A DNA stretch of 64,000 bases from sequence record OR413585.1; one strand, written 5' to 3'. The translations under genes and the position numbers were made by a program. Positions within the stretch are counted from its first letter, which is position 1. The number at the start of each line of letters is the position of its first letter. This document shows, one piece after another, positions 1 to 64,000 of the stretch. The notes beneath the pieces are model-generated. The model did not search any database and was not told the origin of the DNA. It saw only the letters and a program-made list of their open reading frames with translations.

Positions 1-906
1 ATGGCACTCGAAAACGCTTACAGCGGTAATCCCTTTAATGCACTTGACCTTACTCGCACCAAGGCAGACCTGGAATTAGCCCGTAAACTTAACCAAACTG
101 TCTCACAGTCCGATGAAGTTCATTACGTTGTTGAGACCGCTGATGTAAAACCGTTTCCTTTGCCGATTGTTATCGGCGACGACGTTTATGTATACGCAGC
201 CACGTTTACCACGCTGGATAAGACCAACGAGCTAAAAATACGAAACCCAGTCGAACACGCATTGCGTCTCGACCAGGCTCGCTGGGAATTGGTGTGGAAA
301 CGGAGTAATGGTAAGCTTGCTGCACTGATGGCACAGATGCCCTACCACCATGAGATTTTCAGCAAATGGGTGTCGGATGCGATTACCCACACGTTTGCAC
401 TTGCTCCATATCAAAGTGGGCAAATCAAAGCGTTGGCTGCACTGTTCTCTGTGGGACAGTTCTATAATCACGTCGAAGATGATGTGAAAGCTTTACGTTT
501 GCAGCAGATGCTGGAGCAACAATTAGGCTTACCTGCGGAACTGTTTGAATCAGTGACAGGCCACACAGAATATCTTTTCCCGCGTAATATCGCAGAATTC
601 GTCGAAATGGTGCAGGCTGCAGATATCACTCCGCGGGTGCGTGACCTGAGCATTCTGTCTCTGCAGCAGATGTTGAATACCAGCTTCTTCGGGGTGAGCT
701 ATGAAAAACAACTCGCTACTAGCGCCATCGAATATCCGCCTAGTCTCTTCGTTATGATTAAGGCTTGTCTGGATAATAACATGTTTAACCGCAGTCGGTT
801 AGGTGGGATTGTGAAGAAGTCAGACACCGCTAAGAAACGCGATAAGTTTGAATTCACCTACAACCTTCTGATGAATCAAAACACCAAACCACTGAACATC
901 AAGTAA
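1..906 (+). CDS. Probable virion structural protein (301 aa)
   Basis: Intact ORF; first of three genes upstream of the terminase, a position occupied by virion genes in phiKZ/SPN3US-like phages (synteny inference). Confidence 0.5.
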   Translation: MALENAYSGNPFNALDLTRTKADLELARKLNQTVSQSDEVHYVVETADVKPFPLPIVIGDDVYVYAATFTTLDKTNELKIRNPVEHALRLDQARWELVWKRSNGKLAALMAQMPYHHEIFSKWVSDAITHTFALAPYQSGQIKALAALFSVGQFYNHVEDDVKALRLQQMLEQQLGLPAELFESVTGHTEYLFPRNIAEFVEMVQAADITPRVRDLSILSLQQMLNTSFFGVSYEKQLATSAIEYPPSLFVMIKACLDNNMFNRSRLGGIVKKSDTAKKRDKFEFTYNLLMNQNTKPLNIK

Positions 907-916
907 GAGGCCCACT

Positions 917-3430
917 ATGGAGAACTGGCTGGTCGCTCACGCCGTTAAAAATGCGTGGCAGCGTCCGTACCTCGATGGGGTGTTGAACATTGCGCCTTTT
1001 CGATTAACTGAAAAGACCGGAGCGATCGGGTTTTTCAAGCACGGGCGTAATCCGATTCCTTTACCGGGCGAGGGGTGGTGGCACGCGTTTGTAATTGACA
1101 AGCTCCACCTCAACTACGGCAACTTGAGTATCCCTCCTGAGCGCTGGAAGAAACTTACTACGTGTGTAAATAACTTCCATGCGTGGATGCAGGTGTACAA
1201 CGAAGATGGGACAATTATCCCGTCGAACTCTGTGTATTTCTGGCGGACACTCTCTGGTCAGATTTACATGGCGATTCCGCAAACGGAACGCTACAAGTGG
1301 TTAGACGACGCGCCGTGTTATCTACGCATTTATGCTGGTAATGATGGCGGCGAAAACGCTCCTGTTGTTAAACCGACGTTCATCGAACCGTATAATCCGC
1401 CGAACCCACAACAGATCCAGATCGTCTTAGACCGTTATAATCTGTTGAAAGGCCAGAAAATCGGCTATGTCGATTTCTGGGTAAACGGAAAGATGATTGC
1501 TGATCCTAAGCCCGCGGATATCAAAGCATGGGATGATGTTGAAATTCGTGTCGACGGCCGCATTCGTCGTGTAATTGAATACCGTTGTGGGGATTTGCAA
1601 ACGTTCTACTCAACGCTTGACCAAACACGAAAATACCTGCTGCACATTCCAAAAGGGGATGGCATTTGGATTTTCAACAACGACTGTGAAATTCAGTTGT
1701 TGTGGAAAGGCGAAGGGCGTTACTACCACCGCCACCGTCATCAGGCCGTGCGTCAATTGACGTGGAACGATATATCGATTCCGTCGATGCGGATTTCGAA
1801 ATACCGCACCGCTTTCACTAACCCAATGAATGATATCGACGAACTAACGATTCGTTTATTGATACGTGACGATTTCCTTGACCTGAAGCCGTTGTATAAC
1901 TCCACCCACACACATGACCTCTATCGTCTTAGTGACGAGCAGATCATCGGTGCGATGGTGGGGGCAAACTCCAACGTACCAGAGTGGACCGCAGCAGCGC
2001 TCGAGGAATCGGCAGCGAATCGGTTAGCGGCAGCCAAACTCCGGAACATCACACGCGATCTCTGCACTGATGCGTACGGCTACAATGCCGCCGCACGTTA
2101 CAGTGCCGACACTCCACAGCGTCTGGAACTTACATCCGGTGGCTATCGCGGTACTTTGCCCGACTTACTGGCAACGCTGTCAACTGTATACGAGTACGAT
2201 GCCGATGGGTTGCTGTTAGAACATCACCGTAATGCAGGCTACGATGTTTACATCCCTCGCAATCCAGAAGCACGAATCATCGAGGCTATTGCGGGTGAAG
2301 TCTCGGATGCGGTGAAGATCGTTGACAACGCTCCTGACTTTGAAATTGAGCCAGGTTCAAACGTTGGGCTGTGGATTCGAATGGTCATCGGGGAAGTTCC
2401 AACCAACGACTACTACAAAGCCGAGGAAGGAACGGATTATACTCGCGACGGAAATAAAATCACCTGGACCGTAGATCGGACACGACGTCACCCGACAGTG
2501 ATTTACGACGACTTCCATCTGTTCTTCGAAGTGGATGTTAAGGTGTCGGAAGGTCAGATACGTATTCCGATTGTAGCACGCAACCAAGACGGGCAGCAGC
2601 GCACGCTGTGGCTACCGATGGAAACGGTTGAAGTGTGGTTGAACAACCACCCACTGGTGCACGGTATCGATTACCACACCCGCTGGCCGGAAATTGTGGT
2701 GGTTTGTAAAGCGTGGATGGCGGACGGGGATACAAATAAAGTCTCAGTGCGTTGTCGTGGCGTGACCGGTGAACTCCGTATTCCTAAACACGGTTTCGTG
2801 TCAAGCGGACTGCTGTCTAATAACAGCCAGTTTGATTGCCGTGACGACAAAGTGATTCGTGTCGTGGGTGGCGGTTCACTGCTATTGCGTGACGAAGTCG
2901 TGTTCCGTGAAGACAACACTGTAGGTGTTGACATCGTGCAAGACGGGTTCCCATACTCGGTCGACGATCCGACTATTCCGTTGCGGACGCTGGTAAGCGG
3001 CGATACGTACGACTTGCGCGACACTGCCCGTGATTTGGACACACGCGTCGAGGCTTACCTGTCTAACTGGTTCCCGACACCTCCGCCGGTTAACCCGGTA
3101 CCGTTGCCGTATCTGTATCACCTCTATTCGCCAACCCTGAACAAAATCTTGTGGGACTACTTGCAAGGTATTCTGATTCTGCGGGAAGACGATCCGGAGT
3201 ATCGTATCTCGACGTCACAGCTGGATGACATCATGGAGCGTTATAAAGACCTCCTGCCGTTTGACCCGGCCTATATCGGTTACGATAAAGCGTTTGTGAA
3301 ACTGCATCCGCATGTGAAGTACGAAACGGTAGAAATCAACGAACTTGGCTTTGCCTTCTTAGACCGCGTCAATGAACGTTATCTGAATGGCGAAGTGCAG
3401 CTTAATCAGTATCTGATAATCAAGGGTTAA
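917..3430 (+). CDS. Probable virion structural protein (837 aa)
   Basis: Long ORF with AGAGG RBS; size and position match the virion gene two upstream of the terminase in phiKZ-like phages. Confidence 0.55.
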   Translation: MENWLVAHAVKNAWQRPYLDGVLNIAPFRLTEKTGAIGFFKHGRNPIPLPGEGWWHAFVIDKLHLNYGNLSIPPERWKKLTTCVNNFHAWMQVYNEDGTIIPSNSVYFWRTLSGQIYMAIPQTERYKWLDDAPCYLRIYAGNDGGENAPVVKPTFIEPYNPPNPQQIQIVLDRYNLLKGQKIGYVDFWVNGKMIADPKPADIKAWDDVEIRVDGRIRRVIEYRCGDLQTFYSTLDQTRKYLLHIPKGDGIWIFNNDCEIQLLWKGEGRYYHRHRHQAVRQLTWNDISIPSMRISKYRTAFTNPMNDIDELTIRLLIRDDFLDLKPLYNSTHTHDLYRLSDEQIIGAMVGANSNVPEWTAAALEESAANRLAAAKLRNITRDLCTDAYGYNAAARYSADTPQRLELTSGGYRGTLPDLLATLSTVYEYDADGLLLEHHRNAGYDVYIPRNPEARIIEAIAGEVSDAVKIVDNAPDFEIEPGSNVGLWIRMVIGEVPTNDYYKAEEGTDYTRDGNKITWTVDRTRRHPTVIYDDFHLFFEVDVKVSEGQIRIPIVARNQDGQQRTLWLPMETVEVWLNNHPLVHGIDYHTRWPEIVVVCKAWMADGDTNKVSVRCRGVTGELRIPKHGFVSSGLLSNNSQFDCRDDKVIRVVGGGSLLLRDEVVFREDNTVGVDIVQDGFPYSVDDPTIPLRTLVSGDTYDLRDTARDLDTRVEAYLSNWFPTPPPVNPVPLPYLYHLYSPTLNKILWDYLQGILILREDDPEYRISTSQLDDIMERYKDLLPFDPAYIGYDKAFVKLHPHVKYETVEINELGFAFLDRVNERYLNGEVQLNQYLIIKG

Positions 3431-3432
3431 TC

Positions 3433-5076
3433 ATGGCGAAGATTGCGTCCAAATTAATCGACAAGGATCGCGGGTTCGAAGTCTGGGACCCGAGTGAATT
3501 GTACGAACCAAACAAACCAACAGGTTACGTACCTAACCCACGTGACCTTATCGTGAACGACATGACCTCCGGCTTTGACCGCGTGGTTAGCGTAAACTAT
3601 TCGGTACCGTCGTGGGAAACAGAACCGTTCGGTGGCGTTGGTGTAGCAAACCAAGACGGGCGTCTTAATGGTCACTACCCACTACGCTCTGACAGATATC
3701 GCGTCTACGTGGACAGCACCAAACTTCCACCGACGATGGTTATCGATGATGCCGTCACTTTCAACGGTCCCGATATCGACGGTGTGCGTATCCTGCGTGG
3801 GTCATCTGTAAACGATGATGCGGAAATCCTGTCTGGTTATTACAAAGACGGGGTTCTGAAAAAGAACTATCTGCCGGTGCAGACTATCAGTGCGGCTGAC
3901 GCAGAAACTGTGGTGAAACAAGCGATTCCTGGGAGCTGTCTGGCTGAAGTCAGTAACGGTGAAGAGTGTACTTTCCTGGTTTACTCTGACACCGGTAACG
4001 TTGTTCAGATCGCCCACGGTCACATCATCAAGACCAATCTGGTGATGGCGCAAGAGACTCCGTCTCGCACTGTGCTAGGTATTAAACTGGTTTCACCGTT
4101 CCTGGTAGACGACAATGGTACTACGCTGACGCTGCCGATTAACATCCCGCTGGAATCTATTCCGCTGTGGTGTGACATCCAGTACAGCGACGGAACCAAA
4201 CGCCTACCTATCGATGGTTCGCGTGTGAAGTTTAACGGTCTGCGTAACTCTGGTGCACATGACACGTTTTACATCGCTTCAAACGCCGGTAATGAGTTAC
4301 CTTGCCAGTTAAGTTATCAGTTGGCTCGCGGTGAAACCTACGGTGGTACTGACATTGTTAAAGATACAATTGTCAAAGACTACACCGCTGTAACCGAAAC
4401 AGTCGATGGTGCTTATTCCATGAAGCTGTTTGTGGTTCCGCGTTGGTTGGATGCGAACCGTGGTTATCGTCTGTCGTTCCTGCTGTACAACCTGACACGC
4501 GGCCAAGTCTACGACGCGACCGCAAACATCCAGTACACCACAGGGACTACATTCGACCCACTGTTGATGGGTGTGAAACAGCGTCTGAATGTGCAGGTGG
4601 ATATCAGCAAAGTAAATCCACAATTCCGCGCATTCATCCAGGCGCAGTCTTTCGCCATCACGTTAGTGAACCCAGGTAACGAGTTGAATACCAACTTCCT
4701 TATCGAATACCTGCCTGATGGGCTGGTCTACGGTAATGAAATTTGGGCGGAGTTCAAATACTCTAACGTCAACTACTCCACGCTGAACCTTCGTTGTGGT
4801 TGTGCCTCTAAAGCCGAGTGGCTTAAAGCGTTGTACGAGCCGATTTATCCGCTCTACGATCGTCGTAATGAATCTGAGGCTCCCGAGCCTACACACTTTG
4901 AGGTGCATGTCGGTGGTAAGGTTTACACCCACAGCATCGATGAGTGGTTAAATGAGCAAACGGTAGATTATCGTATCGCTCTGGACGATTCGTTAGTTAT
5001 TCGCTGGATTCGTCGCACTCCTACGGATACGCTTAACCTCGCGGCTACGCCAATGCTGGCGCACCACATCGAGTAA
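3433..5076 (+). CDS. Probable virion structural protein (547 aa)
   Basis: Long ORF 2 nt after the previous stop; sequence looks beta-rich; immediately upstream of the terminase. Confidence 0.55.
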   Translation: MAKIASKLIDKDRGFEVWDPSELYEPNKPTGYVPNPRDLIVNDMTSGFDRVVSVNYSVPSWETEPFGGVGVANQDGRLNGHYPLRSDRYRVYVDSTKLPPTMVIDDAVTFNGPDIDGVRILRGSSVNDDAEILSGYYKDGVLKKNYLPVQTISAADAETVVKQAIPGSCLAEVSNGEECTFLVYSDTGNVVQIAHGHIIKTNLVMAQETPSRTVLGIKLVSPFLVDDNGTTLTLPINIPLESIPLWCDIQYSDGTKRLPIDGSRVKFNGLRNSGAHDTFYIASNAGNELPCQLSYQLARGETYGGTDIVKDTIVKDYTAVTETVDGAYSMKLFVVPRWLDANRGYRLSFLLYNLTRGQVYDATANIQYTTGTTFDPLLMGVKQRLNVQVDISKVNPQFRAFIQAQSFAITLVNPGNELNTNFLIEYLPDGLVYGNEIWAEFKYSNVNYSTLNLRCGCASKAEWLKALYEPIYPLYDRRNESEAPEPTHFEVHVGGKVYTHSIDEWLNEQTVDYRIALDDSLVIRWIRRTPTDTLNLAATPMLAHHIE

Positions 5077-5084
5077 CAAACCTT

Positions 5085-5108
5085 CCTCCACCCCTTCGGG
5101 GGTGGAGG
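5085..5108 (+). promoter_or_regulatory. UUCG hairpin without U-tract, directly before the terminase RBS
   Basis: CCTCCACCCC-TTCG-GGGGTGGAGG (10-bp stem) followed by TATGGAGATTGTATG. Confidence 0.55.
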
Positions 5109-5120
5109 TATGGAGATTGT

Positions 5121-7232
5121 ATGATACTGCGAAAAAACGATTGGCGACACTATCCGGGGGCGATTGTTGACGATGTCACACCAAACGTGCACTTCCTTCA
5201 ATTCGCCACAACACTACAAGGATTAGGTGTCCAGCATTGGTACGTCCACCTGGCATTACACAATCCCGAACTCCGTGGTGTTGATCCGTTTAGCCCAGAT
5301 TTAACACTCGAACAAAAAGCGATGATTGTTACGGAGTGTGCGGAAAACCCATGGTACTTCTTCCGTGAGTGTGTCCGGGTCCCTGCGGATGGTGTAAAGA
5401 ACGGGATGCCGTTTCGTCTAGACCGCGGTAACTTTTCGATGTATTGGATTTTCTTCAACAACATCGACGCCGCTATCGAGTTTCTCCGTCAGCATGGTAA
5501 GACTGTCGGGATGTCCGCATTGCTATTGTGGCTGATGCGCTTCCTGGAGAACTCACGTACGATTCTTATCACGAAGGGTCCTGCCCTTCGTGAAGAAACT
5601 ATCAACAAAATGAAACAACTGCGTAACGCGTTACCGGATTATCTCTGGCCTCATCACCCGGACGATCCTGATAACCGTGAGACATTTGCATGTCTAGCGC
5701 AGGGTAACAAACTTATCACCGGCATCGGTCAAAACGATAAGGAAGCTGCGAACGGGGTAGGCCGTGGACTCACAGCCGGACGCCTGTTCTCGGATGAAGG
5801 ACCGTTTACCAACAACATCCACCATATCCTCCCTGCTGCACTAGCATCGGGTACCGCGGCGCGTCGTATTAACGAAGCCGAAGGTGTTCCATACGGCAAC
5901 GTCTTCGCAACAACGCCTGGGGATTTGGCGACAGAAGAAGGCGAGTACATGTACAGCCTGATGACGTCGGGGATTTCGTGGGATGAACGGTATATCGACA
6001 TTCCGACTCGTGCACAACTGATTGACATGATTCGCAAAGGCTCTACTGCGAAGATTCCACGTATCATGTTCTACGTGAAATACAACCACCGCCAACTCGG
6101 TACCACGGACGAAGAACTCGCAGATATGATTGCGAACGCCCCAGGTACACCAGACCAAATCCGCCGTGACTTCGGTGGTGAATGGACAACCGGTGGTTAC
6201 AACAAACCGTTCTCAGGCGATGATGCAAGACGTATGAACGCCTCGCGTATTCGGGCAGCACAGAAAATTATCTCTGCTTCCAACTACGTAACGGATTGGT
6301 ATTACACTGAAGAGCAGATGCTGGTTAAAATGCAAGACCGCCACATCATCGGTTTGGATACTTCCGAAGCCGTGGGGCGGGACGCCATTGCCATGTCAAT
6401 CGTCAACTCTGTCACTGCCGAATATGCCGGCAAGCTCACCGTGAACGAAACAAACGTCATCGGGTTTGCGATTCACTTAGCAGACTTCATGATCGAATAT
6501 CCGAACACGGTACTCATTCTGGAACGACGGTCTACCGGCTCCTCGGTAGCAGATGCCATTATACTGCAGCTGCAATCTAAGGTTCGCGATTTGCATCGTC
6601 GTTTGTACGTGAAAGTGACCCAGGATTACTCAAGGAACGATGAACTTTACAAAGAGTTCCATCGTGGCCCTGTGGGCAGTCCAGAGCGCTTCTGGGACAA
6701 ATTCCGTAAATACATCGGTTTCTCAACCGACCAGGATAAACGCCGTAAGTTGTATGGTGAAGTATTTACCACGGCGTTGCGTCTTTCTGCGGACTTACTG
6801 CGGTCAGGCGAATTGATCGACCAAATCCTCGGTCTCGTCGAACGAAACGGGCGCATAGACCACCGTGCATCCGGTCACGATGACCTGGTAATATCCTGGC
6901 TTCTGGCAATGTGGTTACTTCTGTTCGGCAACAACTTAGGCCACTACGGTATAAGTAACAGCCGACTGATGATGCGCAACCGCAATATGCTCGGGGGCAT
7001 GGCAGGTGAATTCGATGAAGAGGCTGCAGTCGAGGAAGAAGAAAAGCAACAACAACTGATGGGGCAAATTGAAACGATGATTAGGCAGAGTCAAGTTGTA
7101 GCCGATCCGGTACAACAGCTCATGTACAAGAATCGTATTCAAGCGCTCGTCTCTCAACTCAACACTGACGTTCGTAACGTCGCATCGATGGAAAGCTTGA
7201 AAGAGCTAATCCAACGACAGAGGATGAAGTGA
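5121..7232 (+). CDS. terL: Terminase large subunit
   Basis: ECAENPWYFFRE N-terminal motif, Walker A-like LRQHGKT, Walker B LFSDEG, RNase H-like nuclease motifs IIGLDTS and HDDLVIS. Confidence 0.9.
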   Translation: MILRKNDWRHYPGAIVDDVTPNVHFLQFATTLQGLGVQHWYVHLALHNPELRGVDPFSPDLTLEQKAMIVTECAENPWYFFRECVRVPADGVKNGMPFRLDRGNFSMYWIFFNNIDAAIEFLRQHGKTVGMSALLLWLMRFLENSRTILITKGPALREETINKMKQLRNALPDYLWPHHPDDPDNRETFACLAQGNKLITGIGQNDKEAANGVGRGLTAGRLFSDEGPFTNNIHHILPAALASGTAARRINEAEGVPYGNVFATTPGDLATEEGEYMYSLMTSGISWDERYIDIPTRAQLIDMIRKGSTAKIPRIMFYVKYNHRQLGTTDEELADMIANAPGTPDQIRRDFGGEWTTGGYNKPFSGDDARRMNASRIRAAQKIISASNYVTDWYYTEEQMLVKMQDRHIIGLDTSEAVGRDAIAMSIVNSVTAEYAGKLTVNETNVIGFAIHLADFMIEYPNTVLILERRSTGSSVADAIILQLQSKVRDLHRRLYVKVTQDYSRNDELYKEFHRGPVGSPERFWDKFRKYIGFSTDQDKRRKLYGEVFTTALRLSADLLRSGELIDQILGLVERNGRIDHRASGHDDLVISWLLAMWLLLFGNNLGHYGISNSRLMMRNRNMLGGMAGEFDEEAAVEEEEKQQQLMGQIETMIRQSQVVADPVQQLMYKNRIQALVSQLNTDVRNVASMESLKELIQRQRMK

Positions 7233-7471
7233 TGACTCAACTCTACTACGCAATCGTGCTGGTAATGTGGATTTGCCTATACTTTGGCTTACGCCACACC
7301 ATCGAAGTAATACGCATACACGCACAAAGCCACGATGTCTGCACACGCACAATGCGGCTCGGACAGATTATCTGTAGCTTTGGCGTATTGCTTATCGGTG
7401 GGCTATCGACCGCGGGGCTACACGTTGTGTATACCCTACATCAAGTTGCCGTATCGGGAGCACTCGCCTGA
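7229..7471 (+). CDS. Small membrane protein with two hydrophobic segments
   Basis: 80-aa ORF overlapping the terminase stop (GTGA); hydrophobic stretches YYAIVLVMWICLYFGL and IICSFGVLLIGGLSTAGL. Confidence 0.55.
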   Translation: MMTQLYYAIVLVMWICLYFGLRHTIEVIRIHAQSHDVCTRTMRLGQIICSFGVLLIGGLSTAGLHVVYTLHQVAVSGALA

Positions 7472-7501
7472 ATCAACTTTAACTCGAAAAAATACGACGT
7501 A

Positions 7502-7540
7502 GCCACCTCTCCGAAACTGGAGAGGTGGCATTTTATTTTA
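7502..7540. terminator. Bidirectional intrinsic terminator
   Basis: GCCACCTCTCC-GAAACT-GGAGAGGTGGC between convergent genes, with an A-rich left flank and T-rich right flank. Confidence 0.75.
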
Positions 7541-8914
7541 TTTCTGCAAAGAGCGGATCAAGAAGTACAACAGTAACGCATTACGTAAGGCAGCCAGAGC
7601 GGCTTCATGGCGGATGTGTGTTTCCCGTGCGGCCAGTTTCTCAATCCGTTCACGTAACGATAACACGTATGGGTTAGGGGACTTCGAAGCCTGGTACAAC
7701 GAACGCATACGCAGTAGAACCGTACTCGCATCGTTAAAGTTCAGACGAGAGGTAACAATTTCATCGAACGCGTGCGATAGCGTGTCCTCCATGATAGCGT
7801 TAATCTCATCACGCTTTTTGCCAAGCGGTAGACTTGCAATATACGCCAGCAAAGTTTTCAGTGCCGCGGGAGATGCTTTGGGTACTAGCTCCAACACCAC
7901 TTTTGCCAATTGCTCTTTGTAGAGATTGTTGATGTCGTAAGACGCATCGAACAAATTCTGCTTAGCGATATCCAGCGCACCCACTTTGTCACGGATAATC
8001 GATTCACCGTCTAACTCAATTCGGGTTGACTGCGTAATTACACGGCTGTTATCACGACGCACTTTGTCCAATACCGCGTAATAGTCCTTCACAGTTTGTT
8101 TGGTACGGGTGTTCAGGTCGGTGATAAAACGCAATACCAGGTCTGGCGTATCGAAGCGTTTAACCGCATCGTAGTTTGGGTACTCTGGGGAACAGAAGTA
8201 TTCTGAACGCTCCTGCATGTGCAAGCCCCAGTTACCTAAACGTCGAATATCGAACTTTAACGACAGCATTGAATACGCAGCGTCGGCGGCGGCCATGTCG
8301 ACCGGCTTGGGGAAGAAGTGGTAATATATACTGGAGTAGAATTTGAATTGCAGAAGCGTTACTAACGATACAGCCGCGGCGTGGATTTCACGATCGGCGA
8401 ATTTCGACATCATTCGATGTAGAGTATACACCGTAGAGAGGTTATACGGATCACCCGCCACTGCCCAGTCGGTGTTAATCGTGCCCGATTCTTTAATCAT
8501 CTCGAACAGATAGTCTTCGTCGACTTTCAAGACATCTTCAAAAAAGCGGTTACGGTCAGAATCGTAGAAACGAATGGTGTGGACGCCTAATAGATTAGAC
8601 CCTAGCCACTCCACATTGCCTTCACGTTTAAGGATGTTGTCTACGTGAAGCTGAATTTGCTTTGCAAAACGACGATCGATGACGACATGTTTAAAACATT
8701 CGTCAAACACTTTACGTAATCGGTCATTCTTCATGGCTTCTGCAGCAACCACCAAACCCATCGGGACGTAGCCGCCAAAACCATAGTCGTAATACAAGCC
8801 CGTAGAATACGTGTCATCGTCGAAGAATGGGTCACGTCCGAATGATTCGACGGCAACCTTCACTCCGGTATCGCGATAACAACCGGTACTGAAATCATAA
8901 ACCAGTTCAGACAT
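7538..8914 (-). CDS. Probable head protein with N-terminal propeptide (458 aa)
   Basis: Long minus-strand ORF; N-terminus carries A-V-E and A-A-E, matching the A-X-E prohead protease sites of SPN3US-type phages. Confidence 0.5.
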   Translation of the reverse strand: MSELVYDFSTGCYRDTGVKVAVESFGRDPFFDDDTYSTGLYYDYGFGGYVPMGLVVAAEAMKNDRLRKVFDECFKHVVIDRRFAKQIQLHVDNILKREGNVEWLGSNLLGVHTIRFYDSDRNRFFEDVLKVDEDYLFEMIKESGTINTDWAVAGDPYNLSTVYTLHRMMSKFADREIHAAAVSLVTLLQFKFYSSIYYHFFPKPVDMAAADAAYSMLSLKFDIRRLGNWGLHMQERSEYFCSPEYPNYDAVKRFDTPDLVLRFITDLNTRTKQTVKDYYAVLDKVRRDNSRVITQSTRIELDGESIIRDKVGALDIAKQNLFDASYDINNLYKEQLAKVVLELVPKASPAALKTLLAYIASLPLGKKRDEINAIMEDTLSHAFDEIVTSRLNFNDASTVLLRMRSLYQASKSPNPYVLSLRERIEKLAARETHIRHEAALAALRNALLLYFLIRSLQK

Positions 8915-8929
8915 GGCACTAAACCTCTA

Positions 8930-8938
8930 AAAATTTAC
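8930..8938 (+). promoter_or_regulatory. Candidate middle-type promoter motif AAAATTTAC
   Basis: Same 9-mer at 8930, 12363 and 35120, each ending 44-54 nt upstream of a start codon; fits the phiKZ middle-promoter consensus AAanntTAC. Confidence 0.5.
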
Positions 8939-8986
8939 GGATATATGTTATCATACTGAGAGTATACCTGAAGGAGATTTTACCCA

Positions 8987-10120
8987 ATGATGAACTATGA
9001 ACGTAAGCACGCGTGGCAAGAAAAGCTGCGCACTGGGCAGATACATTCTGCTCAACAAGTGAAGATGTGGGTGTTGCCACACGGCGTCATCTGCGAAATG
9101 GTCCAGGTCGGAGGATTACCTATTCTTCGAAATGGCAAATACGATTCGATGAACACGGTACTCGCGCGCTTGCTAGCTGATGCAGGTATAATGGGTACCG
9201 TGATTTTATATTCAACCGCAACGATTCCTCAGAACCTTTCTCGCTGGTTAACACATTGGCTTTCCAATGACCCTAGCGAGGACGATCCGTGGCTACGTTC
9301 GATGACAGTGACAACAATGGGTCAACGGCCGACGAAACCCCTCCCATTCCAGGTCAATGTAATTGAACCAGCTATTCTGGAAGCGGGTGAAGTGTTTGAA
9401 GCAATCAAACATCGATCTCGCGATGTTAGCATCAGTCAGTTTCTTATCGAAGCGAATGATGTGACTTACCGGCTAGAGCCTGTACGACGTATGGACGCTC
9501 GTATCGTCGACTGCACAGAGTTCGGTTATGTCTTGCGTACACAGGGCAACCATACCTTCCTGGCATCGATGCTTTCTCGCCGCGTGCAGGGACAATTAGC
9601 ACACTACAAAGTGTCCCCTGCTGACCTCGTCGGTACCGACGTTAAGGTCGAATACACAATGTTTACCGAAGGGAATCGACTGTGTAATTTTAAGTCTCCG
9701 GTAGTCTATCGGAGTAAGGCACTTGATGCCTTAGGCGACCAGAATGTCCCGACATACGATGGCCCCTATCCGTTTAAATCGCAAGCATCTGCAAACCGTG
9801 CGCTCCTTACGGTAACTCGGTGTAAACGCGCAGCGATCACACGGACCGACGGGGAAATTTATGGTAAGGACACTGAGTCTGACGCAAAACTCTTTTCGTT
9901 CCGGCGTGGTGTGAAACCTGGATTGTATGCCGCGACGTTTGAAAAGGGGGATGACGTCGAGTTCTGGCAGTTCGACAGCGATTTTGCAGTAGATGCGATT
10001 GACCCAGATGCGTTAGTGAGTGTCATCACAGACCAAATCTTTTACGCGACGGGTATGAGCCTGCTGGAAATCTTTTTAATGTACGATGCCAGAGTACCTT
10101 CACAGTCAGTCAAAACGTAA
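8987..10120 (+). CDS. Hypothetical protein (377 aa)
   Basis: ORF with AAGGAG RBS; no motif recognised. Confidence 0.75.
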   Translation: MMNYERKHAWQEKLRTGQIHSAQQVKMWVLPHGVICEMVQVGGLPILRNGKYDSMNTVLARLLADAGIMGTVILYSTATIPQNLSRWLTHWLSNDPSEDDPWLRSMTVTTMGQRPTKPLPFQVNVIEPAILEAGEVFEAIKHRSRDVSISQFLIEANDVTYRLEPVRRMDARIVDCTEFGYVLRTQGNHTFLASMLSRRVQGQLAHYKVSPADLVGTDVKVEYTMFTEGNRLCNFKSPVVYRSKALDALGDQNVPTYDGPYPFKSQASANRALLTVTRCKRAAITRTDGEIYGKDTESDAKLFSFRRGVKPGLYAATFEKGDDVEFWQFDSDFAVDAIDPDALVSVITDQIFYATGMSLLEIFLMYDARVPSQSVKT

Positions 10121-10130
10121 GGAGCCTCCT

Positions 10131-10640
10131 ATGTTTACTGCGCCAACCGTGCAGGTGGGGCAAGGTCTTAACCTGGTGGTACATGACCAGCGGTTAATCG
10201 ACCTCTGCGACACAAGCATAATTACTGCGATGATGGACCATAACCCTTTAGGTGACTACGGAAATACCAGCGAGATTTTGGCTGTTGCTGCCGTCCTCCG
10301 TCGTATTTACGGTCAAATAACCATCGTAGATCTCTGTAACTTCATTGACAACCACAGAGATTTAACTAAAGGGTTGGTCGCACTTACTCAAGATGGTGTG
10401 TCAAGTTTTGACAGTTCTCTTGGTAATTTCCTAGACATCGGTTCCGGGTTCGACTCCGGGCTAATGTTCATCACTCGTGAACGCTACGTCGCCGTCTGGG
10501 AATTTCTGCAACGCATGGGTGTGCATGTTCCTGCAAAGATCATGCATTACCAAACTTACGACCTGAATATTTTCGGGGAGCCAGGGTTATGGATAAAACC
10601 AGTACACCTTGGCCTTGATGGCTACACCATCAAGTGTTAA
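10131..10640 (+). CDS. Hypothetical protein (169 aa)
   Basis: Start moved from 10086 to the ATG at 10131, which follows AAGGAG; ends just before a terminator. Confidence 0.7.
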   Translation: MFTAPTVQVGQGLNLVVHDQRLIDLCDTSIITAMMDHNPLGDYGNTSEILAVAAVLRRIYGQITIVDLCNFIDNHRDLTKGLVALTQDGVSSFDSSLGNFLDIGSGFDSGLMFITRERYVAVWEFLQRMGVHVPAKIMHYQTYDLNIFGEPGLWIKPVHLGLDGYTIKC

Positions 10641-10647
10641 GTCACTA

Positions 10648-10698
10648 GGCGTACTCTCTTCGGGGAGTACGCCAATCTTATTTTTTTTTTATTTTTTT
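10648..10698 (+). terminator. Intrinsic terminator
   Basis: GGCGTACTCTC-TTCG-GGGAGTACGCC followed by a long T run. Confidence 0.85.
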
Positions 10699-11233
10699 GG
10701 TTACTTTTTAACCAACCGGTTAAAGGGGTCTGGGAAGCATCAGAAAACGATTAGGTGGTATCGACGTAGGGTAGCTCGTTTTTGGCAGTTTATCGTTTTC
10801 TAGGGTCGGTTACGTGCGTTTTAGAGGGGGTTATGTATCGAGACAGAGAATTTATTTTTGTCGAGGCGAGGAAATTCAGGGAATGGGGATTCAGGATTGT
10901 ATGTTTTTTAACCAGTTATTAAAAACGCTCTAGAAAGCGCTAGAACGAGATTTAACTCAGACCCAGTACACTTGGGTTCCCTATACCGGAAAATCGCGCC
11001 AGCGGGCCGCTGAGAGCGCGAGAGTGCCATTCCCGTTTCGGTTCCGAGGTGACGGTCGCGGCCGGCGACGACGATCACACGTTGGGTAGCACTTCGTGCC
11101 ATGTCTGAGTGAAAACTGGATCGTTCTGTAACCGACACACACTGTCGGTTACTTACGAGTTCTTTGGGTTGTTTAACTCGCTCTAAAATCCCCCTTAGGG
11201 GATAATTTAATCTAATTCTCAAAATTTCTTTTT

Positions 11234-11490
11234 AAAACAATCACTTAGATTGTTTTTTAGATTGATCCTGTGGATCGGGTCGAAGACCCTTTCCTTATAC
11301 GCGTGCGCGTGCGCACACCCGTATCCTCCAGGATCTTTTAAAAGATATATAATAATATTAAATATAATAATACCTTTAGGTATTATATTTAATTATTATA
11401 ATTATTTATATAAATAAATATATTAATATATTAAGATCTTAAAACGCGTGCAGGCGCGCGCGTGATCCTTATTAAGAGATCGTGATCGGA
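11234..11490. other. Candidate replication origin or packaging site: AT-rich palindrome cluster
   Basis: About 110 bp of almost pure A/T made of stacked palindromes, flanked by ACGCGTGC on both sides; 7 GATC sites between 11264 and 11487. Confidence 0.45.
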
Positions 11491-12400
11491 CGGAAGTCCT
11501 AGTTTGGGTACCCTGTGTATTTTTTACGTGGTTTCCCTATCGTGTGTTCAGACCACCACTCGATGTCCAAAACCCATAGCTTCGGTGGTCGCCTCCCTGG
11601 TCGGTAGACTCTGACAAGTCGACCCACAACACCAACCCGTCCGGGGACGGATTTTTATTCCAACGACAAGCTCCACGAAAATCCCCGCAGAGGGACTCAC
11701 CGCTGTGTGACTCACCGGCTCCTGGACGCCTACGCCTCGAGCCGGTAATTTTTTGATTACGTGAGTTTGTTGTTATATGCGAATAGCGATTGACCGCGCC
11801 AATGGTCCAATCACTTTTAAACCCTGTACGCTAGGGCTCCAAGTCCTGGGACTGATACCCAGGACGCTTTTTCGAAAATACCTACCGTGGTGTCTTCGAC
11901 AAAGCGCAATCTAACACTGCGTGATTTATTATGTTCTGGAAAACTTTCGCCGTGGAACAGAACCGGTGAGCGTCGGCGGGGATTCCGACAATCACCACCC
12001 ATTCAGGTACTCGGTAAATAACCGACCTGCCGACGGTGCTACGTCGGGCGTAGTTCGGTTTGCGAGAGTGTCGAGAAAGTCGACTGCGCACCCATGACAA
12101 AATCCGAGTTGACCGTGGCAGCGCCAGAGGACTGGGCAGCGGAGAGACGTCGTTGAACTTACCTCCGATAGTTATCGCTGATTCCGCTCTGGCGTCGGGC
12201 CAAAACTGATTCGAATTCGGCGTTGCGTCGAAAAGGGGTCTGCGTGTAGAACCGCAGACTTGGGGGATAACTCCGATGAGGAGGTTGGTCCATATCTTGC
12301 CGGCTCGGAACAGACGAGAGGGGTGGGTACTCCCGTTGTGAAACGCCAGTACCTGGCTGATTAAAATTTACAGATTCTGCGTGAGGTATGATAAACCAAA
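11490..12400 (+). ncRNA. Putative structured non-coding RNA block (one large or several small RNAs)
   Basis: No credible ORF; more than ten hairpins, GAAA/GTGA loops, and three stems followed by T tracts. Strand inferred from the T tracts. Confidence 0.4.
12362..12391 (+). promoter_or_regulatory. Candidate promoter (TAAAATTTAC ... GGTATGAT)
   Basis: Middle-type motif plus TATG upstream of the GGAG RBS of the 12415 gene. Confidence 0.45.
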
Positions 12401-12414
12401 CGGAGAATTAAACC

Positions 12415-12990
12415 ATGAACTTGTATCGCATCGGGTTTTACCGAAACGAGATGCCTGAATCGGTTTTGGTTGTCTTAGCCGAAAACGAGGAGCAGGCCAA
12501 ATCCTTCTGGCCGGTTAGCGCAGAGCGTCCAGCGGTTGCGTGCTGCTACGACGGCGCTGTGTCTACCCCGATGGTTACGCCTGGGGTGGTTCTGAAGCAA
12601 GGCCGTTGGGATGATTATTCCCATCCTGGTTTGGAATTTGTTTCCGAATCCGCCAGACACACCTGGAATCTTACCACGGGTAAAACCAGAGTGTATTTCG
12701 GCCACCAAGCCAAGCAACCGTCGCTCATCAAGCTGTACCTGGTTTACAGCGACGTCGCTACCGAAGACTATGTCGACGCCGGAATCATCGTCGGGGCAAC
12801 AACCCCCGAGGCGGCATTCGCACATTGGGACGGCGATAAACCCGGAATCGTTTCGGTTTGTGAGCTACCACTTGAAGCCGGTTTGGTTACGAACATCAAG
12901 TGTGAGCAAGGCCAGGAGCTGACTTGGATGCGCCAGGATTACCTGACGGAAACGACATTCGAGTACACACCGAGGAAGGTGACCCAATGA
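12415..12990 (+). CDS. Hypothetical protein with two copies of a small domain
   Basis: GGAG RBS; MNLYRIG..VVLAENEEQA and IKLYLVY..IIVGATTPEAA resemble each other and the 13714 protein. Confidence 0.7.
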   Translation: MNLYRIGFYRNEMPESVLVVLAENEEQAKSFWPVSAERPAVACCYDGAVSTPMVTPGVVLKQGRWDDYSHPGLEFVSESARHTWNLTTGKTRVYFGHQAKQPSLIKLYLVYSDVATEDYVDAGIIVGATTPEAAFAHWDGDKPGIVSVCELPLEAGLVTNIKCEQGQELTWMRQDYLTETTFEYTPRKVTQ

Positions 12991-13478
12991 CGACGATAGC
13001 GTTCGATGGAAAAGTCTTAGCTGCTGACGGCCAGTTAACCCGTGGGTCGAATATCTGCAACCTGAATACCCAGAAGTTATTCATCTGCCCTTCTGACGAG
13101 GAATGGTGGATTACTGGTGAACGGATTGTGGCGTTCGGAGTAAGCGGCGACATCACAGGACAATTGGCCCTGCTGGAAACTGTCCGCTTGAGACCTGGTT
13201 ACAAGGGGTTAACGCAAAGCTCGCAGTTACCTGCGAAGATGGATTTTACTTTCCTGATGCTTCTGGCCTCAGGGAAAGCGATAGTCGGTGGGAAGCGTGA
13301 AGACGACGTGACGTTGTGGTGGAGTGAAGCCACACCACCTCTGGCAACCGGAAGTGGTTACGAGTATGCGTTGGGTGCGATGAAGATGGGCGCGAATGCG
13401 GTTCGTGCTGTTGAGATTGCGTCCGAATGCGATATCTACACCGGTGGTGAGATTAGCACTTACGAATTACGGAGGTGA
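12987..13478 (+). CDS. HslV/proteasome-beta-like Ntn-hydrolase protease (163 aa)
   Basis: Start moved to the ATGA overlap at 12987, giving M-TTIAFDGKVLAADGQ; later ATGSGYEYA and IASECDIYTGG match HslV motifs. Confidence 0.75.
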   Translation: MTTIAFDGKVLAADGQLTRGSNICNLNTQKLFICPSDEEWWITGERIVAFGVSGDITGQLALLETVRLRPGYKGLTQSSQLPAKMDFTFLMLLASGKAIVGGKREDDVTLWWSEATPPLATGSGYEYALGAMKMGANAVRAVEIASECDIYTGGEISTYELRR

Positions 13479-13571
13479 ATCATGCGGGAGTCAGAAGCAC
13501 GCAAGCTTGACCCCATCAATCGCCTGCGATAACGGGGTAGCGCATCCGTATAAACACGTTTAAAGAATTCT

Positions 13572-13647
13572 AGGAAAGTGACGCAATTGGTAGCGTACCG
13601 GTCTCCAAAACCGGCTGTTTAGAGTTCGAGTCTCTACTTTCCTGCCA
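13572..13647 (+). tRNA. trnW: tRNA-Trp (CCA)
   Basis: Complete 76-nt cloverleaf: AGGAAAG/CTTTCCT acceptor, CCGGT-CTCCAAA-ACCGG anticodon arm, TAGAG-TTCGAGT-CTCTA T arm, encoded CCA end. Confidence 0.93.
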
Positions 13648-13713
13648 CATTTAGCCAACAAGCCCATGATTCAAAGCAGAGTGACACCGAATGTCTAACT
13701 GCGGAGAATAATC

Positions 13714-13956
13714 ATGAACTTGTATTTGCTAGAACGAACTGACGATATCGGGTATGATGAATTTGATTCCATAATCGTGGCGGCTCCTACGGAGCAAGCC
13801 GCGTGTGCAATTCCTCCCGACCGTGGTCATTGGATGGACTGCCGCTGGTTACCGAAAGAGCGCTGGGATGAAGGGCTTACCCTGACCGTTACTCTTATCG
13901 GTACTACGCATTATCCTGCTGGGACCGTCGTTCATGAATCGTTCAATGCTGGCTAA
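13714..13956 (+). CDS. Hypothetical protein (80 aa), single-domain paralog of the 12415 protein
   Basis: GGAG RBS; MNLYLLE..IIVAAPTEQAA; followed by an AGTGGGC-TTCG-GCCCACT hairpin. Confidence 0.7.
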   Translation: MNLYLLERTDDIGYDEFDSIIVAAPTEQAACAIPPDRGHWMDCRWLPKERWDEGLTLTVTLIGTTHYPAGTVVHESFNAG

Positions 13957-13974
13957 ACAGTGGGCTTCGGCCCA

Positions 13975-15000
13975 CTAACCCTATTCGAGCCGTGATACTT
14001 ACTCAGATTGTGCGGGTTGATGTCCCGCATGAGCCGGTAGCAGCTCAGACCTACGGTAAGCCGATAAATCCGTAGCAGCCAGGTACACAAAGCACCAGGT
14101 CGCTTGTACAGGATGCTGGGTATCTGACCGGTCATAACCTCATTCGATACGAGACACGTTTATGCATGAAATACTCCAGTACATCAGGATGTTGATTTCC
14201 AACGTCCAGTTCTGGGTATTCAATCATGTTTGGTTTACAGGCGATGGGTTTTCCCGCAAGGGCCCCACTTACAGACTGGCGTCTCCACGACAACCGTCCC
14301 TAGGGGACAGGCAAGCACCGGCCCATTAAGCCGCTACGCTACGCCTGTAAATCCACAATCTGATAACCGAATGGGATTGAGTTCCCAGTGTTAGGGTGAC
14401 TGTGTGTCACCGTAGGCGCGGTACCTCATACGGCCGGAACGCCACGAATGTACGTGATAGCGGGTGGTGCTTGGAGGCGCTAAGACCTGACCTTGCGGCC
14501 AGGCTCAGAAGAAGAAGTCCATCACCCGCATTCAGAAATGAATTTAGGTTAATTATTATTTATGGAAGTGATGAAATCGTTTACGTGATAACTTAGTAGT
14601 ATGCAACGAACAATACCAGAGTGACTTTACGAGGTTACTGTGGTATATGTCGGTGCTCCGGGCAACGTGTTGCCGCAGATAAGCCCGAGGGAGCTGAGTG
14701 CACTAACACACGCCGGGATGCACCGGCACCTTACAATGGGAGCGCTGTCACCATCAGTGATGACAGGAGTGAAGGATTCGTACCTCACTCGACTGGGCGG
14801 AAGCCTGGGCGTTCCCCCATCTTCACATCATGGCCGGCTTGCCGGTTCAACGTAGACGTCTCGTAAGAGATTTCCAGTCAGGTAACTGATAACACACCTA
14901 AGCGTCGACCTTGGACGTATGGTGTCTGGTTAAGTCCCCCGAAACGGAAACCAGTAGGGGTGTGGTACGTTGAGTGTAACTATCATGATGCCATGAACAA
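13975..15000 (+). ncRNA. Putative structured non-coding RNA(s)
   Basis: ORF-poor; nested long stems (14232-14353, 14460-14529, 14613-14646) and GNRA loops (GCAA, GTAA). Confidence 0.45.
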
Positions 15001-15001
15001 T

Positions 15002-15071
15002 GGCTTTGTAGCTCAGGTAGGTAGAGCAACCTCTTCGAGGAAGGTCGCCGGTTCGAGTCCGGTCAAAGCAA
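15002..15071 (+). ncRNA. tRNA-like element with truncated anticodon arm
   Basis: GCTTTG/CAAAGC acceptor, GCTC/GAGC D arm and GCCGG-TTCGAGT-CCGGT T arm are normal, but the anticodon arm is only 13 nt (ACCTC-TTC-GAGGA); no CCA. Confidence 0.6.
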
Positions 15072-15150
15072 GAGCAGCGAAGTTAGAGGAATTAACACCC
15101 GACTCATAATCGGATATTTCGACGGTTCGAATCCGTCCGTTTGCTCGCCC
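15072..15150 (+). tRNA. Atypical tRNA with CAT anticodon (Met- or Ile2-like)
   Basis: CCGA-CTCATAA-TCGG anticodon arm, GACGG-TTCGAAT-CCGTC T arm, GTTA/TAAC D stem; 8-bp bulged acceptor stem, no U8, no encoded CCA. Confidence 0.55.
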
Positions 15151-15155
15151 CATTT

Positions 15156-15484
15156 GTGTTATCCTTATCCCGAAGGCATTCGAAATAAGACGCGTATCCA
15201 CACACGGGTCAAGGGTAACACGAACCACTTCCGCGGTCACCGTGTCCATTGCCGCCTACCTGCATGGGCTGTCCTCCGACACGGTGACTTCGGGCCAACT
15301 TACAGGCCAGGGCCGTTTGGGTTTTTCTTACGCATCCATCCAGAGCCACCTCGCGCCCTAGTCTGTATACCCCTTTTCTGTTCCTGGTTTGCCAACTAAA
15401 TCAATTAAGCCTGGTGCGTTGCCCTGGGAACAGAAAAACTTATTCGGTTACACACCGAACCCACCCACGAGGGATATGTCGTGG
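15156..15484 (+). ncRNA. Array of consecutive ~55-65-nt hairpins
   Basis: 11-bp stems at 15156/15211, 15236/15278 and 15374/15427, an interrupted stem at ~15301-15366, and two small hairpins. Confidence 0.45.
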
Positions 15485-15525
15485 ACTACCAATAGAAGCA
15501 GCAATAGTAGTAAGAAGGAAGCAAC

Positions 15526-16347
15526 ATGTTTACAGTTAAACGTGTAATTGATGGTGACCGCATTATTACCGAACATGAAAAAGTTCGTATCGGTGACCGT
15601 AAGTCTCGTGTATTCCGCGAGGCATTAAAAATGCTCGAGAACGAGCGCTTCGACATCGTTGTCGATGATGAAAAGTTAGCCCTTAATCCGGGGTTAAAAC
15701 GCGTTGCCCCTGATGTGCCTGATCCGAACACCATGCACCCGTCCGATTATTACAGTTGGCTAACCCGAATGCTTAAAGATCAGGAAGCTGCCCATTTATA
15801 CCTGAAACAGCTTTTCCCGAATCTGGTTATTCCTGATTTGGACGACGTTGCGTTGTTTAACTGCGATGGACGTGGCTTTATCAGCTATGTGCTGGGTGAA
15901 AAAAGTGATGCTGTTCTGGTACTGGACACAAATTCCCGTATACCAGATGCTGTGGCTAGCATACGTGGTGAAATCATCGGTTACGGTACTCCCCCAGAGA
16001 AATTAGGCTGGTACAAACCATCTCCTGATAGCGACATGGCGATCATTGTCTACACTCAGGAAGAACTGCAACAAGTCGAATTAGAGCCTGGTCCATCTAT
16101 CGAGTTCAGTGATGTCCAGGAGCAGTCGCAGTGGATTAACGGTGAGTCTGTTGTTACTGTTTTAAAAGGCGCTCGCCCTGGCGACCGGTCAGTCGATGAA
16201 CTGATTGGCGCAATGTGCATCGAAGAAGAATCTGGATACGATCCTGATAACCAGATCAGTACCGGTGCGTTGTACGAACTGTTTTATAAAGGCGACGAAG
16301 TCTACGTGGTTAACTCTCACGGTAAGACTACCGACGTCCTTCGCTGA
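15526..16347 (+). CDS. Hypothetical protein (273 aa)
   Basis: AAGGA RBS, intact ORF. Confidence 0.75.
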   Translation: MFTVKRVIDGDRIITEHEKVRIGDRKSRVFREALKMLENERFDIVVDDEKLALNPGLKRVAPDVPDPNTMHPSDYYSWLTRMLKDQEAAHLYLKQLFPNLVIPDLDDVALFNCDGRGFISYVLGEKSDAVLVLDTNSRIPDAVASIRGEIIGYGTPPEKLGWYKPSPDSDMAIIVYTQEELQQVELEPGPSIEFSDVQEQSQWINGESVVTVLKGARPGDRSVDELIGAMCIEEESGYDPDNQISTGALYELFYKGDEVYVVNSHGKTTDVLR

Positions 16348-16437
16348 ATTAGCTAACGCCCAGTAGCTATGTTCCTGACGATTAGCCCTCGTCTGACCTT
16401 GTAAGACCTTGTAGATTTACATGCCAACACCAGGGAA

Positions 16438-16480
16438 GTCCTCACTCTTCGGAGTGAGGACAACTCTTTTATTTTTTTTT
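16438..16480 (+). terminator. Intrinsic terminator
   Basis: GTCCTCACTC-TTCG-GAGTGAGGAC followed by a T-rich tail. Confidence 0.8.
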
Positions 16481-16497
16481 GTATCCCAAATATTCAC

Positions 16498-16512
16498 AGA
16501 TAGATATTACCT
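16498..16512 (+). promoter_or_regulatory. Candidate early promoter/operator AGATAGATATTACCT
   Basis: Variant of a 15-mer repeated at 19464, 27372, 27468, 35928, 37344 and 41087; resembles the phiKZ early motif TATATTAC. Confidence 0.55.
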
Positions 16513-16571
16513 AAGTGAGATGAGAAAGCCTCATCTGAATTCCCCCAACTCGACTATAAAAGGTAAGCATC

Positions 16572-17519
16572 ATGTACAGATCAAGTAATCCTAGTGCTAT
16601 TGAAGGATTAAACCAGGATGGCTTCAGCCTCGCAGAAGCAACCCGCATTCGACCTTTCTTACCTCGCAGATTCTTCCCTTTCGGTTCGTTATACAGAACG
16701 AATTTCGACGCTTGGGAAGCGATACGTGCTGTAAAAGATGCACTACAGTACAAGAACTTCGAATTCCGATTTGTTTTCAAATGGGGCAACGGCGAATTGC
16801 TCCACCACTTCGGATTCCAACAGAACGAGTTCATTGAGTATACCTCACCTACGTACCACACCAGGTTCTTAAGTATCGAATTCGTTCGCCATTTCGGCGA
16901 TGCACTCTTTACGGAACGGGCTACAGATGAAAACCACGGACGTAGGCTGATGTTAACGAACGGCGCACTGCGCATCAAGATGAATCGTTTACGGGAAGCG
17001 TATAACCAGCTTATCAATCCTGAACCGGTAATGTTTCCAACTGTAGCTGATTTGAACATTACACCGCTCCAGTTACCTGTGGATGTGGATAGACCGATTC
17101 TGGCAATCCACGCTCTCCAGGCAGGCTATGCAAACTGGTATAAAGAGCACAGTCTCCCGAACACCAGATTGAACATCGCACCGTTTGAGTTGTGCCTGTT
17201 CTTAACGTTACGCAAACAACTCGAGCCAGAAAACTTAGACTTACGTTATCTGGCTAAAACAGATAGCGGTAGTTACTACCCAACGACCTGGATGCTGGCG
17301 GCTGTACTACCCGGCGGTGAAATTATCGGTAACCCAGTCACCGATGTTCAACAGTTACCATCACCGTTAGCACCACCGAAAGATTCAATCTATCCGTACG
17401 CTTCGTGGTACGCGAGCAGTATTGGCGTGAGATGGTTAATGTTACACGTTCCTGAAGAGGTCTATAATTTATTCCCGCATGAGCAATGGCTCCGTGCGTA
17501 TGAAAATCGGTTTGGTTAG
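16572..17519 (+). CDS. Hypothetical protein (315 aa)
   Basis: AAGG RBS, intact ORF between a promoter motif and a terminator. Confidence 0.75.
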   Translation: MYRSSNPSAIEGLNQDGFSLAEATRIRPFLPRRFFPFGSLYRTNFDAWEAIRAVKDALQYKNFEFRFVFKWGNGELLHHFGFQQNEFIEYTSPTYHTRFLSIEFVRHFGDALFTERATDENHGRRLMLTNGALRIKMNRLREAYNQLINPEPVMFPTVADLNITPLQLPVDVDRPILAIHALQAGYANWYKEHSLPNTRLNIAPFELCLFLTLRKQLEPENLDLRYLAKTDSGSYYPTTWMLAAVLPGGEIIGNPVTDVQQLPSPLAPPKDSIYPYASWYASSIGVRWLMLHVPEEVYNLFPHEQWLRAYENRFG

Positions 17520-17533
17520 TAGTCGATGCTTTT

Positions 17534-17562
17534 GAGGGAACTTCGGTTCCCTCTTTTTTTTT
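17534..17562 (+). terminator. Intrinsic terminator
   Basis: GAGGGAAC-TTCG-GTTCCCTC followed by a T run. Confidence 0.85.
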
Positions 17563-17605
17563 CTTTTTTCACGACTGCCTCAGAATCTTATAGGAGGAAG
17601 TTACC

Positions 17606-18022
17606 ATGATTACGCAGTGCTACTACCAGACGCAAGATTTATTTAAAGCATTGGAAGAAAATAAGCTACCCACGACTTTAAGACCGCAGTGCAGTTATTC
17701 AAGAATGCTTGCAAGTGAGGTCTTTCCGGTGCTAATGCAGTTGCCTCAATTCCAACCGTGGCTCGACTCGCTAGATGTGGTAGATGTTGTGGCTATCTAC
17801 ACTGGGTCAGACACACCAACAATAAATACAAGCGAGTGTTTATCCCGTAGCGAATCGTCGGCGATAAATGAAATGCCGCAGCTAATGCCTTCTTTATTCG
17901 ATTCGATGTGCGCTGCAGTTATGCAGAAACGACTACCTTATGAGGAAGTATTCGCCATTGTGTTAGACAGCATCCACGCAATGAATTATAAACACTATAA
18001 AACCCTCGGAACCTTACACTGA
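17606..18022 (+). CDS. Hypothetical protein (138 aa)
   Basis: AGGAGG RBS, intact ORF. Confidence 0.75.
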   Translation: MITQCYYQTQDLFKALEENKLPTTLRPQCSYSRMLASEVFPVLMQLPQFQPWLDSLDVVDVVAIYTGSDTPTINTSECLSRSESSAINEMPQLMPSLFDSMCAAVMQKRLPYEEVFAIVLDSIHAMNYKHYKTLGTLH

Positions 18023-18089
18023 CTTTTTTACGGCAGGCACCTATCTTGTAGGGAGTCTGTGCTGTAATAGATTCCAAAGGAGATGCTCG

Positions 18090-18479
18090 ATGAAAAACAA
18101 ACTGCGTCCGCTGGACGTGATTATGGCGCATCCGGATACCCTCAAGAAAATTAAAGTGGTCAATGAACTTGACCGTGGTCTCCTGGATACTATTCAATGG
18201 GGTTTTACTTTCCACCCCGATGAAGAGAACAACACGCGTCAATTAGATGTCTGCGACGGCGTAGAAATTGATTGGTCTTCTAACGAAGGCTTTGATGATG
18301 TCGTCGATTATGTTAAACAGGCCACCGTTCCTCCTGTGTTCCCAGTAGCGGGTTTAGCGGAACACACAATTTCTCTCCGCCGACTGGTTAACGCTCAACC
18401 AGAAATCGTGCGTGAAGGCGAGGCGTGGACGTCAGGCATTACCCATCATCTTAAGGATGTGCTGGGTGTTGCCGGTTAA
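18090..18479 (+). CDS. Hypothetical protein (129 aa)
   Basis: AAGGAG RBS, intact ORF. Confidence 0.75.
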   Translation: MKNKLRPLDVIMAHPDTLKKIKVVNELDRGLLDTIQWGFTFHPDEENNTRQLDVCDGVEIDWSSNEGFDDVVDYVKQATVPPVFPVAGLAEHTISLRRLVNAQPEIVREGEAWTSGITHHLKDVLGVAG

Positions 18480-18489
18480 AAAAGAAGAA

Positions 18490-18530
18490 GTACCTCTACT
18501 CACGTAGAGGTACGGAATCTTTCTTTTTTG
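18490..18530. terminator. Bidirectional terminator
   Basis: GTACCTCTAC-TCAC-GTAGAGGTAC between convergent genes, with an A-rich left flank and T-rich right flank. Confidence 0.7.
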
Positions 18531-19343
18531 TTACGACTTGAAGCGACCACCGTTCATGTAGTTCCAACGGTTTCCGATGTTGTCGTTGTGAACCAAGCAA
18601 CGTTGCATTTTCGGCAAGGTGTCTTCGAACATTTGACCCGCGTCCGAGTAACCTTCAATAACGTTTCTGAAGGCACCGAACTCCATACCATTTTCCAGTT
18701 TACCAGAATCCATGTCGAAGATCATGGTGTTGTAGATATATTGCTTAACAGCCATAACTGCCAGCTCACCTACAACCGGATAGAAGGCCGGCTTGATTTC
18801 GTTCATCTCCTGGGACAGTTCGTACTTCACCACGAGTTTGGTAGAGTAAACGAACATGCCTGGGTCTTTGATACGGATGGTATTCGGGCCGAGTACCTCG
18901 ACCTCTGGTGAGGCGATACGTGGCATCGCCGACTGACTATCAACCACTTGCTGGGTGGATGCTAATACGCCAGAGGTGGCACCGTCCAGATATGAACCTG
19001 CGGGAGGCATGGTGTACGCCTGTCCGGCAACGGGTGTTACAGAAATGTGGGCATCCAGAATAGGACGACCGCCTGTTTTGATGTCGTCGAGATAATACAC
19101 GCGACTGAAATAATCTTGCGTGTCGTTATCCCAAGGGACACCTTGCAAATCTACTTCTTGATACTGCCCCATTCTGGAGATTTCAGGGACCAGAATCTCA
19201 CGAATAACACGTTGTTGGATTTCGTTATCTACAGAGCTTGCAATTCCCAGTAACTTGAGGTTTTCTGGAACAAAAGCCGCCTGTAGAATCGGGGCAGGAA
19301 TATGCTGTCTGATTTTACGCAGACAGTAGTCGATAACATTCAT
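18531..19343 (-). CDS. Hypothetical protein, possibly virion-associated (270 aa)
   Basis: Start moved from 19595 to the ATG at 19343 (MNVIDYCL), preceded by AGGAG on the minus strand; this removes the overlap with the 19507 gene. Confidence 0.65.
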   Translation of the reverse strand: MNVIDYCLRKIRQHIPAPILQAAFVPENLKLLGIASSVDNEIQQRVIREILVPEISRMGQYQEVDLQGVPWDNDTQDYFSRVYYLDDIKTGGRPILDAHISVTPVAGQAYTMPPAGSYLDGATSGVLASTQQVVDSQSAMPRIASPEVEVLGPNTIRIKDPGMFVYSTKLVVKYELSQEMNEIKPAFYPVVGELAVMAVKQYIYNTMIFDMDSGKLENGMEFGAFRNVIEGYSDAGQMFEDTLPKMQRCLVHNDNIGNRWNYMNGGRFKS

Positions 19344-19463
19344 TCTAAGGCTCCTATGAAGCTCGTAGGACAACTCATACCATCGGGTAATGCTATCCCA
19401 TTGCCTGACATTAAAATACGTTTTACGACCTTTATGTGCGCACCATACTCGAAGAAATTTTGC

Positions 19464-19476
19464 ATAGATATTATCT
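19464..19476 (+). promoter_or_regulatory. Candidate early promoter/operator ATAGATATTATCT
   Basis: Repeat motif 30 nt upstream of the 19507 operon. Confidence 0.55.
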
Positions 19477-19506
19477 TCGTGAATTATCCTTAAGGAGCAT
19501 TTCTCG

Positions 19507-19827
19507 ATGACGCGCATGTTCTTTAATTTCTCTCCAGGGACAAATGAACAGATTGTGCCTGCGGACATGTTACTGTGCGCGATACAAGAAGTCATTTATC
19601 CCGGCACGCATGAGTTTCCACGCGAGTGGACACGCATTGCCGAAAGTTATTTTGGCACGGAAGCGTGGTTTGTTATTTCGGCGTTGGGCCGAAACCATAG
19701 CTATCCCTTTCATTACAAAAATGGAGTTGTGCAAACGTGGTCAGAATATACCTCGAACCAGCTGCGGTTCATTCTAGCTTCTGGGGGCCTGTCGATGCTT
19801 CCCAGTACGCTACCGCTCTGCGGATGA
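19507..19827 (+). CDS. Hypothetical protein (106 aa)
   Basis: AAGGAG RBS; first gene of a coupled operon. Confidence 0.7.
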   Translation: MTRMFFNFSPGTNEQIVPADMLLCAIQEVIYPGTHEFPREWTRIAESYFGTEAWFVISALGRNHSYPFHYKNGVVQTWSEYTSNQLRFILASGGLSMLPSTLPLCG

Positions 19828-20387
19828 GCCAAAAAGAACGCGAGATGTTAACTGTACAACTGTTACACACTGCGCTCGAAGATATCTTTTACTCCGTTCC
19901 GGAAATGCCTAATGCACGTATGGAACCTTTGCTGGAACCTTATACTGACGCTTTTAATCTCACGATGATGTTGGTGGCTGACCAGATCATACTTCCACCG
20001 AAAACAGTTCCTGTGGAACGTACACACGTTTCCAGTGGCGGTTTGGGTACTCCGGTTAATAAGACGAAAGAGACCGTAGCGATTTTACGTTCTACCGAAT
20101 ATCTTATCGGATTAGCATTCGAAGACTGTTACAACAGTTTCCTGGACAGTATCCATGCGCTTGTGGAGAATGCTGTGAAAGCCGCCAAACACCCGTTTAA
20201 TCGTTATGCGACGATTAAACTGGAACCACACATAACCCGTCGTGGGCAGGTGCAATCTCTGGAGTTACAAATTGGAGAAGACATCAGATTCATCCACTAC
20301 CGCCAATGCTTCCCAAACAAACGATATCGTCCGTCTGGTACTGATCGATCACATTGCCTCGACGGCATACGTCAGGATATTGAATGA
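19824..20387 (+). CDS. Hypothetical protein (187 aa)
   Basis: Start moved to the ATGA overlap with the previous stop. Confidence 0.65.
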   Translation: MSQKEREMLTVQLLHTALEDIFYSVPEMPNARMEPLLEPYTDAFNLTMMLVADQIILPPKTVPVERTHVSSGGLGTPVNKTKETVAILRSTEYLIGLAFEDCYNSFLDSIHALVENAVKAAKHPFNRYATIKLEPHITRRGQVQSLELQIGEDIRFIHYRQCFPNKRYRPSGTDRSHCLDGIRQDIE

Positions 20388-20709
20388 CCCTAGCGACATC
20401 ATGTTCAGCATGTATGATGTTAACACGGGGTTGAAGCATATCATTCTCTGTATGCTCGAATACATGATTCCGACATTTACAGAACACGGTGCGTGGGACA
20501 CAGAAACAGTCTCACTGATTGTTAGGTGTTATCGTCCCAGAAGTCATTCGCGGGAAATCCACACCATCGCGTCACACGTTCATCGTGCTATCTGTGAGGA
20601 AATGGGCATTCCTCCGAAAGGGTATCGGTATCATTATAATCAAGCAGACAGAATTCTCCGTTTCATTCCACGTAAGGTAACAGATGTCTATGATGACGGT
20701 TTATACTGA
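20242..20709 (+). CDS. Hypothetical protein (start uncertain; 20380 or 20401 more likely)
   Basis: Open frame within the operon; the called start overlaps the previous gene heavily. Confidence 0.5.
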   Translation: MGRCNLWSYKLEKTSDSSTTANASQTNDIVRLVLIDHIASTAYVRILNDPSDIMFSMYDVNTGLKHIILCMLEYMIPTFTEHGAWDTETVSLIVRCYRPRSHSREIHTIASHVHRAICEEMGIPPKGYRYHYNQADRILRFIPRKVTDVYDDGLY

Positions 20710-21091
20710 GTTCGTGCGATTGACTTGCCGACTCACCGCACTCGTCAAAGAGAATCTCGGCATCGATTACCAGGATGCTGCGGTAGAGCTTGACGACTAT
20801 ATCGAGCAAATTGTTCGGTTGCACGTTCTGCGGAAAAAATATGGCGTTATCGATAGCATGATACGCCAGTTCTTTATGGAGTATGTTCACGATAACCCAA
20901 TCATTACTCCAACCACGTCGGCAAAATACTGGGCTCTTTGTCGATTTGAGTTGTTGATACGGGACACCGATTGCATCTGGCAAGCAATCGACGAGGACAT
21001 GACTTATTTACCACAATCCGACTTTCTCCTCTGGCATGTAGGAGACGGTGTCTGGAAAATGTTAACTACAGGGGTTACTTACAATGATTGA
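20684..21091 (+). CDS. Hypothetical protein (135 aa)
   Basis: Overlapping ORF in the operon, preceded by AAGGT. Confidence 0.65.
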   Translation: MSMMTVYTEFVRLTCRLTALVKENLGIDYQDAAVELDDYIEQIVRLHVLRKKYGVIDSMIRQFFMEYVHDNPIITPTTSAKYWALCRFELLIRDTDCIWQAIDEDMTYLPQSDFLLWHVGDGVWKMLTTGVTYND

Positions 21092-21593
21092 GCGATCTCA
21101 TTTTTATATCCCCGGCTATCAGTTATTGGCTGGGCCGTTAACGGAGTTTTCGCCAAACGATGTGCTCCGCGAAGTGAATGACGATTTGAACTCGATAATC
21201 AATACCGCCATGAGCTTCGTGGAACGTGGAACCATTGGTAGTGAGTTAAAGTTTATGATGAACAATACCTTTGGGTTTGTTTCTCGTACACTGAATGCGC
21301 ACGGCATTGTGTTGGAAAATGAGCAAGTAATCACTTACGGCACCGCAATTCAAAACATCGGTCGTGCGTATATGACCGCCGTATCGCAGTCTCCTTATTG
21401 GTTTACTCACTACGGTCGTTGGGTCGGTGCACAATACACAACGCGCAATCCGGCGGATGTCGAATTCTTATTAGACTATAACGGTGGTGATAAATTCCCA
21501 CAGTTTGCCAGCCAAGAAGCGTACGAGCGAATCACCCCACAACTTCTGCCTGTTATCGATTTGCTTATCGGTAATCTCGGAGGTCGTGTATGA
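21084..21593 (+). CDS. Hypothetical protein (169 aa)
   Basis: Overlaps the previous stop; AGGGG RBS. Confidence 0.7.
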   Translation: MIERSHFYIPGYQLLAGPLTEFSPNDVLREVNDDLNSIINTAMSFVERGTIGSELKFMMNNTFGFVSRTLNAHGIVLENEQVITYGTAIQNIGRAYMTAVSQSPYWFTHYGRWVGAQYTTRNPADVEFLLDYNGGDKFPQFASQEAYERITPQLLPVIDLLIGNLGGRV

Positions 21594-22078
21594 GCGTTCT
21601 GTTTGATGTGGCGGATATTGCGAACCAATATAGCGCGACTCGGTTTTACGAGCATGTTCGTGAAGCGGCATTGCGTGTACTGGAAGCCAGTAACCTGGAG
21701 ATTGATGAAACACAGATACGTGATTTTTATCAACGTTTTGCGTTTGCGTATATCATCGGTGTGAAAACTCGTGACCCTTCGACGATGGTTGATTTGTTAC
21801 AGGAAGACACGCTTGAACCTCTGGGCAATTGGGAGTTGGTGTCCGATGGTCTGTCCGTTGACCAGTTCGCTAAGGAAACGTCTGTCGATACGACGTTTCT
21901 GGCAGCACAAGGTTCGCCCGAACAACATCAAGCCGCCTTCGGCGCTGCGGTAAGTTTGCTGGCCGAAGAGTTAACAAACTTAACTGGTTTTGCTGGGCTG
22001 ATAGAGTCGCTGTATCCGGGGCGATATCAAACGTATGTGGGTGATAGTTTTAACGATGTGGTGTTAATCTGCGAATGA
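21590..22078 (+). CDS. Hypothetical protein (162 aa)
   Basis: ATGA coupling, GGAGG RBS. Confidence 0.72.
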   Translation: MSVLFDVADIANQYSATRFYEHVREAALRVLEASNLEIDETQIRDFYQRFAFAYIIGVKTRDPSTMVDLLQEDTLEPLGNWELVSDGLSVDQFAKETSVDTTFLAAQGSPEQHQAAFGAAVSLLAEELTNLTGFAGLIESLYPGRYQTYVGDSFNDVVLICE

Positions 22079-22506
22079 AACTGTACATGACCATAGGCGA
22101 AGTCTTCAAATATGAGTCGTTGTTGGCACGGGCCGAGATTGCTGATACTAGCGAGATCGAGCCCGCTGTCGCTTATTTGTTTCTGGCCAGTTACGCCGAA
22201 TTAACGGTACGTTCTATTGTTAATGGGCTAGGTAAGGGTAAGAACTTTCTTACTTTTATTCCCCCAGACCCTGCGTTGATACTGGAACAGTTGCGCGGGC
22301 TGTGGGGTACTGAAAAGGTGCTGCCTCTAAACTGCTACAGCATGAGCAGTGGGATTAAGGATGATGTTCGGTTCTATGAAATCCTTTCCGTGATAGAACG
22401 TGTGTGGGGCATGGCTGGCTTGACTCCAGAAGACGGAGCAAAAAAGACAAAGGTTTCACTCCTTATGAATGAAATTGGCAACGCACTCATCTGTGTTGAA
22501 TGTTAA
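22075..22506 (+). CDS. Hypothetical protein (143 aa)
   Basis: ATGA coupling. Confidence 0.65.
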   Translation: MKLYMTIGEVFKYESLLARAEIADTSEIEPAVAYLFLASYAELTVRSIVNGLGKGKNFLTFIPPDPALILEQLRGLWGTEKVLPLNCYSMSSGIKDDVRFYEILSVIERVWGMAGLTPEDGAKKTKVSLLMNEIGNALICVEC

Positions 22507-22515
22507 GGAGTACGA

Positions 22516-23115
22516 ATGATCTACAAGGTGATCGCCAACCACTTGATTAATGTGGACTTGGGGGTCGTGGGGTATCTTCCGGACGGTAAGCGGTTTTTGG
22601 ATTTGGTGGTTGACACCGTGGTCCGCCTACCGCGTATCACCGTGGAGATACCCGTAAAAGAATTGGACCAGGACGAGATACACGAACTTATACGTGAAAC
22701 GCTGACTAGCTATACGTACGAGTTTCGCTGCATGTTGCCTCGCACCGACCTTACGTTCTTGCACGACTTCTTTACGTTACTGACTGACGAGTACCGTCGG
22801 TGGAAGTTTAATGTTGCAATGGAAGCCAGCACTGTGTCACATTTTAACGGGCTGACACCATTGTTAGATTTAGCGTTGATGTACAAAGAGCAAGACAGTT
22901 CACACTGGGCTACGCTCAAGCACTACACGTTGGATCTAATGGCGACCGCCGTAACGGAGGCAGTTATGGCGCATTATGTTGAGCCGGTGAAGATGTTCTT
23001 AGAGGCGCATAATGGCGCTATCCGTACGTTGGTTCTCAAGGTGGACTTCCCGAAAACACCAGTGACCAATGCTTTGGATATGAGGCTGCTTATTGATGTT
23101 CCTGAGGAGGAATAA
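22516..23115 (+). CDS. Hypothetical protein (199 aa)
   Basis: AAGGAG RBS. Confidence 0.72.
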   Translation: MIYKVIANHLINVDLGVVGYLPDGKRFLDLVVDTVVRLPRITVEIPVKELDQDEIHELIRETLTSYTYEFRCMLPRTDLTFLHDFFTLLTDEYRRWKFNVAMEASTVSHFNGLTPLLDLALMYKEQDSSHWATLKHYTLDLMATAVTEAVMAHYVEPVKMFLEAHNGAIRTLVLKVDFPKTPVTNALDMRLLIDVPEEE

Positions 23116-23525
23116 TGTTCGATTTACGCACACTGGTCGCTGGGCAAAAAGTTAACATTGTTTACGACACCCCTTTGAAAGGGCAAGAGACGCGTGTAAT
23201 TATTCTGGCAACCGGCGTTGGCTACGAGATGGCCAAAAGTTATATGGATGTGATGGCGGAGCAGAAGAATATCTACTCGTCAATCGTTTCCCAGCCAGAA
23301 GATAATGTGAACAAATACACGTATCTGATTTTCAAAGGTGTTGACGGCAAACCAAAAGTTGCTGCCGATGCCTGGATTCGTGATGTTCAGATTATCGAAA
23401 ACACGAAGGTGCGCTTCACCGTCACCCTGGATAACAAACAGGAGATTGACGACCTTAAACGTGCCCTGGCTGCCAATGGTTTCAATGACGTCGATTTTGA
23501 AATCGTTGAGAGTATTGCCGGTTAA
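23115..23525 (+). CDS. Hypothetical protein (136 aa)
   Basis: TAATG coupling, GAGGAGG RBS. Confidence 0.75.
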   Translation: MFDLRTLVAGQKVNIVYDTPLKGQETRVIILATGVGYEMAKSYMDVMAEQKNIYSSIVSQPEDNVNKYTYLIFKGVDGKPKVAADAWIRDVQIIENTKVRFTVTLDNKQEIDDLKRALAANGFNDVDFEIVESIAG

Positions 23526-23528
23526 AGT

Positions 23529-23562
23529 AAGCCCACTCTTCGGAGTGGGTTATTTTTTTTTC
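23529..23562 (+). terminator. Intrinsic terminator
   Basis: AAGCCCACTC-TTCG-GAGTGGGTT followed by a T run. Confidence 0.82.
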
Positions 23563-23617
23563 TTTTTTCACGTATCCCGCAAGTCTTATAGCTGAGTAAA
23601 AAACCAAGGGGCCAGAC

Positions 23618-25897
23618 GTGGACTACAATTCACCATTTCGTCTTAGTCAAGACGAGTATCATCGCGACATTGACGTTATCGATGCGTACTACGAACAACT
23701 GGCGCTCTACATTCATACCGTCACCAACGGGAAATATTCTTTGGAGTTCTGTCGACAGCAGGTCGAAGAAATGTTCCAACCTGGTGGTGAGTTAGTACAC
23801 GAATTCCCCGTGTGTAAGATGTGGGTGCGCAATCAAAAGACCGGCGATCGCGAAGAAAAATACACCACGGTAGATAAACTGTTCCGTACAGTGATTGATA
23901 AGCAGATTATTTCTGCACCGTCGTTGACTTTCTATTTGCCGGAACATGTCAAGCGCTCTAAGCTTGCTGAATTTACCGCAGAGAACGTGCGTAAGCGTGC
24001 GGTTGTTAAGAAAGAGATGTACGCAGCAGGTGCTGCGGGTAATGAAGTTCTGCGTATTAACAAAAAGAACGAACAGAACGCTGTTAAGACGTTGAACAAC
24101 GGGATGTCGGGTGCATTCTCATCACCGTACACGGTAATCTTTAACCAGTCTTCGCACTCTGTATTGACGTCAACCTGCCGTACGGCTACATCGTTCGGTA
24201 ACGCGGGCAACGAACGTCTACTGGGCGGTAATCGTCACTACGACACGCCGTCCCGTGTTATCGACCACTTACTGTCTATTGGTACACTGACTAACTTTGC
24301 GGAGTTCAAGAGGTGTATGGAACTCTATAACCTCCACTACCCAACAGTGGACGAGGTTATGGAAGTGGTTATGTACTCTGCAGAGTTTTACTTCCGTAAC
24401 GACGAAGGGCTGGGGTTCATTCGTCACTACGTCGGTAATTGTAGCCCGCTGGTACGTGCAGCGTTTGTCTACATGGGTGACTTCTACCACCTGGCGAAAT
24501 ACAACGATGAATTCATGCGCGGATTTATCGGTGCGCTGATTGCCGAGGAGATGGAAGACGAGATCACCGATTGGGATGCTGCTGAGCGCTCTATCGACGG
24601 TGACATGCAGATCATTATCTCGCAGTTCCGTACTGATATCGTGCCGTTAGGTAAGTCGTTCTCTGACGTTAAACTCAAAGACGAAAACACGAACAAAGCG
24701 GAACCGTGGGATAAGCAGGAAAAATACAAAGAGCTGATTCGCTCAGCTGTGTATCTGCAGAAAACCATCGGTAAGTACGCGTGCTTGATTCGTAATATCC
24801 TGACTACCAAAAACCTGCCGATTAACATTGCCAGGATGCCTGACGTAGTTCGTCGTGTCGGTGTGGTATCTGATACCGACTCCACGATGATGACTGCACA
24901 GTGGTGGGCACAGTGGTATACCGGTCAACATTACGGTCGTGAAGCTACGCGCGTATCGGATGCGATGATTTATATTGCAACCCAGCACTTACGTCATCTG
25001 ATGGCGAGTATGTCGGCGAACATCGGTGTGGCGAAAGAGCGTCTGTTTTTGTACGCAATGAAGAACGAATTTAAGTTCGACTCCTTTGCGTTAACCACAA
25101 AAGCAAAACACTACTTCTCCATCATCACTGGCCAGGAAGGACAATTGAAGTCCGACCCTGAGTTAGAAGTTAAAGGTGTGTCTTTACGTACGTCGAACAT
25201 ACCGCCTGTGGTCATGAAAGAGTTCAAACGCACGATTAAAGAACTCTGTGAGATTGTAGCGCGCGGCGATAAGATTAAGATTCTGCCTCTGCTGGAAAAG
25301 GTTGCTGCAATTGAGCACGTTGTGGTGGACTCTATTCGTGCTGGTAAAGCAGGCTACCTGAAAACAACCAACGTCAAAGACCGTAGTGCGTACTCTGAAG
25401 ATGATGAAAAGAGCTACCACTACCACCGCATGTACAACGCCATCTTTGGACCGAAGTACGGCTACCTGGACGAACCGCCTTATGACGCCGTGAAACTTCC
25501 GGTAAACCTGGAGAACAAAACAGCCGTTAAAGAGTGGCTGGAAAACATTAAAGACCCGATGATTAAGACCACTGCAACACGGTGGTTCGAAGAGAACAAC
25601 TATCGCACCTATCGTACTCTGATACTGCCAGAGTTCTTGGTGGAAAACTTCGGTATTCCTCCGGAGCTGATTGATGCTGCAGACACACGTCGAAGCGCAT
25701 TCTCCACAGTAGAACCTTACTATCACATCCTGGAATGTCTGGGTGTCTTCATGATGGACAAGAACAGAACTCGTCTGCTTTCGGATTACTACGGCGAGTC
25801 CGTAGACTCGGTCAAGGAAGAATTAGGTAGCGGCGAGTACGTTAAGAAATCTGAACGTGATGGAGAGGAAGAGGATGGGGAAGAAGCGGAGGAGTAA
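23618..25897 (+). CDS. Split B-family DNA polymerase, C-terminal (fingers/palm/thumb) subunit
   Basis: Motif B-like QNAVKTLNNGMSG and motif C-like VVSDTDS; lacks exonuclease motifs and motif A, which lie in the 54382-56166 gene. Confidence 0.85.
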   Translation: MDYNSPFRLSQDEYHRDIDVIDAYYEQLALYIHTVTNGKYSLEFCRQQVEEMFQPGGELVHEFPVCKMWVRNQKTGDREEKYTTVDKLFRTVIDKQIISAPSLTFYLPEHVKRSKLAEFTAENVRKRAVVKKEMYAAGAAGNEVLRINKKNEQNAVKTLNNGMSGAFSSPYTVIFNQSSHSVLTSTCRTATSFGNAGNERLLGGNRHYDTPSRVIDHLLSIGTLTNFAEFKRCMELYNLHYPTVDEVMEVVMYSAEFYFRNDEGLGFIRHYVGNCSPLVRAAFVYMGDFYHLAKYNDEFMRGFIGALIAEEMEDEITDWDAAERSIDGDMQIIISQFRTDIVPLGKSFSDVKLKDENTNKAEPWDKQEKYKELIRSAVYLQKTIGKYACLIRNILTTKNLPINIARMPDVVRRVGVVSDTDSTMMTAQWWAQWYTGQHYGREATRVSDAMIYIATQHLRHLMASMSANIGVAKERLFLYAMKNEFKFDSFALTTKAKHYFSIITGQEGQLKSDPELEVKGVSLRTSNIPPVVMKEFKRTIKELCEIVARGDKIKILPLLEKVAAIEHVVVDSIRAGKAGYLKTTNVKDRSAYSEDDEKSYHYHRMYNAIFGPKYGYLDEPPYDAVKLPVNLENKTAVKEWLENIKDPMIKTTATRWFEENNYRTYRTLILPEFLVENFGIPPELIDAADTRRSAFSTVEPYYHILECLGVFMMDKNRTRLLSDYYGESVDSVKEELGSGEYVKKSERDGEEEDGEEAEE

Positions 25898-25953
25898 GAA
25901 TAAGTCACGATCGTGTGTACCACAAACAATAACCGTTACGGGGGTGGAAGGGT

Positions 25954-26154
25954 ATGTATCGAAATAGTGGGAAGTCCACAGAGATGATAACCGCAATCCG
26001 TCGCGACCTCGAAGAACGGGGTTGCGTGGATATTGAGTTACATCAGGCAGGCGAAACGGTGCATATCACGGCATTGGATGCCAAACGGAAACGTAGTATC
26101 ACTGTGTGGGGTAAACCATACGCAAGTGACTTCACGGAGACGATAAAATACTAG
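25954..26154 (+). CDS. Hypothetical protein (66 aa)
   Basis: GGAAGG RBS; short ORF before a terminator. Confidence 0.55.
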   Translation: MYRNSGKSTEMITAIRRDLEERGCVDIELHQAGETVHITALDAKRKRSITVWGKPYASDFTETIKY

Positions 26155-26175
26155 ACAGACAAAAAATAAAAAAAG

Positions 26176-26205
26176 AACTACACACCGAAGTGTGTAGTTT
26201 TTGTA
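26176..26205. terminator. Bidirectional terminator
   Basis: AACTACACAC-CGAA-GTGTGTAGTT (UUCG loop on the minus strand), with a long A run left and a T run right. Confidence 0.8.
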
Positions 26206-26251
26206 TATAGTATGAATACTCGAAAGAGTGTTCGCGAGGAGAGAGTAAGTC

Positions 26252-27319
26252 TTATTTTTCTTCTAGCTCTGTCGTCAACGGGATAATCAAATCCCGTTGG
26301 ATAAAGTTATAGAAGGATTTGGTCAGACGTGTGAGGACTTTAGAGTCCACATAACGCGCCAAATCAACCAACATCGTACGTTTATGCTTTTCCATATTCC
26401 CCTGGTTGTATTGAAGACAAAACAGTGCCCAGTACCAGTTCACCATGTTCTGGTGCCAGGTGTTCTGCAGCGTTTGACCTGGTTCTCGAAAGACAATCAG
26501 TTCCAGTGCTGTGTGGCCTTCTTCATCAGGGTGTTGGAAGAACAATGGGATGTTGTTTAAGACTTGTCCCGGTAACGGGTTGGCAGCCAGTAGTTTACTA
26601 CGGATGCCTTTTGCGTGCTTCACAGCTAAAGCTTGAAGCGGCGGAACAGGAATGACACGTAATGTTTCATCCGGTTCAATCTCTTTCCCGAAGGCTATCG
26701 CACGATGTATATTTACAAAGGCGATATCCATGTAGCTCGGCAACATGCGAGAGATCACATGTCGTTGGAGATACACAGGTGTGGCAATAGGTTCGGTACC
26801 GCGACTGTAGTGCTGCTGACCTTTGACATATTGCCAAAGCAAAGCAACCAGGTTGATTTCGATCACCGTAACACCTCGGGGCCGTCCGTCACCGAACTTC
26901 CAATTGAGGTTGGTATACTCATGGTAGAGGTAACGGGCGGGGGTGTAGTCGCGGAACGAAAGGTCTGGATTTACTGGGCGGGCTACGAGAGAGATTACCT
27001 CATCTTGGCCCTGGATAAACTTGCTATTAAAGATTTGACCGTACTCACCAACAGACGTCAAGCGTAAGGCGTTACCGATCTGAACAAGTTTGCGACGGCA
27101 AGCCCATTCGATGTCTTCGTACTCTGGTTCACCGGCATAGCCGATGGCAGACAACACCTCTTGCAACAAATGGCCATTACCAGCACTGCGATTAAGCTGT
27201 TCGTAGTAGTTGCGTATACGCTGGCTGTTGTTTTTTACGTGAGCCGCTAATGTTATAGCGGAGGGGTCCGTGTTGTGACCCTTTATGGCCACTTGGTTTA
27301 ACTCGGCTTGGCTGAACAT
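26252..27319 (-). CDS. Conserved hypothetical, probably virion protein (355 aa)
   Basis: Start moved to the ATG at 27319 after AAGGAG; TATG lies just upstream on the minus strand; divergent from chimallin. Confidence 0.65.
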   Translation of the reverse strand: MFSQAELNQVAIKGHNTDPSAITLAAHVKNNSQRIRNYYEQLNRSAGNGHLLQEVLSAIGYAGEPEYEDIEWACRRKLVQIGNALRLTSVGEYGQIFNSKFIQGQDEVISLVARPVNPDLSFRDYTPARYLYHEYTNLNWKFGDGRPRGVTVIEINLVALLWQYVKGQQHYSRGTEPIATPVYLQRHVISRMLPSYMDIAFVNIHRAIAFGKEIEPDETLRVIPVPPLQALAVKHAKGIRSKLLAANPLPGQVLNNIPLFFQHPDEEGHTALELIVFREPGQTLQNTWHQNMVNWYWALFCLQYNQGNMEKHKRTMLVDLARYVDSKVLTRLTKSFYNFIQRDLIIPLTTELEEK

Positions 27320-27371
27320 GGCAGACTCCTTAGATTCCACATAGGAAGTCAGTCACAGTCAAAAATATCTC

Positions 27372-27479
27372 AGATTGATATTATCTATGTGACAGTTCCT
27401 GAGAAATGTCTGGACTATGTGCCTTGTAAGTAAGCGACGGCGTACTTGCATTCCATGAAATTACAGGCAGATATTATCT
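27372..27479 (+). promoter_or_regulatory. Tandem candidate early promoters upstream of chimallin
   Basis: AGATTGATATTATCT (27372) and CAGATATTATCT (27468). Confidence 0.55.
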
Positions 27480-27525
27480 CTGCGAACCGAACTATGATTG
27501 CAATCACTATTAAGGAATATTTAAA

Positions 27526-29379
27526 ATGGTAAAAATCGTTGACTCTAACAACAACGCTCAGCAGAACAACACTCAGACTCAAGACACCGCACCACTGGGC
27601 GGTCTGGGCAACGAGACTGTAAAAGTGCAAACTGCTGTGCCGGGTACTTCTACTGTCAGCCAATTCGATAACGCATTTGGCATCCGCAACATCAGCACCT
27701 ATGCAATGCACTTCGTCAACCTCCTGGACGAGCTGAAGAAAAGCAACGAATACCTCAACGCATTCCGCTGGGGTACCATCGCCGGCGTGGGTAACGAAAT
27801 GGGTTCCGCGGCGTATGTCGCAGGCCAATGGCAGGGCCACTGGCTGTATGGTATCATCTTCTTTGAACGCGGTCAGTCTCTGCGTCTGAAAGAAACTACC
27901 AACAACGGCCAGGAAGACTACTACACCATCACTGAACTGTTCAACAAAGACGTGCTGGCAGTAGTACAGAAAAACATCATGGAAGCGCATGGTCTGACCA
28001 ATGCGAACTTCATGATCATCAACTCCGTACCAGACCTGGGTAAAGTTCTGGATGCTGAGTGGGCACGTACTCTGATGGGTCAGATGATGATGGGCATCTT
28101 CGGTCGTATCGCAGGCTACCTGGGTACGCTGAACCTGCGTAAGCATGACCGTTATCAGGCTGCAGTAATGCCGCTGGAAGATGGTGCGGTTGTGGATGCT
28201 AACGGCCACGCACAACGTGCTGATTTCGCAATCACCGTTGAGCACAGCCCAAGCAACGTATCCGACGCCACTCCGACTCTGCTGGACACCAATCAGGTAC
28301 AGGTGTATCCGCGTGTATCCGGTACTGGTTTCGTCAACATGCGTTTCACCGGTCAGAAGCCTGTCGTTAACGGCGTCTACGACCTGAAACAGCTGCAGGC
28401 TGAAATCGTAGTAAGTCTGGTCGATTCTCAAACTGAAGGTGCAATGGCACCGTATGAACGTCAACTGCTGCTGCTGGCTGCATTTGCAGAAATCGCGGCA
28501 ATCGGTGGCTGGCGTGACCTGTTTGTGAAACGTCTGAACAAACAAGATCGCAAGTTCTCCCGTGTGGCAGAATACCTGTCCTGGGGTGCTGACGCTCGTC
28601 CTGATGTATCCAAAATCGACGGTAGCCGTGAAGCTATCGAAGGTTGCCTGGATATGTTCGCACCGCGTGAAGCAGCACTGGTAGTTAGCCATCGTGCCGG
28701 TAACGGTCTGGGTGGTCTGTCTACTATGCTGTCTGAAATTGCGGTCGGTTACGACAACTCTCTGAAACAGCTGCTCGCTATTCTGAATTCCATGTCCCCG
28801 CGTGATCAGAACGGCGAAGTTGTTGCAGCGACCAGCTTCACTGCAGTATTTGCTTCTGCACTGAAAGCACAGCTGGGCGATGCCTTCAATGGTACCATCC
28901 ATTGCAGCCACATCGTGAAAGCAGCCGTACCGACTGTTTCCGGTGTTTACACCGGTACTGCACAGAAACGTAGCTTCCAGGATATGGACCTGATTTCCGT
29001 TGTTACCAAACTGGGTGATAACGCGAACGACGTCTATAGCTACCTGAACGCACAGTCCTACAGCCACCGTGAACTGAACGAGCGTCAACAGCGTATCTAC
29101 ATGCTGAAACTGGCCGCTTCTCTGTTCGCATCCAAAGCACCGCAAGCTACCGGTGAATCTCTGGATATGGCTATCAACCCGATCTTCGGTAAATGCCTGC
29201 TGGACTTCGTCCGTAACAACTGCACCTGGTCTATGACTGGTGTAAATGCCTACAACACGATGGCGACCTCTCTGTTCTTCAACAACGGTGGGGAAGACTT
29301 CACGCTGTCTGGCAACGGCCTGTCTGCAAGCGGTTCCGATTTCGGTCTGGGCGTGTCTCTGAGCAACTTCAAACTGTAA
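27526..29379 (+). CDS. chmA: Chimallin, major phage-nucleus shell protein (617 aa)
   Basis: Size, Q/N/T-rich disordered N-terminus, GHAQRADFAIT resembling chimallin GNPIRADIVVT, strong high-expression codon bias, and position directly upstream of nvRNAP beta'-N. Confidence 0.78.
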   Translation: MVKIVDSNNNAQQNNTQTQDTAPLGGLGNETVKVQTAVPGTSTVSQFDNAFGIRNISTYAMHFVNLLDELKKSNEYLNAFRWGTIAGVGNEMGSAAYVAGQWQGHWLYGIIFFERGQSLRLKETTNNGQEDYYTITELFNKDVLAVVQKNIMEAHGLTNANFMIINSVPDLGKVLDAEWARTLMGQMMMGIFGRIAGYLGTLNLRKHDRYQAAVMPLEDGAVVDANGHAQRADFAITVEHSPSNVSDATPTLLDTNQVQVYPRVSGTGFVNMRFTGQKPVVNGVYDLKQLQAEIVVSLVDSQTEGAMAPYERQLLLLAAFAEIAAIGGWRDLFVKRLNKQDRKFSRVAEYLSWGADARPDVSKIDGSREAIEGCLDMFAPREAALVVSHRAGNGLGGLSTMLSEIAVGYDNSLKQLLAILNSMSPRDQNGEVVAATSFTAVFASALKAQLGDAFNGTIHCSHIVKAAVPTVSGVYTGTAQKRSFQDMDLISVVTKLGDNANDVYSYLNAQSYSHRELNERQQRIYMLKLAASLFASKAPQATGESLDMAINPIFGKCLLDFVRNNCTWSMTGVNAYNTMATSLFFNNGGEDFTLSGNGLSASGSDFGLGVSLSNFKL

Positions 29380-29408
29380 TCGAATCGGTTACTGAGTAGT
29401 TAGGAAAC

Positions 29409-29446
29409 GGACGGGGGCTAACGCCTCCGTCCTTCCCTCTTTTTTT
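29409..29446 (+). terminator. Intrinsic terminator
   Basis: GGACGGGGGC-TAAC-GCCTCCGTCC followed by a pyrimidine/T run. Confidence 0.7.
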
Positions 29447-29461
29447 GTTGAGGTTGACAGA

Positions 29462-30829
29462 GTGAGAAAGGTACCAAAATTCTACGGAATATCCGGCCGG
29501 TTGGTTAGTCAGGATAACTATTTGTCCGATTTGCAAATAGAAGCTGCTGCCAAAGGTATTAAACCACCCACTATTATTAACGATGTCGCCGTTAACGGGG
29601 ATGCGATCGAGGTTGCTGAACTTATCGATCGCATGGTACAGAACAGAATCGTTGACGAAGAACTGAACTCTGCACCGATTTGTAGTTTGGATTGTCCGGC
29701 ACCGATCGCGCATCGTTACAATCTCGGTTGTAAGTGTCCGACGTGTGGCTATGTTGTAACTGAACATCGAATTGAATCCGATGTCTGGTTACGTGCACCC
29801 GATGAAATGGGTAACTTCGTCAACCCACGATTCTGGGCAATGTTCAATGCTTTCTTTAATAGCAAGTTGAAGAAGTTTGAACGTAACAAGGTCACTATCG
29901 AACGCGGTAATGACTTGATGATGTGGATGATTGACCCGTATTACCGTATAGAAGAACCAGACGGTAAACGCGCACATGCTGTGAAACGTGTATTGGAAGA
30001 ACATGGTTTCGTTCGTGGCTTGCGCAATCTGGTTGATAACCACGTTAGTATCTTTAACATCCTTACCACGCCAGAAGCCTGGAAGGAAATCTTCGCACCT
30101 AATCGGCATAACGCCGCTGAAGGTGAACGCTTACGTTTACAATGGAAGGAGCTATTCGAAACGCAACGTCACGCATTCTTCCCAAGACATTTACCGCTAA
30201 TCTCCTCTAAACTTATCGTTACTGAGGAAGGTCGTCGTGGTGTCATGGTAGACCCAGTGTTCACGGGTGCTATTGATGCGGTGAAAAATATCGCGTTGCT
30301 CTATACGCGGCGTAAAGCGATCGAACCACGTTTTCTGATTAGTCGCGCTTTGAAGGCGAACCGTCAGTTAACGTACTTCCACATGGACTTCCGTCGTGAG
30401 TCTATGGAAGGTAAACCGGGTGACTATCGTGCGAAATTGGGTTCTACCCATATCCCGTTCGGTGGTCGTGCAACCATCTCACCTATCTCAGAACCACACG
30501 ATGCCTGGAAGTTAAAAGCACCGTGGCGTTGGATGGTTGGGTTGATGTCGACCCACATCGAGAACAAACTGCTACGACGGGGTTATTCGTCACGGCAGTG
30601 TGAACGTATCGTTGCGAAAGCGGCAATGCAGTATGACCCGCTTGTAGACGAAATCTTTAAAGAACTGATTCGTGAATCCCCAGGCGGTCTTGGGATCATG
30701 GTCATACCGTTACGTAACCCAACGCTGGTACAGTTGTCTATTCAAACGCTGTACATCGATGAAGTTGTTACCGATGTTAACCAGTGTTCGCTGCGTATCT
30801 CTGACCGTGTGATCAAGATGGCTAACGGT
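29462..30829 (+). CDS. Non-virion RNA polymerase beta' N-terminal subunit, exon 1
   Basis: Zn-ribbon CKCPTCG, GGRATISP and LRNPTL motifs; the exon ends at ..MANG just before the catalytic DFDGD. Confidence 0.85.
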
Positions 30830-31185
30830 TCGAAAAGAGCCCCATCGGACGGGAAACCTCTGATGCGTATTCTCCTGAAATGCTGGGAAACCCTAAAGCG
30901 TATCTACCAGAAATGGGGACGAAAGTCTGAAACAACAGATACGATGACCTACGCTAAACAATACTGCTAAGGGTTGTGTTGATGGGTAATCAGCAGCGAA
31001 GCCTCGTGAGAGGAACGTTCAACGACTATCGCTGAAATGCGAGTAGGGGTCCTAGTGGACTTCGAAGTGGGAGAACACCTAAGGCGAAAGCTATGGTGAA
31101 GATATAGTCTGTGCCTTATCGAGAGATAAGGAGGGTGTCTTAGCACACCTGCTGTATACGGAAACGGTATACGGTGGACAAACAG
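30830..31185 (+). mobile_element. Group I intron (IA-like, 356 nt, no homing endonuclease ORF)
   Basis: P1 GGT|TC-GAAAA-GAGCC with U.G pair; P AAATGCTGGGAA; Q AATCAGCAGC; R GTTCAACGACTAT; S AAGATATAGTCT; P3 TTCTCC/GGAGAA; P7.1 and P7.2 hairpins; terminal G. Splicing restores the frame N-G-D-F-D-G-D. Confidence 0.9.
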
Positions 31186-31413
31186 GATTTTGATGGTGAC
31201 CAGTTCCAGGTACGTTTGCCAGTCGATGAAACTGAGATGAAGTTGGCGCTCCAATTCCGTCCGGATAACGGCTTTATGTCTTCTACTGATGTGGACCGCG
31301 TAGAACACGGCATGGTTTTACATAACGAGCTAATCAGTATGCAGAACCAGTTCCTTATTGAAGCAGATGAGGATGATGAAGAAGGCATTCCGTTGGAAGC
31401 GGTGATGGGCTAA
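31186..31413 (+). CDS. Non-virion RNA polymerase beta' N-terminal subunit, exon 2
   Basis: Begins DFDGDQ (catalytic aspartate triad); joined product is 531 aa. Confidence 0.85.
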   Translation, partial: DFDGDQFQVRLPVDETEMKLALQFRPDNGFMSSTDVDRVEHGMVLHNELISMQNQFLIEADEDDEEGIPLEAVMG

Positions 31414-31426
31414 TAGGAGTATTGTA

Positions 31427-32008
31427 ATGTGGCTACAAGGTAGCACGGTGTGGACGAAACAGACCGAAGGTAGCGGGGCACTCAGCGTATTCAAAGAATC
31501 GTTTTCGCTGTCTAGCCTGGCACCCGATCTCGTTGACCGTGTAAAAGAACATTGTCAGGACTTAATCTCACTGGAGCGTTTCCGTGAAACATTCAGTACC
31601 GCACGTAAATTACGTTATAGCGATGCGGTAGAGATGGTAAGACAGATCGAAGAGTTGGGTGAATTCCAGTTCGCCAATGCTGCTTTACAGCCATTCCTCG
31701 TTGCCATGCCGGAATATCGTAAGTTGTATAATGACGGTATGGCGACTGGTTATGAGAACGGCTTTTCGCGGTTGGATGTGTTCAAAGGCAATGCGTATAT
31801 GCGTACCGATGACCACTTCCGCGAAGCAACATCGGGCATTTCGACGAAGTACGATGAAGATAAGATTTGGCAATGGGCTACCAATGAAGATCGTGCAGTA
31901 CGACTGAGTCGAATCGATAAAGTGGATATTCAACTTAACTGGGCACGCATGTCAGCTTTCGACTGGGAAGATGGTGATCCCTGTTCGGAACTTGGCGCGA
32001 CGTGTTAA
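31427..32008 (+). CDS. Conserved hypothetical protein (193 aa)
   Basis: AGGAG RBS, intact ORF. Confidence 0.75.
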   Translation: MWLQGSTVWTKQTEGSGALSVFKESFSLSSLAPDLVDRVKEHCQDLISLERFRETFSTARKLRYSDAVEMVRQIEELGEFQFANAALQPFLVAMPEYRKLYNDGMATGYENGFSRLDVFKGNAYMRTDDHFREATSGISTKYDEDKIWQWATNEDRAVRLSRIDKVDIQLNWARMSAFDWEDGDPCSELGATC

Positions 32009-32015
32009 AAAAGAT

Positions 32016-32040
32016 GGGGCTTCGGCCCCTCTTTTTTTCT
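32016..32040 (+). terminator. Intrinsic terminator (possibly bidirectional)
   Basis: GGGGC-TTCG-GCCCC with an A run upstream and a T run downstream. Confidence 0.75.
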
Positions 32041-32090
32041 TCACTGGGGGCTGTATGCAGCATCCTACCTTGAATTTGACAGGAGCTAAC

Positions 32091-32477
32091 ATGATTGCGG
32101 TAGGAACCTTATCCACACGTGGCTGGGCACGTACACCCCAGGAAAAGGCGCGTGAGCTGATGAACCATTACACCGAGTCTGGCTATAGCCAATCGGTGGT
32201 TTATCGTGGGAACATTAAATCACTTGCGTATACGCAAGCTGTGTTTGCACAAGATCCCGACGGGATGGTTGCCCAGATTAAAATGGATTTGGAGAACCTC
32301 TACGGGAACGTATTTCCTGCTGGCGTTGAAGTTGAAACCAGCTGGGAGTTTTTAAAAGATTCAGATGTGCGTTACCGCATCTTCATTAGTGTCCGTGTGC
32401 AAGAAGTTGTAGACGGTGAATGGTACGATGTTGAGCGGTACGTGGATACCGAGTCGAGTGCGATTGAGGATATGTAA
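32091..32477 (+). CDS. Hypothetical protein, possibly T4 gp25-like baseplate wedge protein (128 aa)
   Basis: Start moved to the ATG after AGGAG; TATG at 32054; IKMDLENLYGNVFPAGVEVE..YRIFISVRV pattern is reminiscent of the gp25 fold (weak). Confidence 0.45.
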   Translation: MIAVGTLSTRGWARTPQEKARELMNHYTESGYSQSVVYRGNIKSLAYTQAVFAQDPDGMVAQIKMDLENLYGNVFPAGVEVETSWEFLKDSDVRYRIFISVRVQEVVDGEWYDVERYVDTESSAIEDM

Positions 32478-33151
32478 TGAGCCAGGAACCTACATTTAAC
32501 GGTGTACCGTTAAGTCAGATGAATGAGCAGATGCGCTTTGAGTATAACAAACTCAAAGAGATTGAAAACGATTTGGCGGAAAGCCAGAACGTCTGTAGTG
32601 TCTTCACCGAAGCACAGTTCCGTCGCCAGGGCTTACCACTGCTGTCCGGGATGCTTGATGGTACTTTTAACGAAGAGACCTGGACGGCTTACGTAGGAAG
32701 TCCATTTGTACCCCTACAGATTGTGGACGATGCTGATAACAGCAAACTGCTATTTACCATCCCTGCTCTGTTGAACACCGGTCGCTCGTTAATCACCGTT
32801 GACGGCGAACCCTCCCTCTCCGATGAGACTGAGTACATCCGTCGTCAGGTTGATGTGATTGCAACCGTCGGTGAAACCCAGATGTACAAGATGATCGATT
32901 ACACCTTAACCGGGATCGAAAATATGTCTCTGGCTGAAAATTCAGTTCGTGCGAAGTACATTATTGACTTGCTGAACTGGATTTTCCGACGCTACGGTGT
33001 GGGTGGTCAATTGCCATATCCGGAAGGGTTGGTTGAATACGTCGATAAAATTACCGGCGGTAAAAACACGGCGACAGCTGCAGAGACTTCGGTGCAAGCC
33101 CCAGCTCAAACGCAGCCAATCGTAGGGATCGGTGATGGAGAAGATTACTAA
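32477..33151 (+). CDS. Conserved hypothetical protein (224 aa)
   Basis: TAATG coupling, GAGG RBS. Confidence 0.72.
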   Translation: MSQEPTFNGVPLSQMNEQMRFEYNKLKEIENDLAESQNVCSVFTEAQFRRQGLPLLSGMLDGTFNEETWTAYVGSPFVPLQIVDDADNSKLLFTIPALLNTGRSLITVDGEPSLSDETEYIRRQVDVIATVGETQMYKMIDYTLTGIENMSLAENSVRAKYIIDLLNWIFRRYGVGGQLPYPEGLVEYVDKITGGKNTATAAETSVQAPAQTQPIVGIGDGEDY

Positions 33152-34283
33152 ACCTCCTAAGAAACCAGAAGGCGTTAAGCGCCTTTTGAACACTAACGAT
33201 ATCCATTTGTTGCATAAACGTGTGCCTACTTGGCACATCGTGGATGTGATACGTGAGGTACTCATTAGCTGCGAAAATACGCTTGATGCCTTTTATATAG
33301 CAGGGGATTTATTTGATGATTCCCGACATCTTCGCCAGGAAGATTCTCAAGAAGCTGTGGGCTTCTTGACGTGGTTGCTCCAGTGGTCTAAGGCCACTAA
33401 TACCGCAGTTCGCATCGTTGAGGGAACACCGTCCCATGACCATGGCCAGTCCAAAATAGTTGAGTCGCTGAACATCAGTATAGGCGCAGACTGTTTGTAT
33501 TTGGCAGGGATCGGGATATTTTACGATCCGGCTCTCGATGCGATGGTAGGTTGGGTGCAGGACGAATATAAAGCTGCTGGCGTCGATGAAATTAATGCTG
33601 CTGCCACTGAGGCAGAAATGGCAGAACTGATGGCGACACGAGGCTTGGAGAAGTTAGACTTTATCTTCATGCACGGCTGCTTCCAGTTTCAACTCCCTGT
33701 CGAGTCCCCTCGTTCTTTCCACGAGGAGTTCTGGTTGCCGAGAGTCAAGCACCTGATATTTATCGGGCATGACCATCGACCCAAGGAATTAGACAAGATA
33801 AGAGTTGTAGGTAGTCCTGAGCGACTATCTCAAGGTGAAGAGGAGGACAAAGGCGTAGCTCTTGTCGATTTCACCGATACGGTTGCCAGGGATTATTTCC
33901 TGGTTAATCCACGCGCGTGCCCGCAGAAAAAGATTCGGGCACAGGAAGACTTTGATGCGCAGTTAGCAGCTTGTCTTTCTGCATTAGAATACATCGACAA
34001 TCATCCCTCGTCCGCTATTGGGCGATTTGAGGTCGAGTATTACGCAGGCTCACCGATGGCCGAATACGTCAGTCGGTGGAAAAAAGAATACACGTTCCAC
34101 ATTTCTGGAGAGCGTGTGCGCTCCTCTGAAGAGGAGGAGTTGTTAGTGAAGAGTTTTTCGAACGAAGCCCCAGTGTACGAAAAACCTACTCCTGAGAACT
34201 TCGAACGGTTGGTTCTCGAAGAGCTAACATCAGTGAAGTACGACCCTGATGTTGTTACTGCAATCATTAGGAAAATAGAATGA
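33132..34283 (+). CDS. Mre11/SbcD-like metallophosphoesterase nuclease
   Basis: Calcineurin-like motifs NDIHL, AGDLFD, GTPSHD, FMHG and IGHDH. Confidence 0.8.
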   Translation: MMEKITKPPKKPEGVKRLLNTNDIHLLHKRVPTWHIVDVIREVLISCENTLDAFYIAGDLFDDSRHLRQEDSQEAVGFLTWLLQWSKATNTAVRIVEGTPSHDHGQSKIVESLNISIGADCLYLAGIGIFYDPALDAMVGWVQDEYKAAGVDEINAAATEAEMAELMATRGLEKLDFIFMHGCFQFQLPVESPRSFHEEFWLPRVKHLIFIGHDHRPKELDKIRVVGSPERLSQGEEEDKGVALVDFTDTVARDYFLVNPRACPQKKIRAQEDFDAQLAACLSALEYIDNHPSSAIGRFEVEYYAGSPMAEYVSRWKKEYTFHISGERVRSSEEEELLVKSFSNEAPVYEKPTPENFERLVLEELTSVKYDPDVVTAIIRKIE

Positions 34284-35116
34284 ATCCAATCAGTGTTGAT
34301 CGCACTTTCGGGTTCTATTCAGTGTCAATCGCCAGTTCGCTGGCGTTTGAAGGTCTGCTGCATACCGGCGAATACGCCGACTGGAAAGGCGAATTGCCTA
34401 TCCATTCCTATCAGGAAATATACCTGAATCTCCGGACATTGTTCCGTAACGCCTTCTATGCGTTTGAAGAGAATAGAGAACGGTTAACACCCGACGTGAT
34501 GCTAACATCGATTGAAGAAGATATTAATAATCTTACGGCTACCGCGAGAGCGGTAGCCCCTTCGGTGTTATGCGTTCCGTACCTTTGTAGCTATCGTAGC
34601 GCTAACAAAGTGTTTCCCGAAGCCTCGTTCAAAAACATTGCAGGCGGTCAGGATAAGATGACGCCAAACCAGCTGCACTATAATGCGCTGGAACACGACA
34701 CCTTAAAAATGTACGGTGAGAAACACGAAAATGACTTCCGTCAATTCGATGTTTTCCCAGAGGGTAGCCGCGACACACTGTTACTGACCCACATGCCAGC
34801 TGATCTCCTGGCACGTAAAGATTTCCCTAAACTGGGTTTGTTGGAATCACACACCGGTAAAGTGAAAACACAACTGGAGTGGTACACCAAACTTAACGGG
34901 AAACCCCAACATATTCCGTTTAACAAAGCGTTCCTGACGTTGTTTGGCGACGGGATAATGTTTTCACCCCTCGATCGCAAAACGCGTGGGGTGGTGTTAA
35001 AAACCGCAGAGAAGTACAGCTGGAAACAGGATACCACAATGGACCGTATTTATAACTGTCTAAAACTGGTGAATGAGCCATTTGTAATTGAACTGCTCCG
35101 CAGGCTTATGAAGTAA
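34280..35116 (+). CDS. Conserved hypothetical protein (278 aa)
   Basis: ATGA coupling to the nuclease gene; core-block position. Confidence 0.7.
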   Translation: MNPISVDRTFGFYSVSIASSLAFEGLLHTGEYADWKGELPIHSYQEIYLNLRTLFRNAFYAFEENRERLTPDVMLTSIEEDINNLTATARAVAPSVLCVPYLCSYRSANKVFPEASFKNIAGGQDKMTPNQLHYNALEHDTLKMYGEKHENDFRQFDVFPEGSRDTLLLTHMPADLLARKDFPKLGLLESHTGKVKTQLEWYTKLNGKPQHIPFNKAFLTLFGDGIMFSPLDRKTRGVVLKTAEKYSWKQDTTMDRIYNCLKLVNEPFVIELLRRLMK

Positions 35117-35181
35117 GTTAAAATTTACGTTAGTGGGACATCATGTGTGAACCACTAGACTGCTTTTCCGAAAAGGATGAA

Positions 35182-35841
35182 ATGATGATTAACCAAGAAA
35201 TTTTCAAAGACAAATGGCTTTACCCGCAGACCGAACCGGATCAGCAAAACCGTACGCGTAAACTCAACATCGAACCGAATGATTTCAACGGCGATGTTGA
35301 AACTATGAAGTTTAGCTACTCCTTTGGTAAGGGCGAAGGTCTCTATTTCTCTGCGCCGATTACGGTTTGCCGTACCATTATCGAAGCTCTGCAGGATTGT
35401 CTGCGTAAGAGCGAAAAGAGTATGCTGAAGTTTACTAACGAAAACGGCAACAAACCGCCCGTTAGTCTGATTGTTGGCCGTGAAGACAACCTGGTACCGT
35501 TCATCGCTATTGCCGGTGAAATCCAGGGCGTTGGTGCCCGCCAGAAGAAGTTCTACTTCTCCTACCCGAAAGGTTTCCGTATTTTCCGCGACGGTCAGCA
35601 GGTTTCTGATTTAGAACTTGCCGAGCGCTGCGCACGTGCGTTTATCACTAACTTCGAGAAGTTCTTACAGAACCTGGAAGAGAAATATAAGCCGCGTGAA
35701 TTCCAGCAAGGTGGTGGTAGCTTCGGTCGTGGTGGATATGGTGGTGGCCAGGGTGGTGGTCAGCGTAGCGGCGGCGGTTATCAACAGCAGCAACAATCTG
35801 CACCTCCAGCAACCACTGATTCTTACGACGAATTCCTCTAA
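35182..35841 (+). CDS. ChmC-like nucleic-acid-binding protein with Gly/Gln-rich tail
   Basis: Start moved to the ATG after AAGGA; C-terminal GGGSFGRGGYGGGQGGG..QQQQQ..DSYDEFL; directly upstream of the sigma-like gene, as for ChmC (synteny). Confidence 0.55.
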   Translation: MMINQEIFKDKWLYPQTEPDQQNRTRKLNIEPNDFNGDVETMKFSYSFGKGEGLYFSAPITVCRTIIEALQDCLRKSEKSMLKFTNENGNKPPVSLIVGREDNLVPFIAIAGEIQGVGARQKKFYFSYPKGFRIFRDGQQVSDLELAERCARAFITNFEKFLQNLEEKYKPREFQQGGGSFGRGGYGGGQGGGQRSGGGYQQQQQSAPPATTDSYDEFL

Positions 35842-35860
35842 GAAACAAAATAAAAAATAC

Positions 35861-35880
35861 GCCCAAGGGAAACCTTGGGC
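35861..35880. terminator. Hairpin, probably a minus-strand terminator or processing site
   Basis: GCCCAAGG-GAAA-CCTTGGGC preceded by an A-rich run. Confidence 0.55.
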
Positions 35881-35927
35881 TATTAACGCTTATGCGTGGT
35901 CCTGCAACACACACTGTAAGAAGATTT

Positions 35928-35942
35928 AGATAGATATTATCT
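35928..35942 (+). promoter_or_regulatory. Candidate early promoter/operator AGATAGATATTATCT
   Basis: Exact 15-mer also at 37344 and 41087. Confidence 0.6.
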
Positions 35943-35976
35943 CAGTGCAATCGACTATTCGCGGAGTTCAACTATA

Positions 35977-37611
35977 ATGAAAATTATGAAGATTAAAGAC
36001 CGGATGACAATCGAGCATCATGGTCAAGAGGTCACATTTATTGGCTTACGTTATCGGAAGGATAACAACGCACCCGACTACATCACTGTTAAAGGTAAAC
36101 AGATTGCACGCGACAACATTCTCTTCATGGAATTACAACGCGTGTGGGATTATTTAACGCCAGACGAACAAGATGAACTGTTCATGGCGTATCTGATGCT
36201 GGACGAGCTGGCAAACGAATCGACGGAAACGCAGCGTAAGCACATGCCGAAGATTGTGCAGACGATTGCGAAGTTCCACAAGGCCGAAGTGTATCGTAAG
36301 CTGTATCCCATCGATAAGCTGTGGATTCCGCAGAACATGGAAGATACGCACGATGAAATGAACAGTAATTATCCGGAAGCGATGACGTACATTCGTCCGG
36401 ACTATTACGAGTTGTTGATACTGGTCCTGATGATTAAACCGTATATTCCGGTGTTCCTCACCATGGGGACGTTCCCGATAGGTAAGAACTTGCCAATCGA
36501 AACACATCGGAAAATGGTGTACAATCTGACATACTGTCTGGAGATGCTTCAAGACACAGAAGTCATGTCTTTACCTGCTATTCCGAAACTGCGTGGGTTC
36601 CTACAGACAGTGATGGAAAAGGTAGAAAAAGAACTGGCAAACAAAGGTACGAACAGCACCAGTTTGTCGGTACTGGCTACGGTGCGGGGCTATGGCACGG
36701 ATATGATGGAAGATTATATCCTGGCGTATGCTATTATTAAATTGTTGGCTGTCCGTGAAGTCGGTGGTGAATTACCGGTTGAAATCATGGTTAACAACAA
36801 TATCGTCACCGGCATGTATTTTCTGGTTAAACAAGAGATTGAAACAGGTTTTGCAAACAAAATCTCTAACCAGCCGGTGCTGTTAAAAGCGCATCCGGAA
36901 AGTGTGGTATTCAATGGCGAAAAGGGTAAGATAAACGCCATGGATTTGGTGCAGGCGCGTTCTCCTGCACAGATGAAAGAATACGTCCGTACCGAGTACG
37001 TATTTAAAGAATACCGCTCTTTCTTGAAAACAATGCGTCTGGATAATGCCGCTCCAGCAGATGTTAAGTTATTGATTGATTCGCAACTGGCAACACATGA
37101 CGGTCCTGTCTATACGTTGCACGAATGGTTAGTCGCGTTAGCACTCCATCGTAGCGTGCATTATAAGACGTATACTGAATGTGGACCAGAAGCGTTTCGC
37201 TACGGTATGGCGTTGGCGCAGGCAACTTATCTCAATTATGGAATGTACGACGTTGCGCAACTGTTAAGTTGCAATATGGTGCGTTCTGAGATGTCTGCCG
37301 GTTATGCAGCCGACCCAATTCGATCTGAACTCAAAGCAGATTTAGATAGATATTATCTTCAGGAGTATCGCAACCCGCGTAATCTCGAACCGCAATCTAC
37401 ACCACGGGAATCACTGACCTTGTTACACAAGGATCACATCAACCCGTATCTGTTCCATCTCAGGGCTACACCAGAAGCAGCTGCGCTGCTGAAGTGTGAG
37501 ACGGATCAGCCAAACTATATACCTCACTTGTCACTGCACAATAGCCTGGCGGAGTTTATGGTGTTGAATGCACGTCGCAAGTTAGAAGAAGTTGAATGGT
37601 TTAATTCTTAA
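35977..37611 (+). CDS. Probable nvRNAP promoter-specificity (sigma-like, phiKZ gp68-type) subunit
   Basis: 544 aa; assigned by size and position in the conserved block before the PicA-like, beta and beta' genes. Confidence 0.55.
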   Translation: MKIMKIKDRMTIEHHGQEVTFIGLRYRKDNNAPDYITVKGKQIARDNILFMELQRVWDYLTPDEQDELFMAYLMLDELANESTETQRKHMPKIVQTIAKFHKAEVYRKLYPIDKLWIPQNMEDTHDEMNSNYPEAMTYIRPDYYELLILVLMIKPYIPVFLTMGTFPIGKNLPIETHRKMVYNLTYCLEMLQDTEVMSLPAIPKLRGFLQTVMEKVEKELANKGTNSTSLSVLATVRGYGTDMMEDYILAYAIIKLLAVREVGGELPVEIMVNNNIVTGMYFLVKQEIETGFANKISNQPVLLKAHPESVVFNGEKGKINAMDLVQARSPAQMKEYVRTEYVFKEYRSFLKTMRLDNAAPADVKLLIDSQLATHDGPVYTLHEWLVALALHRSVHYKTYTECGPEAFRYGMALAQATYLNYGMYDVAQLLSCNMVRSEMSAGYAADPIRSELKADLDRYYLQEYRNPRNLEPQSTPRESLTLLHKDHINPYLFHLRATPEAAALLKCETDQPNYIPHLSLHNSLAEFMVLNARRKLEEVEWFNS

Positions 37612-37623
37612 GGAGTATTTAAA

Positions 37624-39324
37624 ATGCAGCTTGTAAATCTACTGATGTATCCGGTCTACGATGTTCCAGAGCAAGTTCGTCGCCGCATCGGCTTTAACGC
37701 ATCGACGGGTGCACTGGATGACTTAGCAGCAGCGGTTGAACTGGGCGGGGAAAAAGCTGTGGGAACACAGCAGTATCAAGAAGCATTATCTGCCATCGTG
37801 GGCTTCGATGGCACCCAGAATGGTTTTGAGCGTCCATTCATCAACGTGTCCGATGATGACAATCGTCCTGTACAGTTCCAATGGGAATCACGTGATACCG
37901 GTATCTTTAACTTCGTGGCGGTGTTTATTGCTAAACCTCTGAATGCAACACGCACTCAGGAAACACAATACATCGTCTCCGGTTATACCAGTCAGGCAGA
38001 AACCAGCCTGGGTAGCTTGCTGCCGGACGATATGGTGTTGTACATTAACGACATCTACGGCTTACAGGCAACGTATACACACGATGCCCTGGGCGGCAAA
38101 ACATTGAACCCAGACTCATTCCGTCTACTGGATAACTACGTTTTATCGAAAGCGCTGTCTGTTGAAGGTCAAACAGAAAGTACGGTAGATATCATTTCGA
38201 TCGCGAAAGCAGCGGATATGGTAAAACGTATTGAAATGAACAGCGGTGAGAAGTTCGTCCCAACGAGCGACTCTGTACTGTCCGCAACCAGTAGCTCTGC
38301 ACCACAGTTGATGGTATCCCAACTCCAGCGTCCAGAAAACTACGTATCTGCCATCAGTAATGCGTATCTGGCAAGCTCTGGGGTAGATACCGAACTCGGT
38401 AGCGTGGAAAGCTTCTTTGCAGGTAATAACTCCATCGGCGTTGAATCTGAATTGAAGCAACGTGGTGTTATCCGTAACTACAGCAACCACGAACTGATTG
38501 CTGCGATGCGTCAAGCACTCCAGAACGGGATGTCTGATGTATCTGGCGGCTGGAAAGCAACCAGTAAGGCGACGTTCCGTTTGGCTGATTTGCGTAATGC
38601 GATTGTCAACCCAATGCGGTTGGATGAATGTATCCGTGAATCGCTGGCACTGGCAAGTCGCCGTGGGTTGGGTGCAGGGCTGGTTAACCAAACCGACCAC
38701 TGGATTGGACGTAATGGCTTCTCCACGCAGGGTAGTCTAGTTGCGTATGATCTGGCTATGTCTATCGGGCCGATTATGTCACGTAACCTGATTGGTGAAG
38801 TGAGCTTTGTCTTTGATAACCGCAACACAGATATCATGATAGAGCCTACGCTGGAAGTTATTCCTAACTCAGTCAGCAGCATCACGCACCATCAGTTACC
38901 TGCTGCATTAGGTCGTCGTTTCTTGCAGAACATGAAAGAAGCGATGGTTCAGGTTACTAAACATAACCATATTCGCTGCCACATGCTGGTCACCGCATTG
39001 TTGGGGACCGTTACTCGTATTGAAATCCGTGTCGACGACGAACCGCTGGAATATTACACCTACGCGTCGTTTATGCAATTCCGTCTCCATACCGGCAACA
39101 CCACCGATCTCAAATACGTTGGTGAGCTGGCACAGAACACCGCAACGCTGTTGAAAGCCGTGGAAGAAGGTTATACAGAATTCGAGAAAGGCCAAGGCCG
39201 GGGTCGAATGCTATCTAACATTCCAACTAACACAGGTGGCTTAGATCCTCTTGGAGGTCTTGACCTGGGTGGTGGCTTAGGCGGTATAGGCGGAAACGGA
39301 CTCGGCAACGGTCTCATTGATTAA
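37624..39324 (+). CDS. Probable PicA/Imp1-like nuclear import factor (phiKZ gp69-type)
   Basis: 566 aa; synteny directly after the sigma-like gene; AAGGAG RBS; Gly/Leu-rich tail. Confidence 0.5.
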   Translation: MQLVNLLMYPVYDVPEQVRRRIGFNASTGALDDLAAAVELGGEKAVGTQQYQEALSAIVGFDGTQNGFERPFINVSDDDNRPVQFQWESRDTGIFNFVAVFIAKPLNATRTQETQYIVSGYTSQAETSLGSLLPDDMVLYINDIYGLQATYTHDALGGKTLNPDSFRLLDNYVLSKALSVEGQTESTVDIISIAKAADMVKRIEMNSGEKFVPTSDSVLSATSSSAPQLMVSQLQRPENYVSAISNAYLASSGVDTELGSVESFFAGNNSIGVESELKQRGVIRNYSNHELIAAMRQALQNGMSDVSGGWKATSKATFRLADLRNAIVNPMRLDECIRESLALASRRGLGAGLVNQTDHWIGRNGFSTQGSLVAYDLAMSIGPIMSRNLIGEVSFVFDNRNTDIMIEPTLEVIPNSVSSITHHQLPAALGRRFLQNMKEAMVQVTKHNHIRCHMLVTALLGTVTRIEIRVDDEPLEYYTYASFMQFRLHTGNTTDLKYVGELAQNTATLLKAVEEGYTEFEKGQGRGRMLSNIPTNTGGLDPLGGLDLGGGLGGIGGNGLGNGLID

Positions 39325-39336
39325 GGATTATTAACC

Positions 39337-40704
39337 ATGAAATTGATTGAATTCTACCGTTCGTTTCTGACCTCGCTCGGATACGGATTCGAAGGTGACA
39401 TGCTGACTATCGATGATGGTCATCCGGCAATGTTCACCTACAACAAAGTGAAGCGCCGCTTGGTGCTTCCAACTGCAGCGATGATTAAGCGTGGGTTGGA
39501 AGATGACGAAGGTAGTGAATGTCATGCGTTCCACCCACTGTGTGAATCGGTACTGGCTGGCGAATCTGGAACGATTCGTTTCCTGAAGAAAGCCATCAAC
39601 GCGAACCTCTTCCTGAAAAGCTTCGAGTTAATCGATGCGATTTTGGAAACAGCAGCCGAAGGAAAAAATATCCGTCTGGCAGCGTACAAGAAGTTTTTAA
39701 GCGATGTGGTTTGTGCTGACCTGAAAGATCCAACGATGGATAAGAAACTGGTTCAGAGCTGGCACGCAGTGAAGAACTACGTTTACGGGTTGCTGGAAGA
39801 AGATAAAAAGACAAAGATCACCAGTATCTTCATCTCCAGCGATATGACCATTGAAGGTATCAAATATATCCGTGTGGCGAACTACAAACACATGTTTGAA
39901 GAAGAGTCACTGGATGGTACGGCAACATTCTTCGGTGCCAAGCTCCAGCGTAAGCAGGATAAGGTCATTATCTTTAACCTGCTAACTGCAGTGTTTGGTT
40001 GGTATCCTTCGGTTACGGGTTCTAACGATCCGCGTCCGTACTTCGGTTCTTTGGCACGCGGTTGGGCACAATACGTGACCAACTACAATCAAGTGGTTCG
40101 TGGTCTGCGTGACCACACTCCACTGCGTCCGTTAGAAGAAGAATGGATTGGCCAACTGGATAACATGAGCGTTTATGATAACGTTATCCAAACTCTGCCG
40201 TATAATACCGGCCCACGCACCGATCAGGCAACAGACACCACCGCAACGGATTTCCGTATCGGGCGTACACCTGCCGGCACAAAGCCGGTCGTTGCTTTAG
40301 CTTCTCAACAAGCTCCGCAGGAAAATCTTGATCTCAACGATCCGGTAAACTATTTCCGTGCGAAGAAAGCGCAACAGGCGTCTTCAGCTAATAGCTTCAA
40401 TGCGTTAGCACCGAAGATTCAGGAAGCGCTGCGTGAGAACAACGGCCATTTACCGAAAGGGACAATTAAAGAACTGTCTCTCGGTGAAGCGCTGCGTGGT
40501 AATGCGGTGACGAAAGAAAGTGGCCTGGGTTCTGGTTTGCTGGGAAGTAGTAATAATCTCTTGGGGGGTAGCACGCAGTTGGGCGGCGGTAGCACCAACC
40601 TCTTAGGAGGGAGCAGTGACGTGTTAGGTGGTCTGGGTGGTTTAGGTGGCGGAAGTAGCAGCAGTTTAGGCAACCTACCATTCTCATCAGCTAATTTACG
40701 TTAA
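39337..40704 (+). CDS. Conserved core protein (phiKZ gp70-type by synteny) with long Gly/Leu/Ser tail
   Basis: 455 aa ORF with AAGGA RBS; follows the PicA-like gene. Confidence 0.55.
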   Translation: MKLIEFYRSFLTSLGYGFEGDMLTIDDGHPAMFTYNKVKRRLVLPTAAMIKRGLEDDEGSECHAFHPLCESVLAGESGTIRFLKKAINANLFLKSFELIDAILETAAEGKNIRLAAYKKFLSDVVCADLKDPTMDKKLVQSWHAVKNYVYGLLEEDKKTKITSIFISSDMTIEGIKYIRVANYKHMFEEESLDGTATFFGAKLQRKQDKVIIFNLLTAVFGWYPSVTGSNDPRPYFGSLARGWAQYVTNYNQVVRGLRDHTPLRPLEEEWIGQLDNMSVYDNVIQTLPYNTGPRTDQATDTTATDFRIGRTPAGTKPVVALASQQAPQENLDLNDPVNYFRAKKAQQASSANSFNALAPKIQEALRENNGHLPKGTIKELSLGEALRGNAVTKESGLGSGLLGSSNNLLGGSTQLGGGSTNLLGGSSDVLGGLGGLGGGSSSSLGNLPFSSANLR

Positions 40705-40711
40705 GCGTTAG

Positions 40712-40745
40712 AAAGAAGGGACTGGGCGTCCCTTCTTTTTTTCAA
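40712..40745. terminator. Bidirectional terminator
   Basis: AAAGAAGGGAC-TGGGC-GTCCCTTCTTT between convergent genes. Confidence 0.75.
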
Positions 40746-41065
40746 GATTCTACGATAGTCGATAAGATGTTACTTACCACACCGACACTAGGAACCAATA
40801 AGGTCCTTATCTCTGGCGTGAAATCAAACGGAGTAGAAATTCCGTTCATTAACATCATCGGATAAATAATACTATTATCGTACTGTTTGAGACGACAGTA
40901 CGCGTAGAAACTGTGTACCTCTGGGTAGGCATATTTTGGGTCAACAACTTCTTCTGTAGTATCTGGGTGTTTGCGAAGGAAGTCTGTATAGTCATGCAAC
41001 ACCTTATACTTGGTCGAATCAGGCGAAGGTATTATTTCGGATAAGGTAGCAAATTTATCTAGCAT
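40742..41065 (-). CDS. Small LysM/T4 gp53-like baseplate protein (107 aa)
   Basis: AAGGAG RBS; YPMMLMNGISTPFDF..LLVP resembles the LysM-type wedge/gpX signature (by eye). Confidence 0.45.
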   Translation of the reverse strand: MLDKFATLSEIIPSPDSTKYKVLHDYTDFLRKHPDTTEEVVDPKYAYPEVHSFYAYCRLKQYDNSIIYPMMLMNGISTPFDFTPEIRTLLVPSVGVVSNILSTIVES

Positions 41066-41086
41066 CGTCTCTCCTTAAAATAAAAC

Positions 41087-41101
41087 AGATAGATATTATC
41101 T
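41087..41101 (+). promoter_or_regulatory. Candidate early promoter/operator AGATAGATATTATCT
   Basis: Exact 15-mer 30 nt upstream of the nvRNAP beta gene. Confidence 0.6.
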
Positions 41102-41131
41102 TACCGAGGTAACCAAAAGGAGCATTTACGA

Positions 41132-43369
41132 ATGAAAACACCAGTCGAACTCATGTCAAGCGTTGCTGACCGTGAGGTGAATATCACTGGCGTATCTGGG
41201 GCACGTGCCTCAATGGTGGGTGGACATATGAAGTCGGCGGTACCACTGGACAATCCAGATCCGACTATCCATTTTACCGGCGCTGATGTGAACTACCACG
41301 ATTATTGTTTTAACGATATCGTGGAAGACAGTGGTACCGTGTGCAGTTACACAACCAAAGAAGGTGTTACTCGTGCAGCTGTTTTTGCACGCTATGGTCG
41401 TGAAGGGGATCACGATCCGCTCCAACATGTTATCTTCTTCACGCGCGCAGATTTAACCAACCAGCGCAAAGTGATGATTGATGTAATCGATATCAAGTAT
41501 TACACCAACCACGATAACATTTTCTCGTCTAAGAAAGAGGCTACTGGGAAACTTCAGGCGTTGCTGCGCGGGCAGACTCAGCACCTGGAAAAAGATGAAA
41601 TGCTTACCGTGCTGCCGGCACAGAAAGACGGTGAGTTTGTCGATGGGGTCAACCTGCACACCGTGACAATGTCGCACCCGGACATTATCGAGGACTCGTA
41701 CACCATCTCCGAAACTGCAGCGAAGGCGATGCACGCTTATGGTTTGCGTGCAATTGACTTTACCCTGCGCGACGACGAGTACCTGCTTGACACGTATGGG
41801 ACAACGGGTATTGATGGCGTTCGTCGACCACAGTACCTGCCCAATAAAGGACAGGCAATTCGTGATGATGGGTTGGTTATAGCCGCGCGTCGTTTCGATA
41901 AGCTGTGGGCGGCTATTGACTCGCACGTGGGCGAAACACAACATATCTCTCCGCACTTCGACCGTTGTGAGTATGTTGACGCTGACCCTGAGCATTACAA
42001 AGCGCGTCAGGCTGGCGACTTTGAAAAGATGGAACGTACTGGTTCTCGTGTCGTTGATATTCAGGTATGGCGGGACGAAACCAAATGCGATCGTGGTGTT
42101 AACAATATCGCATGTACCGAAGAGAACAAACGCGAGTTAGATCACTACGCGAACGCTTTGAAACGTTTTTACAATGATATCGTGCGGTTCTATTTTGCGA
42201 TGTCCAAGGACAAGAATATTGTCTGGTCACCGAAAGCGTTTGAGATTCTTGACAAGGCGTTCTGTTCTGAGACGTATGAAGTCTATAACGACTTCCGTGA
42301 AGAGATTGGTCGTGAATACGATGAAGCCATGCGTAAAGGTGAGTATAACCGTTCTGCTGATAAGAACGTGTTGAACAAACTCGCGCAGCCGGTTCAGCGT
42401 GGTCTCTGGGACCCAATTGGTAGCTACACGATACGCATCGTGGTACGTTATCCAATCCCAGTTACCGTCTCATCGAAAATCACCGACCGTTCAGGTACAA
42501 AAGGTATCGTGGGCGCAGTGCGGCCTGATGAAGAAATGCCGATTAACGAGTTCGGAGAACGTGTGCATGTCATTCGTTCCATGAACGCCGTAATTCGTCG
42601 TTCGACTTATGCTGCGCTGTTCCACATGTATTGGTCTGCTGCATCCGAGCAGTTGAAGATGCGGTTGAAACCATTACTTGCCGCCAACCAGGTTGATGAA
42701 GCCTGGGAAATCCTGATGGACTATATCGATCGCTATAACCCACGCTGGACATTCTATCTCAATGCCAGTCACCCGGATACTGGGTCACGTCTGGAACTCT
42801 TTAAAGAGATTTACGACTTCACGATTCGTATCTGGCTTCCCCACGAATTGAATGCCACCCAGGTAGAAATCTGCCGCGCTCTAGGCGAGTATGCACCACG
42901 CAAGTCTAAGCTACTGATTACTAACTATCAGGGTGAGAAAGAGTGGACGAAGAACCAGTTCTACGTCGGCATGGTAGAGACTCTGCGCCTGGATAAAACC
43001 GGTCGTGAGTTCTCCAGTATCTCGTCGATGTACACGAACTATTTGGGTTGTATTGATGCATCCAACCAAGGACGTGGTTCATATCCGATTAACCTGAAAG
43101 GGTTGAAGTGGGGTGGTCCTTCCGAGCAGCGTCTTACCGACGGCTTTGGTCCGGGCAACTTCCCCGAAACTCATGACCGCGCTAATAACCCTGCGGTACA
43201 CCGTGCGATCGTAACGGGGTTGTATAACTCGCCAACACCAACCAATCCGGGGGTGCTGGTCGATCGTAAGAAACTACCAATGGGTGATTCGCAGATTGAC
43301 AGGATGATACGTAACATCCATCGCTGTGAAGGTTTTGAATTAGTGCGTCCAATTCGGGAGGATAAATAA
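41132..43369 (+). CDS. Non-virion RNA polymerase beta subunit, C-terminal part
   Basis: GARASMVGGHMKSAV, IIEDSYTIS and SSKITDRSGTKGIVG motifs; no intron visible. Confidence 0.85.
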   Translation: MKTPVELMSSVADREVNITGVSGARASMVGGHMKSAVPLDNPDPTIHFTGADVNYHDYCFNDIVEDSGTVCSYTTKEGVTRAAVFARYGREGDHDPLQHVIFFTRADLTNQRKVMIDVIDIKYYTNHDNIFSSKKEATGKLQALLRGQTQHLEKDEMLTVLPAQKDGEFVDGVNLHTVTMSHPDIIEDSYTISETAAKAMHAYGLRAIDFTLRDDEYLLDTYGTTGIDGVRRPQYLPNKGQAIRDDGLVIAARRFDKLWAAIDSHVGETQHISPHFDRCEYVDADPEHYKARQAGDFEKMERTGSRVVDIQVWRDETKCDRGVNNIACTEENKRELDHYANALKRFYNDIVRFYFAMSKDKNIVWSPKAFEILDKAFCSETYEVYNDFREEIGREYDEAMRKGEYNRSADKNVLNKLAQPVQRGLWDPIGSYTIRIVVRYPIPVTVSSKITDRSGTKGIVGAVRPDEEMPINEFGERVHVIRSMNAVIRRSTYAALFHMYWSAASEQLKMRLKPLLAANQVDEAWEILMDYIDRYNPRWTFYLNASHPDTGSRLELFKEIYDFTIRIWLPHELNATQVEICRALGEYAPRKSKLLITNYQGEKEWTKNQFYVGMVETLRLDKTGREFSSISSMYTNYLGCIDASNQGRGSYPINLKGLKWGGPSEQRLTDGFGPGNFPETHDRANNPAVHRAIVTGLYNSPTPTNPGVLVDRKKLPMGDSQIDRMIRNIHRCEGFELVRPIREDK

Positions 43370-45474
43370 TGGCGGGTCGTTCTGTACACGTACGTGATTT
43401 GCGTATGCTTAACTCTGATCAGGTGTGGAAACTACGCGGGCGTTATTACGTGACATTCGACGATGGTAAGTCGTTGGAAATGTCTAGTCGCCACATCAAA
43501 CTCAGCTGGCCGTATTGGGGTGTGTCGCGTCTGTATCCGCAGGTGCCCACTCCATCGACCATGGCGTATCGTCCAGGTCAGGTAGCAACAGATGACCTGC
43601 ATCTGGACTTTATGTCGGAAGCAGCGGTACTGGCCCGTAAAGCAGGTGTCGACCTTGCTGAAACGCGTTATATCCTGAGTCAACATGTCTACGCCGATGC
43701 GTTCAACATGACAGTGAAGAACTTGCTGTCGTATTGTACGACAATCGACTTTGATACGATGATGGAGATCTACGACCACCCGAACTTCGAACTCATCCGT
43801 CAGTGGGAAGTGCAATACCCTACTGGCTACGATGAAGATGGTCAGGATATGGTTGAAGAAGCGTACAAGCTTATCGAGAAAATCTTCAAAGACCCTGCGC
43901 TACGGTATAACCCGGTCGTGATGTCGGTACTGGACGGTACTGTGAAGATGAACCAGGTACTGCAAGCCTTCGTGCGTGGTAAAACGTCAGAAATTGACTC
44001 ACGTGTATACACCAATCAGGTGTGGGAAGGCTTCTTTACCGGAATGCACTCGGTTATTTCGCGTTTGAAAGAATCCGGTGCAACATCACGTTCCCACTTG
44101 TACAACACTGACAAGATTGCCGAAGCAGAATACGCCTCACGTAAACTGCAGTTGGCAGCAAACGTACTGATGTATTTCACGTACGACGACTGCGGTACAA
44201 CTCACGCACACCGCTACACGTTTAAGGATACGCAGCTGGATGAGCGTGCCTATAAAGCGATGGTGGGGATGCGTTATCGTTTAGAAGGCGATAATGGTCC
44301 GTGGTTGAGATTTGAGAAAGGTGGATACGCAGACCTGGTTGGTAAACCGCTGGTCTTCCGTAGTGCAATGACCTGTAAAGAGATGGCGAATCAGTCCATC
44401 TGTGCGACCTGCATGGGGGATTTGATTTATAACCTCTCTGAAGGCACGTCACCGGGTCACCTGGCATCCACTTCCATCTCAGAAAAGGGTACACAGGGAA
44501 TTCTCTCCACCAAGCACCTTGACTTCTTGCGTTATCTGCTCAACCTGGTACTCACACCGAGAATGCGTGAGTACATGACCGAATACAAACATAACTCTCT
44601 GAAAGGGTTGTGCTTGCTACCAAAACCACAGCGTGGTAATTGGTCAGAATACGAGTTGGTTGTTACCGATAAAGTTTATTCGGAGCTGAGCCAGATTGCG
44701 TACCATGAAGATCTCGATGCAATTGATGAAACGGCATTGCCGGAAATCACCGACTTGACATTCCAGCGTCGTTTAGAAGATGGGCAAATCATCGCTGCAG
44801 ATTCTATCGATGTGCGAATGGGTGTTTGTGGGAACTTCTCTAAACCGTTCTTGCATTACTTCTTGAAACAACGTGCGAACATTCGTATCGAGAAGAAGAC
44901 GGTTCAGATTCCTTTGAAAGGATGGAACCCGAAACACCCGGTACTGGTATACACCAACCGTTCTGAATCGATGGCGGAATTCGTGGCAGGGTTAGAAACC
45001 AAGCTACGTTCAATAGCAGCCGATAAGAACGAAGACATTGTGGAAATCATCAACACAGCATCGACTGTGAAGTTGAACAAGAAACAAGGTCGTGTGAAAC
45101 CGGTAACGTTGGTTGAAATGGGTGGTGCTACAGAGAAACAGTGTACTTATGCGTTGATGGACACGTTTAAGTATATCCAGCGTAAGCTGAGCGGTATACC
45201 GATGACGCACATTGCGATTATGTTGGCGATATCTCGTGTAGAGTCACCAACCAATCCGTTCCCGGCAGTAGGATTTGACAGTGAGGATTCTACTAATGCC
45301 ACCGGGAAACGGTTTGTCGATCACAACACGCTCATTAGTTTGCGCTCGGCAATTCCGATGTTGTTGTTTGAAGGACAGCAGGGGAACATCGATCGCGTTG
45401 GTTTTTATACCGAGTACAAAATCCCGGCATCGTTGTACGATGACCTAGGAGCCGCTGTGGTAATTGAGTTGTAA
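43369..45474 (+). CDS. Non-virion RNA polymerase beta' C-terminal subunit
   Basis: DDCGT, FRSAMTC..ICATCMG Zn site, and SISEKGTQGILSTKH trigger-loop region. Confidence 0.85.
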   Translation: MAGRSVHVRDLRMLNSDQVWKLRGRYYVTFDDGKSLEMSSRHIKLSWPYWGVSRLYPQVPTPSTMAYRPGQVATDDLHLDFMSEAAVLARKAGVDLAETRYILSQHVYADAFNMTVKNLLSYCTTIDFDTMMEIYDHPNFELIRQWEVQYPTGYDEDGQDMVEEAYKLIEKIFKDPALRYNPVVMSVLDGTVKMNQVLQAFVRGKTSEIDSRVYTNQVWEGFFTGMHSVISRLKESGATSRSHLYNTDKIAEAEYASRKLQLAANVLMYFTYDDCGTTHAHRYTFKDTQLDERAYKAMVGMRYRLEGDNGPWLRFEKGGYADLVGKPLVFRSAMTCKEMANQSICATCMGDLIYNLSEGTSPGHLASTSISEKGTQGILSTKHLDFLRYLLNLVLTPRMREYMTEYKHNSLKGLCLLPKPQRGNWSEYELVVTDKVYSELSQIAYHEDLDAIDETALPEITDLTFQRRLEDGQIIAADSIDVRMGVCGNFSKPFLHYFLKQRANIRIEKKTVQIPLKGWNPKHPVLVYTNRSESMAEFVAGLETKLRSIAADKNEDIVEIINTASTVKLNKKQGRVKPVTLVEMGGATEKQCTYALMDTFKYIQRKLSGIPMTHIAIMLAISRVESPTNPFPAVGFDSEDSTNATGKRFVDHNTLISLRSAIPMLLFEGQQGNIDRVGFYTEYKIPASLYDDLGAAVVIEL

Positions 45475-45477
45475 ACC

Positions 45478-45504
45478 GAGGGGCCTTGCGCCCCTCTTTT
45501 TTTG
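45478..45504 (+). terminator. Intrinsic terminator
   Basis: GAGGGGC-CTTGC-GCCCCTC followed by a T run. Confidence 0.75.
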
Positions 45505-45520
45505 TGCGAAGAGGGGCAGC

Positions 45521-48265
45521 ATGGTAGAAATTCAAATGACTTACACGAGTATGGGGGTACGGGTTGAAGTCCCCATCCGCCAGGCTGAAAGGGCCATACT
45601 CGCGTGGGCCGAAGAGAATATGCACGCCCCAAAGATGGGCAAGCAACATGGACGAATAACCACGGAACGCGGCGATGCGTACTACGCCCACATTCCGTCT
45701 TTAAGGACATTCATTTTCCATAAAGTGTTCGCTGAGAAGATTAAACATATCCTCCAACGGGCAGCAATTGAATACGCTTTTCAGTACAAGCTTACAGAGC
45801 ACCATCCCGAACGTGCAGAACCTTATAAGTGCACGTTTGATAATTACGGATTCAAGATGGAAGAGACAGACCCAGAGTCGCGTTTCTATTATCAGAATGA
45901 AGTCGTAGCCGCCGCAACAGATCCATCGCGTTCACAAACGGTTTTCGCGATACAAACAGGAAGAGGAAAAGCTCTCGCGCATGGTACGCGTGTGCGTGTA
46001 CCGGGTGGTTGGAAGAACATTGAGGATATACAGCTAGGTGATTACGTTACGGGGCGTGATGGAAAACCAGCAATGGTCTCTGGAGTGTTCCCACAGGGTG
46101 TGGTTGACCTGTATCAGGTGACGTTTTGGGATGGTAGGAGTGTTGACGTATGTGGCGAGCACTTGTGGCAAAGCTACTACGTTAATACCACCGAGAATCG
46201 TCGCTGGGGTGTACGTGATACCCTAGAGATGAAACGTTTAATTTCGATGCCTAATCCACGGGTATACATCCCATTACCAGAACCAGAGGAAATGCCAGCT
46301 AAGGATTTTGTCATTCATCCGTATTTGCTCGGTATCCTCTTGGGTGATGGCTCCCTATCGATGCCGGGCGTTTTATACACCAAAGGCGATGTGGAGATTC
46401 GTGACCGTGTTGCTGAGGTCATGCCCGCTGGACATACAATCCATGATTCGTCGTACAGCGATGGGATAACGAAGTGCATCTCTTGTCCCGGTGGTGTTAA
46501 CCTTGTCCGCAGAGAGCTTGAGCGGTTAGGGTTAATCGGCTGCAGGTCTTGGGAAAAGTTCATACCTGGAGATTACTTCGAAACGTCCATCGAACAACGG
46601 TGGGAGTTGTTGCGTGGCTTGATGGATACTGACGGTACTGTGGATAAGGATGGTGGTACGCCTTCTTTCTGTTCCACCAGTAAAGAATTGGCTTTAGGTG
46701 TTCAGGAACTTGTGCGGTCTTTAGGAGGGATTGCAACACTACGCGAGAAACGTCCGTTCTTCACACACAACGGCGAACGTCGTGAAGGTCGTTTGGCTTA
46801 TAACGTCTCCATCCGCCACAAAACACCATCGAAACTGTTCCATCTTCCAAGGAAGAAAGAACTGTGTCGTGATAACGGACAATACACCGATATACTGAAA
46901 CTCCGTGTTAAGTCTATCGAACCCATTGGTCGTGATCTTGCCACGTGTATTCGTGTCGAGAACGACGATGCGTTGTTTGTGGTGGACAAGTGGATCGTTA
47001 CGCACAACACCAAGACCTGTATGAAGTCGATGGTTAAACGGGGAACCCGTACCGCATTGATTCACCGTCCGTCATACGTTCCCAAATGGCTGTTTGACGT
47101 CTGTGATGATGAAACAGGACTTCGTATACTTCGTGACGAGGTGTTAGTTTGTACAGGCGTACAGGCGATTTACGACGCGTTGGAGATGGGTAAGTCGGGA
47201 GAGCTAGATAGACGCGGTATTAAGGTAATAATCCTCCCCACGGTCTCTCTACAGCGTTTCCTGAAGGAGTACATTAACACTGCTGCGACTAACCCTGTGG
47301 ACCTGGATACGTTTTATGATGTTCTGGGTGTGGGTCTGGTGGCGATGGATGAGGTGCACGAGCATTTTCACCTCGTTTACATGGCTGGTATAATGTTGAA
47401 CCCGCCGGCATCGATAGAGATGTCTGCAACTCTTAAACCGGGTAGCAGTAAAGCCTTTATCGCGGAGCGGTATTTAGAACGTTTCCCAATGGAGTACCGA
47501 ATCAGTATTCCAATCATTCCGGTGGTTGACGTGAAAGCGTTGTACTATCGACTGGATGATAAGAAGTTCGCGTGGTGGGCGTCGAAGATGACGCCGTATA
47601 ACCACAAACTCTTCGAAGGGAAGCTGATTAAAGAGAACTTGCATTTAGAATACGCGAACATGATCTGGGATGTGGTTGAGAAATCGTTCCTTAAACGGTA
47701 TCAACCCGGCCAGAAGTGTTTGCTGCTATTTGCCACGGTTGCAATGTGTGAGTTCTTTACCGAGTATGTGAAAGATAAGTTATCGCGTGACCCTGTATTC
47801 CATCCACTCATGGTGGCGAAATATAATGCAGGCGATTCGTATGACGACTTTATCCAAGCAGACTTCTCTATCTCCACACCGGGGAAAGCGGGGACTGCGG
47901 TCGATAAACCTGGGTTGGTGCACATGTACATCTCAACCCCGGTAGAAGACCAGCAACTGAACGAACAGATGGCCGGTCGTCCACGTAAGATTCTCCACAA
48001 CGAGTGGGGTGAAATAGACCCAACGGTGTGGTTATTCCATGCGTATAACGTACCGAAGCATTGCAATTACTTGAATGCCCGCCAGAAATCACTCAAGGAT
48101 GTCGTATTGTCGTTCCGTATCGCGACATCCCCCTACGTTGTAAGGAAATCACATGCTCACTCCGCCGCGTCCAGCAGAGCCACTGCCGCCCTACATCGGA
48201 ATGACTTTAGCAAGTTTTCTCGAAAACATTCTAAAGGCGTATCCCGGCGTAGAAGACGTCGCTAA
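45521..48265 (+). CDS. SF2 DExH helicase containing an intein (914-aa precursor, 568 aa spliced)
   Basis: Start moved to the ATG after GAGGGG; Walker A QTGRGK|T split by the intein; DEVH, MSAT and QMAGRPR motifs. Confidence 0.85.
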   Translation: MVEIQMTYTSMGVRVEVPIRQAERAILAWAEENMHAPKMGKQHGRITTERGDAYYAHIPSLRTFIFHKVFAEKIKHILQRAAIEYAFQYKLTEHHPERAEPYKCTFDNYGFKMEETDPESRFYYQNEVVAAATDPSRSQTVFAIQTGRGKALAHGTRVRVPGGWKNIEDIQLGDYVTGRDGKPAMVSGVFPQGVVDLYQVTFWDGRSVDVCGEHLWQSYYVNTTENRRWGVRDTLEMKRLISMPNPRVYIPLPEPEEMPAKDFVIHPYLLGILLGDGSLSMPGVLYTKGDVEIRDRVAEVMPAGHTIHDSSYSDGITKCISCPGGVNLVRRELERLGLIGCRSWEKFIPGDYFETSIEQRWELLRGLMDTDGTVDKDGGTPSFCSTSKELALGVQELVRSLGGIATLREKRPFFTHNGERREGRLAYNVSIRHKTPSKLFHLPRKKELCRDNGQYTDILKLRVKSIEPIGRDLATCIRVENDDALFVVDKWIVTHNTKTCMKSMVKRGTRTALIHRPSYVPKWLFDVCDDETGLRILRDEVLVCTGVQAIYDALEMGKSGELDRRGIKVIILPTVSLQRFLKEYINTAATNPVDLDTFYDVLGVGLVAMDEVHEHFHLVYMAGIMLNPPASIEMSATLKPGSSKAFIAERYLERFPMEYRISIPIIPVVDVKALYYRLDDKKFAWWASKMTPYNHKLFEGKLIKENLHLEYANMIWDVVEKSFLKRYQPGQKCLLLFATVAMCEFFTEYVKDKLSRDPVFHPLMVAKYNAGDSYDDFIQADFSISTPGKAGTAVDKPGLVHMYISTPVEDQQLNEQMAGRPRKILHNEWGEIDPTVWLFHAYNVPKHCNYLNARQKSLKDVVLSFRIATSPYVVRKSHAHSAASSRATAALHRNDFSKFSRKHSKGVSRRRRRR
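45971..47008 (+). mobile_element. Class 3 intein with LAGLIDADG homing endonuclease (346 aa)
   Basis: Starts with Ala (ALAHG); block B CGEHLW; block F ATCIRV; ends VTHN followed by Thr; LLGILLGDG and LRGLMDTDG motifs. Confidence 0.88.
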
Positions 48266-48536
48266 GAAACTCTGCACCGACGCCACTATCAACCAGGCGT
48301 TTCATTACTACATGGTCACTGAACATTACAGCGGCCTGTTCCTTAACCAACGCGGGTTGACGTATTACGTCACCCGCACGTCAAGTATCCGTAACACTTC
48401 GTCGTACGAGTTATATACGTACGTGTTGTGGAATGAGAACCCGGCCGGTAGTGTCGATCAGAATCCAAAGATGGCTTATCGTCTTTACTCTGAAAAATGG
48501 CACGATTGGGTGACTGTTCCACACGATGCAAGTTAA
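48153..48536 (+). CDS. Hypothetical protein (127 aa)
   Basis: AAGGA RBS; overlaps the helicase 3' end by 113 nt. Confidence 0.6.
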   Translation: MLTPPRPAEPLPPYIGMTLASFLENILKAYPGVEDVAKKLCTDATINQAFHYYMVTEHYSGLFLNQRGLTYYVTRTSSIRNTSSYELYTYVLWNENPAGSVDQNPKMAYRLYSEKWHDWVTVPHDAS

Positions 48537-48596
48537 TCACGTTTTGGGTGTATATTGTGTATACACCCAACCCCTAATTGCAAAAGGATTATTACG

Positions 48597-49217
48597 ATGA
48601 GTCGTCGCAAAAAGAAACCCGCTTATAACCCACGTAAAGACGCACGCGATTTCGTCAAAGCGATGATGCAGTCTGTGTTGAAAAAACAAGCTGTGTTTAT
48701 CGAAAGTACCGAATTCCTGTCAGGCAAAATTGATCGGGAGCGTGAAGTAACTGAAGCCATTGCGCACGAAGAGCTGAAAGCTTTCACGTTGAAAGCGCTG
48801 GATGAAGCACAAGCAGCATTCCTCGGCATGTGCCAACAAGGCAAAGAGCTGTTCGGTAAACTGATTGTTGAGGCAGATGCTAAGGCTGTGCCGGTGTTTG
48901 ACATGCTGAACGATAACAGCAAAACCTGGAAAGAGGTTAAAGACCAGTTCCACGTCGACCACACCGAGCTGTCTTTGATTGACCAGCGGGCGAATATGCT
49001 CGCGATGGATATCCAGGGCACCAGTATCGAAATCTTCTCTACGTATAACGCGAAAGTGAAGTTCGTGAAGCAGGCGCTGAATAACGGGCATACCGTGGAA
49101 CAAGCCGAAGTTCTGTTGGCCGAAGCTCTGGCTAATAATTCGAAAGAACTCCCTAAAAACGCCATCGTCGATCACAACGACGTTGTAGTAGAAACCGAGG
49201 AAGCGGCTAATGTCTGA
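48597..49217 (+). CDS. Hypothetical protein (206 aa)
   Basis: Start moved to the ATG after AAAGGA; basic N-terminus MSRRKKKP. Confidence 0.7.
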   Translation: MSRRKKKPAYNPRKDARDFVKAMMQSVLKKQAVFIESTEFLSGKIDREREVTEAIAHEELKAFTLKALDEAQAAFLGMCQQGKELFGKLIVEADAKAVPVFDMLNDNSKTWKEVKDQFHVDHTELSLIDQRANMLAMDIQGTSIEIFSTYNAKVKFVKQALNNGHTVEQAEVLLAEALANNSKELPKNAIVDHNDVVVETEEAANV

Positions 49218-51180
49218 GATCCAAGATCAGCGTCCGGGTAATGCCCGTCGCCCTAATCCCGACCAGCCAGCCCCTGTGGCGGCTGCTACCCAACAAGAGA
49301 TGATTCTTCCGACCGTGCCTGATGACGCGACCTCGGATGCAATCATCATGGCTATTAAACAAGCCAATCCCGATTTTTCTTTTGCCCGTGCAGAAGAAGT
49401 TTATCACCAACACTATCATCGTCCTGAGCCTAAGCTTGAGCGTCCGACGTTTGTAGAAGAGGCGTTGCCTGAACCTGCTGCGCCTGTACCACCGGCACCT
49501 CAGACTTTTGCTGAACAGGTGCAGGAGCACCTACATCGTGCCCCGGAACCGGTAGTAGAGAAAGCGCCTGCGGTAGAACCTGCTCCGCAGCCAAAAGCTC
49601 CGGAAGCGGTTGCACCGGCCCAGCCGGCTGTAAAAGAAATGGAAGATGCAGCACCGAAGGTTCCGGAACAACAACAGGTGCGTGAGATTAACTTCGGTAA
49701 TACCCATTTAGCTGAAACTGCCGAAATGGGTGAAGACGAAGCTGATCGTATTCTGACACAGTCGAAGATGTTGATTGGTCTGAAACAAGACCCTAACATC
49801 ATTGCAGACTCCCTGCAAAAGTTCCTCGGTAATATTAAACGTTCACCGAAAGACGGCCGGCTGCTATTCGAAAGCCCTGAACAGCAACAGGTATACGACG
49901 ACATCTATCGTGCTTTGAACATGACCCCGCCACGTCTACAGGACGGCGTACCAGCATTCGCGGGTGCACTGGACCGTGGCGACACCGCTTGGGAACAGCG
50001 TGTGATGTTGCCGGACGGTAAGGCATCTGGTGCTATTGCACCGCGTGACAATATGCACACTGGCGCGCTGGCTGCTTTGCGCCGTGTACGTAAGTCGGGT
50101 ATTCCGAATATGGTTTGGTTGCCGGCCACAGGTATCTACGTGGGCTTCCGCGCACCGCATGAACGTGACCTTTGTGACTTCGACATGCGCCTCACACTGG
50201 AAACTGCGACCATCGGTATGCAGACCTACGGTTTGATGCTGTCGTCGTCTTCTGGTGTGTACATGCGTCACATGGTTGAATTCGCACTTCAGTTTGTTAC
50301 TGAAGCAACCATCGACTGCGCGGGTAACGATCTGCGTACTGTGCTGTTGGATACCATTGATCTGGCTGACTACTGGCTGGTAATTCTGGGTCCGCTGCAA
50401 GCGAAATGGCCGTCTGGTATTCCATGGACGCTGATGTGCGGTGAGGACGGTTGTACTCAGCAGGAAGATGTGAAGCTGAATATCGCGCGTTGTATCCGTT
50501 TCGGTTCCGGTCTGTTTAGCGACCTGCAGAAACAACTGTGGGCACGTCAACGCGGTACTGAGCGTCCTGTGATTTCCATTGCTGAACAGCGCGAATATAT
50601 CGCGGCGCATCAGGTTGACCCATCCTCGGTATTTGAATACCACGACGTGCGTGTTGAATTTGGCCGTTCTACCCTGGGTAGCTTCTTTGACTCCACTGAG
50701 AAGTGGATTGAAGATGTTAACGCGTCAACTACGGCAGCGCTGTCTGAATTTGCTACCGAGCGTGAACGTGAATCCCATATGCGTTTAACTGCAGAAGCCC
50801 GTCGCTTAACGCGTTACGCTCACATGGTGAAATCTATCACCGTTAATGAGCAACGTGAAGTAAACGGTGAAATGCAGGTTATCCCACAAACTGAAACCGA
50901 CACAGCGAAAATCGTTGAGATGCTGGAAGAGCTGTCTTCCGACCGTATCTACGTTGGTCAGTTTGAAAACGCGATTGCTGAATACAACGAACGTACACGT
51001 TTAGCGGTATTCGGTTACATGGGTAAACGCTGCCCGGCGTGTGGTAAAACACACGGCGAGAAAGACGGTCTGTATCGCGGTATTGTTACCATCAGTCCGG
51101 ACAGGGTTTTTTTCGTGCTCTCTCGAGTGGTGTCCGAGATTCAGAAATTCTTGCTGGATCAATACGCCGATATTGGCTAG
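49210..51180 (+). CDS. Probable tail/baseplate assembly chaperone, T4 gp26-like (656 aa)
   Basis: Pro/Ala/Glu-rich N-terminus; DYWLVILGP..CGEDGC and C-terminal CPACG..FF resemble gp26-family proteins (by eye); slippery T-TTT-TTC at 51108. Confidence 0.5.
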   Translation: MSEIQDQRPGNARRPNPDQPAPVAAATQQEMILPTVPDDATSDAIIMAIKQANPDFSFARAEEVYHQHYHRPEPKLERPTFVEEALPEPAAPVPPAPQTFAEQVQEHLHRAPEPVVEKAPAVEPAPQPKAPEAVAPAQPAVKEMEDAAPKVPEQQQVREINFGNTHLAETAEMGEDEADRILTQSKMLIGLKQDPNIIADSLQKFLGNIKRSPKDGRLLFESPEQQQVYDDIYRALNMTPPRLQDGVPAFAGALDRGDTAWEQRVMLPDGKASGAIAPRDNMHTGALAALRRVRKSGIPNMVWLPATGIYVGFRAPHERDLCDFDMRLTLETATIGMQTYGLMLSSSSGVYMRHMVEFALQFVTEATIDCAGNDLRTVLLDTIDLADYWLVILGPLQAKWPSGIPWTLMCGEDGCTQQEDVKLNIARCIRFGSGLFSDLQKQLWARQRGTERPVISIAEQREYIAAHQVDPSSVFEYHDVRVEFGRSTLGSFFDSTEKWIEDVNASTTAALSEFATERERESHMRLTAEARRLTRYAHMVKSITVNEQREVNGEMQVIPQTETDTAKIVEMLEELSSDRIYVGQFENAIAEYNERTRLAVFGYMGKRCPACGKTHGEKDGLYRGIVTISPDRVFFVLSRVVSEIQKFLLDQYADIG

Positions 51181-51224
51181 ACCAGGAAGACGTTCCGTCC
51201 GAGCAAATCATTACAACGCTCAAG

Positions 51225-51596
51225 ATGGATACCACCTCTCTCTTCAAGCAGCGTAGCACACGTCCTATTACGTATCAGGAAGCCCATAACGAGCTTCTGG
51301 AAGCGTATGACCGTACACTGGCTCTTAATACCGGCGACCATCAGGTAGGGTTGTCGGATTTTGAAAACCCGGTATATGGTAGTCTTTACGATATCTGGTA
51401 CGCCACTTACTTACGTGAAGAGGTCGGTGAAAACTACCGGATGTCGATAGACGAGTTCCTCGACCGCCCCCGCTGGCAGATACTGCTGATGCTCGACAAT
51501 ATCCGTCGTCGCAAAGCGATTATCGCCAAAGCCGGCGAGCAGGTGGCAGGTGAACGTGCGTTAAAGGAGCTGGAGAAAGATCTGACGGGACATTAA
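51225..51596 (+). CDS. T4 gp51/gpT-like chaperone domain; probably expressed as a -1 frameshift fusion
   Basis: YRMSIDEFLDRPRWQILLML pattern; no clear RBS; frame open from 51048 through the slippery site. Confidence 0.55.
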   Translation: MDTTSLFKQRSTRPITYQEAHNELLEAYDRTLALNTGDHQVGLSDFENPVYGSLYDIWYATYLREEVGENYRMSIDEFLDRPRWQILLMLDNIRRRKAIIAKAGEQVAGERALKELEKDLTGH

Positions 51597-51604
51597 TAGA
51601 AATT

Positions 51605-51635
51605 CGGGGCTTCGGCCCCGTTTTCTTTTTTTTAT
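51605..51635 (+). terminator. Intrinsic terminator
   Basis: CGGGGC-TTCG-GCCCCG followed by a T run. Confidence 0.8.
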
Positions 51636-51649
51636 TCGCCTTGGTATGA

Positions 51650-52534
51650 ATGCCCTTTTCACTATGGAACAGAGCCATGATTGATATTTATACCGACTAT
51701 GCGGCTGTATTGACAGTCAACCGTCACGAAGGTCGTGCAGCACCGATGCTAGATTTAGTGACGCTCGGTATGGATTACGGTTACGATGTGGCGTTATCCG
51801 ATGTTTATAGCAACCCGTTGTCTGACCCCGCGGACGAAACTGTCCGTCTGGAATCCATTATCGTGAAGGTAGCGGTTGGATTAGGCAACCGCCTCGGTAT
51901 CGGACTTAATCCACAAATCGTCTTCCAGAAACCGAAAGAAACCGTACGTATCCTTCACGGTGTGTTGGAAGCCTTCGAGGAGTTCGAAGACAGTGATGCC
52001 CTTTACGGGATTGTCTCCTCTGGTGAGACACCAGAGTATATCCTGGAGAACATGTGTCGTTATGTTTACGGTGACGAAAACCTGCACTTCGAAGACCTGA
52101 TTACTGTTGTCAGCCCACGCGTGCTTACCGTGATGGAAAACTTCTTAGCGGCAGAGTCGTTGGAAAGCCAGAAACGAAACAGCGATGATGTCCGCCAAGA
52201 ACGTATCGTCACTTACTTGCGGTTGTTCCCTGAGAACCCGTCAGCGTTTGTCTTTATGAATCTGCCTGCTGAGCCAGACTTAACAGTGGTGCAACAATCG
52301 TTAGAATTTCGCGTAGAAGACATTAGCGAAATTGATTTGCTGACGATGTATGCGGTAGGTTTATCGATTATTCCTCATGCGGAGTTTGACGGGGCTTACG
52401 GTGACTTAGAAAAGAACCTTGCCTTGTTGAACGTCGACAACGTCCCGCCTGGAGAAATCATGCGGAAAGGATTGGAAGCGTTGAAAGCCATATACGCTAG
52501 TGGGGACGCGGAGGTAGATGATGAACAAGATTGA
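51650..52534 (+). CDS. Probable virion protein (294 aa; start may be 51677)
   Basis: Intact ORF after TATG; coupled to the vRNAP gene. Confidence 0.6.
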   Translation: MPFSLWNRAMIDIYTDYAAVLTVNRHEGRAAPMLDLVTLGMDYGYDVALSDVYSNPLSDPADETVRLESIIVKVAVGLGNRLGIGLNPQIVFQKPKETVRILHGVLEAFEEFEDSDALYGIVSSGETPEYILENMCRYVYGDENLHFEDLITVVSPRVLTVMENFLAAESLESQKRNSDDVRQERIVTYLRLFPENPSAFVFMNLPAEPDLTVVQQSLEFRVEDISEIDLLTMYAVGLSIIPHAEFDGAYGDLEKNLALLNVDNVPPGEIMRKGLEALKAIYASGDAEVDDEQD

Positions 52535-53816
52535 TTATCTGGTTGCTGCGTGTAAAGCAGAAGCTTGGCGTAGACTGGTGTGGCGTATTGCGGTTTTCAA
52601 CGTGGCCATCTTTAATGAAAAAGGTGAGCCGCCTGAGCAATACGACCTGAACTACATTGACGGCTTACCCCATTACTGGGAAAACGAAGAAACCAAGTGG
52701 GTGCCGATTGAAGGGTGCAAAAAAGATGAAGAGCTGTTCGTGCCGGAAGAGCAGTTTGAATTGCGTCCTGAGATGTACCCAGGTTTAGCTGGCCCCATTC
52801 CGACTACCGTGGGTCGCTATGTCTTTAACTGGATTGCTATATACTACGCTTTCGGTACCCGTCTCCCGTATCTGGCAGAGTCTCGTGACCCGCTAGCCTA
52901 CCGTAAAGAGATGTATGAGCGTTGTGTGGAATATGATGACACCGATCCAGACAACGAAGACGCGATTCGACCGTACATGATAGGACGCTTTGTAGGGGGT
53001 CTACACGAGCTTGCCCCGTTGTGTCGTGGGATAGCCCCAACCGGTACTATTAGAAGCCTTACAACGCATCCTGACGCGTATAAGGTACGTGATGCGTTGC
53101 TGTTGAAGCATAAAGACGAGCTGGATAACCCTGCGGTTATCGTTATGATTGAAAAAGCTCTCGACGAACTTGATAAAGAGTGGTTGAGTGGCGACCAGTC
53201 CGTTGAGTTCTACAGCTCGCCTAAAGCGCGTATGCGTCGCCGTAAGCTGATGCTGATGTACGGTATTCAGACCGCTTTTAAAGAAGGGGCAGATTTTACC
53301 TTAATCCCAACGAGTCTGATGGAAGTTGATCAGACCGGGATGAAGTATCTGGTAGAGAAATTCAATGATACGCGAGAAGGTTCCTTCATGCGTGGTGCAG
53401 AAACTGCCAAGGGCGGGGAGCAAGTACGTATCATCCAGATGATCTTCCAGAACCACAAAATCGTGCCTGGAGATTGCGGGACAAAACTGACACATGCACT
53501 TGTAATTAACCAGTATAACTACAAGCGTTATGTTGGCATGAACGCGATGATTAACGGTAAAGTTACCCAACTTACTGAAGAGTATTTGAAAACACAATTT
53601 GGTAAAGTTGTTCGACTCCGCCGACCCATCTTATGTCAGCAAGGTCACGTAGACTGTTGTGCGGCGTGCGCCTCTGCACACAAAGCAGAAGAGCCACGGG
53701 CAATCGCTGCGGATATCTCTTCCGGCTTCTCGAACGTTATGACCACTGCAATGGGTGCGATGCACGGTCGTGAAACCGTGGTTAAAGAGTACATCCCTAA
53801 ATTCCACATCACCTAA
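52518..53816 (+). CDS. Virion RNA polymerase beta' middle subunit
   Basis: REGSFMRGAETAKGG bridge helix, GDCGT, and LRRPILCQQGHVDCCAAC Zn site; a second beta'-type set in addition to the nvRNAP genes. Confidence 0.8.
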   Translation: MMNKIDYLVAACKAEAWRRLVWRIAVFNVAIFNEKGEPPEQYDLNYIDGLPHYWENEETKWVPIEGCKKDEELFVPEEQFELRPEMYPGLAGPIPTTVGRYVFNWIAIYYAFGTRLPYLAESRDPLAYRKEMYERCVEYDDTDPDNEDAIRPYMIGRFVGGLHELAPLCRGIAPTGTIRSLTTHPDAYKVRDALLLKHKDELDNPAVIVMIEKALDELDKEWLSGDQSVEFYSSPKARMRRRKLMLMYGIQTAFKEGADFTLIPTSLMEVDQTGMKYLVEKFNDTREGSFMRGAETAKGGEQVRIIQMIFQNHKIVPGDCGTKLTHALVINQYNYKRYVGMNAMINGKVTQLTEEYLKTQFGKVVRLRRPILCQQGHVDCCAACASAHKAEEPRAIAADISSGFSNVMTTAMGAMHGRETVVKEYIPKFHIT

Positions 53817-53829
53817 GGATTGTTTCCTC

Positions 53830-54330
53830 ATGACTAAGAAAGACACTACTACCCTTGACCCGCGTACAGAAGGCGTGGTCCGTGATAGCGCTTCTTACAG
53901 CAACGACGACCAATATCGTGTTAAACTGATCACCACGATGCTCGATGAAGCAGGTAACAATGCCGGCCCACGTAAAGCATCTGGTACCCAGGCTGAGAAA
54001 GATGCGTATAATAAGCTGCATCACTCTTTCCGTGAGCTGTTTAAACTGCGCGGTCAGGCATTCCTGGACGGTTTCTACGCCTTTGTAGAAGCGGCTAATA
54101 AGCACCGTAACGGTATTTTCTACGCACCGGCTGCTAATAACCGTATCAGTGAGAACTTCCCGAATCGTGACGAACGTGAAGTCTTCGTTATCTTTATTAA
54201 CATGCTGATTCGTTACGCACGTTGCGCCGATAAAGGCCGTTTCCGTGATACCAACGACGTTGACCGCCTGGCCCGTCGCTTGAACGACCCGGACCTGCGT
54301 TCGCTGGTTATGCACGCCTTCGGCGGCTAA
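53830..54330 (+). CDS. Hypothetical protein (166 aa)
   Basis: Start moved to the ATG after AAGGA; high-expression codon bias. Confidence 0.7.
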   Translation: MTKKDTTTLDPRTEGVVRDSASYSNDDQYRVKLITTMLDEAGNNAGPRKASGTQAEKDAYNKLHHSFRELFKLRGQAFLDGFYAFVEAANKHRNGIFYAPAANNRISENFPNRDEREVFVIFINMLIRYARCADKGRFRDTNDVDRLARRLNDPDLRSLVMHAFGG

Positions 54331-54339
54331 ATAAAAGTA

Positions 54340-54380
54340 CCTCTCTACCCTAGGGTAGAGAGGCCTTTCTTTTTTTTTGT
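54340..54380. terminator. Bidirectional terminator
   Basis: CCTCTCTACC-CTAG-GGTAGAGAGG between convergent genes. Confidence 0.78.
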
Positions 54381-54381
54381 T

Positions 54382-56166
54382 TTAGAACCCGCAGATGTAC
54401 TCCATAGGCTCTGTCACTACTTCCCCTTGCTTACGTAAGAACGTAGACAGGACAGTGTCTTTGTCCGGTAAGCAGAAGAAGTCTGTCGCTATTTCCATGG
54501 CATTAACTCGCCCAGCAGTTAAGTTGACGCCCGTGCGACGTCGAATCTCTTCACTAACCCCGTTGATGGACAGCAGTTCAATGAGTGTGGTCTCACGAGA
54601 CTGGTTCATCATGTTTGTGGCCGATGGGTAAGCCTGGGTTAAGTCCGCATCCGCAGTTTGACCACGGAACGCAGAGTAATATTCGTCAATCTCCTCCAGA
54701 ATGTTATTCAGACCGTTCTCAGCATTCATACATGCCGTCAGGGTAACAATCCAACCGTCTGTACCGATAACCTCTTCATCGTAATCGTTACGCATTGCAG
54801 ACCCTACGGAACCGATGACGTATCCTTTGTCATACAGATAATAGGTAAAGGCCACGCAGATACGTTTTGGTAGCGACGGGAAGATATCGTACATTGAGAA
54901 ACCTGCCAGAATGGATATTGCTGAAGACAGGTCGTTCGTCTTCTTATCCAGCAACACGATTAACAAGTTATCCATCATGTTGTATACGGCATATTCGGCA
55001 GGGTAGTCCCGTTGTGCTTTTATGTGCCATTGCAGGTTATCTTCATACGGCAGTCCAGGAATGTCGAGCTTGTGTAAACCGAGTTCGGTGTACAGTATGG
55101 CAGATAACTTGTACGAAGGACGTTGCCCTTCGTGGACACGCAACGAACGGAATAACACCATGGCATCCACACAGTAGAAAGACGCAGTACAGTAGAGTAC
55201 GTGCCACTGTTGTGACGGTGCTTTGGTGAGTGACTTGGATTCCGTCTTTTTGTTCGCCTGGTCTTCTTTAAACCACAGACGACGGTATTTCTCCGGCACA
55301 TCCGGATGGTTAAAGACGCCCAGTGGATCGATACCTTCTTTCTGCAAGGTTTCCAACATGCGTGAAATATCGAACTGGTGGTTCCATGCGACTAGCAAAT
55401 CAGGAAGACGCGGATGAATCTCTTCGAACATCCTGACGATGCACTGCCCTGCCGTAGCGCAGGTATAGGTGAAGATTTTATAACCACTGATAATGTCTTT
55501 GGTCTTTGTCACCTTTTCGCCAGTCTTTTTGTCTTTCTCATCGAATTCGATTTTGCTTAAGAGTTCCTGCGCTTTTTTGAGAATGACTTCTTCCGCGTTT
55601 TTACCGATGCGGTCCATGTAGTTCTTAGCACCAAAGAAATGGATTTCGTCGTCTAAGATAAATGACACGATCCACGGTTCCTTCGTGCCGTCCATTTCGT
55701 TGGTCTCCACGTCGTATACGCAAAGACGGTTAGGGCTGATGTTGTTCGGCCAGCGCTTTAAATATTTCTGTTTAATCCAGCTGGTAATCGGTAAGTCGGC
55801 CCAATAAACGTACGGGCTAGTACAGACACGACGCAGGTTCTTTTTCGGGTCAGGAAAACGTGCACCTAAACCCATCTGCAACGTCTTCGCCATCTGCGCA
55901 TCAGTAGTCCAGAGTTCTTGACATTTTCCTTTTTCTTCGAACTCTTTTTTCTCCTGGTGGTTACGATATTCTTCACGGGTAACGTACACCGGACGCTTTA
56001 AATTCTCACGCATTACCAAGCGCGGGATAAGCCTGCCATCCTTAGTATGGATGACCTCTTTGATGAGGACAAAGTCATTTTCTTTTTCTTCGTCCGTCGC
56101 ATAAGCGACGTGCTTGCACTCTTTAGCGATGACATCCTCGGGTGCGTAATAGGTATTGATTTCCAT
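54382..56166 (-). CDS. Split B-family DNA polymerase, N-terminal 3'-5' exonuclease and motif A subunit
   Basis: ExoI YDVET, ExoII AWNHQFD, ExoIII YNMMD; polymerase motif A DADLTQAYPS. Confidence 0.85.
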   Translation of the reverse strand: MEINTYYAPEDVIAKECKHVAYATDEEKENDFVLIKEVIHTKDGRLIPRLVMRENLKRPVYVTREEYRNHQEKKEFEEKGKCQELWTTDAQMAKTLQMGLGARFPDPKKNLRRVCTSPYVYWADLPITSWIKQKYLKRWPNNISPNRLCVYDVETNEMDGTKEPWIVSFILDDEIHFFGAKNYMDRIGKNAEEVILKKAQELLSKIEFDEKDKKTGEKVTKTKDIISGYKIFTYTCATAGQCIVRMFEEIHPRLPDLLVAWNHQFDISRMLETLQKEGIDPLGVFNHPDVPEKYRRLWFKEDQANKKTESKSLTKAPSQQWHVLYCTASFYCVDAMVLFRSLRVHEGQRPSYKLSAILYTELGLHKLDIPGLPYEDNLQWHIKAQRDYPAEYAVYNMMDNLLIVLLDKKTNDLSSAISILAGFSMYDIFPSLPKRICVAFTYYLYDKGYVIGSVGSAMRNDYDEEVIGTDGWIVTLTACMNAENGLNNILEEIDEYYSAFRGQTADADLTQAYPSATNMMNQSRETTLIELLSINGVSEEIRRRTGVNLTAGRVNAMEIATDFFCLPDKDTVLSTFLRKQGEVVTEPMEYICGF

Positions 56167-56236
56167 GGTCTACTCTCAAATATGGTGTCTGCTATACTGA
56201 TTTGTGGGTAACGTATTTTCTAAAAGGAACGTCTAA

Positions 56237-57586
56237 ATGGGACACTGGCAAAAGCACATAACCTCGTTGGCCGACGCGAAAGCCGTGGCCTCGGAGTCCA
56301 TCGGATTCCAAGATAAAAAGAAACTCGCCTCTTTGGCGGAAGTGGTACGTAAGTTCCGTGATGCGGGCGACTTCTCGCCAGCGGGTTATCAGAGTTCTGG
56401 TATTGCTGCCTGGGTCTTTGACAACAACGGTATTACAGTCCTGCCTCGTAACGGGTCCGACTTAGGTGTGGCGGACGTTGTGTTTGCGGGTGTGGAGCCA
56501 CCGAAGCTCGACGCGAACAACCCAATTATCGCCGACCTGCAACGCAAGATGGTGCAGGGTAACACCGACCTGGATGTCTACAGTAAGTTCTTAAAAGAGA
56601 ACGAACTGAACGGCGAGTTCGACGATAAAAAAGCGAAGCTTTCAGGCGAACTCAGCAAGGTGCCGTCCCCACTTTGGCTGACCCCGAAACTACTGACCGG
56701 TATCGAGTTAACGGATTTAGAAGTCGCGGCGATAATTCTGCATGAAGTCGGCCACGTCTATTACTATTTCCGTACCTTGATGCGTACGGTGGTAACGAAC
56801 CTGATTGCGGATGCTGCAGCGAACCGCATGATGCAAACCGAAGACCCGACAGTGCGTTTAAAAGTCGTAAAAGACGTTGAACGTATGCTGAACACCAAAG
56901 TGAATCAGCCGGAAACTATCTGCAAAGAGATGTCTAAAGAGAACATCTACATGCATCTGGTGACGGACATTCTGCTTGAGCGTCCGTTTGTTACCGGTTC
57001 GGAAGGGTTCGCTAACCGTACCTGGGAACGTGCTGCAGATGACTTCGCAGCTCGTTTTGGTGCAGCCCCGTACCTGGCGTCAGCCCTGTACAAAATCGAA
57101 ACGTCCCAATTCTATCTCTGCCGGAACGCGTCGTACATGAACTACGGTGTGCATCTGATGCTGGAAATGCTTAACGTTTCGCTGCTGATTGTGGCTTCGA
57201 CTAATCCAGTTGGCCTGTTCTTCACGACTATCTCGGTGGCGTTCGGTCTGATTGTGAACGACCCACGCAACACCATCTACGATCCGCCGCAGGAACGTTT
57301 TGAGACGATGCGTCGTAACTTAGTGGAAGAGCTGAACACCTTAAAAGGTAGCACCACGAAAGAAGCGAACGAACATCGTAAACGTATTCTGCAGGGCATT
57401 GCGTCTATCGACGAATTACTGAAAACCGTGAAAGACAAAGACAACGTCTTTAGCTTCATCATGAAAACGCTGACCCCTGGCGGTCGCCGTGAGCGCGCTG
57501 GTGTGGATTATCAGCGTACGATGGAGCGTTATCTTTCTAATGACCTGCGTGTGGCTTCTGCGAAGCTCGCCACGGTAAAGTCGTAG
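56237..57586 (+). CDS. Probable head protein with zinc-metallopeptidase motif (449 aa)
   Basis: IILHEVGH (HEXXH) plus downstream ERAADDFA; N-terminal A-S-E possible maturation site. Confidence 0.6.
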   Translation: MGHWQKHITSLADAKAVASESIGFQDKKKLASLAEVVRKFRDAGDFSPAGYQSSGIAAWVFDNNGITVLPRNGSDLGVADVVFAGVEPPKLDANNPIIADLQRKMVQGNTDLDVYSKFLKENELNGEFDDKKAKLSGELSKVPSPLWLTPKLLTGIELTDLEVAAIILHEVGHVYYYFRTLMRTVVTNLIADAAANRMMQTEDPTVRLKVVKDVERMLNTKVNQPETICKEMSKENIYMHLVTDILLERPFVTGSEGFANRTWERAADDFAARFGAAPYLASALYKIETSQFYLCRNASYMNYGVHLMLEMLNVSLLIVASTNPVGLFFTTISVAFGLIVNDPRNTIYDPPQERFETMRRNLVEELNTLKGSTTKEANEHRKRILQGIASIDELLKTVKDKDNVFSFIMKTLTPGGRRERAGVDYQRTMERYLSNDLRVASAKLATVKS

Positions 57587-57612
57587 GGGAATCTTCGTCC
57601 ACAGCACCTCGC

Positions 57613-58050
57613 GTGTTGTGGGTGATGCTGCCGTACCACTGGAAGGTGCTGTCAGCCAGTCAGATTGACCGTGACTTATACGGCGACCGTATTGGAACTG
57701 ACACACCGACCCTCGAAGCGTATGCGACGCGCGCAGAGGCGGTTAAAGCGGGTATCGAGTACGCCTGTCGAACTAATCGTTCATCGGCACCGGGGCAGCC
57801 TACCACTTCCGTACGCGTACAACAGCGCGGCAACGAGCTATTGTTGAAATCGAACGGTTACTGGAACAATATTTCGATGCAGGACAGCTTGCATCTGTAT
57901 CGGATTGATCCTAGCAAATGCTCCGAACCCTGGCAGCAAGCCTACGAAGGTTCCCCCGAATATTACACACGTGGCGTGACAGACTACGAAGAAGTCTACT
58001 TCGACACGATTCACAACCACATCAAAGAAGCCGGTCTTACCGTTTCTTAA
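57613..58050 (+). CDS. Hypothetical protein (about 141-145 aa)
   Basis: Open frame filling the gap between virion genes; start uncertain. Confidence 0.55.
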   Translation: MLWVMLPYHWKVLSASQIDRDLYGDRIGTDTPTLEAYATRAEAVKAGIEYACRTNRSSAPGQPTTSVRVQQRGNELLLKSNGYWNNISMQDSLHLYRIDPSKCSEPWQQAYEGSPEYYTRGVTDYEEVYFDTIHNHIKEAGLTVS

Positions 58051-58065
58051 GTAAGGGTACTTAAC

Positions 58066-58509
58066 ATGACGCATAAAGTTTCTTTAAATAACCTGGTACT
58101 GGATTTCAAACGTACCAACGAAGGGAAAGGTGTACACGCCCAGCGTGCTTTGACCGGTCTGGTTGCTTTCTCACTGGCGTATAACGCGGTATTGGCTGAC
58201 AATGGCCAATATGGCGCTGCAGAGGCCGCTGGGACGTTTTTACGTCCGGTAATGCGTAATATCGTCTCTGACGTTAACGAGCTGTACTGTGTTGATTTAG
58301 GCGTGATTGAGGACATGACCGTGGGTCTGTACTGCAATCGTTACTGCAACGTGTATGGCGGCGCTAAAGCTCTGGAAAGTTTCTCAGTTCGTGAGATTTT
58401 CAACCAGGCACTCGGGGAAGATATCTGGGAAACCGTCGGTCTGTGGATTAGCCGCTTTATGGAAGTGGTTGGTTTCTACATGGCAGAACTGAAAGGGCAG
58501 ATTTCATGA
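58066..58509 (+). CDS. Hypothetical, probably virion protein (147 aa)
   Basis: AAGGG RBS; coupled to the next gene. Confidence 0.65.
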   Translation: MTHKVSLNNLVLDFKRTNEGKGVHAQRALTGLVAFSLAYNAVLADNGQYGAAEAAGTFLRPVMRNIVSDVNELYCVDLGVIEDMTVGLYCNRYCNVYGGAKALESFSVREIFNQALGEDIWETVGLWISRFMEVVGFYMAELKGQIS

Positions 58510-60239
58510 GCATGGAAATGACAGGTAACGCCACCCACCCCAAATGGCGTTTGGGGGAGATCGGTGAAGTCCTGCGTTCACGTATGGCCGAGCGTATTGA
58601 TTCTGTCAACCAGCTCAATCTGTACATGCAACGCAACGAAGCCGACTTAATCTACGGCTCTCGACTGATTCTGCAAATCGACGCGATTCTTGATGAGGTG
58701 CGACGCGCGGGATTGTCGAAAGATGTCGCTGTCGCTGTTGAATCTTCTCGCCCAGGCACAATTCCCGAAGCTGTCCGCAAAATCCTGACCTCTAACTATA
58801 CCCGCACGCACCAGAAAGAGACTATTGTTGCGCTCGAATCCTGGGCAAATGCAGGTAAAGTGGGATTGGTTGTGTTAATCATGACCGCGATTATCAAAAT
58901 CATCGGTTGGATTATCAGCAACGGTAACGGGTTTGCTGGTAATGGCGAATTCGACGGCGAAGGTTACGCTGAGAAAGTCGGCGAAAAAGCAGAGAGTTTC
59001 TCCCAGACCGAAAACACTATCATCGGTCAGCTGAAAATCAGCGCAGTGAAAGATGCATACATCGAAGCCTCTAAGGGTCTGAAAGGTCGCGACCTGGAAA
59101 ACCTGAACTTGGCTATCGCGATGGCCGACGAAGTGTTTACGAACATGAACGCGGAAGAGTATCTGAACGACTTGAGCAGCGCGCTGGGTCGTTCGCCGTT
59201 CACTGAATTGTTCAAAGGTTACACTAAGAAACGCCAATCGAGCCAGCAGGTTATTCACGACCTGTTAGATACCCTGTTACAACACAACGTAACTTACGGT
59301 ATCTATCCGATTGAGGTGGGCAAAAAAGCCTGGCAGGCGTTACCGAAGTCTGCGCGTGAAGCCGGTGTGCGTATTCCGAACCTGTTGAACTTCCAACAGA
59401 TGTCGAATGTTGCCAGCGAACTTATCGGCTACTTTGGCTCCCTCCAAAGTGCCTTTAAAGCAATGATCGACCCAAGCGTTGCCGAGGGTTTTAAGAATCA
59501 GCAAGGTTCAACCACCACTCACAACGGCAAGCAGGTTAATAAGGCAGCACACGACACCGCGCTTATTTTCGGTCAGGCGTTAGCGCAGCTGAACACCACG
59601 ATGAACTTCATCATCAGCGACGTTTCCCGCAAAGGATTCGAATACGCTACTGCACCTTTGGTCGTTATCCCAGAAAACAAAGTTCGCGGTTTAGTGGGTC
59701 ATGACGATGGTGTGGACTTCGTGCCTGGTAAGGTATTGGTTAATGCACAAGCATCTGCGTTCTTGGGACGCGAGTGCTTAGAGCAAATGCGCCAAGCGGG
59801 CACGTTATCGGTTGGTGACGAACGTGAGCTGCTGGCTGTAGTGGTAACGTTAGGTAAACAAGGCTTTACCAACGACACCGCCGCGACTAACCTGAACCGC
59901 TACAGTGCACTGGATAAGGCAGTTAATAACACGATTAAAGTGTTGGAGCAGTTCCAGAAAGCAACCAAGGATAACGCTGAATACGTTAACCTGATTAGCG
60001 AAGTCATTATGAACGAGCTTAATCAACCTTCTGGTCTGCGCACCGACGGTCGTGAACTCTCGATGGTGTTATTCTCCCCAGACGGTGATGAAGACCTCTT
60101 CGTCGGCTTGCGTCGTAACCTGTCGTTGGTGCGTCGTTGTTGCGGTGCTGCCGCTACACTGCAGACGATACTGAACCTGGCCAAACGTAACCCGTTGGTG
60201 AAAGGCAATAATCGCAAAAACATGCTTGACGGCGAATAA
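58506..60239 (+). CDS. Probable head protein (577 aa)
   Basis: ATGA coupling; A-V-E-S and A-L-E-S sites followed by a hydrophobic segment, a pattern seen in processed jumbo-phage head proteins. Confidence 0.55.
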   Translation: MSMEMTGNATHPKWRLGEIGEVLRSRMAERIDSVNQLNLYMQRNEADLIYGSRLILQIDAILDEVRRAGLSKDVAVAVESSRPGTIPEAVRKILTSNYTRTHQKETIVALESWANAGKVGLVVLIMTAIIKIIGWIISNGNGFAGNGEFDGEGYAEKVGEKAESFSQTENTIIGQLKISAVKDAYIEASKGLKGRDLENLNLAIAMADEVFTNMNAEEYLNDLSSALGRSPFTELFKGYTKKRQSSQQVIHDLLDTLLQHNVTYGIYPIEVGKKAWQALPKSAREAGVRIPNLLNFQQMSNVASELIGYFGSLQSAFKAMIDPSVAEGFKNQQGSTTTHNGKQVNKAAHDTALIFGQALAQLNTTMNFIISDVSRKGFEYATAPLVVIPENKVRGLVGHDDGVDFVPGKVLVNAQASAFLGRECLEQMRQAGTLSVGDERELLAVVVTLGKQGFTNDTAATNLNRYSALDKAVNNTIKVLEQFQKATKDNAEYVNLISEVIMNELNQPSGLRTDGRELSMVLFSPDGDEDLFVGLRRNLSLVRRCCGAAATLQTILNLAKRNPLVKGNNRKNMLDGE

Positions 60240-60248
60240 AATAAAAGG

Positions 60249-60285
60249 CTACCCTCTCCTTCGGGAGAGGGTAGTGCTTTTTATT
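60249..60285. terminator. Bidirectional terminator
   Basis: CTACCCTCTCC-TTCG-GGAGAGGGTAG between convergent genes. Confidence 0.8.
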
Positions 60286-63241
60286 CTTTTTCGGTATCGT
60301 GACGGTTGTACGACAGTACGATGTCATCTTTCAAACCGATGTCGCCATTGGCTTCAATATCGAGCTTCTTACCAATTGTAGCTCGCGCTGCTTCGGTAAT
60401 GACAGTGAACAGTCGCAGGTCTTTATCTGGCCCCATGTCGTCGAGTTCAACACCGATAATGGCATCGTTAAGCGTATTGCGTAACGCATTACCGATCTCG
60501 GTTGCTGAAACGGTCAGATGTGTTGACAGATAGTCGTTAATGACTTGCGAAGTCCGTTTCCGGATTTGTGCCAGAAGCTCGCTGTTTGCTCGGTTCGCTG
60601 CCGTGAGGTAATATTTGACAGTGAACTGGTTTTCAGCAGGCAACGGTGACACAACTCCGTCTTCGGTACGTACATCGATATAACCCATCGTGGTGATAGG
60701 AACAAAGAAGCCTTCAGTTTGCTCCAACAGCAGCGGTTTCAGATTCGGTAGTACCACCGTAACGTAGTTGATGATATTGTCAATCACGCTATCAAGGTAC
60801 GCTTTAACCGCTTTCGAGGTTGCGAACTTATAACGGGCATCGAAGACAGCCATTTCACTACGGAACTTAATACTGCGCGGCTTCGCAATAATAGGCTGAC
60901 CGTTCCCGTCGAAGATTTGTTCCCCAATGTGGTGAGCGATTTCTTGTTCACCGGTCTTCGGGTCTATCTTCGGATCGCCTTTACGATGCAGGTACGTGAT
61001 TTGCAACGGTGGAACAGCATCAGGATCGTACGTGTACTCAGGTGTTACGCCATCGTCTTTGGTTTTAATAACATCCTTTTCCCAATATGCTGGAATATCC
61101 TCCTGGTAGTATTCGTAGTTGATGCTGTCCGTTACTGCACGTGCTTTTCGCCAGTAATAGGACATGGCTTTACCCAGCTCGATTTTGAAAATCTCATGAG
61201 TAATCCCAATACCATCACGCGCAGGTGGTACAATCATTGTATCCATTTCAGCACGTTCGTAATTACCGGGGTAGTAACCCGTACAGCCGTAGAACACGTT
61301 ATACTCGGTTAACAACGGTGCAGGTGTGTCCACATCCACTTCGGTGGTGATTCGGGTGTTGTTGATAATCAGCTCATCGTTACGGTCAACGTCGAGATTG
61401 GTTTTCAACAAGAATTCCCATACACGCTCCGAACCTTGACGACCCACTAAGGTGCCGTTGATGTACGCCAGCTTACCGTCTGCGTTACGCGGCGAGAAGG
61501 AAATCTGCGCAAAGACTTGGTCATCACTTAACGCCTGGTATGGCGGTTCTGATTTAGTCACAGTGCGCAGGATATAACCTTCGGCCGTTTTCTCAATCTG
61601 ATAATCTGCAGTGACAACACTCAGCTCCGTTGTCACGTTGGTGCTAACGAAACGTTTTGAGTTCAACTGCGGTTTATCGAGTTGGTAAATACGAACATCG
61701 CAAGATTTGTTGTTAATGTCCACCACGTAATGGAACGGCGTGAACAGGTAACGGTTAGTGTTACCCGCGTTAACCAAATCTTCTTTACGCATGGTCTTCG
61801 CAAGGATGGTCATCTCCGCATCGATTTGCAGACTGGTATCCGTAAAGCGATACAGCGTATCTGGCTCAATTGTCAAACGGTTGCCGTTAATACGGACCGT
61901 CGGCAGTTTCACCAGTTCATCCCAGCTAAAGTACAGCGGGGCGGTGATGGTCCCGATAGGGGAACTCACTTTAGATAACGTGGATTCCGGCATCGGCGCG
62001 GTCAGGAAGTAAGTACGCCCAGTTACGTAATCGTTCGGCTTAGACAAGGTCAGGCCGTAATCCGATACCGTGGCTTCTAACTGCTTCTCTGTTACTGGCA
62101 GTTTGCGAATCCCCACTGCATTGTTTACCACACGGTCACGCAACTCATCAAACGAAAGTTGTGTACGGCCCCCGGTGGCGTAACTGCCTTCTTCCGCAAC
62201 CAGCATTTTGATGGAGAATGATTTTAACGGGTTGATGTATCCCGCATCGTATTCACCGTTCAAGTCGCGCAATGAGAAGGTGTACTCGTCCGCCGGGAAT
62301 GCAGAAACGTCGAGGTCGAGTGGCCCGATGGTCGTATATACGTCCATGCGGATTTCACCACTTACCAGGTTCTTCGCCATGTAGATAGACGGTATCGTAC
62401 AACGAATGGACTGGTTAACGACTTGAATCAGCGCCGTAGGCGTGTTTGGATCGTAAACGTCACGACTGTGCGTGTGGTGGATTTCTGTCCAGGTGTTTGA
62501 ATTGGACGGTTTATTCCACACCCGTGCGTAGAAGAACTTGTTGGTGAACGTGCGCGTCATCACAAAAGTGTTCTGCCCCAACAACGTATCGTTCTCGTCC
62601 TTTACACTGTACTGCATCACCGGAATACGGATAGCCAGTATCTGCGACGGTGTGCTAGGAACACTTGTCAGTTCCCAGTCCAACGCGTTAGTGGTTACGG
62701 GCGATATCGGTGACTGGGTTTCGGTAATCCACAAGACCTGGAAGGCTGGATTATCAACGGTACCATACGGCAGCACTCGAATTTCGATAGGATACTGGAT
62801 GGCAAAGTTGTAACCTGAAACAGTAAAGACGGTATCCCGCGGAATCACGACTTTACGAATACCGGCCACGTTTAACGGCATCGCCTTCGCTAATAGAGAG
62901 TCGACATCTAGAAGCAGCAGTAAGGTCGCTTGTGATGGCTGGGCAAAAACATCGACGTAATCCACGTCAGACATGTGGCGGAACAGATCATCGTGAGTCT
63001 GTGCCATAGAAGGGAACATCTTCGGAATGGTGTCCCGATCGCCCTGGATAATAGTGTGACCCATCGTAATTCCGACCTCGGTCATGTAGACCACCGGGTC
63101 GGTCGGGTCACGTAGCAGGATTTGCCCGTCGGCGTCCTGCACGTCTTGGAGCTGGTTCAGCATTAATGACTGCATTGCTGACGGGTTATGTGCCATCAGC
63201 AGCAAGTCTTTCGATAATGCGTCGTACGTTTTCGTAGTCAT
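60281..63241 (-). CDS. Baseplate wedge subunit, T4 gp6/baseplate J-like (986 aa)
   Basis: TGGRTQLSFDELRDRV..PVTEKQL resembles the baseplate-J GG..ES.eelr.R..aVT motif. Confidence 0.55.
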   Translation of the reverse strand: MTTKTYDALSKDLLLMAHNPSAMQSLMLNQLQDVQDADGQILLRDPTDPVVYMTEVGITMGHTIIQGDRDTIPKMFPSMAQTHDDLFRHMSDVDYVDVFAQPSQATLLLLLDVDSLLAKAMPLNVAGIRKVVIPRDTVFTVSGYNFAIQYPIEIRVLPYGTVDNPAFQVLWITETQSPISPVTTNALDWELTSVPSTPSQILAIRIPVMQYSVKDENDTLLGQNTFVMTRTFTNKFFYARVWNKPSNSNTWTEIHHTHSRDVYDPNTPTALIQVVNQSIRCTIPSIYMAKNLVSGEIRMDVYTTIGPLDLDVSAFPADEYTFSLRDLNGEYDAGYINPLKSFSIKMLVAEEGSYATGGRTQLSFDELRDRVVNNAVGIRKLPVTEKQLEATVSDYGLTLSKPNDYVTGRTYFLTAPMPESTLSKVSSPIGTITAPLYFSWDELVKLPTVRINGNRLTIEPDTLYRFTDTSLQIDAEMTILAKTMRKEDLVNAGNTNRYLFTPFHYVVDINNKSCDVRIYQLDKPQLNSKRFVSTNVTTELSVVTADYQIEKTAEGYILRTVTKSEPPYQALSDDQVFAQISFSPRNADGKLAYINGTLVGRQGSERVWEFLLKTNLDVDRNDELIINNTRITTEVDVDTPAPLLTEYNVFYGCTGYYPGNYERAEMDTMIVPPARDGIGITHEIFKIELGKAMSYYWRKARAVTDSINYEYYQEDIPAYWEKDVIKTKDDGVTPEYTYDPDAVPPLQITYLHRKGDPKIDPKTGEQEIAHHIGEQIFDGNGQPIIAKPRSIKFRSEMAVFDARYKFATSKAVKAYLDSVIDNIINYVTVVLPNLKPLLLEQTEGFFVPITTMGYIDVRTEDGVVSPLPAENQFTVKYYLTAANRANSELLAQIRKRTSQVINDYLSTHLTVSATEIGNALRNTLNDAIIGVELDDMGPDKDLRLFTVITEAARATIGKKLDIEANGDIGLKDDIVLSYNRHDTEKE

Positions 63242-63996
63242 TACAGTAAGCCCGCTCGTTTAAGGATGAATTGGTAATCTGCCTGATAAACATACCAGGT
63301 CAGTTTACGACGCAGGGAGTCGATGTGCGGATAGCCGTAGTAGTTGAACAGCGGTAGTAGCTGTGGTGCAATCGGCACAAGCTGGTCTTCAGCAATCGGG
63401 ATAAAGTTACCCGCTGCAACACTCCCTGGTTGCGGCATCATATCCGGGTTAAACATAGACACCGTCAAGTTGAACATCTCCATGTACAATGGGTCATCGA
63501 AGCGCGCCCCGATACATTGCCAGTTGAGGTTAATTGTGGTGTCGTCATTTAATTGAGGCTTGGTGTTATCGACGTTCGCCATTTGACCGGCGTTATCGTT
63601 CATTGGCCAACAAACACACGCTGTCCAGAAACGAGTGATGTTTCCGAGCGCGTCGTATTTAAACCCGTACATCCTCGACTGGTAGTCAATGCGGCGTTGG
63701 ATGGAGTTACGCATCTTCGGTTTGAACTTACCCATCTTAATGCCGGACATATACTCCAGCCACACGCCCATCATTCGCATGATAGGGTTGCCGTATGGGT
63801 TGTTCAGCGACATCGACATACTGTACTGGTTATTGATTTCATGTGTGGAGTCAACCATACCCCACTGTTCGCGCATTAAACCTTCTTCAGACATCCAGTT
63901 ATCGACAGACTGGTCAGGCATCCCCGAGAGGCTCAGCATCTGCGTACTCAGCAATGGTATGAATGCCTGAAGATTGTCAAACATAATGTCCTTCAT
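63241..63996 (-). CDS. Tube-fold baseplate protein, T4 gp48/gp54-like; may extend beyond the window
   Basis: Coupled to the wedge gene; FKYDALGNITRFWTACVCWP resembles the tube-family 'wP' motif; start is at the window edge. Confidence 0.4.
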   Translation of the reverse strand: MKDIMFDNLQAFIPLLSTQMLSLSGMPDQSVDNWMSEEGLMREQWGMVDSTHEINNQYSMSMSLNNPYGNPIMRMMGVWLEYMSGIKMGKFKPKMRNSIQRRIDYQSRMYGFKYDALGNITRFWTACVCWPMNDNAGQMANVDNTKPQLNDDTTINLNWQCIGARFDDPLYMEMFNLTVSMFNPDMMPQPGSVAAGNFIPIAEDQLVPIAPQLLPLFNYYGYPHIDSLRRKLTWYVYQADYQFILKRAGLL

Positions 63997-64000
63997 GAAT

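Follow-up and report, generated by a model that had tools for sequence, protein, structure and literature searches.

Upstream of an HslV-like peptidase gene in the Salmonella jumbo phage SPLA5c (Seoulvirus, SPN3US-like) lies a long leader RNA. This RNA is transcribed and structured, does not code for protein, is conserved in relatives, continues into the operon behind it, and is complementary to 16S rRNA. The window, the whole 64-kb stretch of DNA analyzed here, is 100% identical to OR413585.1. Because this RNA is better preserved than the adjacent protein genes and matches no described family, it probably controls the downstream genes, perhaps by ribosome binding.

Coding status and conservation of the locus

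The annotation of the public record is empty in 10640–12415, and the gap (10641–12414) is syntenic across four genera; no gene-free gap near the terminase gene is longer. The first gene after the leader is that of the HslV-like peptidase (12415–12990), although the first gene downstream of the core described below varies between genera. The original prediction, made from the letters of the DNA, held that 11490–12410 has no credible ORF and is non-coding, and both claims are upheld: no ORF longer than 72 amino acids occurs there on either strand, mismatches by codon phase are flat in the leader (63/50/58, compared with 76/71/107 in the HslV-like gene), and most leader indels are not multiples of three (14–17 of 17–24, in comparison with SPAsTU, pEa_SNUABM_29, and phiEaH2). 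The flat periodicity, these indels, and the non-conserved frame also speak against small ORFs or a leader peptide. No PHROG families were found for the ORFs at 10609–11417, farther upstream in the gap. An AT-rich block upstream of the leader is conserved across genera and untranscribed, and 7 GATC sites occur within the 300 nt at 11201–11500, where 0.65 would be expected.

Leader identity is 78% to SPAsTU, 70% to pEa_SNUABM_29, and 60% to phiEaH2, while flanking protein genes are 45–52% identical between genera (48–52% for the HslV-like gene). By this measure the leader is under stronger purifying selection than the neighboring genes, and selection appears to act on RNA rather than on protein. 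The most widespread part, a ∼260-nt core (12112–12372), occurs as a single copy per genome in Seoulvirus, Erskinevirus, Machinavirus, and Wellingtonvirus. A search with a model of its 3′ domain gave no match in Derbicus, pVa-21, RAY, Goslar, or pPa_SNUABM_DT01; in Derbicus the syntenic gap is only 420 nt, with no core match. The RNA is interrupted by an HNH cassette of ∼640 nt in Kwan and Wellington, so that the full fold is either dispensable in these phages or forms across a long insert. A pattern scan for the invariant 28-mer of the core (see below) gave matches confined to phages of the four genera plus one chance match, and none in genome contigs; the chance match, a metagenome locus (L024), has a 22-mer in common and nothing else. 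No description of the core RNA was found in literature on SPN3US transcriptomes, jumbo-phage non-coding RNAs, or the 22-mer.

Structure of the leader and core

Every stem listed in the original prediction is present at its place, and the claim of a structured RNA is confirmed by comparison with relatives. Helices maintained by compensatory changes are the decisive evidence for structure beyond chance. Covariation was counted on alignment A3, with slid partners and 500 shuffles as controls: the core comprises 53 pairs in 8 helices, with 89.8% of cells paired (35–45% with slid partners), and 26 of the 53 pairs have double (compensatory) changes; none of the 500 shuffles attained the observed score. 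The 3′ domain alone is 97.8% paired, the core architecture is also recovered in per-lineage folds, and the fold of 11894–12414 has a z-score of −2.65. Conserved G-U pairs and a loop restricted to GNRA fit an RNA made from the + strand, on which the leader elements described here lie.

The 5′ half of the long leader (11890–12111) contains the blocks CUUCGACAAAGCG, CUAACAC, and UAUGUUC, a hairpin (11965–11996) with the loop GCGGGGA, and the invariant CACCCAUUCAGGUA (11996–12009). Seoulvirus and Erskinevirus have all of these in conserved form, and Machinavirus has the first three. The GTCGA-GAAAG-TCGAC hairpin of the original prediction (12070–12084) is present in the SPLA5c sequence, but SPLA1a, SPFM11, SPAsTU, pEa_SNUABM_29, and phiEaH2 have gaps at this place.

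The 5′ domain of the core (12112–12232), supported by covariation, comprises the 5′ strand of helix P1 (CCGU, 12113–12116), a GGC/GCC helix, and helix P2 (12121–12129 with 12187–12195), whose arms are CGCCAGAG (12122) and CTCTGGCG (12187). Double changes occur in 5 of 8 pairs of helix P2, the GGY/RCC helix switches from C-G to U-A, and the hairpins P3 (12149–12169, with the invariant loop AACUUAC) and D (12216–12232) also covary. A pseudoknot is possible between the loop AACUUACC and GGUGA, both sides of which are near-invariant. Hairpin E (12238–12259; GUCUGCG-UGUAGAAC-CGCAGAC) has double changes in 4 of 7 pairs, and is followed by hairpin F (12262–12291), with a 5′ strand GGAU..CUCC and the 3′ strand GGAGGUUGGUCC (12280–12291). 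The core carries GGUGAUCC as well as the invariant 28-mer UCUUG(G)CGG-CUCG-GAA(C)AGA-CGAG-AGGGG (12295–12323), which includes hairpin H (12304–12318) and is identical across the four genera except at three positions, the SPLA5c clade having one extra C. Hairpin I and the sequence after it (12322–12369; covariation) comprise 14 pairs, a GNRA loop, a conserved GCUGA, and an A/U-rich tail. In SPLA5c this hairpin reads GGTACT...CGTT-GTGA-AACG...AGTACC within 12322–12358; 97% of its cells are paired, double changes occur in 9 pairs, and the loop varies within GNRA only (GUGA, GAGA, GCGA, GGGA). In the resulting model, a long-range helix, CCGU/GCGG, would close a multi-helix domain, followed by two hairpins within the invariant 28-nt junction.

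Similarity to known RNAs was sought with Rfam 15, which covers riboswitches, T-box, ribozymes, group I/II introns, GOLLD, ROOL, OLE, 6S, tmRNA, and RNase P. As the original prediction had it, no family was recognized: the gathering score gave no match in 10600–12600, and a limit of E ≤ 10 gave only four noise matches, all at 10685–11467 and upstream of the structured stretch. In other parts of the window, the same scan did recover tRNAs and a genuine group I intron. A tRNA-mimic domain, predicted around a T-loop-like CTGA-TTCGAAT-TCGG, was not borne out, in that its arms and loop are variable, or absent in Machinavirus; the conserved hairpin at this place is TTCGGCG-TTG-CGTCGAA (12216–12232). 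ARAGORN and Rfam show no tRNA or tmRNA in the leader, and the sole tRNA called by ARAGORN is tRNA-Trp at 13572. A group I intron was considered because an HNH endonuclease gene lies inside the RNA in Kwan and Wellington, and was rejected for want of a model match and of exons to splice. Two further resemblances were set aside: GGUACCGCG resembles a T-box sequence but is located in helices P1 and P2a, with the T-box model unmatched, and CCCCGC (11680) and GCGGGGAT (11973) resemble, by eye, the halves of a type I-E CRISPR repeat, but are 281 nt apart.

Promoter-like motifs, terminators, and transcripts

T(A/G)TG motifs, each preceded by a T-run and TAC, are conserved at three sites (P1, P2, and P4), and the early-type promoter motif is absent from the 10641–12414 gap. 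The first, P1 (11520–11549; a T-run, TAC, 15 nt, and TGTG, with its G at 11546), is conserved in Seoulvirus, Erskinevirus, and Wellingtonvirus 510–590 nt 5′ of the core, and RNA contigs start at 11558 and 11566, 12–20 nt 3′ of it. In the promoters of the phiKZ non-virion RNA polymerase (nvRNAP), the G of TATG is the start site (PMC5312081); P1, a putative promoter, resembles these. The second motif, P2 (11747–11781; a T-run, TTAC, and TATATG, with its G at 11779), shares the T tract of terminator T2, and its sequence TATATGCGAATAG occurs with at most two mismatches in all Seoulvirus and Erskinevirus loci examined, and in no others. The third, P4 (12367–12391; TTTAC, 15 nt, TATG, G at 12390), precedes the ribosome-binding site (RBS) and start of the HslV-like gene. 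P4 follows the core in many lineages, but is missing in pEa_SNUABM_9, pSal-SNUABM-04, Huxley, SPAsTU, and pEa_SNUABM_29, where the RBS comes directly after the core. Given its position between core and gene in SPLA5c and many relatives, some mRNAs may be made without the core.

The first transcript would begin with a hairpin, GACCACC (11551)...GGTGGTC (11584) (11551–11590), which is retained in Seoulvirus without informative changes. Three terminator-like elements follow, in each of which a U tract comes immediately after a hairpin rich in G+C; a terminator scan detects T1 and T3, and T2 was seen in the sequence. T1 (11637–11659, with CCGTCCGGGGACGG at 11637–11650) is semi-conserved in Seoulvirus. 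After it, GACTCACCG occurs as a direct repeat at 11694 and 11709. T2 (11714–11754) has 8-bp arms (ACCGGCTC at 11714, GAGCCGGT at 11739), a 17-nt loop, and T6, and its arms covary (TCCGGCC/GGCCGGA in SPAsTU, CGCCCC/GGGGCG in phiEaH2). T3 (11843–11874; GTCCTGGG...CCCAGGAC at 11843–11865, then T5) has arms which covary in phiEaH2, and a T3-like terminator is present at the equivalent place in ChrisDB. Overall, 10 terminator-like sites occur in 10500–13000, compared with 2.8 ± 1.5 in shuffles.

Transcription of the stretch, as proposed in the original prediction, is evident from three public RNA runs (X9, X33, and X11), which are contig assemblies without strand information, and of which X11 may contain DNA. 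These assemblies span 11560–12414 and not the AT-rich DNA upstream: in X9 and X33 there is almost no cover over 10625–11557 (depth ≤2.5), and cover across 11558–12414. All three have a break at T3, whereas a DNA-like run covers the whole region evenly with no break there. The X9 and X33 contigs begin at 11889–11894, and X11 has a template-switch-tagged 5′ end at 11856, within the T3 loop, so placed that its RNA still includes the T tract. Depth in X9 and X11 is 6–8 times higher 3′ of T3 than 5′ of it. The X9 contig extends from 11894 through the gene at 12415, and in both X33 and X11 a single contig (not a single molecule) joins 11856/11894–12414 to the HslV-like gene; depths in X33 are 2236 for the leader and 2614 for the gene. 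As the contigs continue into the gene at the same depth, the core RNA is a long 5′ leader. The predicted ∼500-nt ornate RNA thus stands with respect to its start near 11890, which fits two independent RNA assemblies, but it is not a free-standing gene. Similarly, the three short terminated RNAs that were predicted correspond to three conserved hairpin/T-tract elements whose arm changes keep pairing, but since the contigs read through T1 and T2, they reflect partial termination at best.

Taken together, 11546–12414 would be an untranslated leader, probably made by the phage non-virion RNA polymerase, running into an operon which begins with the HslV-like gene and extends as far as tRNA-Trp. In its first 300 nt, short RNAs and attenuated read-through would probably result from the two promoter-like motifs and the three terminator hairpins there. 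A ∼520-nt RNA would begin at ∼11890, and its last 260 nt (12112–12372) appear to be a new structured RNA family.

The 16S rRNA complement and possible functions

The 3′ strand of hairpin F, GGAGGUUGGUCC, is complementary to the 3′ end of 16S rRNA over 8–13 bp, and its 5′ strand resembles that end. The duplex with GGAUCACCUCCUUA (−22.0 kcal/mol) is the strongest in the 64-kb window on both strands, ranking first of ∼25,600 windows scored, and the same site scores best in 20 of 20 lineages (−17.6 to −25.5), even though the letters vary. The site is ∼10 nt 5′ of the invariant junction and ∼100–125 nt before the first start codon; no start codon occurs 5–9 nt 3′ of it. The nearest candidate start, an invariant UUG, is 11–14 nt from GGAGG, which is too far for efficient initiation, and the real start is ∼120 nt away. 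Within hairpin F, the GGAG half of the 16S complement is base-paired, with covariation (CAC/GUG, CUU/AGG), so the Shine-Dalgarno (SD) resemblance may in part be a by-product of a purine-rich stem. Additionally, in most lineages CUCC could pair instead with a G-run upstream of it or with the GGAG downstream.

The explanation we tentatively favor is a new cis-acting leader RNA, whose domain would engage the 30S ribosomal subunit and in this way influence the genes that follow. Hairpin F would present its 16S complement, or mask it against the internal look-alike, and the site could be a ribosome standby or loading site, or a brake; the mRNA would fold completely inside the phage nucleus before meeting ribosomes. 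In this account the identity of the polymerase, the 5′ ends, the cis action, and the ribosome binding are inferences. It is rather unlikely that the core is a new phage RNA class which binds the host 30S through the 16S 3′ end, as a decoy or dedicated loading platform that would bias translation while a nucleus-forming phage infects the cell, or else an aptamer for a signal.

Release of the core and of the short terminated RNAs as trans-acting non-coding RNAs, by termination or processing, is rather unlikely; their targets could be, for instance, a host or phage protein, the ribosome pool, or mRNAs, with operon co-transcription incidental. A conserved macromolecular partner is suggested by the conserved loops and the invariant 28-mer, and the greater depth 3′ of T3 and the tagged 5′ end in its loop hint that the RNA is processed or differs in stability. 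In many lineages the core, with P4 after it, looks like the end of a unit of its own, and in Wellingtonvirus hairpin I is followed by AUAUUUUU. Against such release, RNA contigs cross from the core to the gene without a change in depth, and there is no consistent terminator after hairpin I, with the RBS in several lineages 20–30 nt beyond. A riboswitch-like sensor, whose multi-helix domain binds a small molecule, tRNA, or protein and thereby sets operon read-through or translation, would explain the aptamer-like combination of covarying helices and nucleotides that are invariant in junctions and loops, the position at the 5′ end of an operon, and the alternative pairings of CUCC. We nevertheless consider it improbable: Rfam aptamers are unmatched even at E up to 10, neither a conserved terminator/anti-terminator pair nor sequestration of the real RBS was found, the first downstream gene differs between genera, and the gene content suggests no ligand.

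Selection could also act on DNA, with the transcript secondary and the 28-mer a binding site for protein, for example a packaging (pac) site, or with the untranslated transcript beside the AT-rich, GATC-rich stretch priming replication as an R-loop. In chimalliviruses, which have no primase, R-loops have been put forward as the means of priming (PMC13648698); the long gene-free gap near the terminase gene, the GATC cluster, and the conserved, untranscribed AT-rich block would also be accounted for. Compensatory changes, conserved G-U pairs, and the GNRA-restricted loop point instead to selection on a folded RNA, and transcription heads away from the AT-rich block, which makes a DNA-level element very improbable. 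Least probable of all is a translated upstream ORF beginning MAARKDERG... at the invariant UUG (12297–12299), whose translation would open hairpins H and I and couple to the next gene. Its 20-codon frame ends at the conserved GCUGA in 12 of 20 lineages, and a very strong SD-like sequence lies upstream. However, the SPN3US clade has a 1-nt insertion that puts it out of frame, other lineages have a frame of only 13 or 14 codons or one exceeding 54, the invariant part has no synonymous variation, with a sole change (AAA/GAA) that alters the residue, and the spacing from GGAGG is that given above.

Little is known of the non-coding RNAs of jumbo, nucleus-forming phages, whose mRNAs arise within a protein shell where ribosomes are absent, and can therefore fold completely before translation. 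Purifying selection stronger than on its neighboring genes, the best match in this genome region to the 16S tail, and a 28-nt junction that is invariant make this leader a testable handle on the control or prioritizing of phage translation, or on another RNA function. The covariation-supported model of the core could seed a new RNA family, and its assignment as structured RNA disposes of "hypothetical proteins" wrongly annotated across it in some relatives. Should the 30S-binding or the aptamer reading be true, it would be a functional RNA class without a described relative.

Comparison with known systems further defines the leader RNA. Similar to extended Shine-Dalgarno sequences and ribosome standby sites, it has a 16S complement (8–13 bp) far above that of ordinary RBSs in the window, but its site is partly hidden in a hairpin, ∼100–125 nt upstream of the gene, and lacks a start codon at working distance. 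With riboswitches, T-box RNAs, and protein-binding mRNA leaders it shares the 5′ leader position, conserved junctions, covarying helices, and possible alternative pairings around the SD-like segment; known aptamer and T-box models are unmatched, however, and no defined expression platform was found. The HK022 put and EAR processive antitermination RNAs are, like the core, structured cis leader RNAs, and the core likewise precedes an operon with structured tRNA genes and terminators; no likeness in sequence or structure is known, the terminators here are upstream of the conserved domain, and the polymerase in this phage is a multisubunit phage enzyme, unlike the setting of put and EAR. GOLLD and ROOL are also phage-encoded, multi-helix, and non-coding, and proximity to tRNA genes is a further shared trait, with tRNA-Trp 1.2 kb downstream of the core; in contrast, the core is smaller (260 nt), has no Rfam match at any threshold, and is limited to four genera of enterobacterial jumbo phages. 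Furthermore, whereas GOLLD and ROOL are typically free-standing genes, the core RNA belongs to an mRNA leader.

Locus and Conservation of the Leader

The 1.6 kb around the finding are 100% identical, with equal coordinates, to Salmonella phage SPLA5c (OR413585.1), a member of the genus Seoulvirus among the SPN3US-like jumbo phages. This record has no annotation from the end of a 169-aa gene (10640) to the start of a 191-aa gene (12415), leaving a 1.77 kb gap whose right half is occupied by the finding (11490-12410); its SPN3US counterpart lies at 251-1183, at that record's arbitrary start. As the original prediction claimed, the interval holds no credible ORF (the longest touching it has 72 codons), and the stems it listed were all found, with the coordinates first read for them. 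Terminator-like hairpins are enriched in 10500-13000 (10, vs. 2.8 ± 1.5 in shuffles), and 11894-12414 folds better than shuffles (z = -2.65); taken without comparison to relatives, both measures are poor support.

Sensitive blastn against 50,697 phage records matched the region in 60, all SPN3US-like phages of Salmonella, Escherichia, Proteus, and Erwinia. The gap is syntenic across Seoulvirus, Erskinevirus, Machinavirus, and Wellingtonvirus, where a phrog_9731-type gene is followed by the long gap, small genes, the HslV-like peptidase gene, and tRNA-Trp. Identity across the leader (the untranslated RNA upstream of the HslV-like operon; 11548-12414) is 78% in SPAsTU, 70% in pEa_SNUABM_29, and 60% in phiEaH2, higher than in the flanking genes (48-52% for the HslV-like gene, 45% for the upstream gene). 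Mismatches are flat across codon phases in the leader (63/50/58, vs. 76/71/107 in the HslV-like gene), and 14-17 of 17-24 leader indels are not divisible by three. Together, these features argue that purifying selection of a non-protein-coding kind acts on the region. In relatives, "hypothetical protein" CDSs are annotated over the conserved core (Huxley gp278, L009 1468-1881; phiEaH2, L004 2004-2132) and over the leader upstream of it (phiEaH2, L004 1654-1773; pEa_SNUABM_29, minus strand, L003 1530-1808); these are probably spurious calls.

Architecture of the Core RNA

Alignments of the core (12112-12372) drew on isolates, IMG/VR, and metagenomes for up to 20 distinct sequences, with extra loci retrieved by the pattern CGGCTCGGRAN{0,1}AGACGAGAGGGG. 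Common to the aligned cores is a 28-nt block (UCUUGGCGG-CUCG-GAAAGA-CGAG-AGGGG), variable at three positions only, which has one additional C in the SPN3US clade (window 12295-12323). The hand-curated core model (53 pairs in eight helices) was counted on alignment A3, where 89.8% of cells are standard-paired, vs. 35-45% with the 3' partners slid by 1-3 columns. Homolog collection with covariation had been proposed as a check on the structure, and it upheld the prediction: both-sided changes occur in 26 of the 53 pairs, and the observed covariation score was reached by none of 500 column shuffles. The stem observation is solid because of this comparative evidence, not because of the hairpin count or fold z-score. 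The 3' domain alone is 97.8% paired, with double changes in nine pairs.

On the + strand, the long-range helix P1 joins CCGU (12113-12116) to GCGG of the 28-nt block with almost invariant letters, while a GGY/RCC helix within the core switches from C-G to U-A between genera. Helix P2 pairs 12121-12129 with 12187-12195, and a hairpin at 12149-12169 has the invariant loop AACUUAC. Hairpins D (12216-12232) and E (12238-12259) are followed by H, within the 28-nt block, and I (12322-12358), whose tetraloop variation is confined to GNRA. The conserved G-U pairs are consistent with the + strand being the RNA, and minimum-energy folds, computed lineage by lineage, agree with this architecture. A further hairpin, F (12262-12291), lies between E and the 28-nt block.

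A covariance model of the 3' domain found a single copy in each of the genomes of SPLA5c, phiEaH2, pSal-SNUABM-04, pEa_SNUABM_11, and Kwan, and no match in Derbicus, pVa-21, pPa_SNUABM_DT01, RAY, or Goslar. Judged by terminase identity, Derbicus is the next closest genus, and its syntenic gap measures only 420 nt. Erwinia phage Kwan (L011 1017-1872), and likewise Wellington (L022) and L014, carry a ~640-nt insert within the RNA, an HNH endonuclease gene plus its flanks, between hairpin F and GGUGAUCC, and a degenerate partial target copy remains at the upstream junction (GGTTGATCC..GAAAAGACG). pEa_SNUABM_11, of the same genus as Kwan, is without the insert.

The original prediction recognized no family here, and Rfam 15 likewise gave no match in the region, whether at gathering score or with E relaxed to 10, in scans that pick up a group I intron and tRNAs elsewhere in the window. 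The RNA was also undescribed in the literature searched, including with a 22-nt query from the RNA itself. The proposed tRNA-mimic domain was dropped: neither Rfam nor ARAGORN makes a call there (ARAGORN reports tRNA-Trp only), and the supposed T-loop varies among relatives. The group I intron (30810-31131; 67.9 bits, full-length model) lies at the end of a long + strand ORF (29462-30970), with the next ORF at 31427. Two weak Rfam tRNA calls (15002-15071, 40.9 bits; 15074-15145, 30.6 bits) are not reported by ARAGORN, and the public record has a minus-strand CDS (15013-15249) there instead.

Transcription of the Leader

In two index searches, several RNA-labelled public runs had a word share of 0.73-0.77 for the core, vs. 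0.31-0.35 for the whole gap. Four runs (X1, X9, X11, and X33) were placed on window 9500-14500 as contigs, which are unstranded and are not single molecules. X1, a DNA-like wastewater run, covers the gap evenly (depth ~32). Across 10625-11557, cover is zero in X9, a wastewater metatranscriptome, and 0-2.5 deep in X33, a transcriptomic run with depths of 10,000-25,000 in the flanking genes and ~2,200-2,400 in the leader. Cover in X9 and X33 extends from 11558/11566 to ~11832/11840 and resumes at 11889-11894, and the X33 contig from 11894 runs on into the HslV-like gene (depth 2,236 vs. 2,614). Within the limits of unstranded contigs, the leader region is transcribed and the AT-rich DNA upstream is not; the core is on RNA contiguous with the operon, as seen in contigs rather than single molecules. 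Depth upstream of the terminator-like hairpin T3 (11843) is 6-8 times lower than downstream in X9 and X11, and in X11 a template-switch oligo sequence is fused at 11856, within the T3 loop, marking a + strand 5' end. Because such tags occur at both ends of some contigs, X11 may contain DNA.

The first gene after the leader (12415-12986; 191 aa, no family) varies by presence and absence as an exact cassette: in two runs, contigs connect 12414 straight to 12987, and in SPLA3, SaP7, and similar relatives the match ends at ~12418, the matched feature in SPLA3 being the HslV-family peptidase gene. Upstream of the leader, 11180-11500 is AT-rich (30% GC) with many palindromes, GC-rich flanking repeats (CGCGTGCGCGTGCGCAC, ACGCGTGCAGGCGCGCGCGT), and seven GATC sites within 300 nt, against a window-derived expectation of 0.65. 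This block is kept in four genera, has essentially no cover in X9 and X33, and may be a replication origin or other DNA-level element. An unannotated leftward unit is possible at 10908-11222 (- strand), where a minus-strand ORF (ATG 11103, ~63 codons) ends at a terminator of that strand (10947-10926); in X11, positions 11078 and 11343 are tagged minus-strand ends, X33 cover is near zero, and the unit has no PHROG family match.

Possible Roles and Promoter-Like Motifs

We consider it very probable that this is a genuine, new, structured, transcribed non-coding RNA. A possible function is suggested by hairpin F, whose 3' strand (GGAGGUUGGUCC; GGAGGUGAUCC in several relatives) is complementary to GGAUCACCUCCUUA, the 3' end of 16S rRNA in Enterobacterales. 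This duplex (-22.0 kcal/mol) is the strongest in the 64-kb window with both strands scanned, where ~6 distinct sites in 128 kb reach -17 kcal/mol, and every one of the 20 lineages has its best duplex at this site (-17.6 to -25.5 kcal/mol) despite differing letters. The covarying stem accounts for the GGAG part of the complement; for the conserved GUGAUC part, no partner is evident. Since the 5' strand (GGAU..CUCC) resembles the 16S tail, hairpin F has the look of a Shine-Dalgarno/anti-Shine-Dalgarno helix copied within the RNA. The leading reading, held tentatively, is that of a cis-acting leader whose conserved domain would act on the HslV-like/tRNA operon by engaging the 30S subunit.

A trans-acting RNA released from the leader is a less likely account, and a switch sensing a ligand or protein is less likely again. 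Because the HNH cassette splits the RNA in Kwan and Wellington and the first downstream gene varies, we argue that the 3' domain would be the essential unit, and that it is not an autoregulatory operator for one particular protein. An element acting as DNA (a pac site or R-loop origin, for example) is improbable, and a translated uORF slightly more so. An invariant UUG 11-14 nt downstream of GGAGG opens a 20-codon frame to a conserved GCUGA in 12 of 20 lineages; the extra C puts the SPN3US clade out of this frame, and elsewhere it stops at 13 or 14 codons or exceeds 54. The shift and varying ends exclude a conserved peptide and make a conserved uORF unlikely.

Upstream of the core, the sequence is conserved in blocks (11480-12112) in Seoulvirus and Erskinevirus (alignment A5). 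Here, the + strand hairpins T1 (11637), T2 (11714), and T3 (11843) are each followed by a T tract, and in SPAsTU and phiEaH2 the two arms covary in T2 and T3. Machinavirus ChrisDB has a T3-like terminator, then GUCGACAAAGCG, CUAACAC, and UAGUAUGUUC, all preceding the core. A motif consisting of a T-run, TAC[G/A], 14-16 nt, and T[A/G]TG occurs at 11520-11549, 11747-11781, and 12367-12391. In two of these three copies the T-run is also the T tract of the terminator before it, and Erskinevirus and Wellingtonvirus have a counterpart of the first copy 510-590 nt ahead of the core. An AT-rich consensus, AGATAGATATTATCT, occurs at nine places in the window (1.1 expected): 16498, 19462, 27372, 27376 (- strand, overlapping the preceding copy on the opposite strand), 27465, 33652, 35928, 37344, and 41087. 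Most copies lie ~40-75 nt upstream of gene starts, and a scan of the whole window placed none in the gap. In phiKZ, TATG promoters with initiation at G serve the non-virion RNA polymerase, and the early promoters of the virion polymerase have a long AT-rich consensus (PMC5312081). By comparison with AR9 and phiKZ, AGATAGATATTATCT is likely the consensus of early promoters (virion RNA polymerase) in this phage group; from its absence in the gap and the TATG-type motifs at the leader, we infer that the non-virion polymerase probably transcribes the leader.

What the first reader, a model, noticed from the sequence alone, without database searches (positions are those of the whole stretch)
11234..11490. 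Origin- or pac-like module: stacked AT palindromes in a GATC cluster
About 110 bp (11336-11444) contain only 7 G/C bases. They consist of ATCTTTTAAAAGAT (11333), ATAATACCT-TT-AGGTATTAT (11367), TATTTATATAAATA (11403), AATATATTAATATATT (11417) and TTAAGATCTTAA (11431). ACGCGTGC brackets the core at 11299 and 11444, and seven GATC lie in 224 bp. AAAACAATC/GATTGTTTT and GGGTC-GAA-GACCC hairpins lie just upstream (all seen). An unwinding element with cruciform potential and Dam sites resembles an oriC-type layout; I know of no established origin for this phage group (inference).
Basis: partly seen in the sequence, partly recalled or inferred. Interest (0 to 1): 0.65.

Follow-up and report, generated by a model that had tools for sequence, protein, structure and literature searches.

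The report
Candidate replication origin of jumbo phage
In the largest gene-free gap of a giant, nucleus-forming Salmonella phage lies a conserved, untranscribed DNA element that is the genome's easiest place to unwind, its densest cluster of GATC methylation sites and its longest Z-DNA-prone tract; it is the best candidate for where this phage group starts copying its DNA (less likely packaging it), but the function is untested.

Summary
The window is Salmonella jumbo phage SPLA5c (Seoulvirus, SPN3US-like, 239 kb).

The site is a triple genome-wide extreme:
- lowest duplex stability (z 8.5, next 4.7);
- densest GATC cluster (7 in 224 bp, next 4), in a genome with GATC at 0.53 of expectation;
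- longest alternating purine/pyrimidine tract (23 nt).

The same three extremes coincide at the homologous locus in whole genomes of three other genera: Asesino, Huxley and Kwan. The architecture is modular. Sequence-conserved border boxes flank an A/T core whose composition is kept while its sequence and length vary. Two short hairpins sit at fixed positions with genus-specific stems.

RNA-seq contigs stop at the left border and resume 225 bp later, so the element acts as DNA. It is not an oriC-type origin: it has no DnaA boxes, 13-mers or iterons. The pure-A/T palindromes are mostly compositional. Skew analysis is uninformative. Assembly ends inside the core look like library artefacts.

Best reading: an unwinding-element origin with GATC/Dam control (0.42). 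Rivals are a P1-pac-like packaging site and a transcription boundary.

The scan has already flagged this element in related genomes.

The parts
11215..11256 (+). Block I: conserved A/T-rich motif ending in invariant ACTT, overlapping the hairpin AAAACAATC/GATTGTTTT (11234-11256)
   Evidence: Invariant columns A18-20, T28, A31-33, A36 and A40-T43 in the 11-genome alignment. It is unique in the genome. It resembles the phiKZ middle-promoter description (A-rich run plus TACT, PMC8244752), but that is not shown here.
11264..11276 (.). Upstream GATC pair (11264, 11273), 9 bp apart
   Evidence: A pair or triplet of GATC lies 46-79 bp left of the left box in 10 of 11 relatives.
11277..11289 (.). Short G/C hairpin GGGTC-GAA-GACCC
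   Evidence: Relatives carry a hairpin here with a different sequence.
11296..11318 (.). Alternating purine/pyrimidine (CG/TG) tract of 23 nt, Z-DNA-prone, forming the left G/C clamp
   Evidence: It is the longest such run in the genome (next 18). The homologous tract is also the longest run in Asesino (21), Huxley (21) and Kwan (25).
11319..11346 (.). Block II, the left border box: ..TCCTCCAGGATCTTTTAAAAGAT, with the invariant GGATCTTTT and the palindrome at 11333-11346
   Evidence: GGATCTTTT is invariant in 11 of 11 relatives. RNA contigs from upstream end at 11327-11332.
11336..11444 (.). A/T core (109 bp, 7 G/C): the putative DNA unwinding element
   Evidence: Genome-wide melting minimum. 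A/T composition is conserved while sequence and length vary (59-110 bp) among relatives. No RNA contig covers it in three RNA runs.
11367..11386 (.). Hairpin H1 (ATAATACCT-tt-AGGTATTAT)
   Evidence: P 0.002 against shuffles. In 7 of 8 relatives that have it, the centre lies +43.5 to +45.5 from the left-box GATC (+37 in phiEaH2). Stems differ between genera: ACCT/AGGT, ATCT/AGAT, TCCC/GGGA.
11402..11434 (.). H2-equivalent zone. Here it holds only A/T palindromes (11402-11417, 11417-11432, 11423-11434).
   Evidence: Relatives carry a G/C-bearing hairpin H2 at +80.5 to +83.5 (+75 in phiEaH2), always 37-39 bp after H1. In SPLA5c the palindromes are not above compositional expectation.
11431..11442 (.). 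Palindrome TTAAGATCTTAA carrying the inner GATC (11435)
   Evidence: An inner GATC lies 27-30 bp before the right-box GATC in SPLA5c, phiEaH2 and the Kwan type as well.
11444..11464 (.). Right G/C clamp (ACGCGTGC..GCGCGCGTG), repeating the ACGCGTGC of the left clamp
   Evidence: It is present in all relatives, in a long or a short form.
11460..11488 (.). Block III, the right border box: GTGATCCTTATTAAGAGATC plus GTGATCGG, with three GATC (11464, 11478, 11484)
   Evidence: GATCCTTA is nearly invariant. An 18-mer of this box retrieved relatives of this phage group (plus three unrelated contigs) from 2.9 million viral contigs.
11519..11531 (+). Block IV: T-run plus invariant TTAC, upstream of the abundant non-coding RNA. 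It is probably that RNA's promoter region rather than part of the core element.
   Evidence: TTAC is invariant. The abundant RNA 5' end is at 11558, seen in transcriptome runs X17 and X18 and in the independent metatranscriptome run X15.

Best explanation
The element (about 11215-11490) is a cis-acting DNA signal. Most likely it is the replication initiation site of SPN3US-like nucleus-forming jumbo phages.

Proposed mechanism:
1. Under negative superhelical stress, the 109-bp, 93% A/T core is by a wide margin the first place in the 239-kb genome to open.
2. The G/C-rich clamps on both sides confine the bubble. The left clamp is a 23-nt Z-DNA-prone tract.
3. The two conserved border boxes and the position-fixed hairpins H1 and H2, formed in the opened strands, give phage replication proteins their landmarks. 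Candidate proteins are the DnaB-like helicase and the split DNA polymerase, which are encoded elsewhere in the genome.
4. The ring of GATC sites is methylated by the phage's own Dam-class enzyme (or by host Dam). It marks the site as new or old after passage of a fork, so that firing can be timed, as at oriC and P1 oriR.
5. A transcript that runs up to the left border may supply an R-loop primer, as at T4 oriF/oriG and the T7 primary origin.

Shown: uniqueness, conservation, architecture, non-coding status, absence of RNA over the core, and presence of the methylase gene.
Inferred: every functional step.
For: 1. Triple genome-wide extreme at one spot: melting minimum (z 8.5 against 4.7), densest GATC cluster (7 against 4) in a GATC-depleted genome (0.53 of expectation), and longest alternating Pu/Py tract.
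2. The same three extremes coincide at the homologous locus in complete genomes of Asesino, Huxley and Kwan, which belong to three other genera.
3. The conservation pattern is that expected of an unwinding element between protein-binding borders. Blocks II and III are sequence-conserved. The core keeps its A/T content but not its sequence or length.
4. H1 and H2 keep position and spacing (38 +/- 1 bp) while their stems change with compensating substitutions. Each is individually non-random.
5. No RNA contig covers 11333-11495 in three RNA libraries. Upstream RNA ends at 11327-11332, and very abundant RNA starts at 11558. The element therefore acts as DNA, and a transcript does end at its edge.
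6. A D12 (Dam-class) methyltransferase is encoded by SPLA5c (E 1.6e-52) and by Asesino, Huxley and Kwan.
7. The more distant phage CR5 has an analogous island: 8 GATC in 250 bp in a genome at 0.18 of expectation, a melting minimum (z 6.4) and an adjacent G-rich tract. It sits at another locus, next to the DNA polymerase gene and 18 kb from the terminase gene. That placement fits replication better than packaging.
8. The element lies in the largest gene-free gap of the genome.
Against: - There is no experimental or read-depth evidence.
- Cumulative GC skew follows gene orientation only.
- A two-replichore fit to third-codon GC skew places the best origin at 7-11 kb, but the gain (3%) is within the permutation null (95% quantile 5.6%).
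- No initiator gene, iterons or DnaA boxes were found.
- The neighbouring 169-aa protein has no family match. Its structure model is unusable (pLDDT 53).
- T4-like phages replicate mostly by recombination, and their origins are dispensable.
- GATC clusters flanking a central region also describe the P1 pac site.
- CR5 has its island without a phage Dam gene.
- Wellingtonvirus-type relatives lack H1 and H2.
Confidence: 0.42

Rival explanations
1. The element is a packaging initiation (pac) site of the P1 type. Terminase, with an unknown recognition subunit, binds GATC-containing boxes on both sides, bends or extrudes the A/T centre, and makes the first cut there. Cutting is gated by Dam methylation. 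Headful packaging then runs from this point.
For: - The layout is three GATC on the left and four on the right of a roughly 100-bp centre, within 224 bp. It parallels P1 pac, which is 161 bp with seven TGATCA/G hexamers as 4+3 around the cleavage and IHF sites, and is methylation-regulated (PMC10028697).
- The phage encodes a Dam-class methylase.
- The large terminase gene ends 4.1 kb upstream.
- Several GenBank records start or end inside the core: SPN3US bp 1 = 11228; Proteus phage 7 = 11367; SPFM2 11365/11381; Lh1B, EC001, JN03 and SPFM17 at 11428/11429.
Against: - The GATC hexamers are heterogeneous (TGATCC, GGATCG, GGATCT, AGATCT, AGATCG, TGATCG).
- The family is described as circularly permuted, T4-like headful, with no small terminase known (PMC5694885, PMC6614189).
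- The records that break here come from PCR-amplified short-read libraries (NexteraXT and SPAdes for the SPFM set). Other SPFM records, run X2, and metagenome assemblies G002, G003 and G005 cross the element unbroken.
- An extreme unwinding element and a Z-DNA-prone tract are not needed for pac.
- In CR5 the analogous island lies beside the DNA polymerase gene, not near the terminase gene.
Confidence: 0.17
2. The element is a transcription boundary or control region. It stops the upstream transcript and insulates or boosts the very strong promoter of the downstream non-coding RNAs. The A/T core would act as an upstream promoter element or as a binding platform for a phage DNA-binding protein.
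For: - RNA contigs end at its left edge, and RNA at up to about 10^5-fold k-mer depth starts 115 bp to its right.
- Blocks I and IV look promoter-like. Block I is A-rich plus ACTT. Block IV is a T-run plus the invariant TTAC, a motif that recurs at 11 intergenic sites on the + strand.
- Short hairpins followed by T-rich sequence occur in the core of relatives.
Against: - The distances between Blocks II, III and IV vary by tens of bp between genera. Promoters tolerate this poorly.
- None of the about 20 copies of the genome's main promoter-like motif (ATAGATATTATCT), and none of the other strongly A/T-rich intergenic regions, carries a GATC cluster or an alternating tract.
- A 109-bp, 93% A/T core, a GATC ring kept in four genera against genome-wide depletion, and the longest Z-prone tract are unexplained by termination or promotion alone.
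Confidence: 0.2
3. The element has another DNA-structural role. It could be an anchoring, partition or condensation site for the genome inside the phage nucleus, or a recombination hotspot that seeds recombination-dependent replication through cruciform cutting.
For: - There is strong self-complementarity (z -5.0).
- The phage encodes SbcCD-like palindrome nuclease subunits, a RuvC-like resolvase and a UvsX-like recombinase.
- The element is single-copy and unique.
Against: No partition genes or repeated binding sites were found. No direct evidence of any kind is available.
Confidence: 0.12

Closest known systems
Phage T4 oriF/oriG and the T7 primary origin (promoter followed by an A/T-rich unwinding element; R-loop priming)
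   Same: Here too a promoter-like conserved block lies upstream of an extreme A/T unwinding element, and a transcript ends at the element's edge. The phage is T4-like in its terminase and UvsX, so an early origin phase followed by recombination-driven replication is plausible. The T4 and T7 mechanisms are stated from established knowledge.
   Different: The promoter status of Block I is unproven, and no R-loop or RNA-DNA junction has been shown. T4 and T7 origins have no GATC ring, no Z-prone clamp and no fixed hairpins. The core here is about twice as long.
E. coli oriC and P1 oriR (Dam/SeqA-controlled origins)
   Same: GATC sites cluster around an A/T-rich unwinding region. The methylase is available, both from the phage and from the host.
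   Different: There are no DnaA boxes, no 13-mer repeats, no IHF consensus and no iterons. Replication takes place inside a protein-walled phage nucleus that is thought to exclude most host proteins.
Bacteriophage P1 pac site
   Same: Seven GATC sites are split 3+4 around a central region of about 100 bp within about 220 bp. Methylation-dependent control is possible. The phage packages by headfuls.
   Different: The site is not inside a terminase gene. The hexamers are not uniform. No IHF site or small terminase is known. The extreme A/T core and the Z-prone tract have no counterpart in P1 pac.
Phage N4 early promoters (DNA hairpins with a 5-7-bp stem and a 3-nt loop, extruded from supercoiled DNA)
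   Same: In most relatives H1 and H2 are hairpins with a 5-8-bp stem and a 3-nt loop, set in easily melted DNA.
   Different: N4 uses a single-subunit virion RNA polymerase, whereas these phages have multisubunit enzymes. No transcript starts at H1 or H2 in the RNA contigs. The resemblance is recalled from the literature and was not tested here.

Membership tests
oriC-type (DnaA-dependent) origin | Cluster of DnaA boxes (TTATCCACA) | tested here: not met
   There are 0 matches with up to 1 mismatch in 11150-11560 on either strand.
oriC-type (DnaA-dependent) origin | Tandem A/T-rich 13-mers (GATCTnTTnTTTT) | tested here: not met
   There are 0 matches with up to 2 mismatches.
oriC-type (DnaA-dependent) origin | GATC over-representation around the unwinding element | tested here: met
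   There are 7 GATC in 224 bp, the densest cluster in the genome. The cluster is conserved in relatives.
Iteron origin (lambda ori, P1 oriR, plasmid Rep origins) | Repeated initiator-binding sites (iterons) beside an A/T-rich region, with the initiator gene adjacent | tested here: not met
   Outside the A/T core, the only repeated 8-mers are the bracketing ACGCGTGC, the internal CGCGTGCG/GCGTGCGC repeat of the left tract, TTAGATTG (11245, 11257) and two that reach into the core (TTTTAAAA, TATTAAGA); none forms an iteron array. The neighbouring genes have no recognisable initiator domain.
Transcription-primed phage origin (T4 oriF/oriG, T7 primary origin) | Unwinding element immediately downstream of a phage promoter | tested here: inconclusive
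   The unwinding element is clear. Block I is conserved and promoter-like but unique in the genome. RNA contigs cannot show a start or a strand.
Transcription-primed phage origin (T4 oriF/oriG, T7 primary origin) | Persistent R-loop, or an RNA-to-DNA transition, in the element | not testable with these tools
   The only relevant observation is that RNA contigs end at 11327-11332.
P1-type pac site | Two groups of uniform TGATCA/G hexamers flanking the cut site | tested here: inconclusive
   The 3+4 arrangement is present. The hexamers are heterogeneous, and only 3 of 7 are TGATCS.
P1-type pac site | Preferred molecule ends or cuts at the site in virion DNA | not testable with these tools
   Only contigs could be laid. 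Record ends inside the core are confounded by A/T dropout.
Structured RNA gene | Transcribed, with covarying helices | tested here: not met
   No RNA contig covers 11333-11495 in three RNA libraries. There is no Rfam match. H1 and H2 covary, but they lie in DNA for which no transcript was recovered.

The most novel reading that the evidence does not exclude
The GATC-ringed unwinding element may be a methylation-licensed, supercoil-sensing origin, with Z-DNA and hairpin switches at its borders. Besides starting lytic replication, it would let these 'strictly lytic' nucleus-forming phages be copied once per cycle as an episome in the carrier-like state. That state has been proposed to explain why hundreds of Seoulvirus genomes turn up in bacterial isolate assemblies (PMC12768965).
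Probability: 0.07. Interest if true: 0.85.

Novelty: new variant of a known kind. Interest (0 to 1): 0.6.

Why it matters
No replication origin or packaging signal has been mapped for any nucleus-forming (chimalli-) jumbo phage. How replication starts inside the phage nucleus is an open question.

This element gives a single, sharply bounded, conserved 300-bp target. It can be tested directly by marker-frequency sequencing, by plasmid amplification or transduction assays, by methylation mapping and by deletion.

It also has practical value:
- An origin or pac fragment is what is needed to build shuttle vectors or transducing plasmids for these hard-to-engineer phages.
- The extreme A/T core is a recurring breakpoint in short-read assemblies of the group.

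Tried and rejected
- Rfam scan of 9-14 kb: only the tRNA was found.
- Whole-genome cumulative GC and AT skew: it follows gene orientation and shows no V-shape at the site.
- Two-replichore regression on third-codon skew: the best origin falls at 7-11 kb, but the fit is not significant.
- Sigma-70 promoter scan: no more hits than in shuffles.
- The genome's main promoter-like motif (ATAGATATTATCT, about 20 copies): absent from the element at up to 2 mismatches. H1 matches only 10 of 13 positions, and I do not rely on that.
- Block I as a member of a promoter family: no other copy in the genome.
- Neighbouring proteins as initiator or small terminase:
  - Pfam and PHROGs give only families of unknown function.
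  - ESM-Atlas suggests a DUF772 transposase-like DNA-binding domain for the 169-aa protein. The score is 0.95, so this is a lead only.
  - Homologues occur only within this phage clade.
  - The AlphaFold model has pLDDT 53, so no fold search was run.
  - In SPAsTU and SNUABM_29, other genes sit between this gene and the element. The linkage is therefore loose.
- Record ends inside the core as evidence for physical ends: rejected as indecisive.
- Scan of viral contigs with the 16-mer of the left box: mostly chance hits, so only loci that also carry the right box were used.
- Search for the same module downstream of the terminase gene in CR5, Vibrio phage pVp-JHP1101 and phiKZ: not found there.
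- Literature search for an SPN3US or phiKZ origin or pac site: none found.

Full report
IDENTITY AND SETTING

The window is bases 1-64000 of Salmonella phage SPLA5c (OR413585.1, 239,099 bp, genus Seoulvirus). It is an SPN3US-like, nucleus-forming jumbo phage. I rebuilt the whole genome from the public record for genome-wide statistics.

The finding lies in a 1.8-kb stretch without genes (10641-12414). On its left are four genes of unknown function that follow the large terminase gene (5121-7232). On its right are a 191-aa gene of unknown function, an HslV-like peptidase gene and a tRNA.

THE OBSERVATION

The composition is extraordinary.
- The stretch 11336-11445 has 8 G/C in 110 bp, against 27 for the next most A/T-rich 110-mer of the genome.
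- With nearest-neighbour energies, it is the global minimum of duplex stability: z 8.5 for 100-bp windows, against 4.7 for the runner-up.

GATC occurs 495 times in the genome against 932 expected. Even so, seven copies lie within 224 bp here, and no other 224-bp window has more than four.

The 23 nt at 11296-11318 are a perfect alternating purine/pyrimidine CG/TG tract, the longest in the genome.

The 'stacked palindromes' are less special. Dinucleotide-preserving shuffles of the core give almost as many (P 0.015-0.05; the longest arm is not significant). The pure-A/T palindromes are therefore mostly compositional. The one hairpin that contains G/C pairs (H1, 11367-11386) is non-random (P 0.002). 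The whole 181-nt single strand folds better than all 200 shuffles (z -5.0).

COMPARATIVE ANATOMY

A blastn search with the 411-bp region finds the central 200 bp at about 79% identity in Erwinia phages of three other genera. A scan of viral contigs with 18 nt of the right border box retrieved relatives of this group; three of the ten hits were unrelated contigs carrying the 18-mer alone.

I aligned eleven distinct versions: Seoulvirus, Erskinevirus, Machinavirus, Wellingtonvirus, a Caitlin-type phage and three metagenomic contigs. The alignment shows four sequence-conserved blocks separated by variable spacers.
- Block I: an A/T-rich motif ending in invariant ACTT.
- Block II: the alternating G/C tract followed by ..TCCTmCAGGATCTTTT.
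- Block III: ..GTGATCCTTATTAmGAG.
- Block IV: invariant TTAC after a T-run.

Between Blocks II and III the sequence is free, but it stays above 80% A/T in ten of the eleven versions (75% in Caitlin). Its length ranges from about 60 bp (Wellingtonvirus type) to about 110 bp.

Two short hairpins keep their place inside this core.
- H1 is centred 43.5-45.5 bp from the GATC of Block II.
- H2 is centred at 80.5-83.5 bp.
- The H1-H2 spacing is 37-39 bp in all seven relatives that have both. This includes phiEaH2, where a deletion shifts both hairpins by 7 bp.
- The stems differ between lineages. H1 stems are ACCT/AGGT, ATCT/AGAT and TCCC/GGGA. H2 stems are CCC/GGG, CTC/GAG, CTACTAC/GTAGTAG and ATCT/AGAT.
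- So the dyad is selected, not the sequence.
- SPLA5c has only A/T palindromes at the H2 position. The Wellingtonvirus type lacks both hairpins.

GATC clustering is significant in each relative (P 2e-2 to 2e-8 against its own flanks). The GATC sites of Blocks II and III are at conserved positions, and the other GATC positions vary.

I then fetched the complete genomes of Asesino, Huxley and Kwan. In all three, the homologous locus again holds the global melting minimum (z 9.4, 6.8 and 6.1). It also holds the top GATC cluster (tied in Huxley) and the longest alternating tract (21, 21 and 25 nt). GATC genome-wide is at 0.36-0.44 of expectation.

CR5 is the next relative outward (terminase 70% identical). 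It lacks this module at the syntenic place. It has an analogous island elsewhere:
- 8 GATC in 250 bp, in a genome where GATC is at 0.18 of expectation;
- the melting minimum (z 6.4);
- an adjacent G-run tract.
This island lies just downstream of the DNA polymerase gene.

IS IT RNA OR DNA?

Contigs from two transcriptome libraries of one study and from one wastewater metatranscriptome were laid on 10600-12500.
- RNA contigs cover about 10530/10766 to 11327/11332 at modest depth.
- Nothing covers 11333-11495.
- From 11558 onward there is very abundant RNA. Adapter-joined ends mark 11558 as a defined 5' end in runs X17 and X18, and a contig of the independent run X15 also begins exactly there.
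- In run X18 the depth is 321 to the left of the core and 0 just to its right. This is a real transcription boundary and not only A/T dropout.

The core and both border boxes therefore act as DNA, and some transcript ends at the left border. Contigs cannot give strand or true ends, so whether Block I is that transcript's promoter stays open.

TESTS OF PARTICULAR MODELS

oriC-type or iteron origin. There are no DnaA boxes, no 13-mers, no IHF consensus and no iterons. Membership is rejected.

Skew. Cumulative GC skew tracks gene orientation. A regression that separates transcription strand from replication direction at third codon positions puts the best origin at 7 kb, with 11 kb nearly equal. 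It explains only 3% of the variance, which is inside the permutation null. This is neither support nor refutation.

Methylation. SPLA5c encodes a D12-class (Dam family) adenine methyltransferase at genome position 110468-111262 (E 1.6e-52). Asesino, Huxley and Kwan encode one too. CR5 and phiKZ do not. CR5 nonetheless has a GATC island, so the link to a phage-borne methylase is not strict.

Packaging. The 3+4 arrangement of GATC sites around a centre of about 100 bp is strikingly like P1 pac. Several GenBank records begin or end inside the core. SPFM2 both ends and begins within H1, with a 17-nt overlap.

However, those assemblies come from PCR-amplified short-read libraries (NexteraXT and SPAdes for the SPFM set). 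Seven other SPFM records, a bacterial-isolate run (X2) and metagenome assemblies cross the element intact at arbitrary distances from contig ends. The authors describe the genomes as circularly permuted, and the family is thought to package like T4. I read the record ends as coverage dropout in 93% A/T DNA, not as physical ends. That leaves pac possible but unsupported.

Neighbouring genes. None has a recognisable initiator or small-terminase domain. The 169-aa protein upstream gives only a language-model lead to a transposase-type DNA-binding domain and an unusable structure model. It is not always adjacent to the element.

INTERPRETATION

The conservation pattern has four parts:
- composition, but not sequence, is kept in the centre;
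- sequence is kept at the two borders;
- dyads are kept in place with compensating changes;
- GATC density is kept against genome-wide avoidance.

This is the signature of a DNA element that has to open and be recognised at its edges. An origin of replication fits all four properties.

I commit to an unwinding-element origin with methylation-based control and possibly transcript priming, at 0.42. The closest functional models are T4 oriF/oriG and the T7 primary origin for the promoter-plus-unwinding logic, and oriC and P1 oriR for the GATC logic. It is a member of none of these families.

The rivals are:
- a P1-like pac site (0.17);
- a transcription boundary or enhancer for the neighbouring RNA genes (0.20);
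- other structural roles (0.12).

The fact that CR5 keeps an equivalent island beside its DNA polymerase gene, far from its terminase gene, tilts the balance toward replication.

RELATION TO EARLIER WORK OF THIS SCAN AND TO THE LITERATURE

The scan has already flagged and followed up what is evidently the same element in related Erwinia and Salmonella jumbo phages and in CR5. Those notes reached the same tentative reading.

I re-derived the key statistics independently on four whole genomes. New here are:
- the RNA-contig gap;
- the fixed H1/H2 geometry;
- the explanation of the record ends;
- the non-significant skew test;
- the placement of the CR5 island beside the polymerase gene.

I found no paper that maps an origin or pac site in SPN3US-like or phiKZ-like phages. 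One study reports that Ori-Finder gives only low-reliability predictions for related giant phages.

Noticed in passing
window 11558-12418: There are very abundant small RNAs with defined ends. Adapter-joined 5' ends are at 11558, 11975/11986 and 12021-12023, and 3' ends at 11818 and 12108. K-mer depth reaches about 1.7e5 around 12008-12071. A contig starting at 11558 also appears in an independent wastewater metatranscriptome. These RNAs belong to the neighbouring finding on 11490-12410.
   Followed up: partly
window 10530-11332: A modestly expressed RNA (contig depth 18 and 321 in two runs) covers the gene-free stretch left of the element and ends at its left border. Its strand and start are unknown. 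Terminator-like hairpins lie at 10648-10673 (+), 11188-11203 (+) and 10947-10926 (-).
   Followed up: partly
whole genome; in the window e.g. 16500, 19464, 27374, 35930, 37346, 41089: A near-palindromic motif ATAGATATTATCT, preceded by AAAnATTTCAG and followed by nAGTGA, occurs about 20 times on the + strand in intergenic positions. It is probably the clade's (early?) phage promoter consensus. CR5 carries the same motif at the end of its record.
   Followed up: partly
window 11520, 18024, 27231 and eight further + strand sites in the genome: TTTTTTAC recurs at 11 intergenic + strand sites, often just after a terminator hairpin. Its TTAC is invariant in the relatives of Block IV. It may be a second promoter class or a terminator-promoter junction.
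   Followed up: no
genome 110468-111262 (outside the window; L004:10468-11262): A D12-class (Dam family) adenine methyltransferase gene is present, in a genome with GATC at 0.53 of expectation. GATC is depleted to 0.36-0.44 in Asesino, Huxley and Kwan, and to 0.18 in CR5, which lacks the gene.
   Followed up: partly
L140 (LR535912.1, SPFM14) 1-1300, and probably the other SPFM records that matched in 19-28 pieces: The first kilobase or more of these GenBank records consists of blocks of about 70 nt in reversed order. It looks like a line-order error made when the records were re-oriented, not like biology.
   Followed up: partly
CR5 NC_021531.1 13200-13440 (L194): There is an analogous island beside the DNA polymerase gene: two G-runs (GGGGGAGGGG-like), then an A/T-rich stretch with 8 GATC in 250 bp and a hairpin of about 11-bp arms.
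   Followed up: partly
window 10131-10640: A 169-aa protein conserved only in this phage clade has language-model features nearest to DUF772 (the N-terminal domain of IS5-type transposases; score 0.95). There is no Pfam match, and the AlphaFold model is poor (pLDDT 53).
   Followed up: partly
runs X2-X14: The region is held at 77-86% of its words in many roughly 5-Mb bacterial isolate assemblies. This fits the report that Seoulvirus genomes are common in bacterial assemblies, which has been read as a possible carrier state (PMC12768965).
   Followed up: no

Follow-up and report, generated by a model that had tools for sequence, protein, structure and literature searches.

Introduction

Large and highly structured non-ribosomal RNAs are rare, and OLE, GOLLD, ROOL, raiA and HEARO each opened new biology. 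Phage tRNA clusters are also known to encode RNAs other than tRNAs. For example, species 1 and 2 of phage T4 (rnaC and rnaD) are stable tRNA-cluster RNAs of about 120-140 nt, which contain no ORF and are matured from tRNA precursors. ROOL and GOLLD have been described as phage and prophage RNAs found near tRNA islands (10.1101/2024.12.08.627333). GOLLD often exceeds 800 nt, and is conserved towards its 3' end but variable towards its 5' end.

In this study, positions 13975-15000 were analyzed within a window of 64,000 nt (record OR413585.1), the source of which is Salmonella phage SPLA5c (Seoulvirus, SPN3US-like). A conserved RNA element was found at 14002-14534. Like ROOL (RF03087) and GOLLD (RF01998), it is longer than 500 nt, ornate and phage/prophage-encoded, and adjoins a tRNA island; as in GOLLD, its 3' part is the most conserved. 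It differs from both in that it occurs in Enterobacterales jumbo phages, leaves both covariance models unmatched, and contains a conserved, apparently translated ORF. With T4 species 1 and 2 (compared by description only), it shares the encoding of a non-tRNA RNA in a phage tRNA cluster; the T4 RNAs measure ~120-140 nt and have no ORF, whereas the element is ~530 nt and ORF-bearing. A sequence-only reading of this DNA had proposed a large ornate RNA adjoining phage tRNA genes and matching neither GOLLD nor ROOL, which the Rfam searches bore out. That reading treated 13975-15000 as a single ~1-kb block, but the conserved element is confined to 14002-14534 and ends at 14534. In the literature on SPN3US, Chimalliviridae, and jumbo-phage ncRNAs, the element is not described.

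Location, distribution and conservation

The features of the element and its 5' border are as follows.

13960..13975, + strand: GUGGGC-UUCG-GCCCAC hairpin, seen in the sequence directly after the stop of an 80-aa ORF (13714-13956)
14002..14534, + strand: whole conserved structured RNA element, 533 nt in SPLA5c and 523-592 nt in homologues
14008..14132, + strand: 5' domain with helices P1-P5, by covariation
14010-14016/14024-14030, + strand: P1 hairpin (5' domain)
14034-14038/14127-14131, + strand: P2, closing the junction (5' domain)
14051-14056/14070-14075, + strand: P3 (5' domain)
14080-14086/14120-14126, + strand: P4 (5' domain)
14087-14094, + strand: conserved bulge with ACAAAG, adjoining P4 (5' domain)
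14095-14098/14116-14119, + strand: P5 (5' domain)
14162..14329, + strand: conserved small ORF (sORF), 55 aa here and 55-64 aa in relatives
14212..14233, + strand: predicted 5' strand of a long-range duplex, within sORF codons ~17-24, by RNAalifold consensus
14232..14353, + strand: central domain, closed by a 12-bp stem; 69-100% paired per helix, with compensatory changes in most
14355..14363, + strand: unpaired and invariant ACAAUCUGA, flanked by the 12-bp stem and the long-range duplex, by alignments
14367..14388, + strand: predicted 3' strand of the long-range duplex, near-invariant AUGGGAUURRGUUCCCAG, by alignments and RNAalifold
14395..14446, + strand: P13 hairpin GGUGAC/GUCACC, then a peripheral hairpin; 4 of 5 P13 pairs compensatory
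14456..14533, + strand: 3' domain, a long irregular hairpin with P15 (GCGGGUGGUG/CAUCACCCGC plus CUU/AAG) and P16 (CCUG/CAGG)

Alignments and covariance-model matches revealed the element in 19 or more distinct phage and contig sequences, with one copy per genome. These belong to Seoulvirus, Machinavirus, Erskinevirus, and Wellingtonvirus phages and to related metagenomic contigs. In every case the element is located at the head of the tRNA array, directly upstream of it. In most members checked of the Erskinevirus/Wellingtonvirus-type clade, the first tRNA begins ~7-16 nt past the last helix (tRNA-Gly after 7 nt in Asesino; 16 nt in Wellington), and a tRNA likewise lies immediately 3' of the element in homologues L012 and L014. 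In Seoulvirus, ~200 nt of AT-rich spacer and leader lie between element and array, and in some phages a gene (ParB-like or HNH) intervenes there. The SPN3US group has kept the element intact despite the loss of most of its tRNA array. On the 5' side, the hairpin at 13960..13975 forms the limit of the block; it is followed by no U-tract, and is identical in SPAsTU and pEa_SNUABM_29. No host gene is split: the CDS upstream is closed by a stop codon of its own, and relatives have complete tRNAs downstream. The + strand is indicated for the element because its covarying helices contain many G.U pairs.

Between clades, the RNA element is 55-65% identical at the nucleotide level with near-invariant cores, whereas the neighbouring protein (16572-17519) is only 35-51% identical at the amino acid level. 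By these alignments, the element appears more strongly conserved than the gene beside it. Its most conserved bases sit downstream of the sORF, in 9-18-nt stretches that are near-invariant across four genera.

A blastn search of 5,426 E. coli genomes (E<=10) did not match the element. When 185,579 genomes of bacteria and archaea were scanned by pattern, five chance matches turned up, none with covariance-model support. Scans of IMG/VR and metagenomes added only close relatives (21 of 30 metagenome pattern matches were chance), and a search for more distant phages through the neighbouring protein led only to the same phage set. Within the 64-kb window the element has no paralogues. In most genome records the region is unannotated or is given spurious ORFs, one of them, in Wellington, on the wrong strand.

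Structure and covariation

A formal covariation run was performed across 19 homologues, with slid partners and 500 shuffles as controls. The stems are conserved by compensatory change across these homologues; the sequence-only reading had named the lack of such changes among the results that would refute its proposal. The element comprises a 5' domain of several covarying helices, a central domain with long closing helices, and a near-invariant 3' hairpin domain. By minimum free energy, folding was also beyond chance, with a z-score of -2.55 over 14002-14534 and of -3.73 over 14535-15000, and the covariation is much the stronger evidence.

The ~120 nt of the 5' domain form a three-way junction, in which bases of the junction and loops are conserved; the AUG follows ~30 nt further on. 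In this domain, 97.6% of cells were paired and both sides had changed in 18 of 26 pairs; covariation was 0.714 compared with 0.06-0.10 for slid partners, a value reached in 0 of 500 shuffles. In the 3' domain, 98.2% were paired and 15 of 36 pairs were compensatory. For both domains, slid-partner controls were 33-48% paired and the shuffle result was 0 of 500. The 3' hairpin is the most conserved part of the element. Its helices 3-4 are 97-98% paired with 11 compensatory pairs, its internal loop is purine-rich (GGAG/GAAG), and the near-invariant GGUGCUUGGAG and GAAGAAGUCCAUC are unchanged in 17 of 17 aligned homologues; L056, a member found later, reads AAUGCUUGGAG.

Several stems had been listed from the sequence alone, and those inside the element were found in place. 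Compensatory changes support CCC/GGG of the CCC-GCAA-GGG hairpin (14253-14262), GTCCC/GGGAC (14296-14300/14304-14308), GGTGAC/GTCACC (14395-14400/14406-14411), and GCGGGTGGTG/CATCACCCGC (14460-14469/14520-14529). The 12-bp stem that closes the central domain pairs GGTTTACAGGCG (14232-14243) with CGCCTGTAAATC (14342-14353) and includes one G.U; it is invariant in two clades, but a third keeps only GGUU/AACC, giving 69% paired overall. The hairpins inside the central domain lie at 14253-14262, 14273-14284, 14296-14308, and 14314-14340. The last of these (AGC/GCU plus CGGC/GCCG) holds the sORF stop codon in its loop, and in L054 its AGC/GCU is replaced by UGCA/UGCA. The peripheral hairpin after P13 is a module exchanged between phages, as seen in the alignments.

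The central domain overlaps the 3' half of the sORF, and the segment just upstream of the 12-bp stem may pair over a long range. In 10 of 15 homologues, 14212..14233 is the best duplex partner of the downstream segment 14367..14388 (-19 to -26 kcal/mol, z -3.2 to -4.4); the duplex is only second-best in two more and weak in the other three. Its length is ~17-25 bp, varying by phage. Two of its three segments are 81-87% canonical compared with 20-61% when slid, and the third (60%) is no better than slid partners. Covariation adds little support (one pair in P6b and two in P6c), because one strand is nearly invariant. The 3' strand can alternatively form a local 5-bp hairpin, which is itself invariant and so lies outside the reach of covariation.

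A conserved reading frame within the RNA

The sequence-only reading saw no convincing ORF in this region and regarded the RNA as non-coding. The structured RNA holds, since its structure covaries; the non-coding part of that claim does not, as a conserved 55-codon ORF lies at 14162-14329. It starts with ATG, 4-14 nt downstream of a purine-rich SD-like motif, and its stop is an invariant UAA. The sORF is found in every homologue, Wellington included, and the records of Asesino, pSal-SNUABM-04, and ChrisDB give it a CDS annotation.

Across 15 homologues the sORF frame has no in-frame stops, compared with 35 and 35 in the other two frames. Its first half shows a period-3 substitution pattern with conservation of codon position 2 (0.37 vs 0.56/0.54). 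Together, the stop counts and the period-3 pattern set the sORF apart from an incidental ORF, and clearly point to purifying selection on the reading frame. An AF2 model of the product predicts a helix at residues 2-26 with the remainder disordered, and with low confidence outside the helix; many residues of this amphipathic helix are charged. As protein, the C-terminal half is not conserved, and the same nucleotides form covarying hairpins. Judged from these alignments, the first half of the sORF evolves like protein; in the second half the constraint is on RNA hairpins, yet the frame remains open as far as the invariant UAA in its hairpin loop. The start region is only a little more open than the RNA as a whole (0.43 vs 0.37 unpaired), and a small hairpin, CUC...GAG, shares bases with the SD-like motif.

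A search of Pfam and PHROGs with the sORF gave phrog_26199 (no function assigned) as the sole match. When its profile was searched against 5.8 billion proteins, 7 clusters were obtained; those fetched or named, together with ~240-kb contigs, were SPN3US-like jumbo-phage sequence. The other ORF pieces in 13956-15109 had no Pfam or PHROG match.

Comparison with known RNA families

Rfam was scanned at gathering thresholds over the whole window, at E<=10 on 6 kb and on a 786-nt stretch, and at E<=5 on 8 homologous loci. None of the 4227 families matched the element at E<=10 on the 786-nt stretch alone; the scans gave only tRNAs, a sub-threshold L17-leader-like hairpin, and two chance CRISPR-repeat matches. 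The GOLLD model was unmatched at its gathering score, at E<=10, and in the 8 homologous loci, and the ROOL model was likewise unmatched, including in these loci. The 523-592 nt of the element are too short for the >800 nt of GOLLD; its 3' domain is, as in GOLLD, the most conserved.

Other identities were also rejected. For tmRNA there was no ARAGORN call and no Rfam match, and the ends of the element are not complementary. The group I intron model (RF00028) found no match in the element even at E<=10, and the locus shows no interrupted host gene. Elsewhere in the window, at 30810-31131, there is a real group I intron (67.9 bits). The bacterial RNase P models (RF00010/RF00011) were unmatched. 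By eye, GAAGAAGUCC resembles GGAAAGUCC of RNase P (CR-I-like), and AGAAGAAGUCC is J8/7-like, as in group I introns; neither resemblance has a model match and neither is relied on. By-eye likenesses to T-box, hammerhead, Hfq (ARN)n, and tmRNA motifs were not backed by any model match, and the hammerhead-like CUGAUGA occurs in some homologues only. The L17 leader (RF03132) scored 23.1 bits (E 0.84), below its gathering cut-off of 34.9. In SPLA5c the loop of the peripheral hairpin resembles this leader, matching 18 of 19 consensus bases, and three stem pairs are absent. The L17 ribosomal-protein leader sits upstream of rplQ (PMC7247131). No rplQ is present at this locus, and the hairpin in question is the exchangeable peripheral module.

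Discussion

We propose, with a probability of about 0.5, that 14002-14534 on the + strand is one gene for a previously undescribed, structured and bifunctional RNA of ~530 nt, specific to SPN3US-like jumbo phages and located 5' of the tRNA array. The two marks of a dual-function RNA, a reading frame apparently under purifying selection and conserved structure both in and outside the ORF, are found here. Dual-function RNAs such as SgrS/SgrT, RNAIII/hld, and SR1/SR1P are regulatory sRNAs of ~200-500 nt that base-pair with targets. In these, as in the putative gene described here, one transcript is both a structured RNA and a small-peptide mRNA; the difference is that here the ORF itself is folded into the structure. 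tmRNA (SsrA) is similarly structured and associated with tRNA genes, with a short frame ending at a stop in a structured region. Unlike tmRNA, the element has no tRNA-like domain, and its ORF, at five times the tag length, starts from an AUG and SD-like motif of its own.

A possible but rather doubtful alternative is that the transcript is only the mRNA of a small phage protein, with a cis-regulatory sensor in its 5' domain, a stabiliser or processing signal in its 3' domain, and no function of the RNA itself. Such a reading would explain the conserved ORF with its SD-like motif, the CUC...GAG hairpin overlapping that motif, and the conserved bases of the three-way junction before the AUG. However, it is downstream of the ORF that conservation is highest, which is unusual for a 3' UTR stabiliser, no Rfam riboswitch was matched, and the C-terminal half of the peptide is unconserved and predicted to be disordered, with its nucleotides forming covarying hairpins. 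It is unlikely that the element is an RNA-only machine of the ROOL/GOLLD kind, possibly self-assembling or ribosome-binding, in which the ORF is incidental or rarely translated. The shared niche at the head of a phage tRNA array, the ROOL-like size, and the many covarying helices fit such a machine; conserved unpaired bases suggest tertiary or intermolecular contacts, and palindromic loops (GGUACC, GGCC, UUAA) could, from their sequence, make kissing contacts. Against this stand the unmatched ROOL and GOLLD models and the evidence of selection on the frame (0 vs 35/35 stops, period-3 pattern).

Quite improbable, too, is a cassette of the type I toxin-antitoxin kind or for a host-directed peptide, whose folded mRNA would silence a helical peptide until processed, as in hok/sok. 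The small helical peptide predicted by AF2 and the highly structured mRNA, with its long-range pairing over the coding region, would suit such a cassette. Nevertheless, the helix is amphipathic and charged instead of the hydrophobic transmembrane peptide of hok-like toxins, and the peptide has no match in PHROG functional categories. No antisense RNA or promoter was evident in an uninformative sigma-70 consensus and terminator scan of the window, which showed no enrichment, and the promoter-like motifs GGTTAATTA, TATATATG, and GTATATGT were also not enriched there. That the locus is debris, whether of a protein gene, of tRNAs or of a degenerate self-splicing intron, is hardly credible: decay is evident in the adjoining tRNA array of the SPN3US group and a group I intron does exist elsewhere in the window, but this reading is contradicted by base pairs that are 97-98% conserved and show dozens of compensatory changes among four genera, the other ORF pieces match nothing in Pfam or PHROGs, no Intron_gpI, tRNA or other Rfam family matches the element, and no host gene is split.

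Returning to the bifunctional RNA, our best guess is a leader RNA of the tRNA array that is switched by translation. Because ~22 nt in mid-ORF are predicted to pair with the invariant segment downstream, translation would be expected to compete with folding, and the two may be mutually exclusive. To read the sORF, a ribosome would have to melt the central domain as well as the long duplex, which would expose the ACAAUCUGA bulge and the invariant 3' strand; copies that are not translated would take the compact fold. The scant covariation of the duplex, its weakness in some homologues, and the only slightly more open start region count against this model. Translation is known to open long-range RNA pairing in the "Min Jou" interaction of MS2 coat and replicase, and in the ermC and trp leader peptides. 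There, as may be the case here, in-ORF sequence pairs with a distant downstream segment and ribosome passage remodels the RNA. In contrast to these systems, the freed segment of the element has no evident downstream cistron with a ribosome-binding site; most homologues have a 7-8-codon AUG frame lacking an SD there.

The RNA and the tRNAs may share one precursor. Where the first tRNA begins ~7-16 nt past the last helix, as in most members checked of that clade, RNase P cleavage would set the 3' end of the RNA. The Seoulvirus spacer and leader and the intervening genes in some phages mean that co-transcription would not be universal. The long duplex is also a plausible RNase III site, at which parts could be released or inactivated. 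The ends of the element, its co-transcription with the tRNAs, and its translation are all read from sequence. SPN3US and Asesino form a nucleus that separates transcription from translation (PMC13282480), and any switch must thus act post-transcriptionally. More speculatively, and with less than even odds by a wide measure, the element may represent a new class of translation-gated ornate RNA, in which ribosome passage up to the fixed stop in its hairpin loop toggles the RNA between a compact form and an open one with invariant sequences exposed, linking the state of host translation to maturation or use of the tRNA array, or nucleating a particle of the RNA and its own peptide.

The element would be a third, unrelated example of an ornate RNA at a phage tRNA island after GOLLD and ROOL, with a feature that those lack, namely a conserved reading frame that runs through the fold. 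A genetically tractable model is available in the SPN3US-type phages, which infect Salmonella and E. coli, and in the nucleus-forming Erwinia jumbo phages, so that two questions become directly testable: why ornate RNAs occur at phage tRNA arrays, and whether translation can switch the fold of a large RNA.

Remainder of the interval

Downstream of the element, three further features were distinguished.

14535..14737, + strand: Seoulvirus-specific AT-rich spacer (to ~14600), then a hairpin-rich leader of the tRNA array, by genome comparison
14738..14816, + strand: separate cloverleaf-shaped small RNA of ~79 nt (predicted fold -37.1 kcal/mol, z -2.6)
14817..14996, + strand: variable spacer with homologues only in close relatives

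By comparison of genomes, the 3' third of 13975-15000 appears to be an indel-variable remnant of the tRNA array plus the separate small cloverleaf RNA. The other stems of the sequence-only reading fall here. ATACCA/TGGTAT is present in the leader (14613-14618/14641-14646), as is the TATG at 14600, and GAGTGA/TCACTC (14767-14772/14785-14790) lies within the cloverleaf RNA. The sequence-only reading suggested that a transcript may start at this TATG; related motifs were not enriched in the window. TCTC-GTAA-GAGA (14859-14870) and CTGGTT/AACCAG (14926-14931/14949-14954) are also present, but lack comparative support. Three of the listed stems and a proposed CCCC/GGGG pseudoknot fall in 14740-14996, all of which is absent from SPN3US itself; only the cloverleaf at 14738-14816 is comparatively supported, and the pseudoknot is not. 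The cloverleaf RNA received no ARAGORN or Rfam call and is not a canonical tRNA; its counterparts in SPAsTU, pEa29, and Asesino are 84-95% identical to it and differ in part by compensatory changes. In SPAsTU and pEa_SNUABM_29, the hairpin-rich leader runs up to tRNA-Tyr. In the SPN3US group, the tRNA-Tyr..Gln segment has been deleted, and an ACAATGG repeat is found at both edges of the deletion.

Extent and distribution of the element

Salmonella phage SPLA5c is a Seoulvirus, an SPN3US-like jumbo phage, and the coordinates of its record OR413585.1 are those of the window. No annotation is present in this record between an 80-aa ORF (13714-13956) and a minus-strand ORF (15013-15249), and tRNA-Trp (13572-13647) is the sole ARAGORN call at the locus. 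The comparative analysis shows that a conserved, highly structured plus-strand RNA with an embedded ORF under selection lies here, at the head of the tRNA array. The probability that the element is a real structured RNA with a real small ORF (sORF) is put at about 0.9. Its parts, and what follows it, are listed below.

14002-14534 (+): the element, 533 nt
14008-14132 (+): 5' domain, a hairpin and a three-way junction
14162-14329 (+): sORF, 55 aa
14456-14533 (+): 3' domain, a long irregular hairpin with a purine-rich internal loop
14535-14737: AT-rich spacer and hairpin-rich leader, conserved in Seoulvirus and partly in Machinavirus
14738-14816 (+): separate cloverleaf-shaped RNA of ~79 nt, which contains the GAGTGA/TCACTC stem

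Colinearity with SPAsTU and pEa_SNUABM_29 extends over 13703-14731, at ~76% identity, and a core (14296-14533) recurs at ~70-79% in about 27 jumbo phages of Erwinia and in pSal-SNUABM-04. Further distinct members were obtained by pattern scans of IMG/VR, JGI metagenomes, and Logan assemblies, and by look-ups via the sORF; all of them are on jumbo-phage-type contigs. Full-length alignment set the bounds of the element, which measures 523-592 nt across homologues and falls into three main clades with 55-65% identity between them. The neighboring protein (16572-17519) has only 35-51% amino acid identity between the same clades; thus, the RNA-level conservation does not simply reflect low divergence. 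Each genome has one copy, and no paralogue was found in the window. Nothing resembling it turned up in 5,426 E. coli genomes; a pattern scan across 185,579 bacterial and archaeal species (one genome per species), with model searches after it, was likewise negative. Several records annotate "hypothetical proteins" across the element; the CDS WELLINGTON_5 of Erwinia phage Wellington (locus L021, 1731-1940, minus strand), which faces the 3' domain from the other strand, was probably called in error.

Folded structure

Every stem listed in the sequence-only reading was found where it had been placed, and folding was more stable than that of shuffles (z = -2.55 for 14002-14534 and -3.73 for 14535-15000). 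The reverse strand forms an equally stable fold (z = -3.53), so energy alone is uninformative on strand or function, and the decisive evidence for the element is comparative. Helices that RNAalifold predicted in the 5' and 3' thirds contained many compensatory changes; covariance models were built from them, 19 distinct sequences were realigned, and pairs were counted. In the 5' domain, 97.6% of cells were paired, 18 of 26 pairs had changed on both sides, and the covariation score was 0.714; the corresponding values for the 3' domain were 98.2%, 15 of 36, and 0.364. When the partners were slid by 1-3 columns, the scores were 0.06-0.10 (37-43% paired) and 0.05-0.09 (33-48% paired), respectively, and 0/500 shuffles reached the observed score in either domain. 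All four Watson-Crick pair types occur at several positions of the element. Many conserved G.U pairs, which would be A.C mismatches on the opposite strand, indicate that the RNA is the plus strand, shared by the tRNAs and flanking genes.

Conserved junction and loop bases of the 5' domain include an ACAAAG-containing bulge and an ACC.GUAAG loop. In the 3' domain, GGUGCUUGGAG and GAAGAAGUCCAUC are unchanged in 17/17 homologues aligned; a later-found member (L056) has AAUGCUUGGAG in this domain. The hairpin GGTGAC/GTCACC, between the central and 3' domains, covaries, as do the small hairpins within the 12-bp stem; the 12-bp stem itself is intact and invariant in two clades, and only GGUU/AACC is left in the third. 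A peripheral hairpin (14412-14446), also between the central and 3' domains, is a module swapped between phages: it is near-identical across phages of different clades, and close relatives have unrelated hairpins at this place.

The embedded ORF and its predicted long-range duplex

The interval had been described as lacking a convincing ORF, which the sORF contradicts. Every member has it, the divergent Wellington among them, with a length of 55-64 codons, a TAA stop conserved in every homologue, and a purine-rich SD-like motif 4-14 nt 5' of its AUG. Across 15 homologues its frame has 0 internal stops versus 35 in each of the other two frames, 20 and 18 of which lie within the variable first 90 nt. 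In the first half of the sORF, the mean pairwise difference at codon positions 1/2/3 is 0.56/0.37/0.54, and several columns have an invariant position 2 with variable positions 1 and 3, a signature of conserved hydrophobic residues. The second half has no periodicity (0.41/0.36/0.41); its amino acids are poorly conserved, and its nucleotides form covarying hairpins. In the AlphaFold2 model, residues 2-26 form a single helix (pLDDT ~85) and the rest is disordered. The sole family match of the peptide is phrog_26199 (function unknown), and a search of 5.8 billion proteins gave just 7 clusters; SPN3US-like jumbo phages account for the ones that were fetched or named and for the ~240-kb contigs. 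Other ORF pieces in 13956-15109 match no Pfam or PHROG family.

In the consensus fold, 14212-14233 (sORF codons ~17-24) pairs with 14367-14388, which contains the near-invariant AUGGGAUURRGUUCCCAG. The sORF segment is the single best upstream partner in 10/15 homologues (-19 to -26 kcal/mol, z -3.2 to -4.4), second-best in 2 further ones, and weak in 3; at its longest, in the Erskinevirus/Wellingtonvirus-type clade, the duplex has 23-25 bp. Covariation is limited because one strand is almost invariant; an example of a compensatory change is seen in pEa29 (GA to AG, matched by C to U on the ORF side). A local 5-bp hairpin is the alternative for the downstream strand. Although the amino acids of the tail are not conserved, the frame stays open across its ~30 codons until it meets an invariant stop, located in a hairpin loop; this suggests that selection may act to keep ribosomes passing through the structure.

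Comparison with known RNAs

The element does not match the models of tmRNA, group I intron, or RNase P RNA. The loop of the peripheral hairpin, CGGUACCUCAUACGGCCGG, has 18/19 bases of the Rfam L17-leader consensus; as an identity for the element, the L17 r-leader fails with 23.1 bits for this hairpin versus a cut-off of 34.9, and the hairpin is not upstream of rplQ (PMC7247131). ROOL and GOLLD, phage or prophage RNAs of unknown function near tRNA islands (10.1101/2024.12.08.627333), come closest among known RNAs in genomic niche and size. However, neither covariance model, which defines membership, gives any hit, in agreement with the sequence-only reading. Its proposal of a new large structured RNA beside phage tRNAs stands for 14002-14534, and its boundaries (13975-15000) and 3' third do not. 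No description of the element was found in the searchable literature. It is an ornate RNA at a phage tRNA island, here carrying a conserved reading frame. By analogy, dual-function RNAs and translation-opened long-range pairings may be most similar to it functionally. The MS2 coat/replicase interaction is such a pairing.

Possible mechanism

In the Erskinevirus/Wellingtonvirus-type clade, the first tRNA lies ~7-16 nt past the last helix in most members checked, an anatomy suggesting that element and tRNAs share a precursor; an RNase P cut would then make the 3' end of the element. RNase III could plausibly cut the long duplex. Translation of the sORF would exclude the duplex and central-domain folding, and thus the RNA may be either open and mRNA-like or compactly folded. 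Transcription is separated from translation by the phage nucleus in these phages (PMC13282480), so any switch would act after export, not by transcription attenuation. This specific switch and processing mechanism is tentative, with the odds somewhat against it. The element is nearly unchanged in the SPN3US group although most of the array is lost; thus, its function is not strictly in cis to the tRNAs.

The tRNA surroundings and the remaining interval

SPAsTU and pEa_SNUABM_29 have a real tRNA array (Tyr, Glu, Asp, Ile, Gln, Asn) 3' of the homologous stretch, and Erwinia phages (Machinavirus, Erskinevirus, Wellingtonvirus) have arrays of 5-12 tRNAs after an unannotated gap of 390-770 nt. The leader end (14737) is exactly the tRNA-Tyr start in pEa_SNUABM_29. 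In the SPN3US group, tRNA-Tyr through tRNA-Gln are lost, and an ACAATGG repeat marks both edges of the deletion, which fits recombination between the copies. These lie at the end of the array leader and before the cloverleaf RNA (window 14731-14745; related locus L002, ~4950-4965 and ~4075-4080). In SPLA5c, Rfam gave two additional weak tRNA-like matches, 15002-15071 (40.9 bits) and 15074-15145 (30.6 bits), neither called by ARAGORN. In the first, the anticodon loop is collapsed, and the second combines a CAU anticodon with a flawed acceptor stem; both are probably decaying tRNA genes. The minus-strand ORF 15013-15249 is annotated across them.

The cloverleaf RNA, within the tRNA array, is 84-95% identical across Seoulvirus and Erskinevirus, with copies at four related loci (L019 3539-3620, L002 4961-5043, L003 5245-5326, and L010 1598-1670). 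In Asesino it lies between tRNA-Ile and tRNA-His, 90.6% identical and with compensatory changes. Its acceptor-like stem is 7 bp long, with CCCA after it; of its three arms, one ends in a GGAA tetraloop at the place of the T-loop, and the middle one has a 7-nt loop, AUUCGUA. Neither ARAGORN nor Rfam calls it a tRNA; an aberrant tRNA and a tRNA mimic are possible identities. The whole of 14740-14996, cloverleaf RNA included, is missing from SPN3US itself, and the part after the cloverleaf has no homologue beyond close relatives. The TCTC-GTAA-GAGA hairpin and CTGGTT/AACCAG pseudoknot proposed earlier are therefore without comparative support.

The space between the element (or tRNA-Tyr) and the remaining array is an insertion hot spot, holding a ParB-like ORF (L022 2783-3109 in pSal-SNUABM-04, and L054 3443-3769), a faint HNH_3 ORF (L056 3535-4056), and a 178-aa ORF (L003 4241-4777 in pEa_SNUABM_29). 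A TATATATG(T) motif, which may be a phage promoter, recurs just 3' of the element in several clades (L004 ~3480-3560, L054 ~3420, L056 ~3440) and overlaps the sORF start codon in Machinavirus (e.g., L004 3036-3047); it is not enriched within the SPLA5c window.

Elsewhere in the window, the "first block" of the sequence-only reading (10680-12360) spans 1.7 kb without annotation; its nucleotide sequence is also conserved (71% with SPAsTU, 67% with pEa_SNUABM_29, and 77-80% for sub-segments with Asesino-type contigs), with no Rfam match at gathering score. A group I intron lies at 30810-31131 (Rfam RF00028, 67.9 bits, full-length model match).
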